DNA of 64,000 nucleotides from an uncultured Gammaproteobacteria bacterium (GTDB lineage: Bacteria; Patescibacteriota; Patescibacteriia; UBA9934), in contig CAYVLY010000003.1 of assembly GCA_964452565.1 (NCBI GenBank), positions 22,555-86,554 of the forward strand, written 5' to 3'. Each line of letters begins with the position of its first letter. The first letter of the stretch is position 1. The notes under the pieces were generated by a model. That model was not told where the DNA came from and did no database searches. It worked only from the letters and a program-made list of their open reading frames with translations. Positions 1-64,000 of this stretch are shown piece by piece. The position numbers and the translations under genes are program-made.

Positions 1-512
1 AGGGTGTAGATATATTAATCGAGTCATGCGCGCGCCTTACAGATGATGTCGACTGGAATTTGATCATCGTTGGGGATGGTAATCGTCGAGGGGTTTATGA
101 AGAGTTAGCGGAACAGAAACGTATTAAAAACAAAGTTCACTTTGCTGGTCGCCTGAGCCGTGCTGATCTACCGAGATATTATCAAGCAGCTGATGTGCAC
201 GTTTTACCCGCGGTCAATCAGTGTGAGGCATTTGGATTGGTTACACTTGAGGCTGCGGCATCAGGCTTGCCATCGATTGTCTCAAATCTGCCAGGTGTGC
301 GCACACTTGTGAAAGAGCGAGAGACTGGCTTGATCGTTCCTCCATCAGATATCGGCGCTCTAACACTTGCATTAACATTTATGTTGCAAAAAGATGATCT
401 TCGACAAAAGGCTGGTCAAGAAGCTAGGGTTCGGGCAGAACAAAGGTTTGCCCCAGGTGTTATCTATAAACAGTTGAAAGACGTATACAAAAGCGCTACA
501 GTAGGTCGGTGA
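1..512 (+). CDS. Glycosyltransferase family 4 (GT-B fold), C-terminal part; gene runs off the 5' window edge
   Basis: Frame is open from position 3 with no stop (…VDWNLIIVGDG…), continuing into ORF 60..512. C-terminal GT4 hallmarks are present (EAFGLVTLEAAASGLPSIVS). Confidence 0.8.
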   Translation, partial: GVDILIESCARLTDDVDWNLIIVGDGNRRGVYEELAEQKRIKNKVHFAGRLSRADLPRYYQAADVHVLPAVNQCEAFGLVTLEAAASGLPSIVSNLPGVRTLVKERETGLIVPPSDIGALTLALTFMLQKDDLRQKAGQEARVRAEQRFAPGVIYKQLKDVYKSATVGR

Positions 513-513
513 T

Positions 514-1722
514 ATGAAAATAGGCATTATTTCGAATTTGTACCCACCATATCAGCGCGGAGGCGCTGAGTATGTTGTTGTCCGCACTGTCGAGGCGCTA
601 CTTGATCGGTGGCAGGATGTTTTTGTTATCACAGGAAAGCCATTTGCCCAACGTGGCCCACTTGATAGAGATCGCAATGCTGTTGAGCGAGTGTATAGAT
701 TTTCACCGCGTAACATCTATTTCACAATTAATGATTATAAGTTTCCGTGGATTATTAGATTGTTTTGGCACATCATTGACACAGTTTGTTCGTTTGAAAA
801 AGCAAAGGTCGAAAAGGTGTTGCGTAGCGAACAGCCTAGCGTTGTGATGACCCACAACATCAAGGGTCTAGGGCTCCAAATCCCACGATCGCTACAAAAG
901 ATGAACATCCCACATATTCATATCATGCATGATCTGCAGTTGATTTACCCGTCTGGGCTTCTAATCTGGGGAAGAGAGCAGTTTTCATGGATGTTCAAGC
1001 CTGCGTATTCGGCTTATCGATTCTTTACGCGTCGCGCGATTGGTAAGCCAGATCTGGTGATTTTCCCATCAAAGTTTCTAATGGATAAGTATAAGGAGTT
1101 TAGATTTTTCAAAGACACTGAAATGATTGTGATGCCAAATCCCGCACCAGCATTTGACATTCATCCAAAGGACGAGCGACTTGAAGGTCCGCTTAGAATT
1201 TTGTTTGTTGGTCAACTTGAAAAGCACAAGGGGATCAAGCTTTTGATCGACGCATTTAAAAAGCTCAGATTTAAAGCTCTTCTAAACATTGCAGGAGAGG
1301 GAACTGAACGTAAGTATCTTGAGACTCAGGCAAAGGCAAATAAGCCGATTACTGATCTTGGATATGTTTCAGTTGAGCAACTAATCGATTGTTTGAAGTC
1401 GGCTGATGTTCTGGTGGTACCTTCACTTTGCTATGAGAATTCTCCAACTGTGATCTATGAGGCGCTTAGCGCAGGTATGCCTGTGATCGCAGCAGACATT
1501 GGGGGTGTCGGAGAGTTGGTTCAAGATGGGGTAAATGGTTATTTATTCAAACCTGGGGATGTTGATGATCTTGCACAGAAGTTGAGCCTTTTGAATAGTA
1601 AGAAAGAACAGTTTGGCCAGCGCGGAGCGCAGATTAAGACAACGATAGACGAGCATAGTTTGGATAACTATGCGAACAAGTTGATGGGGTTGCTGAATGG
1701 TGTGGTAAAAAAGAAGAAATAG
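514..1722 (+). CDS. Glycosyltransferase family 4
   Basis: 402-aa ORF with a GT4 C-terminal region (PSLCYENSPTVIYEALSAGMPVIAADIGG). It starts 2 nt after the upstream GT4 stop. Confidence 0.8.
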   Translation: MKIGIISNLYPPYQRGGAEYVVVRTVEALLDRWQDVFVITGKPFAQRGPLDRDRNAVERVYRFSPRNIYFTINDYKFPWIIRLFWHIIDTVCSFEKAKVEKVLRSEQPSVVMTHNIKGLGLQIPRSLQKMNIPHIHIMHDLQLIYPSGLLIWGREQFSWMFKPAYSAYRFFTRRAIGKPDLVIFPSKFLMDKYKEFRFFKDTEMIVMPNPAPAFDIHPKDERLEGPLRILFVGQLEKHKGIKLLIDAFKKLRFKALLNIAGEGTERKYLETQAKANKPITDLGYVSVEQLIDCLKSADVLVVPSLCYENSPTVIYEALSAGMPVIAADIGGVGELVQDGVNGYLFKPGDVDDLAQKLSLLNSKKEQFGQRGAQIKTTIDEHSLDNYANKLMGLLNGVVKKKK

Positions 1723-1741
1723 TGAAAGAACAGAAAGCTGG

Positions 1742-1770
1742 TTGACAAAGCTGGTTTCTTGTTTTACTTT
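1742..1770 (+). promoter_or_regulatory. Sigma70-like promoter TTGACA-17-TACTTT upstream of the GC-rich ORF
   Basis: TTGACA at 1742-1747, a 17-nt spacer, then TACTTT at 1765-1770. An AGGAGA RBS lies 6 nt before the ATG at 1828. Confidence 0.4.
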
Positions 1771-1827
1771 AGGGACTGTTGCAAAACACTGTACCTTTAG
1801 ATGCCCGAAAAGGGCAGGAGACAAGAC

Positions 1828-2985
1828 ATGCCTCTCGAAAGACTTCACGCGACTCTGATCATCACCGGCGCTCCCATGGACAAGGTCCCAGCCGACCTGA
1901 TGGCACCGGTGGTACGCAGCGGTGACGTACTCGCGCAGATCGGGGTCGGTGTATATGTCGACGTCAATGCCGCGCAGGGCGATCATGGCTCGGTGGTTAT
2001 GCATGGTGTGGGTGGAAGCAGAGTGACGTACAGAGACATCTTTGCGGCTCAGCGCGCAGACCGGCATATGCGTTCCTACTATGCGGGCGTGTATCAGCAG
2101 GTTCTGCTCGCCTGTATGATGTGCCGCAACGCGCTCCAGCAGACCTGGTTCGTGGAAAGTACAGATGCCGGGCGTATCAGGGAGTACACCGCACTTATCA
2201 CTTCAGCGATCGAGGAGCTGGAGGGCAGGAGGCAGGGTTTCCTTGAGTCGGCTCAGGAGATCCTGGAGTGTGCTGCAAGCCTTGACGATGTGCTCGGACG
2301 GTTCAATCCGTTCAGCCGCGCGGCTATGCTCTGCGCTATCATGCGTCGGCTGGAGGGCTATGCGAACTTCCGCTCCGAGATCATCGGTGAGGTGGGTCTG
2401 CGTGATCAGGCTCTCTACATGGAGCTTGAGCGCACCATGGCTATTCTTTACTGGGTGACCATGGAGCTGACCGAGATGTCACGGTGGTGGCGCGACAGTC
2501 GCTGGGTCAAGGACGACAACCATGCTCGACGGCTAGCCAAGCGCATGGGTGTGTGCGTTGAGATGCTCCAGCAGATCGTAGTCAAGCCTTTCCGGGCCTT
2601 GGCGTACAGAACCAGGCAGGACGTGGAGATGGTGGGTGGTTTGATCGAACACCCCTCTGCCCGCGACGCCGAGGCGGCCAACTTCCTGGACCGCGCCCTA
2701 CGCGCTTTGCAGCTGCCCCAGATGCATTGCCAGATCCACGAGATCATCGCGGCTGTGTCGCTGGCTGATCGTTGGGGTTCGCGTTTTGAGGAGCACGAGA
2801 TTGTGGCTGCCCTGCGCGTGCTGCGGCCTGTACATGACCAGCTCGGACGTCTTGATGACCGCGATTTCCAGACCAGGATCGTGGATCTGATGCACATGAA
2901 TCTCGGTTTGGCCATGACGGAATTCCAAGGTAGCTGCCGGCTCAAGCCGGTCAAGCGTTTGCTCCTCGATGCTGTCGCAAGCTAG
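1828..2985 (+). CDS. Hypothetical protein in GC-rich cassette G1 (ORF track start 1801; RBS-supported start 1828)
   Basis: Long ORF in a segment that is visibly about 60% GC against an about 40% backbone. Only shadow ORFs occur in other frames. It has its own promoter and a downstream 9-bp-stem hairpin. Confidence 0.55.
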   Translation: MPLERLHATLIITGAPMDKVPADLMAPVVRSGDVLAQIGVGVYVDVNAAQGDHGSVVMHGVGGSRVTYRDIFAAQRADRHMRSYYAGVYQQVLLACMMCRNALQQTWFVESTDAGRIREYTALITSAIEELEGRRQGFLESAQEILECAASLDDVLGRFNPFSRAAMLCAIMRRLEGYANFRSEIIGEVGLRDQALYMELERTMAILYWVTMELTEMSRWWRDSRWVKDDNHARRLAKRMGVCVEMLQQIVVKPFRALAYRTRQDVEMVGGLIEHPSARDAEAANFLDRALRALQLPQMHCQIHEIIAAVSLADRWGSRFEEHEIVAALRVLRPVHDQLGRLDDRDFQTRIVDLMHMNLGLAMTEFQGSCRLKPVKRLLLDAVAS

Positions 2986-3013
2986 GCCGCAACTCGACTT
3001 CTGATCGACAATA

Positions 3014-3035
3014 CCCCACGGGCACTCCCGTGGGG
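3014..3035 (+). terminator. Perfect 9-bp stem hairpin ccccacggg-cact-cccgtgggg downstream of G1
   Basis: Inverted repeat read directly from the sequence. It is followed at 3042-3060 by a weak stem and a T6 run. Confidence 0.5.
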
Positions 3036-3064
3036 TTCAAGCCATAAAAATAGGCTTTTTTGTT

Positions 3065-3078
3065 CAAGGTTGAACCTC
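3065..3078. repeat. Solo REP-like palindrome tcaaggttgaacct, a partial copy of the 18-bp RAYT-flanking repeat
   Basis: It matches 14 of 18 nt of the inverted repeats at 28715-28732 and 29436-29453. A second palindrome, gaggtttaacctc, follows immediately. Confidence 0.45.
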
Positions 3079-3100
3079 TGAGGTTTAACCTCCTAATTCT

Positions 3101-5209
3101 CTATTCTTTTTCAAATACAAACACTGTCACAGCTCCGTCGCCGAGGGCGAACCAGTCTATTGCTTCGTTTTTTGCGTGTTCGATTATTGTGTCAGATTCC
3201 CACCAGTACTCACTTACAACAAAGAATCCGAGTTCAACTCCAGCATAATCCATGGCTTGATTCATGACCTCAGCTGTTGGTTCCTCATCGGTCATTTCAA
3301 GGAAGTAGTTGTACATTGCACCACCAGTCGGAATTGGATAGTAGAAAATGTCACCGTGATAATAGTGAGCAAAGCCATATGCCTCAAGCGCTGCAGATGA
3401 TGTGGCCTGGTTTGCTAGAACAATGTAATCGACATTGTCTGCATATTCCTCGATCGCGTACACAGCGTCAAAGTCAGCCTGAGCAACATTGAATCCCGCA
3501 GAGCGCGCATAATTATCATGTCGCGGATAAGCGCCGTAGATCATTCCAGTTGATACGATTGTTGCGATAAGCACATAGGCGAGTCGGAGTGATGCTGGCT
3601 TTTCTTTGAGCCGTGCCCAGATTTCAGAAAGTGCAATGCTGACATATGGGATCAAAAAGATAATTGCCATTGTCAACAATCGGTCAGCATAGTTGGTTCG
3701 TTCGTATTCGATAAGGAATTCAAACTGCAGTGCTAACGTAAGTATCAAATAACTAACAAGCGATGCGATTGCAGCGTAGAGCCCAGAACAAAGTCCATGG
3801 GGCAGCTTTTCGATACGTGCAAAGATCACTCCAATGATTGCTAAGATCAATACAATCCAAAGGTGATTGTCGATTACTAGATATAGAAGATCGAACCAGG
3901 AGCTGAACTGGTTGTTTAAGAATCCCGTCAGATTCAGTTGGTCCCATGAGAGATTTGTTAGAGAGAATTGAATGTCAAGATTCGAAGCACGGGACTGCCA
4001 AACAAAGATGAGTGGTAACGCAAGCGCTCCAAGGATTGTTATGATCGAAGTCAGTGTCACTCGAATGGCTCTTGTTGCATTGATGCGGCTGATGAATACG
4101 AGTACAAAGTAGAATGCTGCAGGGATGCCCGCGAGAGGATGTGTTATTAAAATGGCTAGTGTCAGAATCGCCAGGAACCCGAGATATGGTTTAGATTCGA
4201 TCTTGTTCATCAAAAGCGGTAGCGATGTTAGTACGAGGCAGGCTGTGAGGATGTAAGCCAACGATTGGGGTGTTGTGCTTATGAAGGCTCCAAGCGGTAG
4301 TAGGAAGAGTGCTATAAGCATCATGCGCCAATTAGAGCCCAAAGTCCTAATCGCAGCCGCAGCGCTCAAGGGAATCAAGAATGCAGCAGCAAGAGGTACT
4401 AATAGACTGTCTATCAGCTTTATCGGAAGCGCAAAGATAAGTGCTCCAATCAACTCAAGTGCATATTGCCCAATGTAGTACATCGGTTTTGGTGTGATAG
4501 TTCCATGCTCTGCAATGTGTTCGATTGTTGCTCTGTGAATGAATGGGTCAAAGCCATAGCCGTTTGTGTAGATCAAAACTGCGATTGTGAGTGAGCTTGC
4601 GAAAAGCAAAATTAGAAGTGTAGTTGTGAGTTTTGAAACTGACCGACCTATCATGGTGATGAGCACGAGTGTGGCAATCGCTATAGCAATTAAAATCCGT
4701 GGATCAACAGCATCCCAAGGAGATCGAATCGCATCAATAACTTCGATTGGTAGAATATGCGACCACCAAGCTGCGAGTGCTAAGAGTACAATTATCGCCG
4801 CCGTAGCCGTACGTCCCCCTTCCCACCCTTCGAATTCCTCAGGGTGCCCTGAGCCTGTCGAATGGGCAGGGGGACAACAGGGGGTTGCCGTTGTTTTTTT
4901 TGATGCTATCGAAGATATGGCAAGCACTGCGACAAGCAGAAGGCTCAAGCTAAGGGTTGTAACAGATCCAAAGTAGTAGATTGCACTGCCGCCCAGCATC
5001 AATAATGAAAGCCCACAGAGAAGTCCGATGATGAAAGTTTCCAGCATTGATCGATCATTTGCGAAGCGTGACCCAAGCAACATTGATAAGCTCCACAGGA
5101 ATCCCAAAGCCGCTAAGGCGCCAAGCACAGGATTCACAATTGTCACAAGATTTACCCATGCAATAAGCAGGAAAGTCATTCCAAAAAGGGTATGGCGAAT
5201 GTTTGTCAT
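3101..5209 (-). CDS. Large polytopic membrane protein (about 14 TM helices plus a C-terminal soluble domain); possibly a GT-C-type glycosyltransferase or glycan polymerase
   Basis: 702-aa ORF that is strongly hydrophobic through the N-terminal two thirds. It sits in a glycan-biosynthesis neighbourhood. The start is ambiguous between 5209 and the internal Met at 5179. Confidence 0.65.
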   Translation of the reverse strand: MTNIRHTLFGMTFLLIAWVNLVTIVNPVLGALAALGFLWSLSMLLGSRFANDRSMLETFIIGLLCGLSLLMLGGSAIYYFGSVTTLSLSLLLVAVLAISSIASKKTTATPCCPPAHSTGSGHPEEFEGWEGGRTATAAIIVLLALAAWWSHILPIEVIDAIRSPWDAVDPRILIAIAIATLVLITMIGRSVSKLTTTLLILLFASSLTIAVLIYTNGYGFDPFIHRATIEHIAEHGTITPKPMYYIGQYALELIGALIFALPIKLIDSLLVPLAAAFLIPLSAAAAIRTLGSNWRMMLIALFLLPLGAFISTTPQSLAYILTACLVLTSLPLLMNKIESKPYLGFLAILTLAILITHPLAGIPAAFYFVLVFISRINATRAIRVTLTSIITILGALALPLIFVWQSRASNLDIQFSLTNLSWDQLNLTGFLNNQFSSWFDLLYLVIDNHLWIVLILAIIGVIFARIEKLPHGLCSGLYAAIASLVSYLILTLALQFEFLIEYERTNYADRLLTMAIIFLIPYVSIALSEIWARLKEKPASLRLAYVLIATIVSTGMIYGAYPRHDNYARSAGFNVAQADFDAVYAIEEYADNVDYIVLANQATSSAALEAYGFAHYYHGDIFYYPIPTGGAMYNYFLEMTDEEPTAEVMNQAMDYAGVELGFFVVSEYWWESDTIIEHAKNEAIDWFALGDGAVTVFVFEKE

Positions 5210-5270
5210 ATACGATATGATTATAACATCTATGCGTGATCCGTATCAGCTCTACCCGCATGACTATCTA

Positions 5271-5801
5271 ATGAAGCCGATTATTGACATGATTCCGGAG
5301 TTTTTGCGTCCGAATCATTTTACTATCGCGCGCATGGTGCTAACGCCAGTTGTTCTGGCTTTATTGTTTTTCGAGGTCTATGATTATGGAGTGCCACTTT
5401 TCATCATCGTAACCTTCACTGATGCTATTGATGGGTCATTGGCACGATGGCGCAGGCAGATAACAAAGTGGGGAACTTTTTATGATCCAGTAGCAGATAA
5501 ACTTTTGATTGGTTCAGTCATCTTACTTATCCTTTTGCAGCACGTAAACCCACTTCTGGGTTACATAATAATAATGCTTGAGGCATTGATGATGATAGGC
5601 GGATGGTATAAGAGACGTAAAGGAGAAAAGTGCCAGGCAAATGTGTGGGGTAAGATCAAGATGCTTTTGCAGGTATCTGGTGTGGTGTTTTTGCTTTTAG
5701 CACTTTGGCTTGGGGTAGATATGTTTGTTCCTATATCAAATGGAACATTAATTTTAGCTGTCTTGTTTGCGGTTGTAGCGCTCTTAACATACAGTTTGTG
5801 A
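5271..5801 (+). CDS. CDP-alcohol phosphatidyltransferase (PgsA-like)
   Basis: The DAIDGSLARWRRQITKWGTFYDPVADK motif (D-G-x2-A-R…G-x3-D-x3-D) is present. The ORF track start at 5028 overlaps the divergent gene, and the internal Met at 5271 fits the family N-terminus. Confidence 0.7.
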   Translation: MKPIIDMIPEFLRPNHFTIARMVLTPVVLALLFFEVYDYGVPLFIIVTFTDAIDGSLARWRRQITKWGTFYDPVADKLLIGSVILLILLQHVNPLLGYIIIMLEALMMIGGWYKRRKGEKCQANVWGKIKMLLQVSGVVFLLLALWLGVDMFVPISNGTLILAVLFAVVALLTYSL

Positions 5802-5802
5802 T

Positions 5803-7416
5803 ATGAAACAAATGAGCATAATCAGGAGCGTTGCTTTAATCCTCTTTTTTTTCTCTGTTGTATTTTTTGCATATTCACCATCAGAGATGATTTTCAACTC
5901 ACCAGATGAAAATGCTAATGCTGTTTTTGCGCTTGAGTTTGCAGATGACTCAATGTTTGCGATCCCATCAAGCTTTGATCAGGCCTGGAATGTTTTAGTG
6001 CATCCCCGCAGTACATTAGTGGTGTCCGATCGAATAGTGCCGGTGAGCTTCACAGGACTGTCAGTAGTTGCAGGACTAGTTGCGTCAGTCTTTGGTTGTT
6101 GGTCAATCATGCTTGTCACCCCGATTCTGGCTATTCTTGCGATTATTGCATGGCGCCAAAGCATTTATCAAATATTTAATAATGGTCGGCTTGCAGACCT
6201 TGCGGCGCTCTTTTTGATGATTCATCCCGCGTTCTGGCACTACACTGGCAGGACGATGATGCATAATGTCGGCTTTGTAGCGCTACTAGTCATCGCCTTT
6301 TATTTCTTTGTAAATCAACCGTTAAGATCTTATTGGAAAAATAGTTGGTACCTAGACGAGATTCTAGCAGGTATTGGGGTCGGCCTGGCGCTTGCATTTC
6401 GATCATCAGAGGTGATTTGGGTAGTTGCGATTATCGCAGCTCTATTGATTTGGAGGCGTGCTTCTATTGGGTGGCAGCGTATTCTGGTATTCGTTGTTTC
6501 GATCGCCATTATGCTTTTGCCGTTTTTGGCTCTAAACAATGCGTTGTACGGAGCCCCGTGGCTAACTGGATATACCGTGGAGTCTGTATCCCCTTTTTCC
6601 GAGGGCGGAATAGGGGTTGCTGCTATCGATCAGACTGAAGAATCTCTTCCTGGAATCCTTGGAATCCTATTTCCATTTGGAATTCATGAGATGAACATGC
6701 TGCGCAATGTTTTGGACTATGGGTTCTTTTTGTATCCATGGATGAGCGGACTTTCGATATTAGGAATAATTTTTGTGTTCAAAAGAAAGGAGTGGAGACT
6801 GTGGCTTATAGTGACAATCGGACTCTCGATTTGGATGGCACTGGTCTACGGGAGTTGGAAGTTTTCAGACAATCCGGATGCTTCAATCCTTACAGTCGGA
6901 AATTCGTATGCACGTTATTGGTTGCCATTGTTTGTGCTTGCATCGATTTTTGCAGCAGCAGCAGTTGATAGGGTAACTACCTGGATTGAAAAGCGTAAAC
7001 TGCCATTTGCATCAGGTGTGCCGTGGGCTATCGCTGTTATCACAATCTTGTTTTCTACAAGACTGGTGGTGTGGGGAGCTGACGGCTTCATTCAGACTAA
7101 TCAAAATATTGAATCATTTATTGAAAAGAAAGATATTGTGCTTGAGCACACTTCAGAAGACTCAATCATAATAGTAGACATGGCAGATAAGTATTTATTT
7201 CCAGATCGTAGCGTTGTAACACCACTTCGTGATGATGTGGTCTACGCGTTGATCCCAGAAATGATCGAAGCAACAGACCTACTTTACTTTGGTATAACAC
7301 TGCCAAATGAGGATATTCAATATCTTGAAAATGTGATTTTTGAGAACGTTGATATTACAGTGGAAGAGGTTATTACTGTCGAGGACGAGACACTGTATCG
7401 ATTTATAAAGCACTAA
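5803..7416 (+). CDS. Polytopic membrane glycosyltransferase, GT-C fold (PMT/ArnT-like, GT39/GT83)
   Basis: 537 aa with many TM helices and an early periplasmic-loop acidic DE motif (NSPDENANAVFALEF). Its start codon overlaps the upstream stop (TGATATG). Confidence 0.55.
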   Translation: MKQMSIIRSVALILFFFSVVFFAYSPSEMIFNSPDENANAVFALEFADDSMFAIPSSFDQAWNVLVHPRSTLVVSDRIVPVSFTGLSVVAGLVASVFGCWSIMLVTPILAILAIIAWRQSIYQIFNNGRLADLAALFLMIHPAFWHYTGRTMMHNVGFVALLVIAFYFFVNQPLRSYWKNSWYLDEILAGIGVGLALAFRSSEVIWVVAIIAALLIWRRASIGWQRILVFVVSIAIMLLPFLALNNALYGAPWLTGYTVESVSPFSEGGIGVAAIDQTEESLPGILGILFPFGIHEMNMLRNVLDYGFFLYPWMSGLSILGIIFVFKRKEWRLWLIVTIGLSIWMALVYGSWKFSDNPDASILTVGNSYARYWLPLFVLASIFAAAAVDRVTTWIEKRKLPFASGVPWAIAVITILFSTRLVVWGADGFIQTNQNIESFIEKKDIVLEHTSEDSIIIVDMADKYLFPDRSVVTPLRDDVVYALIPEMIEATDLLYFGITLPNEDIQYLENVIFENVDITVEEVITVEDETLYRFIKH

Positions 7417-7417
7417 C

Positions 7418-8881
7418 ATGTCAAAGCGCATCATCCAAATTCTAATAATTCTAATACCGGTTGTGATTTTTATCTGGTTACTTTGGATTGATCTGTGCCC
7501 CTCTGGCGTAAAGGAGGTATCAATCGAAGTGGGTGAATCAAGTCCTTACATCTACAGCATACTGCCAGATGAACGAGTATCAGATATTGAGTTTACTGAT
7601 GCGGGTGATGTATTTGTCACGATTGAAGATGAGCCAACATACTTTAGTGTGACATTACCGCAAACAGATTTTGATGAGATAGAGGTGGAACTTGAGTTTG
7701 ATTCATACTTACAGCCTGTGATCGAAGTTGGAGGCTTGGCAGACATCTACTCGGAGAGTTATGACTTAGAGCCGCTTCTAAATACTGAGCTTGATCAGCT
7801 GACATGGTCAGAGATTTCAGATGACGGGGTCAGACTCCTACAACGTGAATACAATTTTGATTCAATACCCGAGTTTTTTGTGAACATGCCTGATCGTGAT
7901 TCAATTGGTGTTTATCACTATGACCTTAAAGAGCCATATCGAATATCTAACTATCGGGCCTCAAGCTCCGAGCAGACGGTCAATGTCTCGTTACGCGGAT
8001 ATCATAAATATCTGACCTATATCAAAGACGAGGATTTTTACCTCGAAGTTGATTATATGGACATGAACCGCACTACTGGCGTAGATGATGCGGTGATTCG
8101 TATTCGAAACGAGCTAGATGAGGTCATGTTCGAATACTTTATCTATGATGATGGAAATGAGTTGGAGAATCAGATTGATTCAGAAGGAACCGCTATCATC
8201 GATCAGTCTAACTGGCCCGAAGGTGTATATTCGATCGAATTATCTGGAACAAGTGATGTGTTCTGGCGGTCGTTAACAACAAGACAGCAGTACATGACGT
8301 TTGTTGGCAAGGTCTATATTGCAGATGATGTTGGGTATCTTGCATCTCCACGTGCAACAAGTTTTTACACAGATGCAAAGCATCTGACACTTGAAACAAC
8401 GCATGCAGATTCGGTTCAAAGCGTACGTATCGGATCCGAATGGGTTGGAGTGTCGGAAAGTCATACAAAGTATAAGTACACAGTTGATGATACTGGTTTA
8501 GTGTATGGATACTCGTCAGTTGGCGACATAAAGATCACTGGAGATGGGAAGTTTGCCTTCACAGGCAGCATGTTTTTCAATCCTGACGCTGTATCACTAA
8601 ATGCCTATTCAGATATCAACGCCTTAGGAATTGACTACATTCTTACAACGTATGATCAGCCTGATCAAAGCGAGGATTGGAGTACTGCCTCGGCAACATT
8701 TGAGATTGGATCACTTGAGAATTTCGATAACTCTACGAAGTTCACGATCTCAACACCTGGTTTGATCGAATTCGGTGCAGCTGTTGATATACACTCGATT
8801 GCGGTTCGATTCTTGAAAGACCCAATGACCTGGCGCGAGATCCTATCGGCAGTTCGAAATCTAATACCATTTGGGATTTAG
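7418..8881 (+). CDS. Hypothetical exported or membrane-anchored protein (single N-terminal TM, large acidic ectodomain)
   Basis: 487-aa ORF with the N-terminal hydrophobic helix IILIPVVIFIWLLW. It is tightly coupled to the upstream GT-C gene. Confidence 0.6.
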   Translation: MSKRIIQILIILIPVVIFIWLLWIDLCPSGVKEVSIEVGESSPYIYSILPDERVSDIEFTDAGDVFVTIEDEPTYFSVTLPQTDFDEIEVELEFDSYLQPVIEVGGLADIYSESYDLEPLLNTELDQLTWSEISDDGVRLLQREYNFDSIPEFFVNMPDRDSIGVYHYDLKEPYRISNYRASSSEQTVNVSLRGYHKYLTYIKDEDFYLEVDYMDMNRTTGVDDAVIRIRNELDEVMFEYFIYDDGNELENQIDSEGTAIIDQSNWPEGVYSIELSGTSDVFWRSLTTRQQYMTFVGKVYIADDVGYLASPRATSFYTDAKHLTLETTHADSVQSVRIGSEWVGVSESHTKYKYTVDDTGLVYGYSSVGDIKITGDGKFAFTGSMFFNPDAVSLNAYSDINALGIDYILTTYDQPDQSEDWSTASATFEIGSLENFDNSTKFTISTPGLIEFGAAVDIHSIAVRFLKDPMTWREILSAVRNLIPFGI

Positions 8882-8882
8882 T

Positions 8883-9527
8883 ATGAGAAAACTATTTTTA
8901 ACATCAAGCTCAGATTTACTTTATGATCATTTGCAGGGTTTTCTCGAAAAGCCTGTAGATGAAGTTAAAATTGCTTGGATAACAACAGCAAAGAAAGGAT
9001 CGCCAAACAAGGAATATGTGGAAAAACATCGTAAGAAGATGAATCAGTTAGGGTGGAAGTTCACGGAGATCGATATCGAGGGAAAAACAGAAGAAGAGCT
9101 AAGAGAGTTGCTTGAAGACAAGGATATTATATACATGCACGGAGGTAATACTTTTTATCTCCTTAGGGCGATCAAGGCTGGAATATTTGAGAAGGTATTA
9201 GCAGAAAAGCTAGATCAGGGAGCGTTATATGTTGGTACAAGTGCAGGTACTTACGTGGCCTGCCCAACAATCGAAATGGCTGAATGGAAGCGCGATAGAA
9301 GATATTTTAGATTTGAAGATCAGGACTTAATTGCGATGGGTTTGGTGTCTTTTCTTGTAATGGTTCATTTCGAACCAAAGCATGAAGAAGACATCAGAGT
9401 AGGGATGAGTAAAACTGACTTAGATGTTTATGTATTAAGTGATGAGCAGGGTTTATATGTTGAGGATGGTGAAGTTCGATTGGTCGGGAAAGGTGATAGA
9501 ATTCAGTTAGATAAATATGCAAAGTAG
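8883..9527 (+). CDS. Peptidase S51 (dipeptidase E / cyanophycinase-like)
   Basis: HGGNTFYLL and GTSAG motifs of the S51 family. The Met at 8883 follows the upstream stop. Confidence 0.7.
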   Translation: MRKLFLTSSSDLLYDHLQGFLEKPVDEVKIAWITTAKKGSPNKEYVEKHRKKMNQLGWKFTEIDIEGKTEEELRELLEDKDIIYMHGGNTFYLLRAIKAGIFEKVLAEKLDQGALYVGTSAGTYVACPTIEMAEWKRDRRYFRFEDQDLIAMGLVSFLVMVHFEPKHEEDIRVGMSKTDLDVYVLSDEQGLYVEDGEVRLVGKGDRIQLDKYAK

Positions 9528-9855
9528 CATTGCGAAAACTGCGTTTTTGACGAGCCTTATTAGTTACGGTGTGTTTTTGTTGTTTGAATACTTGCGGCCG
9601 GGGTTTGTACAATACGTGTTTTCAGTGCATTGGTTCCTGGTTTTGATCATCGGAACAGGAATTTGGTATGCGGTTGTGGCTCAAGACCATGCACGTCGAA
9701 ATACTTTGTGGCGCTTGGCCCAGTTGATCATCGGATTGCTGCTAATGGTCGTTCTGCTGCGGGAAGGTGAAGTGTTTGGTGATTTTCGAATCTTGGTGGC
9801 TGTCATTGGGCTTGCTTTGCCGTTTGCAGTTGCGCGTCTGCTCAGATCGAATTAA
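9517..9855 (+). CDS. Small hypothetical membrane protein
   Basis: 112-aa ORF with 3-4 predicted TM helices. It overlaps the upstream gene by 11 nt. Confidence 0.45.
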   Translation: MQSSIAKTAFLTSLISYGVFLLFEYLRPGFVQYVFSVHWFLVLIIGTGIWYAVVAQDHARRNTLWRLAQLIIGLLLMVVLLREGEVFGDFRILVAVIGLALPFAVARLLRSN

Positions 9856-9873
9856 TATTTAAGACCCATAATT

Positions 9874-10278
9874 ATGTCAGACTGTATTTTTTGTAAAATC
9901 ATAAGCGGGGAAGCGCCATCATATAAGATTTATGAGGATGATAAGGTTGTAGTGTTTTTAAATATCTTTCCGGTATCAAAAGGCGCTACATTGATTGTAC
10001 CCAAGAATCACAATTCTTTTATGGCAGATGGACCTGAGGAGGATGCATTGGCTATGATGAAGGCTTTGTATAAAATCGCGCCCTTGATGATGGAGGGCCT
10101 TGGTGCTACTGGTTATAACCTTGGGATGAATCATGGAGAGAGCGCTGGTCCAGAGATACTGCACACACATATTCATGTGATGCCACGATATGATGGGGAG
10201 AAGCGGTCGTTTGAAAGATACGAGGCGTCAAAGGAGGAGCTTGAAGATGCTTTTAGACGTATGAAGTCAAAGATGTAA
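9874..10278 (+). CDS. HIT-family hydrolase (histidine triad)
   Basis: HTHIHVMPR histidine-triad motif and an N-terminal CxxC (DCIFCKI). Confidence 0.85.
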   Translation: MSDCIFCKIISGEAPSYKIYEDDKVVVFLNIFPVSKGATLIVPKNHNSFMADGPEEDALAMMKALYKIAPLMMEGLGATGYNLGMNHGESAGPEILHTHIHVMPRYDGEKRSFERYEASKEELEDAFRRMKSKM

Positions 10279-10279
10279 T

Positions 10280-10852
10280 ATGGCGCTTAAGAAGTGGAAA
10301 AAGCTGTCAGAAGAAAAACTCACTGAGAATCCTTGGTGGAGTTATATACTTGCGAAGTTTGAATTTAAAAAAGGTAAGATAGCAGAGTTTCACTTCATAA
10401 GATCATTAGACTCTGTTGGCATTGTTGCGGTTGATAAGGATGAGAAGATACCGATGGTCAAACAGTATAGATGTTTGTTTGATAAGTTCTCGTTGGAAAT
10501 ACCAATGGGTGGGGTTGAACAGGGTCAGACACCCGAGGAGGCTGCTCATATTGAGTTGGCCGAGGAAGCGCAACTAAAAGCAAGGCATGTAGAGCTTGTC
10601 GGAGAATATAATTGCAACAATGCTCGGATTCAACAAAGAGATTATGTTTTTGTAGCATATGGTCTATCTGACACAGTGGCTGAAGTCGATGAAACAGAGG
10701 AGTTTGAAAGGTATCGATATAGTGTTGATGAAGTCGAAGACCTAATTGATAGTGGAGAGATATCAGCTGGGATGACTATAACCTCATGGCGTTTAGCTAA
10801 ACCCAGAGTACTAGAGATTATTAAGCAGGGTCTGCACAAGGCTAAAGATTGA
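10280..10852 (+). CDS. NUDIX hydrolase
   Basis: Nudix box GGVEQGQTPEEAAHIELAEEAQL (G-x5-E-x7-REuxEExGu-like). Confidence 0.7.
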   Translation: MALKKWKKLSEEKLTENPWWSYILAKFEFKKGKIAEFHFIRSLDSVGIVAVDKDEKIPMVKQYRCLFDKFSLEIPMGGVEQGQTPEEAAHIELAEEAQLKARHVELVGEYNCNNARIQQRDYVFVAYGLSDTVAEVDETEEFERYRYSVDEVEDLIDSGEISAGMTITSWRLAKPRVLEIIKQGLHKAKD

Positions 10853-10890
10853 CCCAAGGAGGTAAAAATTGTAATCTAGGAGGTACATTA

Positions 10891-10917
10891 ATGAATACTA
10901 TTTTTGTACAAGTATGA
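10891..10917 (+). promoter_or_regulatory. 8-codon upstream ORF (MNTIFVQV*) whose stop overlaps the rfbB start (ATGA), preceded by a strong SD
   Basis: GGAGGT at 10879-10884 lies 6 nt before ATG 10891. The TGA at 10915-10917 overlaps ATG 10914. rfbB has no SD of its own. A second AAGGAGGT at 10846-10853 is followed by a TTG-TAA start-stop. Confidence 0.35.
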
Positions 10918-11924
10918 AAGTATTAGTAACAGGGGGATGTGGATTTATTGGATCGCACTTTATGCGTGTGGTCTTTGAGAAACGGCCAGATTGGGAGGTT
11001 ATAAACCTGGACGCTCTTACATATGCTGGAAACCTAGCAAATACCTTGGATCTACAAACACATCCACGCTATCGGTTTGTTTATGGATCAATCACTGACC
11101 GTAAGATAGTTGACACACTTGTTTCAGAAGTGGATGCTGTTATAAATTTTGCTGCAGAAACTCATGTAGATAGATCGCTCATGGATAATGAGCCTTTTAT
11201 TTTGACTAATATTTTGGGAGTGCAGCGGTTGATAGATGCATGTGTGAAACATGGAAAGCGTTTTCATCATGTGAGTACTGACGAGGTATTTGGTTCACTT
11301 GGACCAGAAGACCCAGGGTTCACAGAAGAGACCCCATATGATCCTCGCAATCCATATAGTGCTACAAAGGCAGCATCTGATCACTTGGTGCGAGCAGCAA
11401 TTCATTCACATGCACTGTGTGGAACAATCTCAAACTGCACAAATAACTACGGACCATTCTTGTATCCAGAAAAGTTTTTGGCAATTGCAATTACTAACCT
11501 TATGGAGAATCGTCCAGTTAGTATTCAAGGAGATGGACGGCAGATCCGTGATTGGATTACAGCACGTGATCATGGACTTGGTATCCTAGCAGTTCTTGAA
11601 AAGGGTCAGATTGGACATACATACATGATGGGAGGGGATGCTGAGTTGACGATTGCAGACACCGGGAAGGCTGTTGTTAAAGCAATGGGAGCGCATGATG
11701 AGATGCTTGTCTTTACTCAGGATCGACCAGGCCAGGATCGTCGGTATGCAATTGATTACACAAAAATCAGGAATGAGTTAGGTTGGCGACCAGAGGTGAC
11801 ATTCGAACAAGGACTGCAACAGATGATACAATGGTATCGCGAGAATGAATCTTGGTGGAAACCGATTAAACAAAGCTCTGGTTACCGCAAGTGGTACGAG
11901 GAGAATATAGGGCGTTTGAAATAA
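10914..11924 (+). CDS. rfbB: dTDP-glucose 4,6-dehydratase
   Basis: N-terminal GGCGFIGSH Rossmann motif and the YSATKAASDH catalytic YxxxK. Length 336 aa. Confidence 0.9.
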   Translation: MKVLVTGGCGFIGSHFMRVVFEKRPDWEVINLDALTYAGNLANTLDLQTHPRYRFVYGSITDRKIVDTLVSEVDAVINFAAETHVDRSLMDNEPFILTNILGVQRLIDACVKHGKRFHHVSTDEVFGSLGPEDPGFTEETPYDPRNPYSATKAASDHLVRAAIHSHALCGTISNCTNNYGPFLYPEKFLAIAITNLMENRPVSIQGDGRQIRDWITARDHGLGILAVLEKGQIGHTYMMGGDAELTIADTGKAVVKAMGAHDEMLVFTQDRPGQDRRYAIDYTKIRNELGWRPEVTFEQGLQQMIQWYRENESWWKPIKQSSGYRKWYEENIGRLK

Positions 11925-11996
11925 TTCAGAACCCAGACGCCAGATTTCAGAATCCAGAAGTAAGACCGGGTTCTGGGTACTGAGTTCTGTCTTCTG
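11925..11996 (+). repeat. CAGAAC/TTCTG-rich imperfect long hairpin (family E, copy 1) between rfbB and rfbC
   Basis: A left arm of CAGAA repeats faces a right arm of TTCTG repeats. The element sits immediately after the rfbB stop and just before the rfbC ATG. Confidence 0.4.
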
Positions 11997-12001
11997 TAAA
12001 T

Positions 12002-12544
12002 ATGAAAATCACAAAGACCCCAATTGAAGGATTGTTAATAATCGAGCCCGAGGTCTATGGGGATGATCGGGGTTTTTTCTTTGAGAGTTATAATCTCGAT
12101 AAGTTCAAAGATCTAGGAATCGACACTGTGTTTGTTCAAGATAATCACTCTAAGTCCGCGAAAGGAGTTTTGCGTGGGATTCATTTTCAACTTCCACCAA
12201 AGCCAATGACTAAGTTGGTTCGATGTATACGAGGTAAGCTTTGGGATGTGGCAGTTGATCTGCGTAAAGACTCACCGACTTACAAGCAGTGGTTTGGTAT
12301 CGAATTATCTGAGGAGAATAAAAAGATGCTTTATGTACCAGGTGACTTCGGTCATGGGTTCTACTCGCTTGAGGACTGCGAGCTTCAATACAAAGTATCA
12401 AACACTTTTGATTCGGAACTTGATGAAGGAATCGCGTGGAATGATTCTGAAATAAATATCAAATGGCCACTTGAAGGTGATCCGACTCTCTCGGAACGTG
12501 ATAAAAACGGAAAGACATTGGCTGAGTCTGATTTGCCTTTTTAA
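12002..12544 (+). CDS. rfbC: dTDP-4-dehydrorhamnose 3,5-epimerase
   Basis: RmlC cupin motifs (RGIHFQ and others). Length 180 aa. Confidence 0.9.
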   Translation: MKITKTPIEGLLIIEPEVYGDDRGFFFESYNLDKFKDLGIDTVFVQDNHSKSAKGVLRGIHFQLPPKPMTKLVRCIRGKLWDVAVDLRKDSPTYKQWFGIELSEENKKMLYVPGDFGHGFYSLEDCELQYKVSNTFDSELDEGIAWNDSEINIKWPLEGDPTLSERDKNGKTLAESDLPF

Positions 12545-12564
12545 ATAAGAATAACCCCCTCTAT

Positions 12565-12623
12565 CTCCCCCTTCGCAAGGGGGAGGTGTGATAGTTTCGA
12601 TTCCCCTCCTTACGAAGGAGGGG
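12565..12623 (+). repeat. Two tandem related hairpins, ctccccc-ttcgcaa-gggggag and cccctcc-ttacgaa-ggagggg
   Basis: Read directly from the sequence. They are intergenic between rfbC and rfbD. Confidence 0.4.
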
Positions 12624-12655
12624 TTAGAGGAGGTTGTTGCAGTCTATATTCATTT

Positions 12656-13519
12656 ATGAAAATACTAATTACAGGAGCGCAGGGTATGCTTGGCCAGGAT
12701 CTGGTCAAGGTTTTTGAATCCGCTGGACATAATGTGATCGCTGCGTCTCGAAAGGATCTTGACATCACGGATCGTGATGTAATTAATAGATATGTAAAAG
12801 ATCTAAAGCCCGAAGTTATTATCAATGCAGCCGCTTATAATGCAGTCGACGATATTGAAGAAGATGAGCACTTTGAAAAGGCAATGAAGATCAATGGAGA
12901 AGGTCCTGGGAATCTAGCGCAAGCTGCTGGATGGATTGGTGCGACTTTTGTTCATTTCAGTACTGACTATGTTTTTGATGGCAAGGGTGAGAAGTATTAC
13001 GAGGAGGATGATAAAACCAATCCAATTTCGCGTTATGGTGAATCAAAACTCAAAGGTGAGCAGTTAGCACAGGGTGCAGATGGCAAGGTATACATTTGTC
13101 GAGTATCAAAGATTTTTGGCAATCAGGGTAGTGGTGATAGTGCCAAGGAGAATGTTGTAGAGCTGATGCTTCGATTAAATAAAGAGCTTGATGACTTGAA
13201 AATCGTGGATGAAGAATACGGTTGCCCTACTTATTCTCCAGATATCGCCAAGGCAACTCTTAATTTGATCGAAGGTGATTATGAACCGGGCATCTACCAT
13301 ATGATCAACGAGGGTGAGCCTGTAACCGTCTACGGATTTGCAAAAGAGATTTTCGAAATGCGCGGCATTACAGAGAACTTTCGACCAGTACCTCGATCAG
13401 AGTTTCCGCGTGCAGCGGACTGTCCAGACTATGCGCCATTAAAGAATACTAAGCTGCCAAAGCTCAGAGATCGAAGCGAGGCATTGAAAGAGTTTTTGCA
13501 AAAATTAGGTGAGATATAA
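12656..13519 (+). CDS. rfbD: dTDP-4-dehydrorhamnose reductase
   Basis: RmlD-like N-terminus MKILITGAQGMLG and overall similarity. Length 287 aa. Confidence 0.9.
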   Translation: MKILITGAQGMLGQDLVKVFESAGHNVIAASRKDLDITDRDVINRYVKDLKPEVIINAAAYNAVDDIEEDEHFEKAMKINGEGPGNLAQAAGWIGATFVHFSTDYVFDGKGEKYYEEDDKTNPISRYGESKLKGEQLAQGADGKVYICRVSKIFGNQGSGDSAKENVVELMLRLNKELDDLKIVDEEYGCPTYSPDIAKATLNLIEGDYEPGIYHMINEGEPVTVYGFAKEIFEMRGITENFRPVPRSEFPRAADCPDYAPLKNTKLPKLRDRSEALKEFLQKLGEI

Positions 13520-13573
13520 TTTTTCATTAAAGACCCGATCGGGTTCCTAATGAAAATTTTTTTGAATTTGCCA

Positions 13574-13960
13574 TTGACAGCGGTTATTTTTTGTTACAAG
13601 ATGCCATTGCCGGATGGTCCGGTAGAAGTGCATCTGTTTTTGTAACGGAGGAACAGTGAGACGTTATTATATACAGGAATCGTTCAGTGGCCGTCGGTGG
13701 CTGGTGGATGTGCAAGATGGGGGCGGAAACAAAAAAGCGGGCGAGGCTGCCTGCCGCTTCTTCAGGACACTTCACACACTTCACGACAGCAGTGTAAGCA
13801 TCAAGCCAGCTACGGATGCCGATGAGGTCAAGATGGAGCTCGATCCGGTAACTGGGATACACGGGGTAGTGGCTGCGAAGCAGATTGCTGAGCGGGCCGC
13901 CTAGTCCGAAGCTCAACAACGCGTGACGCTCGGTCCTCTAGGATCGAGCGCTTATTTTTT
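13574..13960 (+). other. GC-rich cassette G2: TTGACA at 13574, GGAGGA-GTG start at 13656 (82-aa ORF to 13904), hairpin terminator 13924-13960. Coding versus structured RNA is unresolved.
   Basis: A roughly 350-nt GC-rich island in the AT-rich backbone. ORFs of similar length occur on both strands. A strong terminator (gacgctcggtcc-tcta-ggatcgagcgc plus T7) ends the unit. Confidence 0.35.
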
Positions 13961-13970
13961 TCCTTCATTT

Positions 13971-15296
13971 TTAAAACAACTCCGATGTTAGTTCTAGTCG
14001 GTATACTCCATACGCTCCATCTTGCTTTCCGTAAAAGTATGCTACATCGCCAGATTCATCGATCCATAGTTCTTGCATGTCCGCATCCTTGAGAAGTGTG
14101 GTTGTATATTGTTGATTTGCCTGAGCATAAGCTTCGAATGCTCGCAGGGCAGTGTCTTGTACAAAAATAATGTCAGCATCTGGATGCCAGCTTACTGATT
14201 CGATTATTGAACTTTGTCGTGTAACAAGCTCTGTAGTATGTGTTCTCGCATCGTATACAGATAGCTCGAAACCATTGGTGAATACAAGGCGGTCAAGATC
14301 TTCATCCCAGTCATATGCTGTCACATCCTCTTGGAGTAGGATTGGTTCATCTTCATGAATTTGGATCAAATAGAGCTGATTTGTGCTGTCAGTGAGTATT
14401 AAATATGTGCCGTCGCGCTCTTCAATCGTATATGTTGCCTTTGGCAATAGCGCTAGCGTTTCTTTTTCATCATCAACATACTGCGCGACCTCTGTTACAT
14501 GTGTACGTTGAATCAGTCGGAGAATACTTGCATCAAGCAATACAGATGTCTCATCGGTCTGTGTGAATTTTTCAAAACTTCCAGTTTCAACGTCCTGTTC
14601 ATAGAGCCCATTCTCAGTAGTCAGTGAAATCAAATGATCTGTACTTGGGTTCCATGCAGCCGTAATAATGTCATGTACTTTGATATCTATTTCAGTTCCT
14701 TGATTATCAAAAATCGATATTTCTGTATCAGTTTTATCAAAAACCGATAAATATGATCCTTGCGCAGACCAGGAAAGTTGGACCTCACCCTCAGTATCGA
14801 TTACCTGCTCAATAAGTGTGTGAGAATCCTGACCCGGATAGTATAGCCAAGTTTCTTGCCAACCACCTTCACGAATTAAATAAGCAATTGATTCGCCGTT
14901 TGGATTTACTGCTAGCGTCTCAGTGTCCTTATCAAACAACAGTTCAGCTTCAGAGTCTAAAAAGAGCATGATGTTTTGTAGCTGCACTGTTTGTCCACTT
15001 TCAATATCCACATCACCAAACCAAGAATGGTAACCGTCTTTACGAAGTTCGATTGAGTAATCACCAGGCATGACGCGTTTCAGAACTTCGGGTGTTTTGC
15101 CTTGTGCATATTCTCCATCAACATATATCTCAGCACTTCGAGGGCTTGTGGTTATTGAAAGCACTCCAGTTCGTGTGACTAGGCCAGTTGATGGGCTATA
15201 TCTATACCCAGCGGTAAATAAAACCAAAAGAGGCGCAATCACAAGGAAGGCCCCAACAAATGTCCAAAAGATGATTCGTCTAATCCACTTAGGCAT
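13971..15296 (-). CDS. Membrane-anchored PEGA-domain protein with a C-terminal beta-propeller-like domain
   Basis: N-terminal TM followed by a PEGA-like segment (SITTSPRSAEIYVDGEYAQGKTPEVLKRVMPGDYSIELRKDGYHSW). Length 441 aa. Confidence 0.65.
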   Translation of the reverse strand: MPKWIRRIIFWTFVGAFLVIAPLLVLFTAGYRYSPSTGLVTRTGVLSITTSPRSAEIYVDGEYAQGKTPEVLKRVMPGDYSIELRKDGYHSWFGDVDIESGQTVQLQNIMLFLDSEAELLFDKDTETLAVNPNGESIAYLIREGGWQETWLYYPGQDSHTLIEQVIDTEGEVQLSWSAQGSYLSVFDKTDTEISIFDNQGTEIDIKVHDIITAAWNPSTDHLISLTTENGLYEQDVETGSFEKFTQTDETSVLLDASILRLIQRTHVTEVAQYVDDEKETLALLPKATYTIEERDGTYLILTDSTNQLYLIQIHEDEPILLQEDVTAYDWDEDLDRLVFTNGFELSVYDARTHTTELVTRQSSIIESVSWHPDADIIFVQDTALRAFEAYAQANQQYTTTLLKDADMQELWIDESGDVAYFYGKQDGAYGVYRLELTSELF

Positions 15297-15356
15297 ATCG
15301 CATGGATTCTAGCAGAATTAGGGGGTTTTTTAAAGTTCAAAGCATATTATATATAG

Positions 15357-15385
15357 TTGACAGGCACTGTATTTTGTGTTAGCCT
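15357..15385 (+). promoter_or_regulatory. Sigma70-like promoter TTGACA-17-TAGCCT for the GC-rich gene G3
   Basis: TTGACA at 15357-15362, and the spacer ends ttttgtgt as in the other GC-cassette promoters. A GGAG RBS precedes ATG 15443. Confidence 0.35.
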
Positions 15386-15442
15386 ATTTCAGTTCTAGGG
15401 GATCGGCCTCTGGGAGACTAAGCGCAAGAAAGTGGAGATGAG

Positions 15443-15841
15443 ATGTCAGAAGATCCAATGGCCCAGAATGATACCCATAGTGAGTTCGAGATCAGCTGGA
15501 GAAAAGAAATCCTCGGAATGCTTAGGTGGGTCATGATGAACGTGCTCGCTACTCTAGCCGCGGCCACGCCTGGCCTCGCGCTGCTGGCAGCATTCTACTA
15601 TCTCTGGGAGTCGAGCAGTATCTTTGGCCAATGCATCGAGAGATGGGAAGAGCTCGGGCGTCCAGATTACCTGATCGTAGTCCTGTTCATCGTATGGATC
15701 GTGGGTGGGCTTGTCTCAGCGGCATGCACTGGCTTTTCGATCCATTGCTATGACAAAAAGGACCGGACGTTGTTTCTCGCGCTGGGCCTAATTGCCTCTC
15801 TGGCCAGCCTTGCCAGCGCTGTGGGCATCCTCTTCGTCTAG
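15443..15841 (+). CDS. GC-rich small integral membrane protein (cassette G3, about 4 TM helices)
   Basis: 132-aa ORF in a GC-rich segment, followed by a terminator. Confidence 0.55.
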   Translation: MSEDPMAQNDTHSEFEISWRKEILGMLRWVMMNVLATLAAATPGLALLAAFYYLWESSSIFGQCIERWEELGRPDYLIVVLFIVWIVGGLVSAACTGFSIHCYDKKDRTLFLALGLIASLASLASAVGILFV

Positions 15842-15876
15842 ACAATAGGACCCTCAGATACATGGTTCGCACCGTT

Positions 15877-15910
15877 CCCGCGTCCCCTTGTGGATGCGGG
15901 TTTTCGCTTT
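15877..15910 (+). terminator. Rho-independent terminator cccgcgtcc-ccttgt-ggatgcggg plus a T-run
   Basis: Stem-loop followed by ttttcgcttttt. It overlaps the ORF-track start (15888) of the next gene, which argues for the later start at 15948. Confidence 0.5.
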
Positions 15911-15947
15911 TTGGGGGATCTGGTCTATGTCTCTGAGCTGCGCTATA

Positions 15948-17201
15948 ATGAACCCCGTTATGAATATAAATTGGAAAAAGCTTCAAAAAGAAGTTTTGCG
16001 TATACGTACGCTTGTTTTTATTATTATTGCAATCGTGATATTTGCACTGGGCTGGCTTATGGGAGCCTCTCAGGATACAGGCTCGAATAAGAATATCGAA
16101 GAAGGCGAGGTCACGAACGAATTGCGATTTTACGAAGGAATTGAAGATGACATTAGTTTCCAGCAGTTTTGGCAGGTCTGGGATTTGGCAAAAGACTTAT
16201 ATCTGCGCGGACCAGTTTCTGAAAAGGATTTGTTCTATGGGGCTATATCTGGAATGGTTGAAGGTCTAGATGATGATTATTCTGTTTACTTTGATCCAGA
16301 GGATGCAGAAGCATTTAATGAAGAGCTTGATGGTGAGTATTCAGGAATAGGAGCAGAGATTGGAAAAGAAGATGATTATGTTGTAGTTGTCGCGCCACTT
16401 TCCGGATCTCCAGCAGAAGAAGCTGGGTTGCTTGCTGGTGACTTAATCGTTGCAGTTGATGATGAGGACATTATTGGCGTAACTGTTGACTATGCTGTGA
16501 GTATTATCCGTGGTGAGGCTGGTTCTGAGGTTATATTAACTGTTGTGCGAAATGGATTTGATAATACAATCGAGATCCCAATTACTCGTGGTGAAATTCA
16601 GATTAATAGCGTCGAATGGGAGCTTCGTGATGATGGAATCATGTACATTGAGCTCTATATGTTCAATGAAGATACAACAGCACTTTTCAGACAGGCAGCA
16701 CAGGAGGTTCTGACATCAGATGTGAATGGCATACTTCTTGATCTACGCAACAATCCAGGAGGTCTGTTAACTGAGGCTATAAATATTGCAGGATTCTGGA
16801 TTGCAGATGATATTGTTGTTCAGGAAAGAGTTGGAGGTGATACAGAAGGATATGCAGCAAATGGCTTGGCATGGCTTGATGATTACCCAACTGTTGTATT
16901 GATTGATGGTGGGTCTGCGTCAGGTTCTGAGATTTTGGCGGGCGCACTTCAAGATTACGGACTTGCGACACTTGTCGGTGAGCAGACTTACGGAAAGGGA
17001 TCTGTTCAGGAATACTATGAGTTTGATGACGGATCAGCTCTAAAGATTACAACTGCAGAATGGCTAACAGCACTTGGTCGATCTATTGATCAGGTAGGAA
17101 TAATTCCAGATGTGATAGTTGAATATACAATTGAAGATTATGAAGCAGGACTCACGCCACAATTCGACGCGGCGATCAGTGAGCTCCAGGCAGCCTGGTA
17201 G
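15948..17201 (+). CDS. ctpA: C-terminal processing peptidase, family S41 (tail-specific protease with PDZ domain)
   Basis: PDZ segment (GDLIVAVDDEDIIG) and S41 catalytic region (ILLDLRNNPGGLL). The N-terminal TM start is at MNPVMNINW. Confidence 0.8.
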   Translation: MNPVMNINWKKLQKEVLRIRTLVFIIIAIVIFALGWLMGASQDTGSNKNIEEGEVTNELRFYEGIEDDISFQQFWQVWDLAKDLYLRGPVSEKDLFYGAISGMVEGLDDDYSVYFDPEDAEAFNEELDGEYSGIGAEIGKEDDYVVVVAPLSGSPAEEAGLLAGDLIVAVDDEDIIGVTVDYAVSIIRGEAGSEVILTVVRNGFDNTIEIPITRGEIQINSVEWELRDDGIMYIELYMFNEDTTALFRQAAQEVLTSDVNGILLDLRNNPGGLLTEAINIAGFWIADDIVVQERVGGDTEGYAANGLAWLDDYPTVVLIDGGSASGSEILAGALQDYGLATLVGEQTYGKGSVQEYYEFDDGSALKITTAEWLTALGRSIDQVGIIPDVIVEYTIEDYEAGLTPQFDAAISELQAAW

Positions 17202-17697
17202 TAAAGAAAAGCATCGCACAGAGGTATCTTCTGGTGGAATTGTTTTTAAGCGAACACCAGAAGGTATTGTATTTGCAATGCAAAAGGATTCATATGGAAA
17301 GTGGACATTTGCAAAGGGTCATGTTCGAAAGGGTGAATCTTACCGCAAGACCGCGATGCGTGAGATTGAAGAGGAGTTAGGACTCAAGGATCTCAAGCAC
17401 ATTAAGCCCTTGGGGCATATTGATATCTGGTTTAGGGACCGGTTTGTTTTTAAGGGCAAGCTTGTGCGTAAGTTTATTCACTATTTTTTGTTTGAAGCCT
17501 CAGCAAATGCAAAGCTGGTGCCACTAAAGGCAAAAGACAAGGGTGAGGTTGTGCAGGCCGCAAGTTGGGTGCCGGCAAGTGAAGTTTGGGAAAGGTCGTC
17601 ATATGAAGATATGAGGCCAATTGTACGTCGTGCCTTGCAGTATTTCAACAAAACAAAAACTGTTAGACGTAGAAAGGGTTATCGTCGATCTTCTTAA
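17140..17697 (+). CDS. NUDIX hydrolase (start uncertain; overlaps the ctpA 3' end)
   Basis: Nudix box GHVRKGESYRKTAMREIEEELGL. No in-frame ATG, GTG or TTG lies between the ctpA stop and the Nudix fold, so the start must sit at 17140 or 17119 with a 60-80 nt overlap. Confidence 0.6.
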   Translation: MKQDSRHNSTRRSVSSRQPGSKEKHRTEVSSGGIVFKRTPEGIVFAMQKDSYGKWTFAKGHVRKGESYRKTAMREIEEELGLKDLKHIKPLGHIDIWFRDRFVFKGKLVRKFIHYFLFEASANAKLVPLKAKDKGEVVQAASWVPASEVWERSSYEDMRPIVRRALQYFNKTKTVRRRKGYRRSS

Positions 17698-17769
17698 TCC
17701 TACTGGTCGAATAGGTCTTACATATCCTATTTTGACCGACCTGGCCTAATCATATAAAATAAGGTATAT

Positions 17770-18204
17770 ATGAAAATCATTCTACTGGAGGACGTGAAGA
17801 GTATTGGCAAGAAGGGGGATATAAAAGAGGTAAACGACGGGTTTGCCCGCAATTTTTTGTTCCCACAACATAAGGCAGTTGAAGCGACAGAACATGCGAT
17901 AGCTCAGCAGACGCAGAAGAAAAAGGCAGCAACTGCTCGTGAGAAAAAGCAATCAAAGGCAGATAGGCAGGCTGTTTCAAAAGTTGATGGAGTAGAGGTT
18001 GTTATCAGGGCCAAGGCAGATAAGGGAAAGCTTTACGCAGCAGTTACAGCAAAAGAGGTTTCTGATGGTCTTAAGAGCCAAGGATTCAAGTTCAAAGAGT
18101 CTGAAGTTGAGTTCTCTACAACAAAGGATGTGGGAACTTACGACGCAATTGTCTCTAAAGGTGAGTTTGAGGCAGGGATCACTGTCGCTATTGAACCGAA
18201 ATAA
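17770..18204 (+). CDS. rplI: 50S ribosomal protein L9
   Basis: [32 protein letters not shown] is the canonical L9 N-terminus. Confidence 0.9.
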
Positions 18205-18208
18205 CCAG

Positions 18209-18236
18209 ATCGACCCCATGAGGGTCGATTTTGGTT
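18209..18236 (+). terminator. Rho-independent terminator atcgaccc-catga-gggtcgat plus tttggttt
   Basis: Hairpin and T-run immediately after the rplI stop. Confidence 0.6.
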
Positions 18237-18342
18237 TATGTTGAACCGTTCGGCCTCTGGCCTTACTTGTTGAACGTGTTGAAGTTGTTTATTTCGAGAG
18301 TAAACACTTTCAACATTTTCAACAAATTAAACAATACAAAAT

Positions 18343-19965
18343 ATGAAGCATAAATATCTTTTCATTGTTGGCGGAGTTATGAGTGGTGTTGGAAAAGGAA
18401 CTTCGTCCGCAGCACTTGGACTTACGCTTAAGTCAAAGGGATGTAATGTCACTGCGATCAAGATCGATCCATATGTGAACGTTGATGCAGGAACTATGAA
18501 TCCAGTTGAGCATGGTGAGGTGTTCGTCACTGTTGATGGTGATGAAACAGATCAAGATATTGGAACCTACGAGCGTTATCTTGATACTAACATCACACGA
18601 ATAAACTACATGACAACTGGTCGGGTGTATCAATCAGTTATTGAGCGTGAGCGTAACTTAGAATATGGCGGAAAGTGTGTTGAGGTGGTTCCGCATGTGC
18701 CAGAAGAGATAATCCGACGCATTGAACGTGCTTCAAAAGAAGCAAAGGCAGATATTACATTGATTGAGGTCGGTGGAACTGTTGGTGAGTATCAGAACGT
18801 TTTGTTCCTTGAGGCAGCGCGAATGATGCAAGTTCAAAACCCAGACGATGTTAAGTTTGCAATTGTAAGTTACCTACCAGTACCCCCCTCAGTTGGAGAG
18901 ATGAAAACAAAGCCAACCCAGTATGCTATTAGAACTTTGAACAGCGCTGGGATCAGGCCAGATTTTGTGATAGGTCGTTCACCACTTCCAATGGATGAGC
19001 CACGAAAGAAGAAGATTGCATGGATTTGTGGTGTGCCAAGTGAGCACATTATTGGGGCACCAGATGCTCCGAGTGTATATGATGTGCCACAGATGTTTGA
19101 AGACCAAGACTTTGCTAAAAGTGTTTTGAAATGTTTTAAGATGAAGCCAAGGCAGGGTGATCTCTCAAAGTGGAATGGTTTTGTTAAGAAGATGAAGGCT
19201 GCAAAGAAAGAGGTTAAGATCGGTGTTGTTGGAAAGTATTTCTCAACGGGCGACTTTGTGCTTTCAGATGTGTACTTATCAGTTCTTGAGGCTATAAAAC
19301 ATGCAGCAGTACATGAGGGGGTTCAAGCAAAGATTGAGTGGCTAAACTCAGAGGCATATGAGAAAGATCCAAAGTTGCTGAAGAAAGAGCTTAGTAAGCT
19401 TGATGGAGTGATAGTTCCAGGTGGATTTGGATCACGCGGGATCGAAGGTAAGATAAAAACAATAGAATACTGTCGGAAGAACAAGATCCCGTATTTCGGG
19501 CTTTGTTATGGAATGCAGTGCGCTGTAATTGAATATGCTCGGAATGTATTGAAGTGGAAAGATGCTAATACAACAGAGATTGATGAGAAGACAAAGTATC
19601 CAGTGATACATATCCAAGAATCTCAAAAAGAGAATGTTGAGAAGGGCGCGTATGGGGGTACACTTCGATTGGGATCGTATCCATGTAGTTTGAAAAATGG
19701 AAGCGTATCTGCAAAGTTGTATGGATCAGATATGATAAGTGAGAGACATCGTCATCGTTATGAGTTTAACAATGAGTATCGTGAGGATCTTGAAAGGAAG
19801 GGACTGACCATATCGGGTACAAGTCCAGACGATCACTTCGTCGAAATAGTCGAAATAAAGGATCACCCGTTCTTTATGGGGGTCCAATTCCATCCAGAAT
19901 TCCAGAGCCGTCCACTAACCCCACACCCACTGTTTAGAGGATTTATAAAGGCAGCAAAACGGTGA
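18343..19965 (+). CDS. pyrG: CTP synthase
   Basis: N-terminal GGVMSGVGKG P-loop, and a C-terminal glutamine amidotransferase region with GLCYGMQ and HPEF. Confidence 0.95.
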   Translation: MKHKYLFIVGGVMSGVGKGTSSAALGLTLKSKGCNVTAIKIDPYVNVDAGTMNPVEHGEVFVTVDGDETDQDIGTYERYLDTNITRINYMTTGRVYQSVIERERNLEYGGKCVEVVPHVPEEIIRRIERASKEAKADITLIEVGGTVGEYQNVLFLEAARMMQVQNPDDVKFAIVSYLPVPPSVGEMKTKPTQYAIRTLNSAGIRPDFVIGRSPLPMDEPRKKKIAWICGVPSEHIIGAPDAPSVYDVPQMFEDQDFAKSVLKCFKMKPRQGDLSKWNGFVKKMKAAKKEVKIGVVGKYFSTGDFVLSDVYLSVLEAIKHAAVHEGVQAKIEWLNSEAYEKDPKLLKKELSKLDGVIVPGGFGSRGIEGKIKTIEYCRKNKIPYFGLCYGMQCAVIEYARNVLKWKDANTTEIDEKTKYPVIHIQESQKENVEKGAYGGTLRLGSYPCSLKNGSVSAKLYGSDMISERHRHRYEFNNEYREDLERKGLTISGTSPDDHFVEIVEIKDHPFFMGVQFHPEFQSRPLTPHPLFRGFIKAAKR

Positions 19966-20006
19966 CGAGAGAATCTAGACCTCAGAAAACAGAACCCAGA
20001 TCAAAA

Positions 20007-20033
20007 GCCCTCGATTTCTCGAGGGCTTTTTTT
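20007..20033 (+). terminator. Rho-independent terminator gccctcga-tttc-tcgagggc plus T7
   Basis: Perfect 8-bp stem and T-run after pyrG. Confidence 0.65.
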
Positions 20034-20135
20034 GTTATAAAACAAATCTCACCCTAAACACAAAACCGCCATTTGTCCCAGTAGATCCCTCCTAACGTCG
20101 GGATGGTGTGGGGCCTCAGGCGGTTTTGATTAATG

Positions 20136-20408
20136 TTAGGCTACGTGAACCAGTGTGCGCTGTTTTAGCTTTCCGTTGAATCCAGCAATTTTCTTTTTTG
20201 AAAACTTTGCGATTCCATCTACTGCAGCGTATAGAGTGTCATCTTTTCCTTTTTTAACATTCTTACCTGGTCGGTACTTTGTACCACGTTGTCGGACTAG
20301 GATTTGTCCTGCCTTTACAGGTTGTCCATCTCCCTTTTTAAGCCCGAGTCGTTGAGATCTCGAATCGCGGCCATTGGAAGTAGAACCCTGCGCCTTTTTA
20401 TGTGCCAT
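20136..20408 (-). CDS. rpmA: 50S ribosomal protein L27
   Basis: [22 protein letters not shown] is the L27 N-terminus. No rplU (L21) lies upstream. Confidence 0.9.
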
Positions 20409-20573
20409 ATTGGGCTTTTCAGCTTAGTCGCGACTTATGCAACTGGTACAAGTTAGAATCGCATTACGTCGCAAAGTGTAGCGGATTTAGCTCTTTCCGT
20501 CAAGTGTTTATATACAGTCTGGAATTTTGCGAAAAAACGCGGTATTATAGACCTGTTAATATCTTGATTTAGC

Positions 20574-20966
20574 ATGAAAAAACACATAAAAGTTGCCAGA
20601 AAAAGGTTATCTGAAGTGTTGGTCGGACCTAGGGTAAAGTGGATCTTGGGCATTTCGATCATTTTGCTTTTGATTACTTTTGCAATTCCATTTTGGAAGC
20701 TATATCCTGAGATTGCCACAAAGCCGGCCGTGCCACTGCATTACAATATCCACTTTGGTGTAGATCTTTTTGGTGCATGGTGGCGGGTATTTATGCCATC
20801 AATTGCCGGATTGGTAATAATAATTATCAATACAATTCTTGCGGCAGTCTATTGCAAAAAGCAAAAGATGCTTTCATACTATGCATTGCTTGCAACCCCA
20901 GTGCTCATGGTTTTCCTTATCCTTGCTTCACTATTCATTACTCTTTTGAACCTCTCCTATGATTGA
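20574..20966 (+). CDS. Small hypothetical membrane protein (3 TM helices)
   Basis: 130-aa ORF that overlaps the mraY start by 8 nt. A TATTAT -10 lies upstream. Confidence 0.5.
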   Translation: MKKHIKVARKRLSEVLVGPRVKWILGISIILLLITFAIPFWKLYPEIATKPAVPLHYNIHFGVDLFGAWWRVFMPSIAGLVIIIINTILAAVYCKKQKMLSYYALLATPVLMVFLILASLFITLLNLSYD

Positions 20967-22020
20967 TCCCGGAGTGATTGGAAAAATACTTCTACTTACT
21001 ACTATCTCATTTGTCGTGGCGATTGCCTGGACACCGCTTTTGACGCACGTGTTGTACAAACATAAGATCGGAAAGTCTTTGCGTAGTAAAAAGCAGGCTC
21101 CGATTTTTCATAAAATGCATGAAAAGAAGATTGGCACACCAACAATGGGTGGGGTATTAATTTGGCTCACAGTGTTCGCGCTTTCTGTCTTCTTCCTGTT
21201 CTTTAGCCAGTTTGAGGTACCGCTATTAAGTGAACTGAACTTCTTGACCCGAGGCCAGACATTGCTGCCACTTGGAGCACTTGTTGCATCTGGTCTTGTT
21301 GGAATGATTGATGATCTTTTAAATGTTCGCGGTATTGGTAAGAACGGAGGTGGAATTCACATCAGGCATCGATTAGCTCTTTATTCAGTGATCGCAGTCG
21401 TTGGAGCTTGGTGGTTTTACGACAAGCTGGATTGGGATTTGTTTCACGTTCCGTTTGTTGAATCGTTTAATATCGGCTGGTGGTACATTCCGATCTTTAT
21501 CATCGTGATCGTTGGGACATCATTCTCTGTAAATCAAACTGACGGACTGGATGGACTTGCTGGCGGAACACTTGTTTCATCTTTTTCAGCCTTTGCAGTA
21601 ATCGCACTATTTCAAGAGCGCTATGAACTTGCTGTGTTCTGCGGTGTGATTGTCGGAGCGTTAATCGCATTTTTGTGGTTTAACATTTTTCCAGCACGAT
21701 TCTTCATGGGTGACACAGGAGCCATGTCCCTAGGAGTTACACTTGCCATAGTTGCCATGCTAACGAATACAGCTCTCCTACTACCGATTATTGGATTTGT
21801 GTTTGTTGTTGAGGCAATTTCGACAATCATTCAGCTTATATCGAAAAAACTATTCAAGAAGAAGGTTTTTAAAGTTGCGCCAGTGCATCATCATTTTGAA
21901 GCCAAGGGGTGGCCAGAACCAAAGGTTGTAATGCGTTTTTGGGTAATATCATGGATTGCAGCGGCTTTGGGTATCGTGCTCTTCTTGCTTGACATTTCAA
22001 TCACAGGAGGTTCGCTATAG
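20959..22020 (+). CDS. mraY: Phospho-N-acetylmuramoyl-pentapeptide transferase
   Basis: NQTDGLDGLAGG and FFMGDTGAMSLG motifs. Confidence 0.9.
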   Translation: MIDPGVIGKILLLTTISFVVAIAWTPLLTHVLYKHKIGKSLRSKKQAPIFHKMHEKKIGTPTMGGVLIWLTVFALSVFFLFFSQFEVPLLSELNFLTRGQTLLPLGALVASGLVGMIDDLLNVRGIGKNGGGIHIRHRLALYSVIAVVGAWWFYDKLDWDLFHVPFVESFNIGWWYIPIFIIVIVGTSFSVNQTDGLDGLAGGTLVSSFSAFAVIALFQERYELAVFCGVIVGALIAFLWFNIFPARFFMGDTGAMSLGVTLAIVAMLTNTALLLPIIGFVFVVEAISTIIQLISKKLFKKKVFKVAPVHHHFEAKGWPEPKVVMRFWVISWIAAALGIVLFLLDISITGGSL

Positions 22021-22021
22021 T

Positions 22022-23131
22022 ATGGCTAGAACACAAAAAAGACAGTTTGACAGCGTCTTTTTTGGATTAGTAATTGGACTCACGATTTTTGGATTGATCA
22101 TCCTAACCTCAGCATCTGGCCCGTCTGGTTACGAAGAGTTTGGGGACAGTTATTACTTTCTTAAGCATCAGTTAATTTCGGGAATCATTCCAGGTTTAGC
22201 TGTGATGGTCGCAGCCATGTTCACGCCGTATTCCTGGTACAGAAAGATCGCGTTTCCGCTTTTGTTGGTTTCGATAGGATTATTGATTCTGGTGTTTATC
22301 CCAGGAATTGGAACTGACTTTGGGACCTTTGCAAATAGTTGGGTCGATATTAGTGGCTTTTCTTTTCAGCCTGCTGAGATAGTTAAGCTCACATTCTTAT
22401 TGTATTTGTGTGCATGGATGGCGGAACGGGCTGGAGGTAAGCTGCAGGACTTTTCAGAAGGACTAGTGCCATTCTTGATAATCATCGGAATCATTGCAGG
22501 GCTTGTGCTTTTACAGCCTGACCTTGGGACACTTTCGGTTATAGGGGCTATGGCATTCATAATATTCTTTATTGCCGGTGGATCATTAAAGCACATTTTA
22601 GGAATAGGAATAGCCTGCTTTGCTGCACTTTACGTATTGATTGCATCATCACCATATCGAGTAGAGCGTTTTACAACCTTCTTGCATCCAGAGCTTGATC
22701 CCCAAGGTGTTGGCTATCAGATTAACCAGGCTTTGTTGGCGATTGGATCTGGTGGATTGTTTGGACGGGGATATGGCCACTCTTTGCAAAAGTTTCAATA
22801 CTTACCAGAGGTTATTGGAGACTCGATTTTTGCTGTTATGGCCGAGGAGCTTGGATTCTTTCTAACTGTTGGGTTTGTAGCATTGTTTGTCGCGATGATC
22901 CTAAGGGGGTTTTGGCTTTCTGAGCGCGTGCAGGATCGGTTTGGTCGGTTTTTGATCATTGGAGTGGTGAGTTGGTTTGGTGTGCAGGCTTTTGTAAATA
23001 TCGGAGCTATGGTCGGCGTTCTGCCAATCACAGGAGTGCCTTTGCCGTTTCTAAGTTATGGAGGAACTGCAATGGTGGTATCATTAGCAGCAGCAGGTGT
23101 TGTAATGAATATTTCAAAATATGCAAAATGA
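22022..23131 (+). CDS. ftsW: Peptidoglycan glycosyltransferase FtsW/RodA (SEDS family)
   Basis: 10-TM SEDS protein placed between mraY and murG. The start is the Met after the mraY stop. Confidence 0.85.
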   Translation: MARTQKRQFDSVFFGLVIGLTIFGLIILTSASGPSGYEEFGDSYYFLKHQLISGIIPGLAVMVAAMFTPYSWYRKIAFPLLLVSIGLLILVFIPGIGTDFGTFANSWVDISGFSFQPAEIVKLTFLLYLCAWMAERAGGKLQDFSEGLVPFLIIIGIIAGLVLLQPDLGTLSVIGAMAFIIFFIAGGSLKHILGIGIACFAALYVLIASSPYRVERFTTFLHPELDPQGVGYQINQALLAIGSGGLFGRGYGHSLQKFQYLPEVIGDSIFAVMAEELGFFLTVGFVALFVAMILRGFWLSERVQDRFGRFLIIGVVSWFGVQAFVNIGAMVGVLPITGVPLPFLSYGGTAMVVSLAAAGVVMNISKYAK

Positions 23132-24194
23132 AGGAGGCGAAAAACGAATACTCATGACAGGTGGTGGGACCCTGGGTCCTGTGACGCCTCTTTTAGCTAT
23201 CGTAGAGGAGTGGCAAAGTCAGGAGGAGGTCGAGGTAAGTTGGATTGGAACGCGTAAAGGTGCGGAACGGGCTTTGGTCGAATCAATGCAGATTCCGTTT
23301 GTGTCGATTGTATCGACAAAATTCGATCGAAGCCGATGGTGGAAGTGGTGGTTGATTCCGATACAATTGCTTATCGGATGTGTACAAGCTGGAATCGAAC
23401 TTCGAAAATCACAGCCAGATATTGTGTTTACTGCAGGTGGGTATGTAAGTGTTCCGGTTCTGATCATAGCTAGACTTATGGGGATGGCTACTTGGGTTCA
23501 TCAGCTCGATATAGTTCCAGGCTTGGCAAATCGAATCATGGCACCGTTTGCACATCAGATTACAGTCACATGGCCAGACTCTCTTGAACATTTTTCACAA
23601 AAGAAGACTACAGTAGTTGGGGGTGTGATGCGTCACGCATTGTTGCACGGTGATCGTGATCAAGCCTGTGAGCGGTATGGGTTGAAAAAAGATATGCCGA
23701 TTTTGTTAGTTGTCGGCGGTGGAACTGGTGCACTATCGATAAATGAGGCAATGGAGGCTATTGGATCTGATCTTCTTGAAGATATTCAAATCGTACATCT
23801 AACCGGAAAGGGCAAGATGACTCAAAAGCTCGAAAGCATGGGTGAGGGTTATATAGCGCTTGAGTTCCTTGGAGTGGGAATGAAGGATGCTTTTGCTATG
23901 GCTGACATGGTTATTGCACGAGCCGGTATGGGAACTATCATCGAACTTTGTGCTTTGAAAAAGCCGACTATAGTGATTCCGCTTCATAACACTGACCAAC
24001 TGGCAAATGCCCGAATGATCGAGGAGCGTGGTGCTGCTGAGGTGTTATGGGAGGTGAACCCGCAGATACTTAAACAAACGATTAAGAAGCTAATGTCGAA
24101 TGATGAGCGTCGAAAGCGTCTGTCATATCGTATTAGCGCCTTATTCTCAGCCTTTGGGGCAAAGGATATTGTAAGAATGGCAAAAGATATTTGA
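23121..24194 (+). CDS. murG: Undecaprenyldiphospho-muramoylpentapeptide beta-N-acetylglucosaminyltransferase
   Basis: GT28 N-terminus (MTGGGTLGPVTPLLAI) and the C-terminal GG(G)TGALSINEA motif. The alternative start is 23154. Confidence 0.85.
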   Translation: MQNEGGEKRILMTGGGTLGPVTPLLAIVEEWQSQEEVEVSWIGTRKGAERALVESMQIPFVSIVSTKFDRSRWWKWWLIPIQLLIGCVQAGIELRKSQPDIVFTAGGYVSVPVLIIARLMGMATWVHQLDIVPGLANRIMAPFAHQITVTWPDSLEHFSQKKTTVVGGVMRHALLHGDRDQACERYGLKKDMPILLVVGGGTGALSINEAMEAIGSDLLEDIQIVHLTGKGKMTQKLESMGEGYIALEFLGVGMKDAFAMADMVIARAGMGTIIELCALKKPTIVIPLHNTDQLANARMIEERGAAEVLWEVNPQILKQTIKKLMSNDERRKRLSYRISALFSAFGAKDIVRMAKDI

Positions 24195-24201
24195 AACAAA
24201 A

Positions 24202-24230
24202 ACACCCGCTGATATCGTGCGGGTGTTTTT
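24202..24230. terminator. Bidirectional terminator acacccgc-tgatatcgt-gcgggtgt with T-runs on both sides
   Basis: It serves murG on the + strand and the convergent small gene on the - strand. Confidence 0.65.
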
Positions 24231-24232
24231 GA

Positions 24233-24412
24233 TTACTCGGCAGGTGTCTCTACTGGAGCCTCCTCTGCAGGTGCCTCTGCCGGCGCTTCTGCTGGAGCCT
24301 CAGCAGGAGTTTCCTCTGCTGGAGCAGCAGTCTCACCAGCGCAGTTTGGGCAAAGACCATCAGTCAATTGCTCATCTGCAACTTCTGAGCTGCATGCAAC
24401 ACATACTCCCAT
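24233..24412 (-). CDS. Small zinc-ribbon protein with an acidic Pro-Ala-Glu repeat tail (59 aa, below the ORF-track cutoff): MGVCVACSSEVADEQLTDGLCPNCAGETAAPAEETPAEAPAEAPAEAPAEEAPVETPAE
   Basis: Hand-translated from the - strand. It has CxxC-x13-CxxC and is flanked by terminators. The ORF-track + strand ORFs here (AGASAG repeats) are its antisense shadow. Confidence 0.45.
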   Translation of the reverse strand: MGVCVACSSEVADEQLTDGLCPNCAGETAAPAEETPAEAPAEAPAEAPAEEAPVETPAE

Positions 24413-24494
24413 ATTTGAGTCGTGTTATGAATTAGTTTGCTTATTAATAGTAACAAAAACCAGCGAGTTTGTCGCTGGTATATTGTTTTTTTAT

Positions 24495-24644
24495 CTACTC
24501 AGCAGGTGCCTCAGCTGGAGCTTCTTCTGCTGGAGCCTCAGCTGGAGTCTCCTCAGTTGTAGCTGCTTCCTCTACAGTCTCCTCAGCAGGAGCTGCTGTT
24601 GGCTCATCAGTTGCTGGAGTTGCCACTGTTGTATCTTCATCCAT
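24495..24644 (-). CDS. Small acidic PAE-repeat protein, paralogous tail (49 aa): MDEDTTVATPATDEPTAAPAEETVEEAATTEETPAEAPAEEAPAEAPAE
   Basis: Hand-translated from the - strand. An extended -10 (TGCTACAAT) lies upstream and the terminator ccagcga-gtttg-tcgctgg lies downstream. Confidence 0.4.
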   Translation of the reverse strand: MDEDTTVATPATDEPTAAPAEETVEEAATTEETPAEAPAEEAPAEAPAE

Positions 24645-24722
24645 ACGAATATATTATTAATGATTTAACTATGATCCATTGTAGCAGATTATTCTTAAAA
24701 CCTGTGGACAAACAGTGAATAC

Positions 24723-24751
24723 TTGATTTATTCAGCTAAATGTGGTATAAA
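24723..24751 (+). promoter_or_regulatory. Promoter TTGATT-17-TATAAA (with TGG extension) for tRNA-Lys
   Basis: Read directly from the sequence. It lies about 30 nt upstream of the mature tRNA 5' end. Confidence 0.4.
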
Positions 24752-24783
24752 TTTGCCGTTGAATAACAATTTAATCTCATTGA

Positions 24784-24859
24784 GCACCGGTAGCTCAGTT
24801 GGTAGAGCGAGGGCCTTTTAAGCCCGAGGTCGCGGGTTCGAGTCCCGCCCGGTGTACCA
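24784..24859 (+). tRNA. tRNA-Lys (anticodon UUU), CCA encoded
   Basis: Manual cloverleaf: 7-bp acceptor stem with one G·U pair, D-loop with GG, anticodon loop CUUUUAA, T-loop TTCGAGT, 76 nt. Confidence 0.85.
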
Positions 24860-24861
24860 AA

Positions 24862-24889
24862 AATAACGCAGTCAAACTGCGTTATTTTT
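24862..24889 (+). terminator. Rho-independent terminator aataacgcag-tcaaa-ctgcgttatt plus tttt
   Basis: Perfect 10-bp stem immediately after the tRNA. Confidence 0.7.
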
Positions 24890-24908
24890 GCTATAATTAA
24901 GATACATT

Positions 24909-26021
24909 ATGCGGATTGCGATGATTGGACAAAAGGGAGTTGCGACTGGCGGGCGCTCAGGTGGAATTGAGGCGCACGTGCGAGAGGTTGCAAAACGATT
25001 GGCGTTCATTGGCCATGAGGTTTTTGTTTATGCCCGCGCTAAGTATGATCCTGAAAAGCCAGAGAGCTTTGAAGGTGCACGATTGGTTTTTCTGCCAACA
25101 GTCTATTCAAAACACATCGAAGCGATCCTACACACTTTAATTGCTTCGATACATGCACTGCGTAAAGATTATGACATTATTCATTATCACGGTGTTGGTC
25201 CTGCAACCTTGGCTTGGATTCCAAAGTTGTTTGCACGAAAGGCTAAGGTGATTGTAACTTTTCATTCCCAGGATCGGTTTCATAAAAAATGGGGTTGGTT
25301 TGCTCGCGTGTATCTTTTGTTTGGCGAATGGGCATCAGTGATGTTTTCACATTACTGTATTGCCGTATCTCACGAGATGCAAGTCTTCTGTCGCAGTAGA
25401 TATAAGCGAGAGGTTGTCTATATTCCAAATGGCGCCGAACTGAAAACTGTGAAGGGTCATGAGGAGCTTGAAAAGTTCGGACTTAAGCCAAAAGAGTATT
25501 TTGTAAACGTAGGACGTATTGTGCCGCAAAAAGGACTTCATTTTTTGATCGATGCATATAAAAATATCGATACTGACAAAAAAGTGGTCATTGTTGGCGC
25601 TCCGAGTTTTTCAGGAGACTACTACACAAAGATGCGTGAACTTGCAAAAGGCGATGACCGTATCCGATTTCTCGGCTTTCAAGAAGGTGAAACTCTTGAA
25701 CAGCTTTATTCAAATGCGTATGCATATGTTCATCCTTCAGAATATGAAGGCCTGCCATTGGTTATTCTCGAAGCAATGAGTTTTGGTTTAATGCCAATCG
25801 TCTCTGATATCGCACCTAATGTGGAAGCTATTCACGGCATAGGTCTTACTTTTACAACAGCAAATATGCAGGACTTACGCGACAAGCTTGAATACGCGAT
25901 AAGTCATCCAACTATTGTCCAAGATCAGGCAGAGGAAGCCCGCGCTATTATTGAAACTCATTTTAACTGGGATACAATCACAGACCATATTGAAGCTGTT
26001 TATATAACGTCGAGGCATTGA
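24909..26021 (+). CDS. Glycosyltransferase family 4
   Basis: GT4 C-terminal region (HPSEYEGLPLVILEAMSFGLMPIVSD). Length 370 aa. Confidence 0.8.
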   Translation: MRIAMIGQKGVATGGRSGGIEAHVREVAKRLAFIGHEVFVYARAKYDPEKPESFEGARLVFLPTVYSKHIEAILHTLIASIHALRKDYDIIHYHGVGPATLAWIPKLFARKAKVIVTFHSQDRFHKKWGWFARVYLLFGEWASVMFSHYCIAVSHEMQVFCRSRYKREVVYIPNGAELKTVKGHEELEKFGLKPKEYFVNVGRIVPQKGLHFLIDAYKNIDTDKKVVIVGAPSFSGDYYTKMRELAKGDDRIRFLGFQEGETLEQLYSNAYAYVHPSEYEGLPLVILEAMSFGLMPIVSDIAPNVEAIHGIGLTFTTANMQDLRDKLEYAISHPTIVQDQAEEARAIIETHFNWDTITDHIEAVYITSRH

Positions 26022-26084
26022 TCCAGAACACAGAACACAGAACTCAGTTGCGTCTGGGTTCTGAGGTCTGCAGTCTGGATTCTG
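26021..26084 (+). repeat. CAGAAC/TTCTG long imperfect hairpin (family E, copy 2)
   Basis: Left arm atccagaacacagaacacagaactcag, loop ttgcgt, right arm ctgggttctgaggtctgcagtctggattctg, with many G·U-compatible mismatches. Confidence 0.45.
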
Positions 26085-26097
26085 CAAACTCTATACT

Positions 26098-28704
26098 ATG
26101 ACAGATAAATCACAACAACTACAACTTCCATGGCATGCGCACTCCGTAGCGGATGTGTTTTTAGCTTTTAATACATCAGCGCAGGGTCTATCTGAATCAG
26201 AAGTAAGGGACAGGATCGAAGAACATGGGCTAAACGAATTGCCGAAAAAAGTTCCACGCTCTGGATTGGCTATATTTTTTACACAATTTGCAAATCCGTT
26301 GATGATCATTTTGGTGTTAGCTGCTGTTATAAGTGCACTATTACAGGAATGGCTTGATACAAGTGTGATTCTGTTTGCAGTTTTGTTAAATGCGATTTTA
26401 GGTTTTGTGGAAGAGTATAAGGCTGATAAATCAATGGAGAAGCTCAAATCGTTTTTACCGCAGCGTGCAAGGGTACGTAGGGGTGGAGTTGAGCGCATCA
26501 TTGATTCAAAACAGATTGTGCCAGGTGATGTTGTTATTCTTGGAACTGGCGACAAGATTATGGCAGATGGGCGTATCATCCTTACACAATCACTCGAGGT
26601 AAGTGAAGCAGCTCTCACTGGAGAGTCGGCGCCTATTGTAAAGCAAAAGGAACGCATAAATGTCAACATCGGTGTAACAGATAGAAAGAACATGCTTTAT
26701 GCAGGAACCGTGCTAGTCGCAGGACGGGCTGAGATGGTTGTCACAAACACGGGTGTTGAAACACAGATTGGTAAGATTACACAACTTGTCGCTGGAGTAG
26801 AACAAACCAAGACCCCCTTGCAAGAACAGATGAGTAAGTTTGCTCGTTGGCTAGGAGGCGCTGTATTACTTATAACTCTGGTCGTATTTTTAGCAGGGAT
26901 TGTTCGTGGTTTTGAGTTTGTTGAGATGATTCGTGTTTCGGTTGCGCTGGCAGTGTCTGCTATTCCTGAGGGGTTAGTAGTCGCGCTGACTGTGATTTTG
27001 GCAATCGGCATGCAAAGGATTCTCAAGAAGCGTGCGTTGATCCGTCGATTGATCGCTGCTGAAACCTTGGGAAGCGTATCAGTTATCTGCATGGATAAAA
27101 CCGGGACACTCACAACAGGCGAGATGGCGGTTGTGGAAGCGCGTGATGCAAAAGGCCAAGTTTCAGATAAGGTCGACGCATTTATTGAACTTGCTGATGC
27201 CCTGTGGAGCACAAAGGACGTTTTCGTAGATGAAGCAGATGGCGAGAGCTTTGCAGGTTCTCCAACTGAAGTAGCGATCATTAAGGCACTGTGGGAAGAT
27301 CGTGATAAGTATGAGCTTCAAAAATGCCAGATCGTCTCAGAGATACCGTTTAATTCAAAATATAAGTATAAGGCTCGCGTCTGTTCATTTGGTGAACGCA
27401 AAGAATTTTATATTGTTGGTGCGCCTGAGATCCTTCTAGAACGACTTGATGCCACTGATCGTCAAATGCGGGATTATCGACTGTGGCTTACAGAGATGAT
27501 TCAAAAGGGCTTGCGTGTTTTGTTGATCGCAAAGCAAAAACAGTTTGGGGATGGGGACATAACACATGATCACATTAAAGACCTAACCTTTGTTGGTTTT
27601 GTTGGGCTAAGCGATCCTTTACGTTCTTCTGCGCGCGAGACCATTGAGAAAGCACAAGACGCTGGACTTTTGCCAGTGATGATCACGGGTGATCATCCAG
27701 ATACAGCTTTTCATATTGCCCGCGATGCTGGGCTTGTAACACGTGAGGATCAGATTATAACAGGGGTGCAGCTTGATGAGCTTGATGATGTCACTTTTGC
27801 TTCAGAGCTTGAGAATATTATTGTTTATGCTCGGGTCTTGCCTAGGCATAAGCTTCGCATTGTTAATGCCTGGCGCACAAAGGGCCGGTCTGTAGCGATG
27901 GTTGGGGATGGTGTGAATGACGCTCCAGCTGTTAAGGGCGCAGATATTGGAATCGCACTTGGCTCTGGAACTGAAGTAGCAAAAGAAACGGCAGATATGG
28001 TACTTCTCGACAATCACTTTGCCACTATTGTTGGGGCAATTGAGCAAGGCCGTGCCATTTTTGAAAACATACGTAAGATGGTCGTTTATCTTCTTGCAGA
28101 TTCATTTAGTGAGATTATTTTGATTTTTGGAGCTATAATCTTTGCGCTGCCATTGCCTATCCTGCCAGCTCAGATTCTTTGGATCAATCTTGTGACTGAT
28201 GGATTTCCAAGTGTTGCTTTGACATTTGAAAAAGCAGAAAAAGGAGTCATGAAAGAACCACCACGGAAGAAAGATGAACCGATTTTGAATAAAGAAATGA
28301 AAGTTCTGATTTTTGTCATCGGAATTATCACAGACCTAATGCTCTTTGCGATCTACTTCTATCTTTTGGACCAGGAGCTTGACATTGATCACATTCGAAC
28401 GTTCATCTTTATCGCGCTTGGTATTGATTCACTCTTTTATGTATTTGCAGTGCGTAAGTTTAGAACAAGTGTTTTCCGATCAAATCCATTTGAGAATAAG
28501 TGGCTAGTTGGCGGTATCTTGGTCGGCTTTTTGTTCTTATTAATACCGATGTTGGTACCGGTACTTCGTGAATGGTTCCACCTCACCCCGCTTACATTAA
28601 TTGAATGGTTGGTTCTAATCGCCATTGCTGTCTTCCAGCTTTTGTTAATCGAAATTGTCAAGATGGGATTCCATAGAAAGCCAAGGCTAGAAAAGGCCAT
28701 GTAA
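26098..28704 (+). CDS. P-type ATPase, type IIA (Ca2+-transporting, SERCA/PMCA-like)
   Basis: DKTGTLT phosphorylation motif, AIPEGL, MITGDH and GDGVNDAPA. Length 868 aa. Confidence 0.9.
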   Translation: MTDKSQQLQLPWHAHSVADVFLAFNTSAQGLSESEVRDRIEEHGLNELPKKVPRSGLAIFFTQFANPLMIILVLAAVISALLQEWLDTSVILFAVLLNAILGFVEEYKADKSMEKLKSFLPQRARVRRGGVERIIDSKQIVPGDVVILGTGDKIMADGRIILTQSLEVSEAALTGESAPIVKQKERINVNIGVTDRKNMLYAGTVLVAGRAEMVVTNTGVETQIGKITQLVAGVEQTKTPLQEQMSKFARWLGGAVLLITLVVFLAGIVRGFEFVEMIRVSVALAVSAIPEGLVVALTVILAIGMQRILKKRALIRRLIAAETLGSVSVICMDKTGTLTTGEMAVVEARDAKGQVSDKVDAFIELADALWSTKDVFVDEADGESFAGSPTEVAIIKALWEDRDKYELQKCQIVSEIPFNSKYKYKARVCSFGERKEFYIVGAPEILLERLDATDRQMRDYRLWLTEMIQKGLRVLLIAKQKQFGDGDITHDHIKDLTFVGFVGLSDPLRSSARETIEKAQDAGLLPVMITGDHPDTAFHIARDAGLVTREDQIITGVQLDELDDVTFASELENIIVYARVLPRHKLRIVNAWRTKGRSVAMVGDGVNDAPAVKGADIGIALGSGTEVAKETADMVLLDNHFATIVGAIEQGRAIFENIRKMVVYLLADSFSEIILIFGAIIFALPLPILPAQILWINLVTDGFPSVALTFEKAEKGVMKEPPRKKDEPILNKEMKVLIFVIGIITDLMLFAIYFYLLDQELDIDHIRTFIFIALGIDSLFYVFAVRKFRTSVFRSNPFENKWLVGGILVGFLFLLIPMLVPVLREWFHLTPLTLIEWLVLIAIAVFQLLLIEIVKMGFHRKPRLEKAM

Positions 28705-28714
28705 ATGTTTTTCA

Positions 28715-29453
28715 CCCAAGGTTCAACCTTGAGCAAGAAACCTTTATTTAATGGGGTTGAGCTGATGTGGTAGCCCATACCTTATCCAGTCAAGTAAAAA
28801 TTTGGAGTAGTTATCAAGTGAATTGAATTCATACTTCAAAATATGCTCAGCATTATTTATAGTCGAGAAAATTTTTCGTACATTCGACCATTTATAGTTG
28901 ATGATAAAATTAATAGCGCTGCATATCTTTTTTGTTCCGGATTTCCATTTTGGATTGATAAATTTTAGTGGATTTAGATGGATATAGCGGAATATATGAA
29001 ATAGATACGTATCACTTGTGATGTGTTTTGATTTATACCTAGATTCGAATAGAGCTCCGGATCTTTCATATTTTTTATTGAAGTACATGGTGTATGCGGT
29101 GCCAACCCTCTGCATATACTTCGGAAGCCCATCTTCTGATAGCTGTTCAATGAGTAGGTGGTAGTGATTATCCATTAAACAATAAGCAAGAATTTTAACA
29201 TAGTCATTCCAATCTTTGCTTACTAGGTCTTTAATACAGCCCAGGAACTTCACTCGATCGCGGTCATCAATAAAGATTATTCGCTTATCAACACCACGAT
29301 TATATACATGGAAGTAGCCGAAGTGTTCATTTGATTTTTTCATAAATAAAATTTCCCCACATTAATATTAGATGGGGAGTACATATCTATCACATCATTT
29401 TATTATAAGAAGGTCAATATAGCTTGTTAATACATTCAAGGTTGAACCTTGGG
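28715..29453 (-). mobile_element. REP-associated tyrosine transposase (RAYT) unit bounded by perfect 18-bp inverted repeats CCCAAGGTTCAACCTTGA
   Basis: The inverted repeats at 28715-28732 and 29436-29453 (reverse complement) flank a single HUH/Y1 transposase gene. A partial solo copy sits at 3065-3078. Confidence 0.7.
28744..29343 (-). CDS. IS200/IS605-like Y1 (HUH) transposase of the RAYT type
   Basis: HUH motif DNHYHLLIE and a downstream catalytic Tyr (ESRYKS). Its 199 aa is longer than the IS200 TnpA proteins. Confidence 0.75.
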   Translation of the reverse strand: MKKSNEHFGYFHVYNRGVDKRIIFIDDRDRVKFLGCIKDLVSKDWNDYVKILAYCLMDNHYHLLIEQLSEDGLPKYMQRVGTAYTMYFNKKYERSGALFESRYKSKHITSDTYLFHIFRYIHLNPLKFINPKWKSGTKKICSAINFIINYKWSNVRKIFSTINNAEHILKYEFNSLDNYSKFLLDWIRYGLPHQLNPIK

Positions 29454-29503
29454 GCTTTTATATATCTACTGCCTACTGCATTCTTTTGCTATAATAGAAT
29501 CAT

Positions 29504-30961
29504 ATGGATTTACGAAAAATCGAGAATTTTCAAGATGCTGTAGTGACCGTAATGGGGCTAGGTCGATATAAGCAAGGAAGTGGTCTTGGAGCTGCAAAAT
29601 GGCTTATACGCCATGGCGCTCAGACTATCATCACAGACCTCAAAGATGAGACTGAACTTGAAGAGTCCATGGAACTTGTGATGGAGTGGTATCACAAGTA
29701 TCGTGAGATGTATCCGGATCGAACCATTTACTCACCATTATTTGTTCTTGGTGAGCATCGTAAAGAAGATTTCACTGAGGTGGACTGTGTTGTTCAAAAC
29801 CCAGGAGTACCAAGTGAGTCTGAGTTTATTGTTGCTGCAAAACAAGCAGGTGTATCAATCGAATCAGATGTGAGTCTTTTCTTCCGCTTCTCACCATATC
29901 CAATCGTTGCAGTCACAGGGACCAAGGGAAAGACCACAACAACTAAGATGATTGGTACAATGTTTGAGAACCAGGATGACCGAACAATTGTTGCAGGAAA
30001 TATCAAAGTATCGCCGCTTGAGTATCTCGATGAGCTCTTAGTGCGCGGGGAGGAAACACTGATCGTGCTTGAATTATCATCATGGATGCTTGAGAGCTTG
30101 CCAGGTGCATTTGAAGACATTGGTAAGGGACCAGATTTTGCAGTGCTAACCAATGTGTACCCAGATCACTTAAATCGATACAACTCATACGAAGATTACA
30201 TTCATTCAAAGGAGATTATCTTTTTGTCACAGGATCCAGACCAGTACACGATATTAAACTATGATCATGAGACTGTGCGTGGAATGGAATCAAAAGTTCG
30301 CGGACAGCTTTATTGGTGTTCCAGAAAATACATGGACCATAATGGATGTTTTATAAAGGACGGCATGATCGTATTCCGTAAAGAGGGTCAAGAAGAGGAG
30401 ATAGTCCCTGTTGATGAGGTGGGTCTCAAGGGCGAGCATAATATGGAAAATATCCTGACCTCAATTTGTGCTGCTCGACTTCGAGGAGTTGCATCTGATG
30501 TTGTTAAAAAGATCACAAAAGAGTTTCAGGGGGTATCAGATCGACAAGAGCTCGTACGTGAGGTTGATGAGATTACTTATATCAATGATACAACTGCGAC
30601 GCAGCCTGATGCTGTTATTGCTGCGCTAAAGCGATTTGGTGCAGATGCTGATGTGATTCTTATTGCTGGCGGAATGGATAAGGGTGTTGAGTATGATGCG
30701 CTTGCGGATCAGATTGCAGAAACCTGCAAGCACTTGGTGTTGTTTGATGGTGATGCATCGCAGATGATTTCAGAGAAAGTTGGAGATCGTGTGAAAAAGA
30801 CAGAAAAGATTTTGTCCATGAAAGATGCAGTGCAGCATGCAAAGTCTTTAGCTGCTTCAGGTGACATAGTCCTACTCTCGCCAGCGGCCGCAAGCTTTAA
30901 CATGTTTAAGAATGAGTTTGATCGTGGGGAGCAATTCCGTGAAGAGGTGCGAAATTTGTAA
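29504..30961 (+). CDS. murD: UDP-N-acetylmuramoylalanine--D-glutamate ligase
   Basis: N-terminal VTVMGLGRYKQGSG Rossmann-like motif and the AVTGTKGKTTTT P-loop. Length 485 aa. Confidence 0.85.
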   Translation: MDLRKIENFQDAVVTVMGLGRYKQGSGLGAAKWLIRHGAQTIITDLKDETELEESMELVMEWYHKYREMYPDRTIYSPLFVLGEHRKEDFTEVDCVVQNPGVPSESEFIVAAKQAGVSIESDVSLFFRFSPYPIVAVTGTKGKTTTTKMIGTMFENQDDRTIVAGNIKVSPLEYLDELLVRGEETLIVLELSSWMLESLPGAFEDIGKGPDFAVLTNVYPDHLNRYNSYEDYIHSKEIIFLSQDPDQYTILNYDHETVRGMESKVRGQLYWCSRKYMDHNGCFIKDGMIVFRKEGQEEEIVPVDEVGLKGEHNMENILTSICAARLRGVASDVVKKITKEFQGVSDRQELVREVDEITYINDTTATQPDAVIAALKRFGADADVILIAGGMDKGVEYDALADQIAETCKHLVLFDGDASQMISEKVGDRVKKTEKILSMKDAVQHAKSLAASGDIVLLSPAAASFNMFKNEFDRGEQFREEVRNL

Positions 30962-31020
30962 AAGAACCCAGAACCCAGCCAAAGGCCCCGAGCAGGGTCG
31001 AGGGGAACACAGAACTCAGA
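30962..31020 (+). repeat. CAGAAC-repeat GC-rich element (family E, copy 3) between murD and murE
   Basis: gaacccagaacccag…ggaacacagaactcag with the central ccccgagcagggtcgagggg. It ends 5 nt before the murE ATG. Confidence 0.4.
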
Positions 31021-31025
31021 TCAAT

Positions 31026-32336
31026 ATGATTCGTTTGTTACGCAAAATCATTCCGCAACCGATTTTGAATATCTACCACTTGGCGCTTGCAAGGTTGGCG
31101 GTTTTTCTCTACGCAGATCCTTCAAAAGAAATGATTGTAATTGGAGTCACCGGAACCAATGGAAAGTCATCTACTATACAGATGATTGCGCAGATGCTTG
31201 AGTCACAGGGTGCCATTGTGGGATATACAACAACAGCGCGGTTTTCAATAGCTGGGCATGATGTTATCAACGATATGAAAATGACCATGCCGGGTCGTTT
31301 TTATTTACAAAAGACTTTGAAACGCATGGTTCGAGCTGGTTGTGAGTATGCGATTATTGAAACAAGCTCTCAAGGGATTGAGCAGTTCCGCCACATAGGT
31401 ATTAATTACGATCTTGTCACATATACTAACTTAACACCTGAGCACATTGAGGCACATGGAGGTTTTGAAAATTATAAGGCCGCAAAGGGAAAGCTGTTCG
31501 CGCATCTAATGGATCGCACACATAAGACAATCAAAGACCAGGAGATAGAAAAGATTTCAGTTATTAATGCAGATGATGATCATGCTCCGTTCTTTTCATC
31601 CTTTGATGCAGATAGACATATAACTTTTTCAGTATCAGGCACACCAAATAAAGATCATCTGGTTGTAAAACCTGGAAGGATTAGTGCAGGGGGATTGAAA
31701 ATCAATGTGAATAATGTCGAAATGATAATTCCATATATTGCGACTTTTCAGCAAAAAAATGCAATTAGTGCACTAGCTGTTTTGCATGCACTAGGATTTA
31801 GTGAAGGAGAGATTAAGAAAGCACTTAAACACCTTGAGCCAATCGCGGGTCGTTTCGAGAGGGTAGACGAGGGTCAAGATTTTTCTGTGATTGTCGATTA
31901 TGCCTATGAACCGTTTGCTTTGCATGCATTGCTAGATGCTATAAAGGTGTTAAAGCCAAAAAGAATTATTGGGATACATGGGTCAGCTGGTGGTGGGCGA
32001 GACAAGGCTCGCAGACAAAAGATTGGAGAGCTTGCTGCAGAGCATGAAGATATTGTAATAGTTACGAATGAGGATCCATATGATGAAGATCCGCGTCAGA
32101 TTATTGAGCAAGTTGCAAAAGGTGCGAAAAAAGCTGGAAAGCAAGAGGGCGTTAATCTATTTTTAATTGATGATCGAGACAATGCGATTAGTAAAGCTAT
32201 TCATTTGGCTAAAAAAGGTGATGTTGTGATAATCACAGGAAAAGGTTCTGAAACTGTTATGGCAGTTGAAAAAGGCAAGAAAGTTCCGATGGATGACAGG
32301 GAAAGCGCTCGACGAGCATTAAGAGAGGTTCTATGA
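31026..32336 (+). CDS. murE: Mur ligase, most similar to UDP-MurNAc-tripeptide synthetase (MurE-like, short N-terminus)
   Basis: GVTGTNGKSST P-loop, IETSSQGIEQ (MurE-like EVSSHGL), and TNLTPEHIEAHGGFENYKAAKGKLF. The ORF-track start (30912) overlaps murD; the Met at 31026 follows repeat E3. Confidence 0.65.
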   Translation: MIRLLRKIIPQPILNIYHLALARLAVFLYADPSKEMIVIGVTGTNGKSSTIQMIAQMLESQGAIVGYTTTARFSIAGHDVINDMKMTMPGRFYLQKTLKRMVRAGCEYAIIETSSQGIEQFRHIGINYDLVTYTNLTPEHIEAHGGFENYKAAKGKLFAHLMDRTHKTIKDQEIEKISVINADDDHAPFFSSFDADRHITFSVSGTPNKDHLVVKPGRISAGGLKINVNNVEMIIPYIATFQQKNAISALAVLHALGFSEGEIKKALKHLEPIAGRFERVDEGQDFSVIVDYAYEPFALHALLDAIKVLKPKRIIGIHGSAGGGRDKARRQKIGELAAEHEDIVIVTNEDPYDEDPRQIIEQVAKGAKKAGKQEGVNLFLIDDRDNAISKAIHLAKKGDVVIITGKGSETVMAVEKGKKVPMDDRESARRALREVL

Positions 32337-32896
32337 GCGTGTCTACGGTTGAACTTCAACCTGAAGAGCAGGTTCTTGCAGTTGTGCGAAGAAGCGTATG
32401 TAGAGAGCTTCCTCGATTTTTCTTTGCTGCGATTTTTATACTGATTCCTTTCTTTTTCTTTTTCCCTCTAATGCGACTTGGTGGATTTGGCTTTGTTCTG
32501 TTTATAGTTATTCTAGGACTTGCGCTTTTGTACTCCTCAAGATTATGGGTAATGTGGTTTTACAGTGTTTTGATTATCACAGATGAGCGCATTATTGATT
32601 CTGAGCAACAAGGTTTGTTTAAGCGCGAAATTTCAGAACTTGATATTCAAGATATAGATGAGGTTGAGTGTGATAAAAAGGGAGCCATGCAAAAGATGTG
32701 TAGGCTTTCCACAGTCTATATTCGCACCAAGAAGGACCGCACATTTGACATAAAGGTTTCAGATCTAAAGCATTCGGAAAGGTTTGAGTCACTTCTTGAG
32801 GCAGTACAGGATATTCACGCAGAGGCTTCTCTTGGATCAAGGCGCAAGGTAGTATTAAAAAAGAAACATGGCACGAAAAAAGTCAACAAAAAATAA
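32333..32896 (+). CDS. Membrane protein with a bacterial PH-like (bPH_2/YdbT-like) domain
   Basis: Two TM helices then a PH-like soluble domain. The start overlaps the murE stop (ATGA). Confidence 0.5.
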   Translation: MSVSTVELQPEEQVLAVVRRSVCRELPRFFFAAIFILIPFFFFFPLMRLGGFGFVLFIVILGLALLYSSRLWVMWFYSVLIITDERIIDSEQQGLFKREISELDIQDIDEVECDKKGAMQKMCRLSTVYIRTKKDRTFDIKVSDLKHSERFESLLEAVQDIHAEASLGSRRKVVLKKKHGTKKVNKK

Positions 32897-33272
32897 GTGG
32901 TTTATTGCGATCTTGGCAGTATTGCTTGTGGTTTTTTTGATTGCTTTTGGACGTGAGTATGTGGGGAACATACAAGTCCAGCATTACATCGAGGATCTGC
33001 AGGAACAAAAGCTTGAACAAGAATCTGAGCAGCTGGAGACAATGGCATTGATTCAGGAGCTTTCAAGTGAGTATTTCTTAGAGTCAGAGGGGCGCATTAA
33101 GCAGGGCTTGGGACAGGAGGGTGAGACCGTAATTGTTATTCAGGACGATGAAAATGGTGACGGTCAAGACCAGGATGGAGTTGATGATGGAATGACAAAT
33201 GTTGCGCGTTGGTTTTATTACTTTTTCGCGTCCAATACTTTTAATGAACTAAAAGGTTATGAGGATAGCTAA
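32868..33272 (+). CDS. Septum-formation initiator-like protein (FtsB/DivIC-like): TM plus coiled coil
   Basis: N-terminal TM (WFIAILAVLLVVFLIAF), a coiled-coil region, and EYFLESEGRIKQGLGQEGETVIV, which resembles the FtsB/DivIC C-terminal motif. Confidence 0.45.
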   Translation: MARKKSTKNKWFIAILAVLLVVFLIAFGREYVGNIQVQHYIEDLQEQKLEQESEQLETMALIQELSSEYFLESEGRIKQGLGQEGETVIVIQDDENGDGQDQDGVDDGMTNVARWFYYFFASNTFNELKGYEDS

Positions 33273-34113
33273 AGAGGACAAGGAAGTTCAGGAGGTTCAG
33301 ACACGATTCTCGTTTCTGAATTTTTTGATACTAGTGATTGTATTGTTGATCATTGGCAGCGTATTCTTTGTTTATAATCAGATTTATAGTCAGCACACAA
33401 ACACTGAATTCACTCGGTCAATCGCGAATGTGCTGCCATTGCCAGCTGGGTCAGTGAATGGAGATCTGTTTTGGTATGAGGAGGTATTCGCTTTTGATAG
33501 TTTGGCGCAGATTGAAGAGCCAGATGAGGATCATTTTGGTTCTGCGATTGATGCGATTGTACGGCAAAAAATTATAGGGCAGATTGCAGGTGAGTTAGGT
33601 GTCTCAATTGATTCGATTGAAACAGGTGAAGATCAGTGGAGTCAGTATAGTTGGACCCAAGAGCAATATGAAGATTATGTGCTTGAGCCATTAGCGCTGT
33701 CTACAGCTGTAGATGAGGCGATTTATGACTCTGATAAGCATCAACAAAGTGTCATTGATGAGCTAGGACATGTTCTGTCTTTGTATGAATCAGGTGTTAG
33801 CTTTGAAGACCTTGCGATCCAATACTCTGAGACTGCTGCTGGTCAGTTTGGTGGTGATGTAGGGTATGTGTGTGTAGATGAGCTTGATGATGGGCTGGAA
33901 GGTGGGTGGGTCAATGAGATTGATATAATCTCCGATATTATCGAACTTGAAGATCGATTTGTGGTAGCAATGACCTATGATCAAATCGAATCTGAAGATG
34001 AGGAGGCTTGCACTCAGATTGGCCTGCAAATGATTGTACTCTATAAAAACACACTGGCTGATGTACTCATCGAATACAAAGAAGCAGCAGTAGTTAAGAT
34101 TTATGGTCAATAA
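33259..34113 (+). CDS. Membrane-anchored parvulin-like peptidyl-prolyl isomerase (PpiC-type)
   Basis: N-terminal TM. The parvulin-like segment has GHVLSL…FEDLAIQYSE…FGGDVGYV. Confidence 0.45.
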   Translation: MRIAKEDKEVQEVQTRFSFLNFLILVIVLLIIGSVFFVYNQIYSQHTNTEFTRSIANVLPLPAGSVNGDLFWYEEVFAFDSLAQIEEPDEDHFGSAIDAIVRQKIIGQIAGELGVSIDSIETGEDQWSQYSWTQEQYEDYVLEPLALSTAVDEAIYDSDKHQQSVIDELGHVLSLYESGVSFEDLAIQYSETAAGQFGGDVGYVCVDELDDGLEGGWVNEIDIISDIIELEDRFVVAMTYDQIESEDEEACTQIGLQMIVLYKNTLADVLIEYKEAAVVKIYGQ

Positions 34114-34137
34114 TTTGGGTAAGAAAAAGAATTAAAA

Positions 34138-34161
34138 TCCCCGTTCTGGCGGGGGGTTTTT
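34138..34161 (+). terminator. Terminator ccccg-ttctggc-gggggg plus T5
   Basis: Hairpin and T-run after the parvulin-like gene. It argues against the ORF-track start at 34162 for the giant gene. Confidence 0.5.
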
Positions 34162-34221
34162 ATGTCCACAGATTTGTTTGTTCGAACCGCCATAATTGAT
34201 ACAATATACGCACAAATATAC

Positions 34222-37200
34222 ATGAGATATATAAAGACAAGATCACTTGCCTTATTCATTTGTAATGTTTCAGTCATTGCAGTATTTGTGTTTCTTGCTG
34301 GAGTTTTGTGGGTCAATAATGCTGAAGCTGCTGTTGTAACTTGGGAGGGAGATGTTGATAATAATTGGAGCACTGATGGCAACTGGGATACTGGAACGGC
34401 TCCTACTTCGATCGATGTTGCGACATTTGTGGACGCCTATGATGCAAACTGCGATATTGATGCCACGATTAATGTCAAAGGAATTGATATAAACACCGGA
34501 TACGCCGGCACAATCACGCAGCAGACAGGTTCTGATATAACAGTTGGAACTAGTGATTTTGCCCAGGATGCGGGTACATTCACAGGAAGTAGTAATGCTT
34601 CTGACGACATTACCATCAATGGTGACCTTACCGTAGGAAGTAATTTTACATCTACTAAAGGAACTTTGTATTTGGCTGGAATAGTTAATATCACAGGAAC
34701 ATTTACCCACAACAGCGGAACAGTAGAAGCTATTTTTGCTTCTGGAAGTACAGATACTGATTTTAATAATGCGGCGACTTTGTATAACTTCATTGTTAAC
34801 AAATCAAGCTGGGACGTAAATTTGAGCGGTCAGACTATCATAGTGGAAGGCACGCTAACTTTGACAGATGGAGCAGTTAACAATGGCACGATTGAGATGC
34901 AAGGAGTAACAACAACGGTTGGTACAGATGCGGGTAATGGAAATGCTGATATCGAGTTCACACAATCTGCTACCCAGACACTTACATGTAGTGCCACTTA
35001 TTTCCAATATAAGATAACCGTTAACAAAGCCGGAGGATCCTTTGACTTTGGTTCAAATATTGATACATCAACCGATGCCAGTGCAGACTTTGTACTTACA
35101 TTAGGAACAGTTAATCTTGGCAGTTATACATTAAATGTTCATGATGATATACAAATCGATGGCGGAACGTTTAATAGTAATACAGGAGATGTTATAACAG
35201 ATGATCTAAGAATTAATGCTGGTACCTTTGAAGCTCCTGACGCTAGTGGTTCCTTGGCAATTTCTGGCGTCCTTGTGGTAGATGGTACATTCACCCATAA
35301 TGACGGAACAGTTACGCTTGATGACACAACAGCTGCTGGAGATGTAGATATTTATGATGCTGTTACTTTTAAAAACCTTGTATTAAACAAAACGGGCGGC
35401 TGGGGATTGAATTTGAGAACCATAACCATCATTGTGACAGACACATTGACTGTTACAGATGGGTACATCAACAACGGTACGCTCGAGATGCAGGGAGCAA
35501 CAACAACTATTGGCGCTAATGCTGACAATGGAAATGCTGACTTTGAGTTCACACAATCAGCCACTCAGACACTTACGTGTAACGCAACTTACTTCCAATA
35601 CAAAATAATCGTTAACAAAGCCGGAGGATCCTTTGACTTTGGTTCAAATATTGATACATCAACCGATGCCAGTGCAGACTTTGTACTTACATTAGGAACA
35701 GTCAATCTTGGCGGTTATACATTGGATGTTCAAGACCTTATACAAATCGATGGCGGAACGTTTAATAGTAATACAGGAGACATTATAACTGATAATTTGA
35801 CGATTAATGGTGGTACATTTGAAGCTCCTGACGCAAGTGGTTCTTTGACTATTTCCGGAGACCTAAGAGCGACTGGTACATTTACTCACAACGATGGTAC
35901 GGTCACGTTTGATGACACAACAGCTGGCGGAGAAGTAAATATCTATAATGCTGTCACATTCAAAAACCTTGTATTAAACAAAACAAGTGGCTGGGGGTTG
36001 AATCTAAGAACCACAACAACTATTGTTACAAATACACTTACCGTGACAGATGGTTACGTCAACAACGGTACCTTGCAGCTGCAAGGGGCAACAATAACGG
36101 TTAATGCAGATGACAATGGAACTGCTGACTTTGAGTTTACAGGATCTGCTACGCAGACATTTACCTGTGGCGCAACTTACTTCCAAAACAAAATAATTGT
36201 CAACAAAGCCGGAGGATCCTTTGATTTTGGTTCAGATATTGATGTTAGTACTGATGGAAATGCAGATTTTGTGCTTACAACAGGAACAGTCAATCTTGGC
36301 AGTTATACATTAGACCTTCACGATGACTTGCAAATCGATGCCGGAACATTTAATGGTGGTTCAGGGGATATTGTAGCCAATGACGTTTTAATCAATGGTG
36401 GTACATTCGAAGCTCCAGATGCCAGTGGATCATTAACTCTTTCAAAGGTCCTCACCGCTGTTGGCACCTTTTCTCACAACAATGGGACGGTAACATTTGA
36501 TGATACAGTATCCGGTGGAGACGCGGATGTTAATCAGGCAGTTACGTTTAATAATCTCGCAGTTAACAAGCCTGGCTGGGGGCTACAGCTTAGTTCACAG
36601 ACCATTGTTGCTGAAGGGGCACTAACCATGACAGACGGTAGATTCAATAGCGGAACTGTGCAGGCGCAAGGAAATGTTACTGTTGCATCAGCCTGGGATA
36701 CTGATACAAGCACAACATTGCAGTTCACTAGCAGCAATGTGCAAAGCTTTGATTTAACAGGTGCTACAGGTGCTTTTAACGCTGATATTGTTATTAATAA
36801 GTCCGGAGGGTCTGTTCAGCTAGCCTCAGATTTGACAATGAATCAGTCAGACCAAGACCTGACTATTGTTGAAGGAACTTTTGATCTTAATGGTTACGAT
36901 CTTGATATCAACGACCAAGCAAATAGTGACTTCGATATTGAAGATGGAGGGGTACTTAGGTGGCAGGGCTCGGAAACATTGTCAGTAAATACTGGTGACC
37001 CCACGCTTGCATCTGGAAGTCAAGTTATCTATGACCCGACTTCGGGGACTGTCTCACTACAGGATTGGACATATCATCATCTAGAAGTAGTAGGTACTGG
37101 TGGTGCGGTTGTGCAGATGGGATCTACGGAAACTATAGCTGGGAATTTAACAATAACGTCAGGAATACTTGATGTAAACGGCTCTGGTCTCACGGTTAGT

Positions 37201-40200
37201 GGAACATTTAGTAATTTAGGCACATTGAGAATCCAGGGTGATGAGACATTGTCTTTAACCAATGATACTGACAGTGGAACCATTGAATTTGTAGGAGATG
37301 GAGATAGCGCAGCAGATGCTTACAACATGCTTAATTGGACCTTTAATAACCTCTCAGTTAATTTTACTGACAGCGCTGATTCAATCAATGGTCAGTATTT
37401 AACTGGCACAAACACCATGGCAAATAATCTATGGTCATATTGGAATTTGGATGATGGGTCAGGATCAACTGCAACTGACCAGTCAGCAAATACGAATAAT
37501 GGAACACTTAATAATATGGAGGAAGGGGACTGGATTACATCTGATTTAGCGCCTCTTACCTTCACAAATACCAATGGTTTAGTTTTCGATGGCGGAACTA
37601 GTAATGAATATGTTGAATTTACTAGTGATGCAGCCTTCAATGACAGATCAGTTTCACTCTGGTTCAAAACATCTGACACGTCATCCAGGCAGGTGTTATT
37701 TCAAGAGGGAGGGACATCTAATGGAATGAATATTTATATAGATGGAGGAAAAGTTTATGGTGGCTCCTGGGGGAGTGGGATAAATTCAGTATTCCTGTCC
37801 GGAAATATTAGCGCAGATACTTGGACAAATGTAATTTTAACATTTGACGATACTGGAAATCTTGAATTGTTTATAGGCAATGTAAGCCAAGGAACATCTG
37901 CAACTGGTGGATCTATGCCAGCACATACCGCACAAGATTCTTTGGCGGCAAAGCTAGGTGATACAAAGTATCACGATGGTACCAGTAATGGTAACGGTCA
38001 TTATTTCAATGGTCGCATGGACGAGGTCAGAGTTTATGAGCGCGTTGTTACTAGTGCCGAACGAATAGCACTTGCGGCAGGAAGTAATGATAGCCGTACT
38101 TCAACACCACTGAGCTCTCTAACAGTTAATAGTAATTTTACTCAGGCTGGCGGAACCTTTACTGCACCAACAGGAACAATGACGGTGAAGGGGAACTTTG
38201 CTAATACTGGTGGAACATTTACACACAACAGCGGAACAGTAGCATTGTCTGATTCAGGTGTTGCAACAACTGTCTCTGGAAACACGACATTTAACAACCT
38301 GTCAATGACGACTAATGGAGATACAATCACATTTACGCATACTACAACAACAACTGTGGCAGGTACATTTACAGTAACTGGTGCGTCAGGTCAGCAAATA
38401 ACTCTAGCTAGTTCAGACCCAGGTACCACTTGGCTTTTAAATGTTTCCGGAACAAGTTCCGTTGACTACGTACATGTTACAGATTCAGATGCAAGTGGTG
38501 GCAATGCCATCACACATGTTGATGTTGCTCATTCTACTGATAATGGGAATAATACCAACTGGGGCTTTAATGTTGCTCCAACAGTTACATCTGTTACAGC
38601 AGTTCAAGAATCAGACGGAACTGTCACAATTACATTCATCATGGATGATGGCGATGATGATAATACCCTAGAAGCCCTTGTTCAATACAATGTAGGTGGA
38701 GGGAATACAAAGGCGACTCTTAGCGAGACAGATGGAGATACTTCTGCAACATATGGAGATCCAAAAGTAGAGAATGATGATACTTATCAAGTTGGTAATG
38801 CCTCTGGATATATAACAAGTTCATCTGGAGCTAATACAGTGACGACGCAATGGAATGCATCTACAGATGAAACAGGGATAGATATTTCTACTGCAACCAT
38901 CACGGTTACTCCATACGATGGAACTGAAGCAGGAACACCATCTTCTAGTTCAAACTTTTCATTAGATCTCACGGCTCCAACAGTATCATCAGCGTCCTAC
39001 AAGGATACAAATGCAGATGGAACAGTGGATCGAGTGGATATTGTGTTTAATGAAAACGTTTCACTGGGAAGCTATAATACAGCAGACTGGTCATTCTCAG
39101 AACAAGGAACAATAACATTAGATGACTCTGGAGCGTCTGCTTCTACCGATACCATATTATTAACAGTCACGGCAGATGCTAACGAAACAGGAGGAGCAAC
39201 CGCGCCAACAGTGCTATATACAAATGCTGCGGGTAGATTAACAGATGCATACAATAATGCGGTTGCAACATTTGGAGCTGCGCAGACAGTTACTGACGCT
39301 GCTTCTCCGCGCATGAACCAGATTGGGTATAGGGATTCAGATGCAGATGGGCAGATAGATTCCGCAGTTCTAGCATTCTCAGAGACGGTAACCATTGTTT
39401 ATGACGATGGAGATTGGGTTACGGTAGCTAATGACCTGACAAACATGGACGTTTCAGCGATTGCTTCAGGAAACGGAACATCAAGTGTCACATTTACTGC
39501 AACAGCCGCAGCAGACATCACAGGGGGCTCTACACAACCAACAATTGCGTTTACTCCAACAACTGGATCTATTCAGGACTCAGCTACAAACGCTGCAACA
39601 GCATTTAGTGCAACATCATTTGTAGACGAGGCAAAGCCAGTAATCTTAACCTCAACTCCAACGGATACATCTACTGTTCAATCACGAACGAATGCTATTG
39701 TCTGGAATTTCTCAGAGGCAATGGCTACTGGTGGAGGATGGGTGCATGCCTCAGAGTTTACCTCGACCCCAAACCCAGGAGGATGGGGAACTGCTTCTTG
39801 GAGTAATAGTGATAAAACTGTAACTGTTTCACATGCTCCATTCTTATGTATTACAGATTATTCAATAGCGACAGATGATACTGTTATAGCTGCCGCTGCG
39901 GGGGAGACTGGATACACAGCATTGGATGACTCTGCTTCAGCCCCAATTGGAACAGCTTTAACCTTCACGACCATGACTTGCACAGGGACAAGCTCAAGCC
40001 AGGCGTCTCAAGTCGCAGATACAATGAGTTATCCTGTTACAGATGATATTGATGTTGCAGATGGTGCAGGAGCGGCTGATGAGGATGAATGTTCTGGCGT
40101 AGAGCCAGGGGCAAAGATTAAATTATCCTGGTCAGTGACTTCTAGTGTTGGGTTTGTGAATCTGTACTATTCAACAGATCAGGGTGAGACTTACGCCACC

Positions 40201-40998
40201 ATTGCAAGTCAAGCTACAAACTCTGGAAGTTACTCATGGATAGCGCCAGAAGGTCTTTCTGAGGCATCTGATATACAATTCAAGATTGAGGGAACTGACC
40301 TTGTTGAAATAACAAGTACTTATGAAACTGGATTAATGGATATATGTGAGGTAGAAGAAGTGGATGAAGATGACGATGCTGTCGATGATGCCGATGACAC
40401 AGCAGATGCCGCTGATGGTGAAGAAGAGGCAGAGGAGATTGTTGTACCGATTGGAATGGCGATTGAATCAGCCTTTGGTGATAAATGGACAAAGGAAGTG
40501 GCAAAAAGAGAAATAGATACGTCAGAGTTCCCAGTACAGGAAGTTGCCATTGGTTCACTTGTGAAGCTCGTAGATGATGGAGACCCAGCAACGCAGGCGG
40601 ATTCAGCAGTCTATTACGTTGGCGCCGATCAACGAAGACATCCATTCCCCAATGAATCGGTGTACAGTACATGGTTCACGACTTTTCACGGTATAAAAAC
40701 CATTGAACAGGAAACAATGTCCGCGATTCCAATGGGACCCATGGTTACTTATAGGCCAGGTTCGACCCTTGTGAAGTTCCCGTCTGTAAATAAGGTTTAT
40801 GCTATTGATGCTGACGGTTCACTGCGATGGATCGCAACAGAGGAGCTTGTAGAAGAATTGTATGGAGACGAGTGGAATAAATTTATAGTAGATATTTCAG
40901 AAGCCTTCTATTCAAGTTACGAATTTGGAACCAGCTTAAGCTCTATGGAGGACATGACCTGGGATACAGTGATGGCATTATACGCAGCGAATAAGTAG
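34222..40998 (+). CDS. Giant cell-surface protein (about 2259 aa): N-terminal signal anchor, three 198-aa tandem beta-rich repeats, LamG/concanavalin-like lectin domain, further Ig-like repeats, acidic D/E stretch
   Basis: Single uninterrupted ORF with hydrophobic N-terminus IAVFVFLAGVLWV. A LamG_3-like region starts at WSYWNLDDGSGSTATDQSANTNNGTLNN and ends at FNGRMDEVRVYERVVTSAERIALAAG. DEDDDAVDDADDTADAADGEEEAEE lies near the C-terminus. Confidence 0.8.
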   Translation: MRYIKTRSLALFICNVSVIAVFVFLAGVLWVNNAEAAVVTWEGDVDNNWSTDGNWDTGTAPTSIDVATFVDAYDANCDIDATINVKGIDINTGYAGTITQQTGSDITVGTSDFAQDAGTFTGSSNASDDITINGDLTVGSNFTSTKGTLYLAGIVNITGTFTHNSGTVEAIFASGSTDTDFNNAATLYNFIVNKSSWDVNLSGQTIIVEGTLTLTDGAVNNGTIEMQGVTTTVGTDAGNGNADIEFTQSATQTLTCSATYFQYKITVNKAGGSFDFGSNIDTSTDASADFVLTLGTVNLGSYTLNVHDDIQIDGGTFNSNTGDVITDDLRINAGTFEAPDASGSLAISGVLVVDGTFTHNDGTVTLDDTTAAGDVDIYDAVTFKNLVLNKTGGWGLNLRTITIIVTDTLTVTDGYINNGTLEMQGATTTIGANADNGNADFEFTQSATQTLTCNATYFQYKIIVNKAGGSFDFGSNIDTSTDASADFVLTLGTVNLGGYTLDVQDLIQIDGGTFNSNTGDIITDNLTINGGTFEAPDASGSLTISGDLRATGTFTHNDGTVTFDDTTAGGEVNIYNAVTFKNLVLNKTSGWGLNLRTTTTIVTNTLTVTDGYVNNGTLQLQGATITVNADDNGTADFEFTGSATQTFTCGATYFQNKIIVNKAGGSFDFGSDIDVSTDGNADFVLTTGTVNLGSYTLDLHDDLQIDAGTFNGGSGDIVANDVLINGGTFEAPDASGSLTLSKVLTAVGTFSHNNGTVTFDDTVSGGDADVNQAVTFNNLAVNKPGWGLQLSSQTIVAEGALTMTDGRFNSGTVQAQGNVTVASAWDTDTSTTLQFTSSNVQSFDLTGATGAFNADIVINKSGGSVQLASDLTMNQSDQDLTIVEGTFDLNGYDLDINDQANSDFDIEDGGVLRWQGSETLSVNTGDPTLASGSQVIYDPTSGTVSLQDWTYHHLEVVGTGGAVVQMGSTETIAGNLTITSGILDVNGSGLTVSGTFSNLGTLRIQGDETLSLTNDTDSGTIEFVGDGDSAADAYNMLNWTFNNLSVNFTDSADSINGQYLTGTNTMANNLWSYWNLDDGSGSTATDQSANTNNGTLNNMEEGDWITSDLAPLTFTNTNGLVFDGGTSNEYVEFTSDAAFNDRSVSLWFKTSDTSSRQVLFQEGGTSNGMNIYIDGGKVYGGSWGSGINSVFLSGNISADTWTNVILTFDDTGNLELFIGNVSQGTSATGGSMPAHTAQDSLAAKLGDTKYHDGTSNGNGHYFNGRMDEVRVYERVVTSAERIALAAGSNDSRTSTPLSSLTVNSNFTQAGGTFTAPTGTMTVKGNFANTGGTFTHNSGTVALSDSGVATTVSGNTTFNNLSMTTNGDTITFTHTTTTTVAGTFTVTGASGQQITLASSDPGTTWLLNVSGTSSVDYVHVTDSDASGGNAITHVDVAHSTDNGNNTNWGFNVAPTVTSVTAVQESDGTVTITFIMDDGDDDNTLEALVQYNVGGGNTKATLSETDGDTSATYGDPKVENDDTYQVGNASGYITSSSGANTVTTQWNASTDETGIDISTATITVTPYDGTEAGTPSSSSNFSLDLTAPTVSSASYKDTNADGTVDRVDIVFNENVSLGSYNTADWSFSEQGTITLDDSGASASTDTILLTVTADANETGGATAPTVLYTNAAGRLTDAYNNAVATFGAAQTVTDAASPRMNQIGYRDSDADGQIDSAVLAFSETVTIVYDDGDWVTVANDLTNMDVSAIASGNGTSSVTFTATAAADITGGSTQPTIAFTPTTGSIQDSATNAATAFSATSFVDEAKPVILTSTPTDTSTVQSRTNAIVWNFSEAMATGGGWVHASEFTSTPNPGGWGTASWSNSDKTVTVSHAPFLCITDYSIATDDTVIAAAAGETGYTALDDSASAPIGTALTFTTMTCTGTSSSQASQVADTMSYPVTDDIDVADGAGAADEDECSGVEPGAKIKLSWSVTSSVGFVNLYYSTDQGETYATIASQATNSGSYSWIAPEGLSEASDIQFKIEGTDLVEITSTYETGLMDICEVEEVDEDDDAVDDADDTADAADGEEEAEEIVVPIGMAIESAFGDKWTKEVAKREIDTSEFPVQEVAIGSLVKLVDDGDPATQADSAVYYVGADQRRHPFPNESVYSTWFTTFHGIKTIEQETMSAIPMGPMVTYRPGSTLVKFPSVNKVYAIDADGSLRWIATEELVEELYGDEWNKFIVDISEAFYSSYEFGTSLSSMEDMTWDTVMALYAANK
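34850..36450 (+). repeat. Three tandem intragenic repeats of about 594 nt (198 aa); copies 1 and 2 are near-identical at the DNA level
   Basis: For example, 35016-35110 and 35610-35704 are identical except for single bases. A third, more diverged copy begins near 36201. Confidence 0.7.
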
Positions 40999-41120
40999 AT
41001 AAAGCAAAACACCCTGAGCGAAGTCGAAGGGTGTTTTTGATCGATTATTTTTAGTTGAACCATTTTAGTTCAACTAATAAAATTGAACTAAAATTTTGCG
41101 CTAAAATTAGCTCAGAAATC

Positions 41121-41149
41121 TTGACAAAAGCACAATTTTGTGCTATTTT
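41121..41149 (+). promoter_or_regulatory. Consensus promoter TTGACA-17-TATTTT with the perfect palindrome GCACAATTTTGTGC in the spacer
   Basis: TTGACA at 41121-41126, palindrome at 41130-41143, and -10 at 41144-41149. AAGGGGGAA RBS then ATG 41222. Confidence 0.5.
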
Positions 41150-41221
41150 TTGGCTAGTTTCTTTCTTAAGGTTTCTAAACGGCTAACAACGGCCAATATT
41201 AAAAAGCAAAAAGGGGGAACG

Positions 41222-41536
41222 ATGTTCTACTTCGATATCCTGGTCAGCGGTGTGGTGTCCACGGCGATCTCGCCATACGTCTGGGCGCTGCTCTACCTGC
41301 TGTTCATGATGCGCATGCGCCATAGCGTTGATGAGTTCGGCGCATTCGTTCTCTGGGCGCTCGTTTTGCTGGCCGGATGCCTGGTTGGCGTCTGGGCAGA
41401 AAATGCCGGGTGGAGTGAGCACAGGCAGATGTCACAAGAAGACTACGTTGTGATGATAGTCTTCGCGCTGGTGGTACCGCTGCTCATCGGCATGGTGCTG
41501 GCAGGTGTCGCGCGCATGACATCCACCCACCAGTGA
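41222..41536 (+). CDS. GC-rich small integral membrane protein (cassette G4, 104 aa, 3 TM helices)
   Basis: GC-rich ORF with an RBS-supported start, flanked by its own promoter and terminator. Confidence 0.55.
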   Translation: MFYFDILVSGVVSTAISPYVWALLYLLFMMRMRHSVDEFGAFVLWALVLLAGCLVGVWAENAGWSEHRQMSQEDYVVMIVFALVVPLLIGMVLAGVARMTSTHQ

Positions 41537-41554
41537 TCACCTACAAGCTGTCCT

Positions 41555-41583
41555 CAGACCTGGTCCCAGACAAGGTCTTTTCC
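41555..41583 (+). terminator. Terminator agacc…ggtct plus tttt after G4
   Basis: Stem-loop and T-run followed by the ftsE -10 (TATAAT). Confidence 0.5.
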
Positions 41584-41609
41584 GTTCTATGATATAATAA
41601 CCCAGCAAT

Positions 41610-42293
41610 ATGATTCGATTTTCTAATGTTAGCAAGCACTATCCGCCAAGCACAAAGGCTTTGCGGCATGTTAGCTTGCATATAAAACCAGGTGAGTTTA
41701 TATCTGTTGTTGGGCAGAGTGGATCAGGTAAAACAACTCTAGCAAAGCTTTTGTTTGCAGAAGAAAAAGCAACAAAGGGAAAGATCGTAATTGGAGATTG
41801 GGACATCAGCAGAATACGTCAGTCAGAGGTGCCAGATCTTCGCAGACAGATAGGTGTTGTGTTTCAGGACTTTAAGTTACTGCCACGAAAGACGGTTTTA
41901 GAGAATGTGAAATTCGCGCTTGAGGTAGCCGGCGAGTCACGCTCACGTATTCACAAAATTGTTCCTCAAGTATTAAAAATCGTTGGGCTTTCAGATAAGC
42001 ATGCTCGGTATCCACGCCAATTGTCAGGCGGTGAGCAGCAACGAGTATCAATTGCGCGCGCTCTAGTTCATCGGCCAAAGATCCTTGTAGCAGATGAGCC
42101 AACTGGAAATCTCGATACCATTCATGCGCATGAGATTATCCAACTTCTTAAAAAGATCAACGAATACGGAACTACAGTTGTTTTGGTAACACATGATCGA
42201 GATATAGTTAATGCACTTAAAAAACGCGTGGTGACAATTGCGGATGGAAAAATCGTTTCTGACATTGAGCGCGGTAAATACATTCTCTCATGA
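41610..42293 (+). CDS. ftsE: Cell-division ABC transporter ATP-binding protein FtsE-like
   Basis: Walker A GQSGSGKTT, ABC signature LSGGEQQR and Walker B ILVADEP. Length 227 aa. Confidence 0.85.
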   Translation: MIRFSNVSKHYPPSTKALRHVSLHIKPGEFISVVGQSGSGKTTLAKLLFAEEKATKGKIVIGDWDISRIRQSEVPDLRRQIGVVFQDFKLLPRKTVLENVKFALEVAGESRSRIHKIVPQVLKIVGLSDKHARYPRQLSGGEQQRVSIARALVHRPKILVADEPTGNLDTIHAHEIIQLLKKINEYGTTVVLVTHDRDIVNALKKRVVTIADGKIVSDIERGKYILS

Positions 42294-43210
42294 GTTTACC
42301 TTTATCAACTGCTAGGGTTATTAAGTTTACATTCCAGAACATTTTTAGAAACTTCTGGCTGTCTTTTATAACTCTAACAATTTTTGTCTTAACCCTGATA
42401 ACGATCAACGCAGTACTATTCATGAATGTAGTTGCAGAGTCGGTTCTCGAGGCGGTTGAGCAAAAGGTAGAGGTGACATTCTACTTCACACCAGATGCAT
42501 CTGAGGATATTGTTACTTCAGCGCAAGGTTATCTACGTGGATTTTCGCAGGTACGAGATGTAGAGTATGTTTCAGCTGATGAGGCACTGGAGCTTTTTAA
42601 AGAACGTCATGCAGATGACGAGGTGATACTTTCGTCACTTGATGAAGTTGGAGATAACCCATTTGGGCATTCGCTTGTAGTCACAACTCAGTCAACGGAT
42701 GACTTTGATTTTATCTCAGATGTGATGGAAACGCCTGAGTTCACCCCTTATATCAAAGAGCAGGACTTCACTGACTATGAGCAAGTTATTGAGAAGATAG
42801 AAACGCTCAATACCCGGATTGGCTATGCTGGATTTGCACTGGCTGGATTATTTGGACTAATCGCAATAATGATTATCTTTAACACCATTCGTGTTGCGAT
42901 TTACGTTCATCGCGATGAGATTGGAATCATGAAGTTGGTTGGAGCAAATGACTGGTTTGTGCGTGGGCCATTCATACTTGAGGCCTTACTCTATAGTTTC
43001 TGTGCAACAGTTGTGATGATCGCGATTACATTCGGACTTTTAGGTGCATCAAGAAATCAAATCACAGATTACTTCGGTGATGCCGGTGAGAGTATATTTT
43101 CGTATTTCCAAGACAATGCACTATTTATCTTTGGTTGGCAGTTCCTAGCTCTGGCGCTCTTGAGCCTTTTGACCACCGCATTTGCGATGAGGAAGTATTT
43201 GAAAACTTAG
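42290..43210 (+). CDS. ftsX: FtsX-like permease (4 TM helices with a large extracytoplasmic loop)
   Basis: FtsX topology and the MKLVGANDWFVRGPF motif. It is translationally coupled (ATGA) to ftsE. Confidence 0.8.
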   Translation: MSLPLSTARVIKFTFQNIFRNFWLSFITLTIFVLTLITINAVLFMNVVAESVLEAVEQKVEVTFYFTPDASEDIVTSAQGYLRGFSQVRDVEYVSADEALELFKERHADDEVILSSLDEVGDNPFGHSLVVTTQSTDDFDFISDVMETPEFTPYIKEQDFTDYEQVIEKIETLNTRIGYAGFALAGLFGLIAIMIIFNTIRVAIYVHRDEIGIMKLVGANDWFVRGPFILEALLYSFCATVVMIAITFGLLGASRNQITDYFGDAGESIFSYFQDNALFIFGWQFLALALLSLLTTAFAMRKYLKT

Positions 43211-43305
43211 ACCATCCCGATACGAAGGTGAGGGATCCCGGCTGGCTTAGTGATTATCGGCCAGCCATTGAAAAATACAGCGTTTTCTGTTAGTCTAATC
43301 GACCT

Positions 43306-44799
43306 ATGGACGAAAATGCATCACAATACGGAAAGCACAGATTTTGGGAGATGATCCCAGGAATTCTTATTTGGACGACGTTTATCCTTGCGATTGGAGC
43401 GTCTTTTTTTGCTCCTGCAGTTGCTGTAATCTTCATTATCATTTTTGATTTGTACTGGACAATGCGTGTTCTGTACTTTTTGTTTTTTGTTATATTTGCA
43501 CATCGGACATATCGCAAGGCAATGCTTATTGATTGGTATGCAAAGACTCAGGAGATCGAAGATTGGGATCGCCTTTATCACATCGTATTTTTACCAACAG
43601 TCGATGAGGGCATCAACATTTTACGAGATGCCATGGAGTCGATCAAAGAAAGTGCTTATCGAAATGATCGGTTTATTGTTGTGCTTGGTGGTGAAGAGCC
43701 AAGAAAGCAGGAGTTTTTGGAAAAGGCAGAGAAGATTAAAGAAGAATATGGAGATGTGTTTGCGTATTTCATGATAACGGTTCATCCTAAAGGTCTGCCT
43801 GGTGAGATTGTTGGAAAAGGTTCTAACATGAAGTGGATGGAGACTGAGGTTCAGAAGTATATTGATGAGCAGAAGATTCCTTACGAAGATATTCTTGTTA
43901 CAGCGTTTGATATTGATACGATCGCCCATCCTCAGTACTATTCGAGATTGAGCTATTTATATCTCACAGTTGATAAACCTACGCAGGCATCGTATCAACC
44001 AGTGGTGCTATATTCGAATAATGTATGGAAGGTTCAGGCACCGATTCGTGTTTCAGTGTTTGGTACTACTTTCTGGCTTTTGTCTGAGTTGGCCCGATCA
44101 GATCGAATGTGGACGTTTTCATCACATTCTATGACCTGGCAAATGCTTGTTGATGTTGGATTCCATGAGCCAAACTTAGTGTCTGAAGATTCACGCATCT
44201 TTTTGCAAGGTTTGATTCAATATAACGGAGATTATCGTGTAGAGCCAATGTTTTTGCCTGTTTACATGGACGCTGTCGAAGGCGAAGGTTATTGGGATGG
44301 TATGAAAGCGCTTTATAAGCAGCAGAGACGTTGGGCATGGGGAGTGGAGCATCTTCCATACATGCTTGAGAAGTTTAAAGAAAATAAGATGATTCCTTGG
44401 TGGATTAAGACAAAGTATGTTTTTAATCAACTTGAAGGAATGTACACCTGGGCAACAGCACCAATGTTGATTTTCATTCTCGGATACTTGCCATTCTTCA
44501 TGTTGCAAGATACGCCAACAGCGCTTTTGGCAAACTCACCATTCACTCTCGAACGCATGATGCAGGTTGCAACTGCTGGTGTATTCATTAGTGCGCTTTT
44601 GAGTTTTTGGCTTTTACCTAAGCGACCAAAAGATAAATCGCGATGGTGGTGGTTGATTATGATCTTACAATGGGCTTTGTTGCCGATCACGTTTGTAGTA
44701 TTTGGAGCCTTCCCAGCAATCGATGCTCAAACCCGCATGATGACTGGAAAGTATCTTGGATTCAATGTGACAAGAAAGCAGAGGCGAGTTAAAAAGTAG
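43306..44799 (+). CDS. Membrane-embedded processive GT2 glycosyltransferase (cellulose/chitin/hyaluronan-synthase-like)
   Basis: N-terminal TM helices, a DxD-like TAFDIDT, the QQRRWAWG (QxxRW) motif, and C-terminal TM helices. Length 497 aa. Confidence 0.7.
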   Translation: MDENASQYGKHRFWEMIPGILIWTTFILAIGASFFAPAVAVIFIIIFDLYWTMRVLYFLFFVIFAHRTYRKAMLIDWYAKTQEIEDWDRLYHIVFLPTVDEGINILRDAMESIKESAYRNDRFIVVLGGEEPRKQEFLEKAEKIKEEYGDVFAYFMITVHPKGLPGEIVGKGSNMKWMETEVQKYIDEQKIPYEDILVTAFDIDTIAHPQYYSRLSYLYLTVDKPTQASYQPVVLYSNNVWKVQAPIRVSVFGTTFWLLSELARSDRMWTFSSHSMTWQMLVDVGFHEPNLVSEDSRIFLQGLIQYNGDYRVEPMFLPVYMDAVEGEGYWDGMKALYKQQRRWAWGVEHLPYMLEKFKENKMIPWWIKTKYVFNQLEGMYTWATAPMLIFILGYLPFFMLQDTPTALLANSPFTLERMMQVATAGVFISALLSFWLLPKRPKDKSRWWWLIMILQWALLPITFVVFGAFPAIDAQTRMMTGKYLGFNVTRKQRRVKK

Positions 44800-44850
44800 A
44801 TATTAACAAAAGGCCCGGCATCGCGTCGGGTTTTGTGTTTGGTACAAGAG

Positions 44851-44868
44851 TTGATGCGATCGCATCAA
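44851..44868. repeat. Perfect 18-nt palindrome TTGATGCGATCGCATCAA between the convergent genes
   Basis: Read directly from the sequence. It contains a GCGATCGC core. Confidence 0.5.
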
Positions 44869-44942
44869 AAGTTGTACTTTAAAGATAGAAAAGAAGAACC
44901 CCCGCGCGAGCAGGGGCTCGACGGAGGCGAGGGGGGCGTGGG

Positions 44943-45497
44943 TCAGATGGAGTAGCCCATGCAGGTGGACCAGCGGATGGCGCGCTTGATCACGGGGCTG
45001 CGGTAGCCGGCATGTGGTGTGGTGACCACCTCCAGGCTGAAGAGCACTGCGGCCACGGGGATGGCCAGGAATATGATGGTGGCTGCGACGTTGTACACGT
45101 ACCACGCCGGTTCGAAGTAGGCTGGGATGCTCTCCAGTAGCCCGATGTCCACCAGTACCCTGGTTTCCCACCAGAAAACCGAGTACTCGATTGTCGGCTG
45201 GATGTTCCAGCCGATGGCTTCGAGCCACTGGCTGGGCGCGTAGATGGTGAAGAAGAACAGGCTGACTGCCCAGATGAGCGCACCGACGGCCAGGCAGCTG
45301 ACGAACTCGACCACACCGTTCACCACTTTCATGGTGCTGTTCCGGTCTTCGTAGTTCTCCCTGAGGATCACGTCCAGCTGGGCTGCCGCTACCGCAATGA
45401 ACGGGAATAGGATCACAGAGCAGACCAGGCCCCAGACCAGGGACCAGAGGGCGCCGACACGGCGCAGGACGGAGATGAGCATTGTTTTGCCTTTCAT
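44943..45497 (-). CDS. GC-rich integral membrane protein (cassette G5; start 45497 or 45482)
   Basis: GC-rich ORF with a GC-rich hairpin and T-rich 3' flank. An upstream promoter is on the - strand. Confidence 0.5.
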   Translation of the reverse strand: MKGKTMLISVLRRVGALWSLVWGLVCSVILFPFIAVAAAQLDVILRENYEDRNSTMKVVNGVVEFVSCLAVGALIWAVSLFFFTIYAPSQWLEAIGWNIQPTIEYSVFWWETRVLVDIGLLESIPAYFEPAWYVYNVAATIIFLAIPVAAVLFSLEVVTTPHAGYRSPVIKRAIRWSTCMGYSI

Positions 45498-45586
45498 GCT
45501 CGGGTTCTCAGAGGGCATATTCATTATACACTCAGAGAACGCGAGCACTGATAAATTGCTCACACATTATGAAATATCAACAAACT

Positions 45587-45615
45587 ATAATAGCGCAAAA
45601 ATGCCTTTTTGTCAA
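45587..45615 (-). promoter_or_regulatory. Consensus promoter on the - strand: TTGACA-aaaaggcatttttgcgc-TATTAT
   Basis: -35 at 45615-45610 and -10 at 45592-45587, with a 17-nt spacer. The spacer closely resembles those of the G4 and G7 promoters. Confidence 0.5.
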
Positions 45616-45692
45616 GGATTCTAACTAATATTGGGCTTTTTTTAAAGTAATTTTGGTAAACATTTAAGGAATTAAGTACACTGTGTACATCT

Positions 45693-46724
45693 ATGCATGT
45701 ATATGTACACATTATTGCTTGGAATGAGCGGGACTATTTGCCTGCGCTTTTAGAGTCCTTAGGGGGTCAGACCCACAAAAATTTCACAATCCGACTTTTG
45801 GATAATGGATCAACTGATGGCACTTATGAGTTTATTCAGCAGCATTGTCCAAAGAACCTAGTTGTTCGCAATAATAAGAACTTGGGATTTGCTGAAGGTC
45901 ATAATCAGTTGATTCGATTTACCTTAGATCGGGCACCAGAGAACCAACAGGCTGCTATCTTACTTGCGAACGCCGACATGCTTATCGAGCCAGATGCGAT
46001 TGAAAAGATGGTCAAGACTCTCGGAAAGAATATCGGAGCAGTACAGCCTAAGCTATATCGAGCGTTCGGCGAGAATATTGGCGATGAGTATCTTGAGGAG
46101 ACAGTCAAATCAGATATATTTGATACAACTGGACTTCAGGTTTCAAAGTCTTGGCGTATGGGTGATCGTGGCGCAGGGGATATGGATGCCGGTCAGTATG
46201 ATCAAAAATTGGACCTTTTTGGTCCAGGTGGGGCTATGTTTATGATTCCGATCGAGACTGTACGCGATGTGATAGTCGAAAATGATTTTTTCGATTCTGA
46301 CTTTTTTGCTTATCGAGAAGATTGTGACTTGGCTTGGAGATTACAAAAGCGAAGGTGGAAGACTGTATTTGTACCAGACGCCATTGCATATCATTATCGA
46401 GGGATGTATGGAGCTGAGAAGCAAACATGGCTGCAGCGCTTAAGGAATCGCAAAGGACAGAATCCATTTTTCGCAGCATACTCGACGCGTAATCAACTTT
46501 TCGTACTTTTGAAGAATCTAACGTTTGGAGATTTGATTCTCGGACTACCCTGGATTGTATTTAATGAAGGTGGTAGAGTCGTTTATGCATTTTTCTTTGA
46601 GGGTCAGACCCGCTCAAGACTTCTCCAAGGAATCAAGCTAATACCTAAGATGCTTAAGAAACGCAAGCAGATTCTAAAGCGACAGCTAAAGCCTGAGAGC
46701 GAGATCCGCGCGTATGTTGAATAA
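45693..46724 (+). CDS. Glycosyltransferase family 2
   Basis: GT-A N-terminus (IIAWNERDYLPALLESL…LDNGSTDGT). Length 343 aa. Confidence 0.8.
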   Translation: MHVYVHIIAWNERDYLPALLESLGGQTHKNFTIRLLDNGSTDGTYEFIQQHCPKNLVVRNNKNLGFAEGHNQLIRFTLDRAPENQQAAILLANADMLIEPDAIEKMVKTLGKNIGAVQPKLYRAFGENIGDEYLEETVKSDIFDTTGLQVSKSWRMGDRGAGDMDAGQYDQKLDLFGPGGAMFMIPIETVRDVIVENDFFDSDFFAYREDCDLAWRLQKRRWKTVFVPDAIAYHYRGMYGAEKQTWLQRLRNRKGQNPFFAAYSTRNQLFVLLKNLTFGDLILGLPWIVFNEGGRVVYAFFFEGQTRSRLLQGIKLIPKMLKKRKQILKRQLKPESEIRAYVE

Positions 46725-47547
46725 TTCCAAAACAATCGATCTGTCGATCCTTATTGTTCACACGTTTGAGGGTCGTTTGTTGCGTCAGACTTTAGGGAGT
46801 ATCAGTCGCGCAGCACCCAAGGTGAACTTCGAGGTTGTTATCATCGATAATAATCCTGCTGCTGGATTTGGTGAGGTTCTTGCAGATGAATTCCCGCACA
46901 TTCGTCACATTGGGCTTGAGAGAAATGTTGGATTTGGAGCTGCGATGAATGTTGGAATCAAGGCAGCAAAAGGGCGCTATGTATTGATCTTTAACCCAGA
47001 TATTGTTGTGCAGCCCGAGTCTCTAGAGACAATGATGGAGTTTATGGATGAAAATCATGATGTGGGGATCTGCGGTCCTCAACTTAAAAATCCAGATGGT
47101 AGCCTTCAATACTCATGTTACAGATTTCCAACAGTAATGATTCCGGCATATCGAAGAACACCGCTGGGCAAGTTTTCATTTGGTCGCAGAGCTGTGGAGC
47201 ATTATCTTATGACTCACGAGAACCATGATCAAGAGATGGATGTTGACTCTCTTATTGGTGCAGCGTTATTCACACGAAAGACAACACTAGATGAGGTTGG
47301 GCATTTTGATGAGCGCTTTTTCATGTATTATGAGGATAATGATCTTTGTAGGAGGTTTTGGGAAAAAGGGCACAGAGTAGTTTATTACCCAAAAGCACAC
47401 ATGATCCATTATCATCGACGTGCAAGTGCTGATGGCAACTTTCTAAAGCAACTATTCAATCGATTTGCCTGGATACAGATTGCGAGTGCTATAAAGTTTT
47501 TTGCAAAATATAGAGGAAAAGAGAATCCTCGCAGAGTGATCAAATGA
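46714..47547 (+). CDS. Glycosyltransferase family 2
   Basis: GT-A N-terminus (LSILIVHTFEG…VVIIDNNPA) and DxD region. It overlaps the upstream GT2 by 11 nt. Confidence 0.8.
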   Translation: MLNNSKTIDLSILIVHTFEGRLLRQTLGSISRAAPKVNFEVVIIDNNPAAGFGEVLADEFPHIRHIGLERNVGFGAAMNVGIKAAKGRYVLIFNPDIVVQPESLETMMEFMDENHDVGICGPQLKNPDGSLQYSCYRFPTVMIPAYRRTPLGKFSFGRRAVEHYLMTHENHDQEMDVDSLIGAALFTRKTTLDEVGHFDERFFMYYEDNDLCRRFWEKGHRVVYYPKAHMIHYHRRASADGNFLKQLFNRFAWIQIASAIKFFAKYRGKENPRRVIK

Positions 47548-47611
47548 ACAGGGAGTTGTGGGATATGCAACATTTCATGTAAAATAGCAGAAAGATTATT
47601 AATCTATTTAT

Positions 47612-47875
47612 ATGCAAGAAGGTAGTAGAGAACAGGGGAAGTCACGTTATGAAAGTATGAGTAACGCTGATTTGGTTGGCGAATGGGAGATGTCTTATTC
47701 AGATTGGGATCAGGCTATGAGTCTTGAGGGGGCTGACAGCTATGACGAGGAAGCAGTAGAACGAGAGTATCAGGTTATGGCCGAGATCCAGCCATTACTC
47801 GCAGATCGAGGTCTTTGGGATGAGAAAGCAAAAAAGCCAAGTAAAAGTAGTGTTGAATTGGAGGGGGGAGAATAA
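47612..47875 (+). CDS. Small acidic hypothetical protein (87 aa)
   Basis: ORF followed by a clear terminator (47899-47924 aagagcca-ctaaca-tggctctt plus tt). Confidence 0.4.
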   Translation: MQEGSREQGKSRYESMSNADLVGEWEMSYSDWDQAMSLEGADSYDEEAVEREYQVMAEIQPLLADRGLWDEKAKKPSKSSVELEGGE

Positions 47876-47938
47876 AACAAACCCTAGATCCCAAAGTAAA
47901 GAGCCACTAACATGGCTCTTTTCTGATATAATACCAAC

Positions 47939-49933
47939 ATGCCAAAGGGGTTAAACTTTTTAGAGGAGCCAGATGCTCTTGGTGGCCCAGAGCCAGATAC
48001 AGAGCCAATGATCTCCTATCAACCACCGAAGATGCCTTTTAAGGTGAAGAAGGTGAGTTTTATTGCAGTCGGAGGCATTCTGCTTGTTGCGTGTCTTTTC
48101 TTTTTGATTAGCATAGGAAGGTTTGTTAATGCTGCTCTCGATGTCCAAGATTCACTTGAGGCGGCACAGGCCTATGCTTTGGAGTTTGAGTTTGAAAGGG
48201 CACAGATTGAAGTAAGGGAGGCTCAAGATTCGCTTGAGATAGCCAAGAGTAGCTTATGGGCTGCCAAGTGGATGTATCCATTGCCATATGTTGGTGATCA
48301 AGTTGAGGCACTGGTTGTGTTGGTCGACACTGGGATAACACTTGCTGGTGTTATGGATGATGCTTTGTCAATTGTTCAAGAGGTGTATTCGTCAGTTTCT
48401 GACATTCAAGATGCACTCGATGATGTTGCTGGGCTTGATAAGGAATATACGTTTGAAACATTGCCAAGTGACGTGCGTGTGGAGATACTTCAGACATTTA
48501 GTAATATTGCACCAGATTTAGCCAAAGCCAGTGTTCAGTTAGATATTGCACAAGAAAAGCTTTCTGAATTGGAGGGTCTGCAGCTTTTAGGTGATATGGA
48601 AGATGTTGTCCTAGAGCTTCAAGAAACATTGCCTAAGATTGCTGCTGCAGTTGAGCTTATTACACCATTTGCGCAGTCGATCGATGAACTTGCAGGGGTG
48701 GATCAGGATAGACAGTGGCTTTTGCTATTTTTGAATAACACAGAGATGCGGCCAGGTGGTGGCTTTATGGGTGTTTATGGATTACTACAGGTACGTGACG
48801 GAGAGATTATTGATATAACAACTGCTGATACTTATTCAATTGATCAATTGGTTGAGAGTGATGAATACGTTGTCGAGCCGCCGTATCCAATCGAGGCCTA
48901 TTTGGGGCTTGATACATGGTACTTCCGTGATGCTAACTGGTACCCAGACTTTGCAGAGTCGTCGAAAACCGCAGTACAACTTTTGCGCCAAGAGTATTCT
49001 TATTCAGGTCAGCCAGTTCCTGAGATCCATGGCGTTATTGGATTCACACCAACTGTTGTCGAGATGTTACTTGAGGTGATCGGCGATGTCACAGTTGATG
49101 GAATCACTTTTACAAGTGAGAATTTCACCGAGACTCTTGAGTATGATGTTGAGTTTGGATTTAAAGAACGTGGAGTTGCATGGGAAGATCGTAAGGCGAT
49201 AATCAACGATCTTGTCGATGAGCTCATGGATCGATTAATGGATGTATCTATTACAGAGCTTCCAGGTTTGATCACAGCCTTTGAGCAGATGTTCACGCAA
49301 AAGCAGATCGGAATGTATAGCTTTGATGCTCAAACCCAGGTTGTGTTTGAAGATGCTGACTGGGCAGGCGTGCTAGATGTTGACGAAACAGATGACTTTT
49401 TGTTGGTAGCTGACGCGAACATGGGTGCTCTGAAGACTGATCACGCAATGGAAAAGGAGATCGTGTATTCAATTATTCCAAGTGATAATGGTTACCAGGC
49501 GCAAGTTGATATCACTTATTATCATCAGGGTGGCTTTGATTGGCGCACAACTCGTTATCTAAGTTACACAAGTATCTTGGCGCCCATTGGTAGTGAGTTG
49601 ATCTCAACAACTGGTGACAATGCATCTGCATATGAAGAGCTTGGAACAATGCGGTTTGGAAGCTATATCTCAATAGAGCCTGGAGAGACTGGCACTCTAT
49701 CATTTGTGTATTCATTGCCAGACTCTGTGAGCGAGGCAATCGAAGATGGGCTTTATGATTTGACCGTTTTCAAGCAAGTAGGTTCTAAACAGGCTGCGTT
49801 GACTCTAGACCTTGATTTTGATAAAAACCTAAGAGCAGCAGAGCCTTCTGAGCTGGAAGACCAGTATGGAGATCAGACATATCACGTTGAGGTTCAGCTA
49901 GATCAGGATTTGGAGTTTATTGTGCAGTTTTAG
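47939..49933 (+). CDS. Membrane-anchored hypothetical protein (N-terminal TM plus large ectodomain; DUF4012-like architecture)
   Basis: 664-aa ORF with TM helix FIAVGGILLVACLFFLISI, sited in a glycan locus. The family assignment is from memory only. Confidence 0.6.
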   Translation: MPKGLNFLEEPDALGGPEPDTEPMISYQPPKMPFKVKKVSFIAVGGILLVACLFFLISIGRFVNAALDVQDSLEAAQAYALEFEFERAQIEVREAQDSLEIAKSSLWAAKWMYPLPYVGDQVEALVVLVDTGITLAGVMDDALSIVQEVYSSVSDIQDALDDVAGLDKEYTFETLPSDVRVEILQTFSNIAPDLAKASVQLDIAQEKLSELEGLQLLGDMEDVVLELQETLPKIAAAVELITPFAQSIDELAGVDQDRQWLLLFLNNTEMRPGGGFMGVYGLLQVRDGEIIDITTADTYSIDQLVESDEYVVEPPYPIEAYLGLDTWYFRDANWYPDFAESSKTAVQLLRQEYSYSGQPVPEIHGVIGFTPTVVEMLLEVIGDVTVDGITFTSENFTETLEYDVEFGFKERGVAWEDRKAIINDLVDELMDRLMDVSITELPGLITAFEQMFTQKQIGMYSFDAQTQVVFEDADWAGVLDVDETDDFLLVADANMGALKTDHAMEKEIVYSIIPSDNGYQAQVDITYYHQGGFDWRTTRYLSYTSILAPIGSELISTTGDNASAYEELGTMRFGSYISIEPGETGTLSFVYSLPDSVSEAIEDGLYDLTVFKQVGSKQAALTLDLDFDKNLRAAEPSELEDQYGDQTYHVEVQLDQDLEFIVQF

Positions 49934-49942
49934 CACTGCACT

Positions 49943-50026
49943 GTGTCACCCCTGCGCAGGCAGGGGTCCATCGAAAAGTCGAGTTCGATATATATCGATG
50001 GATCCCGGCTCAGGGGCCGGGATGAC
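49943..50026 (+). repeat. Three-hairpin GC-rich intergenic element (family X/Y, + orientation)
   Basis: Sequence gtgtcacccctgcgcaggcaggggtccatcgaaaagtcgagttcgatatatatcgatggatcccggctcaggggccgggatgac. It is about 80% identical to the reverse complement of 57094-57175. Confidence 0.6.
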
Positions 50027-50069
50027 GAATGAATTTAGACGGAGGATTGAGGGGGGGAGATACTTACTT

Positions 50070-51074
50070 ATGTTCGAGAAAAAAATTGGAATTGATTTAG
50101 GAACCACCACGGTTTTGGTATATCTGCCGAAGCGTGGAATTATTATCAATGAGCCATCTGTGGTAGCGGTATCCAAGGCAGACAGAAAAGTTTTGGCAGT
50201 TGGAAAAGAGGCAAAGGACATGCTTGGGCGCACCCCGGATACAATTGTTGCTCAACGTCCACTTAAGGATGGGGTGATTGCTGACTATAAAACCACAGAG
50301 GCAATGCTTCGATATTTCATCAATAAGTCTCTTGGAGGAATGCGGATTTTGCGTCCTGAAGTAATGGTTGCGGTTCCTGGTGGGATCACCTCAACTGAAA
50401 GACGTGCAGTTATTGATGCAGCACTCTCTGCTGGAGCAAAAGCTGCTTATATTATCCGTCAACCAATCGTTGCAGCCATAGGTGCGAGTATCCCAATCGG
50501 AAGTCCATCAGGTCACATGGTAGTTGAGATTGGTGGGGGAACCACTGAGGTTGCAGTTATCTCGCTTGGGGGGATTGTTGCATCTGACTCTGTCAGAATT
50601 GGGGGAGTTAAGTTTGATCAGGCGATCATGGAACATATTCGCAAGAAGTACAACCTTGCCGTTGGTGAACGAACTGCAGAGGAAATTAAGATTCGAGTTG
50701 GTTCCGCAATGTACTTGGAGGACAAACTTGAGATGGAAGTTAAGGGCCGAGATATGATAACTGGACTTCCAAAAATCATGATCGTGACCTCGGATGATGT
50801 CACAGAAGCTATCCAACCGCTCTTAGAAGGGATCCTAGAGGCAATTAAAGAGGTGTTGTATAAAACACCACCTGAGCTCTCCGCTGATGTGATGGACAAA
50901 GGAATCGTGATTTCTGGTGGAAGTTCACAGCTGCGGAACTTTGATCGGCTCATTGCAGAGGCGACTGGAGTGCCTACTTATTTGGCAGAAGAGTCACAAC
51001 TTTGTGTTGCAAAGGGAACAGGAATTGCACTTGATAATCTTGACGCTTACAAGCGTAGCGTCTTCACTGGCTAG
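50070..51074 (+). CDS. mreB: Rod-shape-determining actin homologue MreB
   Basis: KIGIDLGTTTVLVY phosphate-1 motif, plus VEIGGGTTEVAVIS and ISGGSSQL. Confidence 0.85.
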   Translation: MFEKKIGIDLGTTTVLVYLPKRGIIINEPSVVAVSKADRKVLAVGKEAKDMLGRTPDTIVAQRPLKDGVIADYKTTEAMLRYFINKSLGGMRILRPEVMVAVPGGITSTERRAVIDAALSAGAKAAYIIRQPIVAAIGASIPIGSPSGHMVVEIGGGTTEVAVISLGGIVASDSVRIGGVKFDQAIMEHIRKKYNLAVGERTAEEIKIRVGSAMYLEDKLEMEVKGRDMITGLPKIMIVTSDDVTEAIQPLLEGILEAIKEVLYKTPPELSADVMDKGIVISGGSSQLRNFDRLIAEATGVPTYLAEESQLCVAKGTGIALDNLDAYKRSVFTG

Positions 51075-51076
51075 TT

Positions 51077-52195
51077 ATGATTTACGGAATCGACGTTAAT
51101 GCCCTGACACGACCGAACTACACTGGAGTTGAAAGGTATGTGTTTGAGCTAATAAGCGAGATGATGAAAAAACCGCTTAAGGAGGGGGAGCGGGTTTTTT
51201 TGTATACATCAAATATCGTCGATGATCTTGGAGAGTTACCAGAAGGATGGGAATGGAAAGTCTTAAAGCTTTCAATATTATCAAAGGGTTGGACGCATAT
51301 GCGATTAAGCTGGGAACTACTTGTAAGGCCGCCTGATGTATTCTTCTCACCTGCACATGAGATTCCATTGGGATCTTGGCGAACAAAAATTGTGAACACA
51401 ATTCACGACATTGCTTTTGTCCATGTGCCCGAGGTGTATACATTTTTTAATCGTTTTCGACAGAAATGGGCAGTTAGACGCGCAGCTCAAAAGGCTGATC
51501 AGATTTTAACGGTTTCAGAGACCACAAAGGCTGATCTTGAGAAGTTCTACAAGATTCGGTCTGATCGAATGACTGTAACTAGATTAGGGGTCAGACCCAA
51601 TAAGTTTAGGGTCAGACCCAGGGATGTGGATGAAATTTTGCAAAAATACCATTTAAAAGCTCAGAAGTACTTACTAACCATCGGTCGAGTTGAAAAGAAA
51701 AAGGGAATTGGTTTTTTGCTGCAAGTTTTTGAAAAGTACATTGAAAAGCACCCCGAGTCAGATTTACACTTAGTTCTTGGAGGAAAGATGGGAAATGGCC
51801 AAGAGGAGATTGAGAATCAAATCAAAAGCTCAAAGGCCAAGGATCGAGCCCATGTTTTAGGATTTGTACCTGAGGAAGATCTTGCTGCATTGATGCATGG
51901 ATCGCTGGCATATGTTTTTCCTTCAACCTATGAAGGATTTGGCATTCCAGCACTTGAGGCCATGGCAGCTGGAACTCCAGTAATAGCATCAGATGTACCT
52001 GCATTGCGTGAGGTATGTGGCGATGCAGCCTTGATTCGATCAACGCAAGATATCCATGCCTGGGTTGATGCTATGGAGCAGGTTCGAGGTAGTGAAATTA
52101 GATCGAATCTGATCGAAAAGGGAAATCAGCGAGTACAAGAGTTTACTTGGCAAAGTACGGCACAAAAGACGTGGGAGGTTTTGAGGGATTTGTAG
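51077..52195 (+). CDS. Glycosyltransferase family 4
   Basis: GT4 C-terminal region (FPSTYEGFGIPALEAMAAGTPVIASDV). Confidence 0.8.
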   Translation: MIYGIDVNALTRPNYTGVERYVFELISEMMKKPLKEGERVFLYTSNIVDDLGELPEGWEWKVLKLSILSKGWTHMRLSWELLVRPPDVFFSPAHEIPLGSWRTKIVNTIHDIAFVHVPEVYTFFNRFRQKWAVRRAAQKADQILTVSETTKADLEKFYKIRSDRMTVTRLGVRPNKFRVRPRDVDEILQKYHLKAQKYLLTIGRVEKKKGIGFLLQVFEKYIEKHPESDLHLVLGGKMGNGQEEIENQIKSSKAKDRAHVLGFVPEEDLAALMHGSLAYVFPSTYEGFGIPALEAMAAGTPVIASDVPALREVCGDAALIRSTQDIHAWVDAMEQVRGSEIRSNLIEKGNQRVQEFTWQSTAQKTWEVLRDL

Positions 52196-52197
52196 AT

Positions 52198-52971
52198 ATG
52201 CGTGACATTATTACCGAACTTATACATTTAGGATTTTCACCCAATGAGGCCAAGGTGTATTTGGCAGCATTGGAGTTGAGCGTGTCACCTGCACAACGAA
52301 TTGGTGATAAGGCTGGTGCTAATCGTGCAACAACCTATGCGGTGCTTAAGAGTTTGATAAAGAAGGGGTTGATTACTTCAGTAAATGTCGATGGCACACA
52401 ACACTTTAGGGCAGAGGCCCCGCAGTCGATTTTGACATTATTTGAGCTTCAGCAGCGGGAGTTAGAGAAGCGAAAGCATAAGGCACATCAAACAATCCAG
52501 CGTTTGCAGGTGTTTCACAATACTGATGGCAGTAAACCTAAGATTCGTTATTTTGAGCGTGTTACGGGGCTTCGTGCTATGCAGGCAGAGTATGAGATGT
52601 TGGATGAGGATATGATTCAGATTGTGGGACTGGATACTTTGAAAAAGCTCTATGATCCATCTTCAGATGGAGAGCATGCAAAAGAGTTGAAGCGTAAGGA
52701 TCGAAAAGTGAAGACCATTATTGCAACGCAAGAAGATACATCGCATTTAGATGAGCTTGATAACTTTCAATATGTTGTTGTTGATCCAGATGTTGTAAGT
52801 ATCAAAGGTGAGATGACAGTTTGCGGCGATCGGGTTGTTATGTTTTCTTACTCATCGAGTATCATCGCCGTAGAGGTTCAGTCAAAGGAGATTGCAGATA
52901 CTGCAAGGGCAACACTTGAGCTTGCTTGGAATGAGGCTGTTAGGCTTTCGAGGATAGGAAAGGAAGATTAG
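52198..52971 (+). CDS. TrmB-family transcriptional regulator
   Basis: N-terminal wHTH (LGFSPNEAKVYLAALELSVSPAQRIGDKAGANRATTYAVLKSLIKKGLI) and a C-terminal TrmB-like domain. Confidence 0.65.
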   Translation: MRDIITELIHLGFSPNEAKVYLAALELSVSPAQRIGDKAGANRATTYAVLKSLIKKGLITSVNVDGTQHFRAEAPQSILTLFELQQRELEKRKHKAHQTIQRLQVFHNTDGSKPKIRYFERVTGLRAMQAEYEMLDEDMIQIVGLDTLKKLYDPSSDGEHAKELKRKDRKVKTIIATQEDTSHLDELDNFQYVVVDPDVVSIKGEMTVCGDRVVMFSYSSSIIAVEVQSKEIADTARATLELAWNEAVRLSRIGKED

Positions 52972-52980
52972 TTATCGCTT

Positions 52981-53053
52981 GGGGGTATTCCATCCCCCAA
53001 ACCCCCTGGCCATGTTTCTTTGCTGGCCCAAAGAAATATGGAAAAGAAAAGGC
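52981..53053 (+). repeat. Two-hairpin element A (gggggtattccatccccc … ccatgtttctttgctggcccaaagaaatatgg …), left direct repeat of the GC-rich island
   Basis: About 85% identical over 73 nt to 55857-55929 in the same orientation. Confidence 0.6.
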
Positions 53054-53267
53054 CTTTGCGAGTAGTCCCGCGGCTTACTAGAACACAGACACCTGCCGCC
53101 AATTTTTTTATTAGAGGTATTAATGGTTGGGCTGATCGATAATCTCCAGCCGTAGGGTTGGCGTCGGGTCGCAAGGCCCGACACCATCAGGGACGTAGGG
53201 CAACTGCACGCACTCAAGATTAGCTGGGGAAAATTGGCTGGGGACTGAGTTTGAGGATACAGACAAA

Positions 53268-53295
53268 ACACCACCCAATCGGGTGGTGTTTTTTG
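53268..53295. terminator. Bidirectional terminator acaccaccc-aatc-gggtggtgt flanked by A/T runs
   Basis: Perfect 9-bp stem with aaaa upstream and tttttt downstream. Confidence 0.55.
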
Positions 53296-53389
53296 CGCTG
53301 TTCACAAGTTTACTTATGAACACTGCGTGTTGGCAGAGCACAGTACTAGGTACTGGCCCTGCCTGTGAGACGGGGGAAGGGACGGGGGA

Positions 53390-54343
53390 CTAGGCCGCAG
53401 CCGAGTGCTTGCGATCGAGCTCAGCGATCCGGTTGTGGAACAGCTTCTCGAGCTCGCGCTGCTGGGCTTCGAGTTCCTCGATCGCCCTGGGCGGGATGGG
53501 GAGTTCCTCATCGAGACGGTGCTGGATCATCTTTTCGAGATCACCCTCTGAGGTGCCCAGCCAGGGCATCCGGTGCTTGTCCTCGACGTGCCGGTTGGTG
53601 TAGGGCATGTAGCTGGCCCACCTCGGGCCGCGGTAGTTCCGTTCTGCGCCGCGACGGGCGCGCGGCCTGTGGCCGTGGAGCCGTGCCACATGGCAGTCCT
53701 TGGACACGTGACGGCTCTTGCGAGCCTGGTGGGGCTCGGCCGCGATACGCTCGGCCTCGAGATGAGCGGCATAGCGGGCGATGGCATCGGCATACTCGAC
53801 CTCGTAGTCGATATCGCCTTCGATCATGTCTCCTCTGTACACCCTGACCATGTCTCCTGCCAGCCAGATCAGGTGCTCTTGCGCGAGCTGGACCCGACGC
53901 TCTTCGTTTTCTCCGATCCAGTTCTCCATGTCGTCCCAGACCTCATCTTCGTCGTACTCGTCGAGCTCGTATTCCTCGTCGTCCAAGGCCTCGCGGCCGA
54001 AGTCGAAGTGCTCGATGAGGACCTGGTCAGTGGAGGGGTCGACGCGATCGGGGTGGAAGGGGTCAGCCATCTGGACGTGCATGTCGTACAAGTCCATGTG
54101 GTTGTTCATGGCTACCTCGCCGAAGTTGGGCGAGGTTCCGAAGCTGCGCACTCCATTCTCGTTGGTGACCCACCAGGCCGGCTTGCGGCCGGTGATCTGG
54201 TTTTTCTCGTCTGCCCACCGCTCGAGCTCCTGGGCCCGACCTTCTGCGATGATCTGCTGCCGCTGTCGTTCACCTTCCAGATCCAGGGTCATGACGACGT
54301 TTGGGACTGGCAGGTGTCGAACTTCTGATGCTGCTGTTGCCAT
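53390..54343 (-). CDS. GC-rich hypothetical protein (cassette G6, 317 aa, acidic D/E-rich segment)
   Basis: Long ORF in a GC-rich island, with AAGGAG 9 nt before the ATG. All other frames show shadow ORFs only. Confidence 0.5.
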   Translation of the reverse strand: MATAASEVRHLPVPNVVMTLDLEGERQRQQIIAEGRAQELERWADEKNQITGRKPAWWVTNENGVRSFGTSPNFGEVAMNNHMDLYDMHVQMADPFHPDRVDPSTDQVLIEHFDFGREALDDEEYELDEYDEDEVWDDMENWIGENEERRVQLAQEHLIWLAGDMVRVYRGDMIEGDIDYEVEYADAIARYAAHLEAERIAAEPHQARKSRHVSKDCHVARLHGHRPRARRGAERNYRGPRWASYMPYTNRHVEDKHRMPWLGTSEGDLEKMIQHRLDEELPIPPRAIEELEAQQRELEKLFHNRIAELDRKHSAAA

Positions 54344-54895
54344 TTCCGATATCTCCTTCGGTGTGGCTTCTGGTGGAAAGAAAACCCCGGGATGGGGCGT
54401 CTATTTGTGGTGGTTTCCCACAGCAATCTGGAGGTGATGTGGTGCTCTGAGACAGGCTCAGAACATGTGCCCAGCTAGGCTGGGCTCATAGGGTAGTGAC
54501 TCCCGAAGGAATATATCCCGAGAATGTTCGGGTATGTACTAGGAGTTAGCCGAAGCCAAGTCTTAGAACTTGAACATTCAATCCTCCTGAGGCTTTGTAA
54601 TTTCAGAAGAAATTCATCAACCTCCAGGTTGCTGTAGAAAACGCCTCAGATGTGATCTCCTAATCACATCCAAAGCGTTTTTTTTGTTCTCTCTCAAATT
54701 GTTGTCATCCTGAACGAAGTGAAGGATCCACTCAAGTAGATTCTTCGCTACGCTCAGAATGACAGGTGACATAGCCACTCAGAGCACACAAGTGAACTTG
54801 TATTCTCTGCGCGACCCGCATACAGGCGATCTTGAGACAAGGCTCGTGATCGGTGATCCTGCATGCGAGACGGAAGGGGGTGAAGGGGCGGCGGA

Positions 54896-55612
54896 CTAGC
54901 GGGGCGCCTGGCTGAGCTCGCGGATGCTGGCCGTCAGACCGCCATCCTGGGCCTGGGCGACCTTGCGGGTGGGGGTCAGCCGCTGGAAGTCCAGGTCGCT
55001 CTCCTTGCCACCGACCTTCGCAGGCAGGGCAGCGGAGAACTTGCGGATCTGGGCGAACACCTCATCGGTGAGGATGCCCAGCGCCACGAAGCACTCACCG
55101 ACCTCGCGGTAGCTCCGGCGCACACCCAGCTTCTTGCTCTGGGCGATGGCGTAGAGCGTGTTCGCCGCGGCCTGCTTGTTGCTGGTCAGGACGACCTTCC
55201 CGGCCTTCTGGTCCATCGCGTAGGTGTAGGGGCACTTGCCGCTGTGCTGCCACTTGTCGCCCCTCTTGAACCGCCGGTAGGTGCCGGCCTTGGATGCGGC
55301 ATCCAGGATGGCCTTGCAGGCTTGGTTCTGGTGCGAGAGGAAGACGGCCACATCGTAGCGGGCCTTGGCAGCCAGGCCAGCCTTGTCACCTGCGTCGTGC
55401 ATCTTCTTGAGGCACAGCTGCTCGGCGACCAGGCGCGCGGGCTCGAGCTCCTGTACCATCTGCTCCATTGCCGCCTCGTCACTCTTGACCAGGTTGGCGA
55501 TGGCCAGTAGGGCGCGCTTCAGCTGCTTCTCGGCCTCGGTCAGCTCATCCCACTTTTTGTAGATGAAGAGGGTGTCCTGGCGGGGCTGCGTGTTCTTGGT
55601 TGCTTCGGCCAT
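54896..55612 (-). CDS. GC-rich hypothetical protein (cassette G7, 239 aa from MAEATKNT)
   Basis: AAGGAG RBS 7 nt before ATG 55612 and a consensus promoter about 150 nt upstream. Confidence 0.5.
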   Translation of the reverse strand: MAEATKNTQPRQDTLFIYKKWDELTEAEKQLKRALLAIANLVKSDEAAMEQMVQELEPARLVAEQLCLKKMHDAGDKAGLAAKARYDVAVFLSHQNQACKAILDAASKAGTYRRFKRGDKWQHSGKCPYTYAMDQKAGKVVLTSNKQAAANTLYAIAQSKKLGVRRSYREVGECFVALGILTDEVFAQIRKFSAALPAKVGGKESDLDFQRLTPTRKVAQAQDGGLTASIRELSQAPR

Positions 55613-55763
55613 GATGGCACTCCTTGTTCTGGCTGGGTGACCCCTCGACCTCCTTGGTCGGGTGGTCGGGGGTTGGATGGAAGCCCCGGGGGTGGGGCAT
55701 GCTTGGGGAAACAAGTGAAGGGAACGCATTTATATTGGCTTTCTGGCCAAATGCGAACGTTGT

Positions 55764-55792
55764 AATATAGCACAAAAAAGCGGTTTTGTCAA
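55764..55792 (-). promoter_or_regulatory. Consensus promoter on the - strand: TTGACA-aaaccgcttttttgtgc-TATATT
   Basis: -35 at 55792-55787 and -10 at 55769-55764, with a 17-nt spacer. Confidence 0.5.
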
Positions 55793-55856
55793 GAGCAAAC
55801 CATGGATTTGGGGCCAAAGTTAGTAAAAAAAATTGTAAAGCTCTGAGTGATCAGTT

Positions 55857-55929
55857 GGGGGTACTCCGTCCCCCTGGACCCCCAGGCCATATTTCTTTGC
55901 TCACCCAAAGAAATATGGAAAAGAAAGGG
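55857..55929 (+). repeat. Two-hairpin element B, right direct repeat of the GC-rich island
   Basis: Sequence gggggtactccgtccccctggacccccaggccatatttctttgctcacccaaagaaatatggaaaagaaaggg. Confidence 0.6.
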
Positions 55930-56158
55930 TGTTGGCCCATACTGCGCTCGTCCAGGTATACCTCAGGCATACAAACGGGCATTTTGGCGATCCAATTTGT
56001 AATTAAAGGATAAATTGGACTCAAAATGCTATTCCGTTCTCCTGCCCGAGGATAAGCCTGGATGTACTCGTGGTGGGCCTGAGTCTGGGTCCTGGGTTCC
56101 CTTCGACTCGCCCTGCTCGCTCAGGACCTTCGGCTGCATTCCGTGGTACAATACCCCT

Positions 56159-57082
56159 ATGAATCCCTCGTTTGAGAGCATTATTGGCCATAAAAAGCAG
56201 TGTGATTATCTAAAGCATGTCCTAGAGTCTGGAAATGTCGCACATGCTTATTGTTTTTCTGGTTCAAAAGGATTGGGCAAGGCAACGATTGCAAAGGAGT
56301 TTGCTGAGCGATTATTAAGTCTAGAGACTGACAAACTTCAAACTTCACCAAATGTAACAATCGTAAGTGATGAGAATGGGAAGATCGGAGTTGAAGAGAT
56401 CCGAGCGCTCAAGCAGACCTTGTCACTTTCTACTTTTGGTGGAGGCTGGAAGATTGCAATTATCAACGGCGCTGATTCAATGACAACCTCTGCGCAGAAT
56501 GCCTTACTAAAAACATTGGAAGAACCAACACCTCAGACTGTTTTGATCCTCATCTCTCATAACTCAGATGCACTTTTGGAAACCATTCGTTCGCGCGTTG
56601 CGACTATTGAATTCAATCTTTTGCCAGTTGATCAAATAGTTGATGCCCTTGAAGATAGGTTTGGAGTAAAAAAACAAAAAGCACAGCTTATTGCGCAGCT
56701 TAGTATGGGTAGAGCAGGAGTTGCATTTGTTTGTTCTGACGAAGAGAACTGTAAGGAGCAAGAAGAAAAGGCACAGGAGGCTCTTCAGTTTTTGCAAGAC
56801 CCACTTTACGAGCGAATGCGTAAGATTGAGTTGATCACAAAAACCAAAGAAGATCGTCAACGAGTGATCCAAAACATGGTAGAATTATGGAGAATGTGGC
56901 TGCATGAAGGTTTGCTGTACTCTTTGGGTATGAGCTCTGCTGATCAGGTTAAAGATCTAGCAGGACAAAGCTCAGGTACTCAGATCAAGAAAGCACTCTC
57001 AACTCTTCATGAATGTGAGCGTGCACTGGATCGCAATGTTCAACCAGCACTTGCCCTACAAGTGTTTGCGTCGAGTTTTTAA
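56159..57082 (+). CDS. holB: DNA polymerase III delta' subunit (AAA+ clamp-loader)
   Basis: HAYCFSGSKGLGKATIAKEFAERLL Walker-A-like region and the SRV-like SRVATIEF. The ORF-track start at 56015 lies in a GC-rich non-coding-looking leader; the Met at 56159 directly follows TGGTACAAT. Confidence 0.75.
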   Translation: MNPSFESIIGHKKQCDYLKHVLESGNVAHAYCFSGSKGLGKATIAKEFAERLLSLETDKLQTSPNVTIVSDENGKIGVEEIRALKQTLSLSTFGGGWKIAIINGADSMTTSAQNALLKTLEEPTPQTVLILISHNSDALLETIRSRVATIEFNLLPVDQIVDALEDRFGVKKQKAQLIAQLSMGRAGVAFVCSDEENCKEQEEKAQEALQFLQDPLYERMRKIELITKTKEDRQRVIQNMVELWRMWLHEGLLYSLGMSSADQVKDLAGQSSGTQIKKALSTLHECERALDRNVQPALALQVFASSF

Positions 57083-57093
57083 ACAACTAATCT

Positions 57094-57175
57094 GTCATCC
57101 CGGCCGTAGAGCCGGGATCCATCGAAAATCAATTTCGATAAGTGATGGACCCCCGATCGGGGTCGGGGGTGACAC
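57094..57175 (-). repeat. Three-hairpin GC-rich intergenic element (family X/Y, - orientation)
   Basis: It is the reverse complement of the element at 49943-50026 and lies between the holB stop and the lipoprotein start. Confidence 0.6.
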
Positions 57176-57186
57176 ATAATGAGAAT

Positions 57187-58242
57187 ATGAAAAAATATAC
57201 ATCTTTAAGCCTTTTGGCTCTGTCCTTGGTACTTGTTGGTAATAGTTGCCTTTCATCAAGCTCAACATCTAGCACTGGCGGTGTTTGGCAAACACAGGAC
57301 AGTGGACAAAACTGGACTCAACTGGCAGCGCTTCCTCAGGCAGGCGGAGTCGGATCTATTGCTGGAGTAAATGTAACAGTTATTGAGATTGATCCCTCAG
57401 ATGCTACTGTTTACTATCTTGGAACTGATGGAAATGGAGTGTTTGTCTCATATGACGCTGGAAGCACATGGCAGCGACCAGATGCAAGCGCCCTTGCAAC
57501 TGGATCGATTGTTGATATTGAAGTTCACCCAAGTGATGTTTGTACGATCTATATTGCATATCCTGACACAGTTTTGAAGACTACTGACTGCATGCGAAGT
57601 GTTGATGATATTTATGAAGTAGATCAGTCAGACGAGTATGTGACAACTTTTGATATTGATTGGTACAGTCCAGACAATCTTTGGCTTGGTAACGAGCAAG
57701 GAGCAGTTATTAAGTCAGCAGATGCTGGAGGAACTTGGTCAACTATTTATCGTGTAAATGATGATATTACTGATTTAGAAATCAGTAAGGCAGATAGTCG
57801 GATTATCCTTGTGGCAACTGACCGCAGGGGCCTGTATCGATCTGAAGACAGTGGATCAAGCTGGACTGAGTATGAGGATGAGCTAAGGAAAGAGTTCAAG
57901 AGTTCAGATGAGGTTTATGGTTTTACTCAAACCGAAGATGGAACGTCTGTGATTATGAATACTGAATATGGATTACTGATTTCCATTGACATGGGTGAGA
58001 CATGGGATGCTTTGTCATTGCTTACAGAAGAGGGTGAAGTCCGAGTTTGGGATGTTGCATTTGCACCTCACAATGCGAGCGATATTTACTACACAACCTC
58101 ATCAACTTTTTACAGCACAAGCACTGGAGGTCAGTCATGGGTAACTGAAGATTTACCGTCTGGCAGAACACCTTACATTGTGCGCGTAAATCCAGATGAT
58201 ATGGATAGGGTTTTGGTAGGATTTAGAGCATTGGACAACTAG
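57187..58242 (+). CDS. Lipoprotein with BNR/Asp-box (SxDxGxTW) beta-propeller repeats
   Basis: Lipobox LVGNSC, and Asp-box repeats SYDAGSTW, SADAGGTW, SEDSGSSW, SIDMGETW and STGGQSW. Confidence 0.65.
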   Translation: MKKYTSLSLLALSLVLVGNSCLSSSSTSSTGGVWQTQDSGQNWTQLAALPQAGGVGSIAGVNVTVIEIDPSDATVYYLGTDGNGVFVSYDAGSTWQRPDASALATGSIVDIEVHPSDVCTIYIAYPDTVLKTTDCMRSVDDIYEVDQSDEYVTTFDIDWYSPDNLWLGNEQGAVIKSADAGGTWSTIYRVNDDITDLEISKADSRIILVATDRRGLYRSEDSGSSWTEYEDELRKEFKSSDEVYGFTQTEDGTSVIMNTEYGLLISIDMGETWDALSLLTEEGEVRVWDVAFAPHNASDIYYTTSSTFYSTSTGGQSWVTEDLPSGRTPYIVRVNPDDMDRVLVGFRALDN

Positions 58243-58269
58243 CGAAAAACTGACTAAGATGCATTTTAT

Positions 58270-58800
58270 ATGAGTAGAAACGAACAATTTCAAAAAGTAA
58301 TCGAGTTCTTTGAAGGAGAACTTAAGACCCTACGAACTGGTCGCGCCACTCCAGAGTTGGTTGATAGTGTTCAGGTTGAAGCCTATGGAGCGCAGCAGCC
58401 ACTAAAAGCTGTTGCGAGCATTTCAACACCTGACCCAAAGACTGTGCAGATTGAGCCATGGGATGCGTCTGTTGTTCAGTCGATTGAAAAGGCGCTCATG
58501 GAAGCAGATCTTGGCATGACTCCAAATGTAGATGGAAAAATCATCCGTCTTAATATGCCAATGATGACAGATGATAATCGTCAGCAAATGGTTAAGAAGT
58601 TGAAAGAAAAGACAGAGGATTCGAAGGTTAAGATTCGTCGCATAAGAGAGGATGAGAAGAAAGTAATCGATAAGCAAGAAGGTATTGGAGATGACGACAA
58701 GCGCCGTGAACTTGAGAATCTTGAAAGCGACGTAAAGGATCAAGTTGCAAAGATCGATGAGATGGCAAAGAAAAAAGAAGAAGAGATTACAACGATTTAA
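58270..58800 (+). CDS. frr: Ribosome recycling factor
   Basis: 176-aa RRF fold sequence (…LKTLRTGRATPELVDSVQVEAYG…). Confidence 0.9.
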   Translation: MSRNEQFQKVIEFFEGELKTLRTGRATPELVDSVQVEAYGAQQPLKAVASISTPDPKTVQIEPWDASVVQSIEKALMEADLGMTPNVDGKIIRLNMPMMTDDNRQQMVKKLKEKTEDSKVKIRRIREDEKKVIDKQEGIGDDDKRRELENLESDVKDQVAKIDEMAKKKEEEITTI

Positions 58801-58801
58801 T

Positions 58802-60190
58802 ATGGCAAAAGAAGAGCAGAAGCAAATGGAAAAGATCGTGTCGCTTTGTAAGCGACGCGGCTTTATCTTTCCGTCCTCAGAGATCTATGGTGGGTTTTCA
58901 GCAGTTTATGACTATGGCCCGCTTGGCACAGAGCTTTCAAATAACATTAAGGCTGCATGGTGGAAAACAATAGTACATGAGCGTGAAGATGTCGTTGGAC
59001 TTGATAGCTCGATTTTCATGAGTCCAAAGATTTGGGAGGCTAGTGGACATGTTGGTGGCTTTGCTGATCCTCTGACTGAGTGTAAGAAGTGCCATGCGCG
59101 ACATCGTGTTGATCACATGCTTGAGTCAATTGATGTGTTTGCAGATGAGAAAATGACTGAAGAGGAGGTAAATAAGATTTTTGAAGAAAATAAAGATAAG
59201 TTGAAGTGTCCAAAATGTGGGGCGCAAGATTTCACAGATGTTCGAAAGTTCAACTTGCTCGTGCAGTCAAACCTTGGAAACTTCACAGGAGATTGGGCAG
59301 AAAATCCAGTGTATCTTCGCGGTGAGACTTGCCAAGGAATCTTTGTGAACTTTAAAAATGTAGTTGATTCAATGCACGTTAAGGTTCCGTTTGGTATTGC
59401 TCAAGTTGGTAAAGCATTTCGTAATGAGATTACAGCGCGGCAATTCATATTTAGAACACGCGAGTTTGAGCAAATGGAGATGCAGTATTTTGTACATCCA
59501 GATGAAGCAATGAAGTTCTATGATGAGTGGAAGGAGCTCAGAATGCAGTTCTACATTGATCTAGGTATAGATAAGAAAAACCTTAAATGGCATCAGCATG
59601 AGAACTTAGTGTTCTATGCTAAGGAAGCGTATGACATTGAGTATAAGTATCCATTTGGATGGAAAGAGCTTGAGGGCATCCATGCGCGAGGGGACTATGA
59701 TCTTACTCAGCATTGCGAACATTCTGGTCAAAAGCTGGAGTACATGGATCAGCAGAAAAAAGAAAAGTATACCCCCCACGTTGTTGAAACCTCTGCTGGC
59801 GTTGGGCGTACTCTACTAGCAGTTCTTACCGATGCTTACACAGAGGAAGAAGTTGAGGGAGAGACTCGTGTGGTCTTGAAGCTTCATCCAAAGCTAGCAC
59901 CATTCAAGATCGCAGTGTTGCCACTCTCAAAGAAAGACGAGCTGATCGAACCAGCGCGCGAAGTTTTCAAAACTCTTGCAAAGAAATATCACACAGACTT
60001 TGACATTACTCAGTCGATTGGGAAGCGATATCGCAGACAAGACGAGATTGGAACGCCATACTGTATTACATTTGATTTTGATTCATTGGAGGATAAGGCG
60101 GTTACTGTTCGTGATCGCGATACTATGAAGCAGGACCGTGTAGCTATAAATGAGCTAGAAGCATACTTTGCAGAGAAGCTCGATTATTAA
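58802..60190 (+). CDS. glyQS: Glycine--tRNA ligase (dimeric class II GlyRS)
   Basis: N-terminus KRRGFIFPSSEIYGGFSAVYDYGPLG typical of alpha2-type GlyRS. Confidence 0.85.
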   Translation: MAKEEQKQMEKIVSLCKRRGFIFPSSEIYGGFSAVYDYGPLGTELSNNIKAAWWKTIVHEREDVVGLDSSIFMSPKIWEASGHVGGFADPLTECKKCHARHRVDHMLESIDVFADEKMTEEEVNKIFEENKDKLKCPKCGAQDFTDVRKFNLLVQSNLGNFTGDWAENPVYLRGETCQGIFVNFKNVVDSMHVKVPFGIAQVGKAFRNEITARQFIFRTREFEQMEMQYFVHPDEAMKFYDEWKELRMQFYIDLGIDKKNLKWHQHENLVFYAKEAYDIEYKYPFGWKELEGIHARGDYDLTQHCEHSGQKLEYMDQQKKEKYTPHVVETSAGVGRTLLAVLTDAYTEEEVEGETRVVLKLHPKLAPFKIAVLPLSKKDELIEPAREVFKTLAKKYHTDFDITQSIGKRYRRQDEIGTPYCITFDFDSLEDKAVTVRDRDTMKQDRVAINELEAYFAEKLDY

Positions 60191-60203
60191 TCAATAGAAA
60201 AAT

Positions 60204-61499
60204 ATGATCAAAGCAAAGCAGCTGAATAATGGCATGCGATTTCATCTTGTTCCGTTTAAAGGCACAAATGCTGTTACTGTTTTAGTTTTGTCAGACGTTG
60301 GCTCTCGTTATGAGTCAGATAGAGTAATGGGAGGCTCGCATCTTATCGAACACATGATGTTCAAGGGAACGAAAAAGCGACCAACAACATTGGATATTTC
60401 AAAGGAATTAGATCGATATGGTGCAGAGTTCAATGCCTACACTGGCAAGGATGTTACTGGATATTATGTAAAAATTGCTGGAGATAAGGCACCGGTCGCG
60501 ATCGATCTTTTACATGACATGCTTTTTAACTCAAAGTTTGACTCTAAAGAACTCAAACGCGAGAAGCAAGTGATAGTTGAGGAGATAAAGATGTATGAGG
60601 AAAATCCGATCATGCATATTGGCGATATGATTGAGCAGGTGATGTTTGACGGCTCTTCTTTGGGCCGGGAGATTGCTGGAACACCTGAATCAGTAGTTGA
60701 CATGAGACGTGCTGATATCCTTAAGTATAAGAATGAACATTATTCACCTGAGAGAATGGTTGTTGTATTAGCTGGAGCGATTCCAAAGGACGCCAAAGCG
60801 CTTCTTGAAAAAACATTTGGAAGCGTAAAGGTTACGCAGGACAAGGTGAGAGCTTACGAGACAATCTCTGATCGTTTTGAAGCTCCGGGAGCTCGCATGA
60901 GAACGCAGTTTAAGCCATTGAAACAGATCCAACTTGCACTAGGTTTTCCAACAGTTGGTCGTGAGCATAAGGATTCCCCAGCGCTTAGAATCTTATCAAC
61001 TATATTGGGAGGGTCGATGAGTTCAAGGTTATTTATCGAAGTTAGGGAACGTAAGGGACTTTGCTACACGATCCGATCCCATGTTGGTTTTTATGAGGAT
61101 GTTGGTAAGTTTATTATCCAAGCAGGACTTGATGAGAAAAGACTTGATGATGCTGTTAAGACAATTTTCAAGGAGCTGGATAAGATTAAAAAGCACGGTG
61201 TAACTCAAAAAGAACTTAGTTATACAAAGGACCATTTGGATGGCGCTATGCAACTTGGTCTTGAGAATTCATCTGCACGAGCAGAGTTTTATGGCCGGCA
61301 GGAGCTTCATCTGGGATATTCAAAAACCCCAGAAGAGCGACTTAAGGAATTACATGCAGTTAAGCGTTCAGATATTAAAAGAGTGGCTTGTGAGGTTTTG
61401 GATCTTAATCAATTATCAGTTGCAGCAATTGGTCCGTACAAGAAAGATAAGGATCTAAAGAAGCATTTCGAAGAAGTAATGAAAAGTGATAAAAGGTAG
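60204..61499 (+). CDS. M16-family zinc peptidase (pitrilysin/insulinase-like)
   Basis: Inverted zinc-binding motif HLIEHMMFKGT (HxxEH) and the downstream Glu region. Confidence 0.8.
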   Translation: MIKAKQLNNGMRFHLVPFKGTNAVTVLVLSDVGSRYESDRVMGGSHLIEHMMFKGTKKRPTTLDISKELDRYGAEFNAYTGKDVTGYYVKIAGDKAPVAIDLLHDMLFNSKFDSKELKREKQVIVEEIKMYEENPIMHIGDMIEQVMFDGSSLGREIAGTPESVVDMRRADILKYKNEHYSPERMVVVLAGAIPKDAKALLEKTFGSVKVTQDKVRAYETISDRFEAPGARMRTQFKPLKQIQLALGFPTVGREHKDSPALRILSTILGGSMSSRLFIEVRERKGLCYTIRSHVGFYEDVGKFIIQAGLDEKRLDDAVKTIFKELDKIKKHGVTQKELSYTKDHLDGAMQLGLENSSARAEFYGRQELHLGYSKTPEERLKELHAVKRSDIKRVACEVLDLNQLSVAAIGPYKKDKDLKKHFEEVMKSDKR

Positions 61500-61503
61500 T
61501 AAA

Positions 61504-61570
61504 AGGTGATTAGAGGTTTGGAACTTCGTAACCTCTGATCACCTCTGATCACCTCTATAACCTTTTTACT
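61504..61570 (+). terminator. Terminator-like hairpin aggtgattagaggtt…aacctctgatcacct with a ctgatcacct direct repeat and T-run
   Basis: Read from the sequence; it sits between the M16 peptidase and tpiA. Confidence 0.4.
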
Positions 61571-62344
61571 ATGAAATACGTATTTGCAAATTGGAAAATG
61601 AACCTAGGCATTCGCGAGAGTGTGGCCCTTGCGCGTGGAGTAATGCGAACACTACGAGGTAAGGAAAAGACACCGTCAGTTGTTATATTTCCATCCTTTA
61701 CTGTGCTTAACGAGGTTCGAAAGGTAATGGCGCGATCTAGAATGAGACTTGGTGCGCAAAATTGTGGTACACAGAAAAAGGGCGCATTCACTGGAGAGGT
61801 CTCAACCTCCATGCTTGAAGACATTCAGTGTGAGTATGTTTTGGTAGGTCATTCTGAGCGTCGTCATGTTTTTGGTGAAAGTCTAGAGATTATTAAAGAT
61901 CGTTTTAAGGCCGCAATGGAGTCAAAACTTGTACCTGTTTTGTGTGTGGGTGAGCCATCAGAAGAGCGTAATGTTGGAAATGCAGAGTCTTATGTGTCAG
62001 AGCAGCTTATCAGTGCATTGAAAGGTTTACGCATCCCAAGGCAAAAGCATCTATTTGTTGCTTATGAACCAGTATGGGCCATTGGATCAGATCACGCGGC
62101 GCTTGTTGCAGATATGGTTGAGATGCATGACTTCATCAAAGATACGATCAAAAAGATTGTAGACGTTCCTGAAAGTAAGATTCATATTTTGTATGGAGGA
62201 TCAGTTGATTCTCAAAACGCATATGTGTTTTTACGTGAGGAATTAGTTGATGGGGTGTTGGTTGGGGGTGCAAGCTTGAAAATAAAAGAGTTCCAGGGCA
62301 TAGTAGACGCCGCAACTGATGTCATAACCGCTCAGGAACTATAA
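61571..62344 (+). CDS. tpiA: Triosephosphate isomerase
   Basis: ANWKMN, GAQN, VGHSERR and YEPVWAIG signature motifs. Confidence 0.9.
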   Translation: MKYVFANWKMNLGIRESVALARGVMRTLRGKEKTPSVVIFPSFTVLNEVRKVMARSRMRLGAQNCGTQKKGAFTGEVSTSMLEDIQCEYVLVGHSERRHVFGESLEIIKDRFKAAMESKLVPVLCVGEPSEERNVGNAESYVSEQLISALKGLRIPRQKHLFVAYEPVWAIGSDHAALVADMVEMHDFIKDTIKKIVDVPESKIHILYGGSVDSQNAYVFLREELVDGVLVGGASLKIKEFQGIVDAATDVITAQEL

Positions 62345-62347
62345 TCT

Positions 62348-63142
62348 ATGTTTTGGACGATATTATTTAGCATATTATTTGTAGGAGGCGTTATTGTGAT
62401 TGGATGGCTTGTTTGGCAAAAGTGGACCGACCTGAGAGTTCTAGATCCAGATTCGATCCCAGAGTCTGTGTCAAAGAAAAAGAAACAAGAGTTATTGAGA
62501 AAGCGAATTGAGCGCACAGGACTCAAGTATGCCAAAAAAGCGCAGAAGGGAGTCATACGACCTCTTGGTACTGGAATGCAAGAAGCATTCCGGCGTTTTG
62601 CTGGAAAGCTGACTGCAGCCGAGCGTAGGTATCAGCAAGAAAAGCACAAGCAGGCAGCCGACGAAGGGGACCTGCGTGTTATTGATCAACTTGTCGATGA
62701 GGCACAAAAGTTTATGGATGAGGAGATCTGGGATTTGGCCGAGAAGAAGCTCATTCAAGTTATTGGGCTTGATGCTCGCAACGCAGATGCATACGAGCTT
62801 CTTGGACGCGTATATCTGGCTACAAAGGATTATGAATCAGCTAAGGAGACATTTGTATTTCTGAATAAACTTCATCCAAAAGACGCTAGTGTAATAGCTA
62901 GCTTGGGTGAAGTCGATCTGAAACTCGATAACGTGGATGGTGCGGTTGGGCACTTTGAAAGGGCAGTAGAATTGAGCCCGAAGAATCCCAAATATCTTGA
63001 TCTCTACATTGAAGCGATCATTAAGAGCGGAGACGTTCATATGGCTATGACAGTGTTAGATCGGTTGATAGAGGTAAACCCAGAGAATAAGAAAATACTA
63101 GATTTTGAGAAGAAAATAGAAGAACTTCGGAAAAATAAGTAA
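62348..63142 (+). CDS. Membrane-anchored TPR-repeat protein
   Basis: N-terminal TM followed by TPR-like repeats (NADAYELLGRVYLATKDYESAKETF…). Confidence 0.65.
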   Translation: MFWTILFSILFVGGVIVIGWLVWQKWTDLRVLDPDSIPESVSKKKKQELLRKRIERTGLKYAKKAQKGVIRPLGTGMQEAFRRFAGKLTAAERRYQQEKHKQAADEGDLRVIDQLVDEAQKFMDEEIWDLAEKKLIQVIGLDARNADAYELLGRVYLATKDYESAKETFVFLNKLHPKDASVIASLGEVDLKLDNVDGAVGHFERAVELSPKNPKYLDLYIEAIIKSGDVHMAMTVLDRLIEVNPENKKILDFEKKIEELRKNK

Positions 63143-63160
63143 AAATACTAACATTAGGCA

Positions 63161-63186
63161 AAACCCTTGACTTTTCAAGGGTTTTG
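63161..63186 (+). terminator. Terminator aacccttga-cttt-tcaagggtt plus T-run
   Basis: Perfect 9-bp stem after the TPR gene. Confidence 0.65.
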
Positions 63187-63292
63187 TGTTAATTTTTTAA
63201 GCTTGCGCGGGATCCCCCTGCGTCAAGTGGGCTTTGCCCAAAAGGCCCCTTTACAACGTTTTTGAAGGCAGGAAGCTTTCAATGAAGGGAAC

Positions 63293-64000
<708 letters not shown>

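Follow-up and report, generated by a model that had tools for sequence, protein, structure and literature searches.

The window, a stretch of DNA of 64,000 nucleotides, comes from a genome of a clade related to Candidatus Uhrbacteria (CPR). The locus described here is flanked by two plus-strand genes, which served as synteny anchors: on the left a gene for a TrmB-family regulator (trmB, 52198..52971; PF01978, E=1e-11) and on the right holB, encoding DNA polymerase III delta-prime (56159..57082; PF13177, E=4e-40). Between them lie two similar 73-nt modules on the plus strand, A (52981..53053) and B (55857..55929). The interval from A to B has a GC content of 0.58-0.65 versus 0.42-0.44 in the background, and it holds two minus-strand genes, G6 and G7, both with a coding-type GC periodicity. 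The first-pass annotation had described this layout correctly: A starts 9 nt after the trmB stop (52971 to 52981), the end of B is 229 nt from the start of holB (about 230 nt had been given) and two GC-rich minus-strand genes occupy the space in between. For comparison, the trmB-holB junction could be read in the relatives L011, L014 (equivalent to L015 and L016), L017 and L018, which derive from independent samples and assemblers.

G7 (54896..55612, minus strand) encodes a protein of 238 amino acids with a GC3 of 0.86 and G6 (53390..54343, minus strand) an acidic protein of 317 amino acids with a GC3 of 0.79; an AAGGAG ribosome-binding site precedes each of them. The predicted G7 promoter (55764..55792, minus strand) reads TTGACA-17-TATATT with a TG extension, agrees with the consensus at 11/12 positions and is conserved in L011, L014, L017 and L022; B lies about 65 nt upstream of its -35 box. 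Behind G7 a terminator-like hairpin can be read from the sequence (54637..54686, minus strand), which consists of an A-tract, GATGTGAT-loop-ATCACATC with a CGC/GCG extension and a T-tract, and is also present in L014. The G6 leader (54344..54636, minus strand) contains two tiny SD-preceded uORFs (MNFF*; xxQVLRLGxG*) and several hairpins followed by the SD, and is conserved better than any other stretch of the island in a comparison of five lineages. Beyond the 3' end of G6 a putative bidirectional intrinsic terminator is found at 53263..53300 (A-tract, CACCACCC-loop-GGGTGGTG, T-tract). It is conserved in L014, L017 and L018 and would serve G6 and, probably, trmB. Taken together, these features would make up a two-gene minus-strand locus in the order G7 promoter, G7, terminator, conserved leader, G6 and bidirectional terminator. 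The spacer between G7 and G6 also carries a palindromic element of the type GTCATTCTGAGCG...GGATCC...CAGGATGAC (54704..54763), unrelated to the modules, at which the Logan contigs break; related palindromes occur in L017 and in L011/L012.

Profile searches with the G6 and G7 proteins against Pfam, PHROGs, PADLOC and NCBIfam were all empty, and no recombinase domain was found in either; the neighbours are TrmB and HolB, and the earlier remark that the island lacks an integrase gene holds. Searches over 5.8e9 proteins returned only self-hits for both, and among 1.84e9 proteins G7 had only four other representatives. This orphan status results from wrong-strand gene calls in the relatives. Profile searches against the PDB gave nothing significant for either protein, and single-sequence AlphaFold models of G6 and G7 (pLDDT 41 and 49) were too poor for use.

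A and B share 63/73 positions (86%) in the same orientation, by global alignment and also by MAFFT, close to the first estimate of about 85%, and the double-hairpin build that had been proposed for each repeat is confirmed. In A, hairpin 1 (52981-52998) is followed by a C-rich linker, hairpin 2 (53010-53041) and an A-rich tail (53042-53053); in B, hairpin 1 (55857-55874), the linker, hairpin 2 (55887-55918) and the tail follow in the same order. Hairpin 1 has the form GGGGG-N8-CCCCC, hairpin 2 has 13-bp arms (CCATrTTTCTTTG / CAAAGAAATATGG) around a loop of 6 nt, and the tail on its 3' side reads AAAAGAAA(A)GG. In the core formed by hairpin 2 and the tail, the inner stem is U-rich on one side and A-rich on the other, and the A-rich tail repeats the 3' arm. 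By chance 0.00 copies of hairpin 2 and 0.03 of hairpin 1 are expected in the window. Loops, linkers and the tail account for nine of the ten differences between A and B; the remaining one is compatible with a G-U pair, and all stems are intact in both copies. Folded as a single strand with DNA parameters, A forms both hairpins (z = -2.3) and B forms hairpin 2 (z = -4.3), whereas in the minimum-energy fold of B the G-run pairs with the second C-run and thereby replaces hairpin 1. The two ends of the module (GGGGG... and ...AAAGG) do not form a pair of inverted repeats as in a MITE, and no clear target-site duplication was seen at the junctions of B.

Neither hairpin of A nor of B is called as an intrinsic terminator, which would have a GC-rich stem and then a U-tract on the transcribed strand. 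The only terminator call inside the modules is a 5-bp hairpin in the linker of B (55873-55886, CCTGGACCCCCAGG), and the scan as a whole found 6 terminators versus 4.3 expected, which is within the shuffled expectation. The module was therefore rejected as a plain terminator; the actual terminators are separate and are read from the sequence at 53263-53300 and 54637-54686. An ORF starting from the ATG within hairpin 2 (MEKK.../MQKK...) was likewise discarded, as the downstream frames are unrelated between the two copies.

In all relatives trmB and holB occupy the same position, the TrmB orthologues being 74-87% identical, and the order MreB-GT4-TrmB-[GC-rich block]-HolB-BNR-RRF-GlyRS is preserved in L011, L014/L015/L016, L017 and L018; among the relatives sampled for the GC-rich block, TrmB identity is 74-84%. 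The block of the relatives measures 2.6-3.2 kb and has a GC content of 0.54-0.59 between flanks of 0.40-0.46. Judged by GC3 periodicity, every relative has two minus-strand genes at the equivalent positions (GC3 0.79-0.94). The G7 orthologues of L011 and L014 align over the full length with 41-44% identity (E=5e-58 and 8e-58). For G6 the counterparts reach only 24-29% identity (E=5e-7 to 8e-5 against a local set of eight ORFs); they share the motifs IDYEVEYA..I.RYAAHL and GR.W, and most end in a C-terminal AAA. Low similarity together with position thus weakly suggests orthology for G6. The first-pass annotation had suggested a search of related genomes for an empty site, with one repeat copy joining trmB to holB. 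The opposite was observed, as all readable junctions carry the GC-rich two-gene block.

Neither repeat is found in L014-L017 and L022-24, while L011, L012 and L018 have an A-type module only; in L011, L014 and L017 the region that corresponds to the site of B has no copy of it. Since the same two genes stand at the same site in relatives without the repeat pair, the repeats did not bring the genes in. A is 77% and 75% identical to its positional orthologues in L018 and L011, respectively, comparable to the 75-76% of trmB DNA. B shares 86% identity with A and no more than 70-71% with the positional orthologues of A; being closest to A, it is a recent copy. As A is as diverged as trmB and B is nearer to A than the orthologues of A are, the island predates the repeat pair. 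This establishes both the ancestry of the island and the relative ages of A and B.

At fourfold sites trmB and G7 are saturated between the lineages (observed identity 0.33-0.41, expected at saturation 0.33-0.34). However, about 87% of the fourfold sites of G7 are G or C, versus about 30% in trmB. Because the silent sites are saturated and still about 87% G/C, the GC-richness of the island genes must be actively maintained. The non-coding scaffold of the block is still 73-82% identical between lineages. We consider the GC-rich segment not to be an inserted island bounded by attachment sites; it would be an old locus, vertically inherited between trmB and holB throughout the Uhrbacteria-like CPR clade, whose extreme GC3 is probably kept up independently in each lineage. 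The G6 and G7 proteins evolve fast, with the promoter, the leader and the 3' flanks probably under purifying selection.

Hairpin 2 is under selection. Over eight instances 99% of its positions are paired, 4/13 pairs are changed on both sides, and its covariation score was reached by 0/500 shuffles, with far lower values in slid controls. In addition, the A orthologues that L011/L012 and L018 carry at the same position show compensatory changes in both hairpins. The outer stem changes in a way that keeps the pairing and not the identity of the bases, which suggests that the selected form is a folded single strand. A continues into a conserved non-coding extension (53054..53262, plus strand) with nested long-range helices and a variable middle, which aligns to L011 and L018. 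In the consensus fold the C-run of the linker pairs with a G-run about 240 nt downstream, and a long-range helix of the extension (GCCAATTTT/AAAATTGGC) covaries. The fold z-score lies between -2.9 and -3.1 whichever strand is folded; neither strand folds better than the other, and wobble and mismatch positions give opposite hints about the strand in A and in L011. A would be a functional element in its original place, forming the 5' domain of a unit that is non-coding, structured and about 320 nt long; this unit would lie in the 3' region of trmB and end at the terminator shared with G6. A seems to have been kept while trmB diverged to silent-site saturation, with substitutions that preserve the base pairs.

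In the 64-kb window a covariance model of the module recovers no copies other than A (with 71.6 bits) and B (with 69.3 bits), the next match having 14 bits, and another 9.5 kb of the source genome has none. As the part of the source genome covered, about 73 kb in all, contains two copies, the 73-mer does not appear to be frequent. The suggestion that the repeats belong to a dispersed palindromic family therefore stands insofar as the core recurs in other phyla, but not in the sense of a frequent REP. Together with the AAAAGAAA tail the core is found as a discrete low-copy unit in other CPR genomes and in genomes of Margulisiibacteriota and Oscillospiraceae; the latter two have at least two copies per genome with unrelated flanks. 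The module pattern matched only 5 stretches, which belong to 3 genomes, among 596 Gb of species-representative genomes; JGI metagenomes had 2 matches, and a motif scan of viral contigs gave none. In one metagenome two copies are 98% identical over 63 nt, and the sequence on either side differs. The invariance of the inner stem across phyla is partly built in, because the search pattern fixed this stem; the AAAAGAAA tail recurs across phyla although it was outside the pattern. At the 5' side the flanks differ (CTT, GTT, TAC, TTT, CCT, ACT) and have no tetranucleotide in common. Rfam at gathering thresholds reports only a tRNA-Lys in the window and no family for the module, permissive scans gave only hairpins at chance level (mir-1 at about 20 bits, gathering score 45.6), and nothing relevant was found in the literature on the motif sequence or on palindromic repeats of CPR.

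The explanation that we favour, with a probability of roughly 70%, combines an old, vertically inherited gene pair, a functional A in its original place, a young copy B and a rare module family. B would be a duplicate specific to this lineage and limited to the module, which makes up the first 73 nt of the A unit. In the module's core the inner stem (TTTCTTTG/CAAAGAAA) and the AAAGAAA tail would be invariant and the outer stem would covary, and the family may be copied as a discrete unit of 65-100 nt into intergenic DNA in several phyla. We infer that new copies arise by a trans-acting copying process and not by chance. No copying enzyme came to light; L011 has the only Y1 transposase seen, and the hairpins on its flanks differ from the module, so that a link between this enzyme and the module was rejected. 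The module presumably acts as a folded single strand that is read by a sequence-specific factor, and for A the most likely acting form would be the RNA of the trmB 3' region. In this respect A resembles structured 3'UTRs and 3'UTR-derived sRNAs that end in an intrinsic terminator: it follows directly after a stop codon, nested helices, which are conserved, and a strong terminator come next, and purifying selection acts on it, accompanied by compensatory changes. In difference to these it belongs to no Rfam family and has a partial copy, B, at a site where no transcript is expected. B lies between two divergent promoters and may not be transcribed, which fits an RNA role poorly.

Among the alternatives, A and B could be paired regulatory sites, an operator or insulator framing G7 and G6, for example with the adjacent TrmB-family regulator binding the palindrome as double-stranded DNA; the bracketing would then be functional and not historical. 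The palindromic arms with an invariant inner 8 bp are what a dimeric winged-helix protein would require, a TrmB-family gene is adjacent in every relative, B is placed 65 nt upstream of the G7 -35 box and the stems are intact in both copies. However, the relatives conserve the promoter and the leader without B, and two lineages do so without A as well. The preservation of pairing over base identity in the outer stem also points to a single strand, and in the other phyla, where the neighbours are partly characterised, no TrmB-family gene was noticed near the motif. We regard this explanation as unlikely.

Somewhat more doubtful is a non-autonomous element moved by an HUH/Y1 enzyme, as in IS200/IS605-PATE or REP/RAYT pairs, with either the module or the whole segment from A to B as the mobile unit. 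IS200/IS605 ends are subterminal hairpins in direct orientation, and the segment has, like these elements and PATEs, direct hairpins at both ends without a transposase inside. A hairpin with an invariant adjoining single-stranded tail resembles an HUH substrate and could form a recognition unit; in several genomes the module has been copied as a unit of its own, and Y1 transposases exist in the clade. The segment from A to B is nevertheless excluded as the mobile unit, as the block is ancestral and present in relatives that lack one or both modules. For the module itself, the lack of a conserved cleavage tetranucleotide in the 5' flanks and of a linked TnpA, the different hairpins at the Y1 gene of L011 and the very low copy number speak against such an enzyme, and an inert transposon end would not be expected to be kept in place under selection like A.

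The first-pass annotation had read the direct repeats as the signature of a site-specific insertion, attL/attR-like. Under such a model, site-specific recombination would have placed a circular GC-rich element between trmB and holB, with duplication of a 73-nt attachment site, and the integrase would since have been lost or would act in trans. This claim was not upheld and is now highly improbable. Direct repeats do bracket the foreign-composition DNA with sharp boundaries, and the 12/13-6-12/13 geometry of hairpin 2 is that of a core site for tyrosine recombinases, but the same genes are found at the same locus in relatives with one repeat or none, B is younger than the split from L018/L011 while the genes are older than the split from L017, and G6 and G7 lack a recombinase domain. 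Xer-dependent elements (IMEX and the pdif modules of Acinetobacter plasmids) are similar in that they are integrase-less gene modules with inverted arms around a 6-nt spacer, and at a locus in L006 an inverted pair of modules surrounds a single gene. To our knowledge, the arms of hairpin 2 are unlike the published dif, difSL and difH sites. The GC skew keeps its sign at the locus (positive on both sides), so that hairpin 2 is not the chromosomal dif site; two copies are present here and at least two per genome elsewhere, and the stems of the module covary like a hairpin, whereas protein-binding half-sites stay fixed. Integron attC sites are likewise single-stranded hairpin recombination sites that bound promoter-independent cassettes of odd composition. 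The module differs from them by the lack of RYYYAAC/GTTRRRY boxes and by having two short perfect hairpins instead of one long bulged one, and G7-G6 possess a promoter of their own and lack the kind of variability seen in integron cassettes.

Equally improbable is an ordinary high-copy REP or a chance pair, i.e., a generic genome-wide 73-mer that flanks the island by coincidence: the source genome does have several other small palindromic element types, and at least six to seven other GC-rich genes of the window are without such repeat flanks, but the copies found in about 73 kb are just two, separated by 2.9 kb, and matches in the databases searched are very few. Like REPs and BIMEs, the module is a short imperfect intergenic palindrome, such as often stand just behind a stop codon, multiply as discrete units and can serve as structures that stabilise RNA or resemble terminators. 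In difference to them, it has a very low copy number, no GTAG-type 5' tetranucleotide and an invariant single-stranded tail that repeats one stem arm. Its core is conserved across phyla, while REPs are species-specific, and one copy has been held at the same site over saturating divergence.

The locus demonstrates that direct repeats, foreign GC content and missing homologues are together insufficient for calling a genomic island. In a reduced genome of 43% GC, the silent sites of these clade-specific genes have remained about 87% G/C although divergence has saturated them, and the non-coding scaffold is more conserved than the proteins of the block. This unexplained pattern is not predicted by the standard amelioration models of horizontal transfer. 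The hairpin module is a candidate for a new structured motif, and its distribution over phyla is unusual. More speculatively, and with a fairly low probability, two linked novelties may exist: an undescribed hairpin-plus-tail element of CPR, Margulisiibacteriota and Firmicutes, and an actively GC-held "expression scaffold" between trmB and holB. If this is true, a conserved factor would recognise the hairpin-plus-tail core, which would be copied as a unit of 65-100 nt, and the scaffold (promoter, uORF leader and 3' motifs) would carry fast-evolving coding sequences at a GC3 of about 0.8-0.9. A recombination hot spot with GC-biased gene conversion could hold the GC content, as could selection on the mRNA; whichever process is at work might also explain the other GC-rich genes scattered over this genome.

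The repeats that bracket the GC-rich block between trmB and holB are real and selected hairpins, yet they are not the ends of an insertion. Double-hairpin repeats in the same orientation had been claimed at 52981 and 55857 in the first-pass annotation, and this was borne out by an alignment in which the 73-nt modules A (52981-53053) and B (55857-55929) are identical at 63 of 73 positions. In both copies hairpin 1 has the form GGGGG-N8-CCCCC and is followed by a second C-run, hairpin 2 consists of 13-bp arms (CCATrTTTCTTTG and CAAAGAAATATGG) around a 6-nt loop, and a AAAAGAAA(A)GG tail closes the unit. Chance expectation within the window is 0.00 and 0.03 for the two halves of the module. Nine of the ten differences between the copies fall in loops, linkers or tail, and the remaining one replaces a G-T wobble by an A-T pair. 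Single-strand folding of A yields both hairpins; that of B yields hairpin 2, with the G-run paired to the second C-run at minimum energy instead of closing hairpin 1.

Across eight instances of the module hairpin 2 is paired at 99%, and four of its 13 pairs are altered on both sides (e.g., A-T to C-G or T-A). This covariation was approached by none of 500 shuffles and by no slid control. The inner eight pairs of hairpin 2 and the tail are invariant in the same instances, and among orthologues hairpin 1 covaries as well (GGGGG/CCCCC, GGAGG/CCTCC, GGGGTG/CACCCC). The module is maintained by selection as a hairpin.

Copies were searched with a covariance model of hairpin 2 and the tail. A and B are the only copies in the 64-kb window, and none was found in a further 9.5 kb of the source genome. 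Three loci of relatives (L011, L012 and L018) have a single A-type copy each, 5-9 nt past the TrmB stop. No copy was detected in L014-L017 and L022-L024, and upstream of holB the module is absent from every relative searched. A is 77% identical to its orthologue in L018 and 75% to that in L011, and the adjoining trmB gene is 75-76% identical; A has diverged as much as trmB and was therefore inherited vertically. B is 86% identical to A and just 70-71% to the L018 and L011 orthologues of A. B is thus nearest to A and derives from it, by copying or by conversion, within this lineage.

Conserved sequence extends for about 210 nt past A in the window, L011 and L018. The consensus fold of the unit joins the linker C-run to a G-run located some 240 nt further downstream, contains a covarying helix (GCCAATTTT/AAAATTGGC to GGAAATTTT/AAAATTTCC) and ends in a predicted bidirectional terminator (53263-53300, both strands); folding energy does not separate the two strands (z = -2.9 and -3.1). 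Given this conserved and covarying downstream fold, A is best read as the 5' domain of a roughly 320-nt structured unit lying in the 3' region of trmB, of which B would duplicate just the first 73 nt.

Scanning 596 Gb of species-representative genomes with a degenerate hairpin 2 pattern gave matches at five loci, where by our own estimate fewer than one is expected by chance. The matches lie on two contigs of one Oscillospiraceae MAG and three contigs of two Margulisiibacteriota MAGs, and all five carry the AAAAGrAA tail, which was outside the search pattern, and an adjoining GC hairpin. The oriented pattern gave two further instances in one JGI metagenome, and the covariance model found weaker, diverged copies near the cross-phylum loci. 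Copies within one genome have a bounded common unit and unrelated flanks (63 nt, 98% identical, in the metagenome pair L009/L010; 98 nt in L007/L008; 390 nt in L004/L005), so that the family resembles a portable intergenic module of rare occurrence. Rfam holds no family matching it, and the literature search gave nothing on it. In L006 (4108-5554, Margulisiibacteriota MAG) one AT-rich DUF5655 gene, sitting between two BamA-like genes, is bracketed by two inverted module copies and 106-nt inverted repeats, an arrangement that is cassette-like. In L004 (5700-6923, Oscillospiraceae MAG) the module lies in an intergenic region crowded with hairpin repeats; at 6433-6923 a 39-nt hairpin unit is repeated 12.5 times in tandem, and a related palindrome of the form 14-N6-14 lies at 5828-5875. 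Of the earlier alternative that the 73-mer belongs to a dispersed palindromic element family, the low-copy intergenic module with copies elsewhere stands; against it, A and B are the only copies in about 73 kb and A is kept in place.

The GC-rich interval with two minus-strand genes was confirmed by its GC content (0.58-0.65 between A and B, 0.42-0.44 in the surroundings) and by codon position. GC1/GC2/GC3 are 0.70/0.38/0.79 in G6 (53390-54343, minus strand) and 0.62/0.47/0.86 in G7 (54896-55612, minus strand), which is the pattern of genuine high-GC coding sequence. Both genes have an AAGGAG ribosome-binding site, a near-consensus promoter is predicted for G7 (55792-55764, minus strand), and the 3' flanks of both have a common motif from the stop codon onward (CTAGTCCsCCGyCCCTT...CCGTCTCrCAkGCAGG). 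The block is adjoined by the genes for a TrmB-family regulator and HolB.

Judged by TrmB homologues, the source lineage of the window is close to Candidatus Uhrbacteria. The TrmB neighbourhoods of L011, L014, L017 and L018 (TrmB 74-84% identical) and of the strain variant L012 were compared, and the order MreB-GT4-TrmB-[2.6-3.2 kb]-HolB-BNR-RRF-GlyRS is common to every relative compared. The variable region of L014 recurs unchanged in L015 and L016. On contigs of sufficient length the intervening block has a GC content of 0.54-0.59 with flanks of 0.40-0.46, and a two-block profile that matches that of the window. The suggested search for an empty trmB-holB site gave none among L011, L014/L015/L016, L017 and L018; in these four lineages the GC-rich block occupies the site instead. 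When ORFs were scored by GC3 periodicity, two minus-strand genes with GC3 of 0.79-0.94 emerged in every lineage, placed as G6 and G7 are. The alignments of G7 with the proteins of L014 (44% identity, E=5e-58) and L011 (41%, E=8e-58) span the full length, and just four further members turned up when 1.84 billion representatives were searched exhaustively with HMMER. The G6 orthologues are far more diverged (24-29% identity) and agree in position, strand, acidic centre and the motifs IDYEVEYA..I.RYAAHL and GR.W, most of them with an alanine-rich AAA C-terminus. The alanine-rich ends seen in this family (SAAA, EAAA, EASA, IAA; window 53390-53401 and orthologues) are reminiscent of degradation-tag-like termini.

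From these comparisons the gene pair is older than the copying or conversion between A and B and than the inheritance of A. The reading of A and B as attL/attR-like ends of an insertion is contradicted, since the genes predate the repeats and the block is present without the repeat pair. The reading adopted instead is that A is a structured element kept in place in the 3' region of trmB, that B arose recently as a partial duplicate of it, that both belong to a rare module family present in several phyla, and that the GC-rich gene pair is ancestral.

Public gene calls inside the blocks of the relatives are inconsistent in strand, and the blocks are often annotated as an antisense shadow ORF or with an over-long start (L014 5510-6472(+) and 7119-7790(+), L011 10360-11178(+), L017 4754-5548(+), and the NCBI 277-aa version of G7). 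Because the callers chose the wrong strand or start, protein databases lack the real proteins, which consequently appear to be orphans. The orphan outcome of the first homology searches with G6 and G7 is mostly due to such shadow calls.

Fourfold-degenerate sites were counted within identical amino acids between lineages. Third-position identity equals the saturation expectation for trmB and G7 (G7 0.33-0.41 observed, 0.33-0.34 expected), with G/C at about 87% of fourfold sites in G7 and about 30% in trmB. Across this divergence 73-82% identity is retained in the non-coding scaffold. It comprises the G7 promoter and 5' UTR start, the G6/G7 3'-flank motifs and above all the G6 leader, and is still recognisable beside a G7 homologue of only 35% identity. 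The locus thus combines an expression scaffold that is conserved with two enclosed coding sequences that evolve fast and stay GC-rich, and the composition of the island appears to be maintained, not a legacy of recent transfer. Within the island, conservation among five lineages is highest in the G6 leader (54344-54636, minus strand). This leader contains two mini-ORFs preceded by SD sequences (ATG AAT TTC TTC TGA, and TTG...CAA GTT CTA AGA CTT GGC yTC GGC TAA with its in-frame stop kept) and four or five hairpins, and it lacks any visible promoter of its own. This looks like control of the leader-peptide or attenuator type, with transcription of G6 probably continuing from the G7 promoter.

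The window has at least six or seven further GC-rich genes, each standing alone at scattered positions. Six candidate ORFs (1801-2985, 13584-13919, 15443-15841, 41138-41536, 44943-45563 and 63251-64000) have GC3 of 0.57-0.82, with 0.33-0.45 in the genes around them. No families were detectable for the six; several are small membrane proteins, and the one from 63251 lies within tandem DxDGDGYG-type repeats. A consensus-like promoter (TTGACA ... TG.. TAT...) is present at at least three (15443, 41138, 44943) and a terminator at at least two. No module copy was found in those flanks of the scattered genes that were read, which excludes the 73-mer as the general arrival route for such genes.

A second palindrome family (GTCATyCyG...CrGGATGAC / CATCCCGGC...GCCGGGATG type) is dispersed in the intergenic DNA of the clade, at 49995-50035, 54704-54763 and 57085-57125 of the window, at about 3070-3100 of L017 and past the A unit in L011 and L012. 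Two of these palindromes (about 54703-54731 and about 57095) coincide with breaks in independent Logan contigs. L012 (4400-4912) and L011 (9139 onward) have an identical encoded TrmB and A unit and diverge just past a GTCATCC...GGATC palindrome, where one contig enters the GC-rich G6 orthologue and the other an AT-rich ORF without family; the locus therefore differs between strains at a site unrelated to the 73-mer. In L011 (2992-3603) the GT2-DUF4012 gap is filled by a 203-aa transposase of the Y1 class (IS200/RAYT-type) with GGGCTTAGCCC-type hairpins on its flanks, and the counterpart in the window (47612-47875) holds an unrelated 87-aa acidic ORF. This transposase, the one seen in the clade, was rejected as partner of the module because its flanking hairpins differ. 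At 56144-56161 an extended -10 box of holB (TGgTACAAT), also present in L011, ends 6 nt before the ATG, which suggests that the holB mRNA may be leaderless. A 2278-aa ORF (34162-40998) contains at least three tandem repeats of about 590 nt each (34834-36410).
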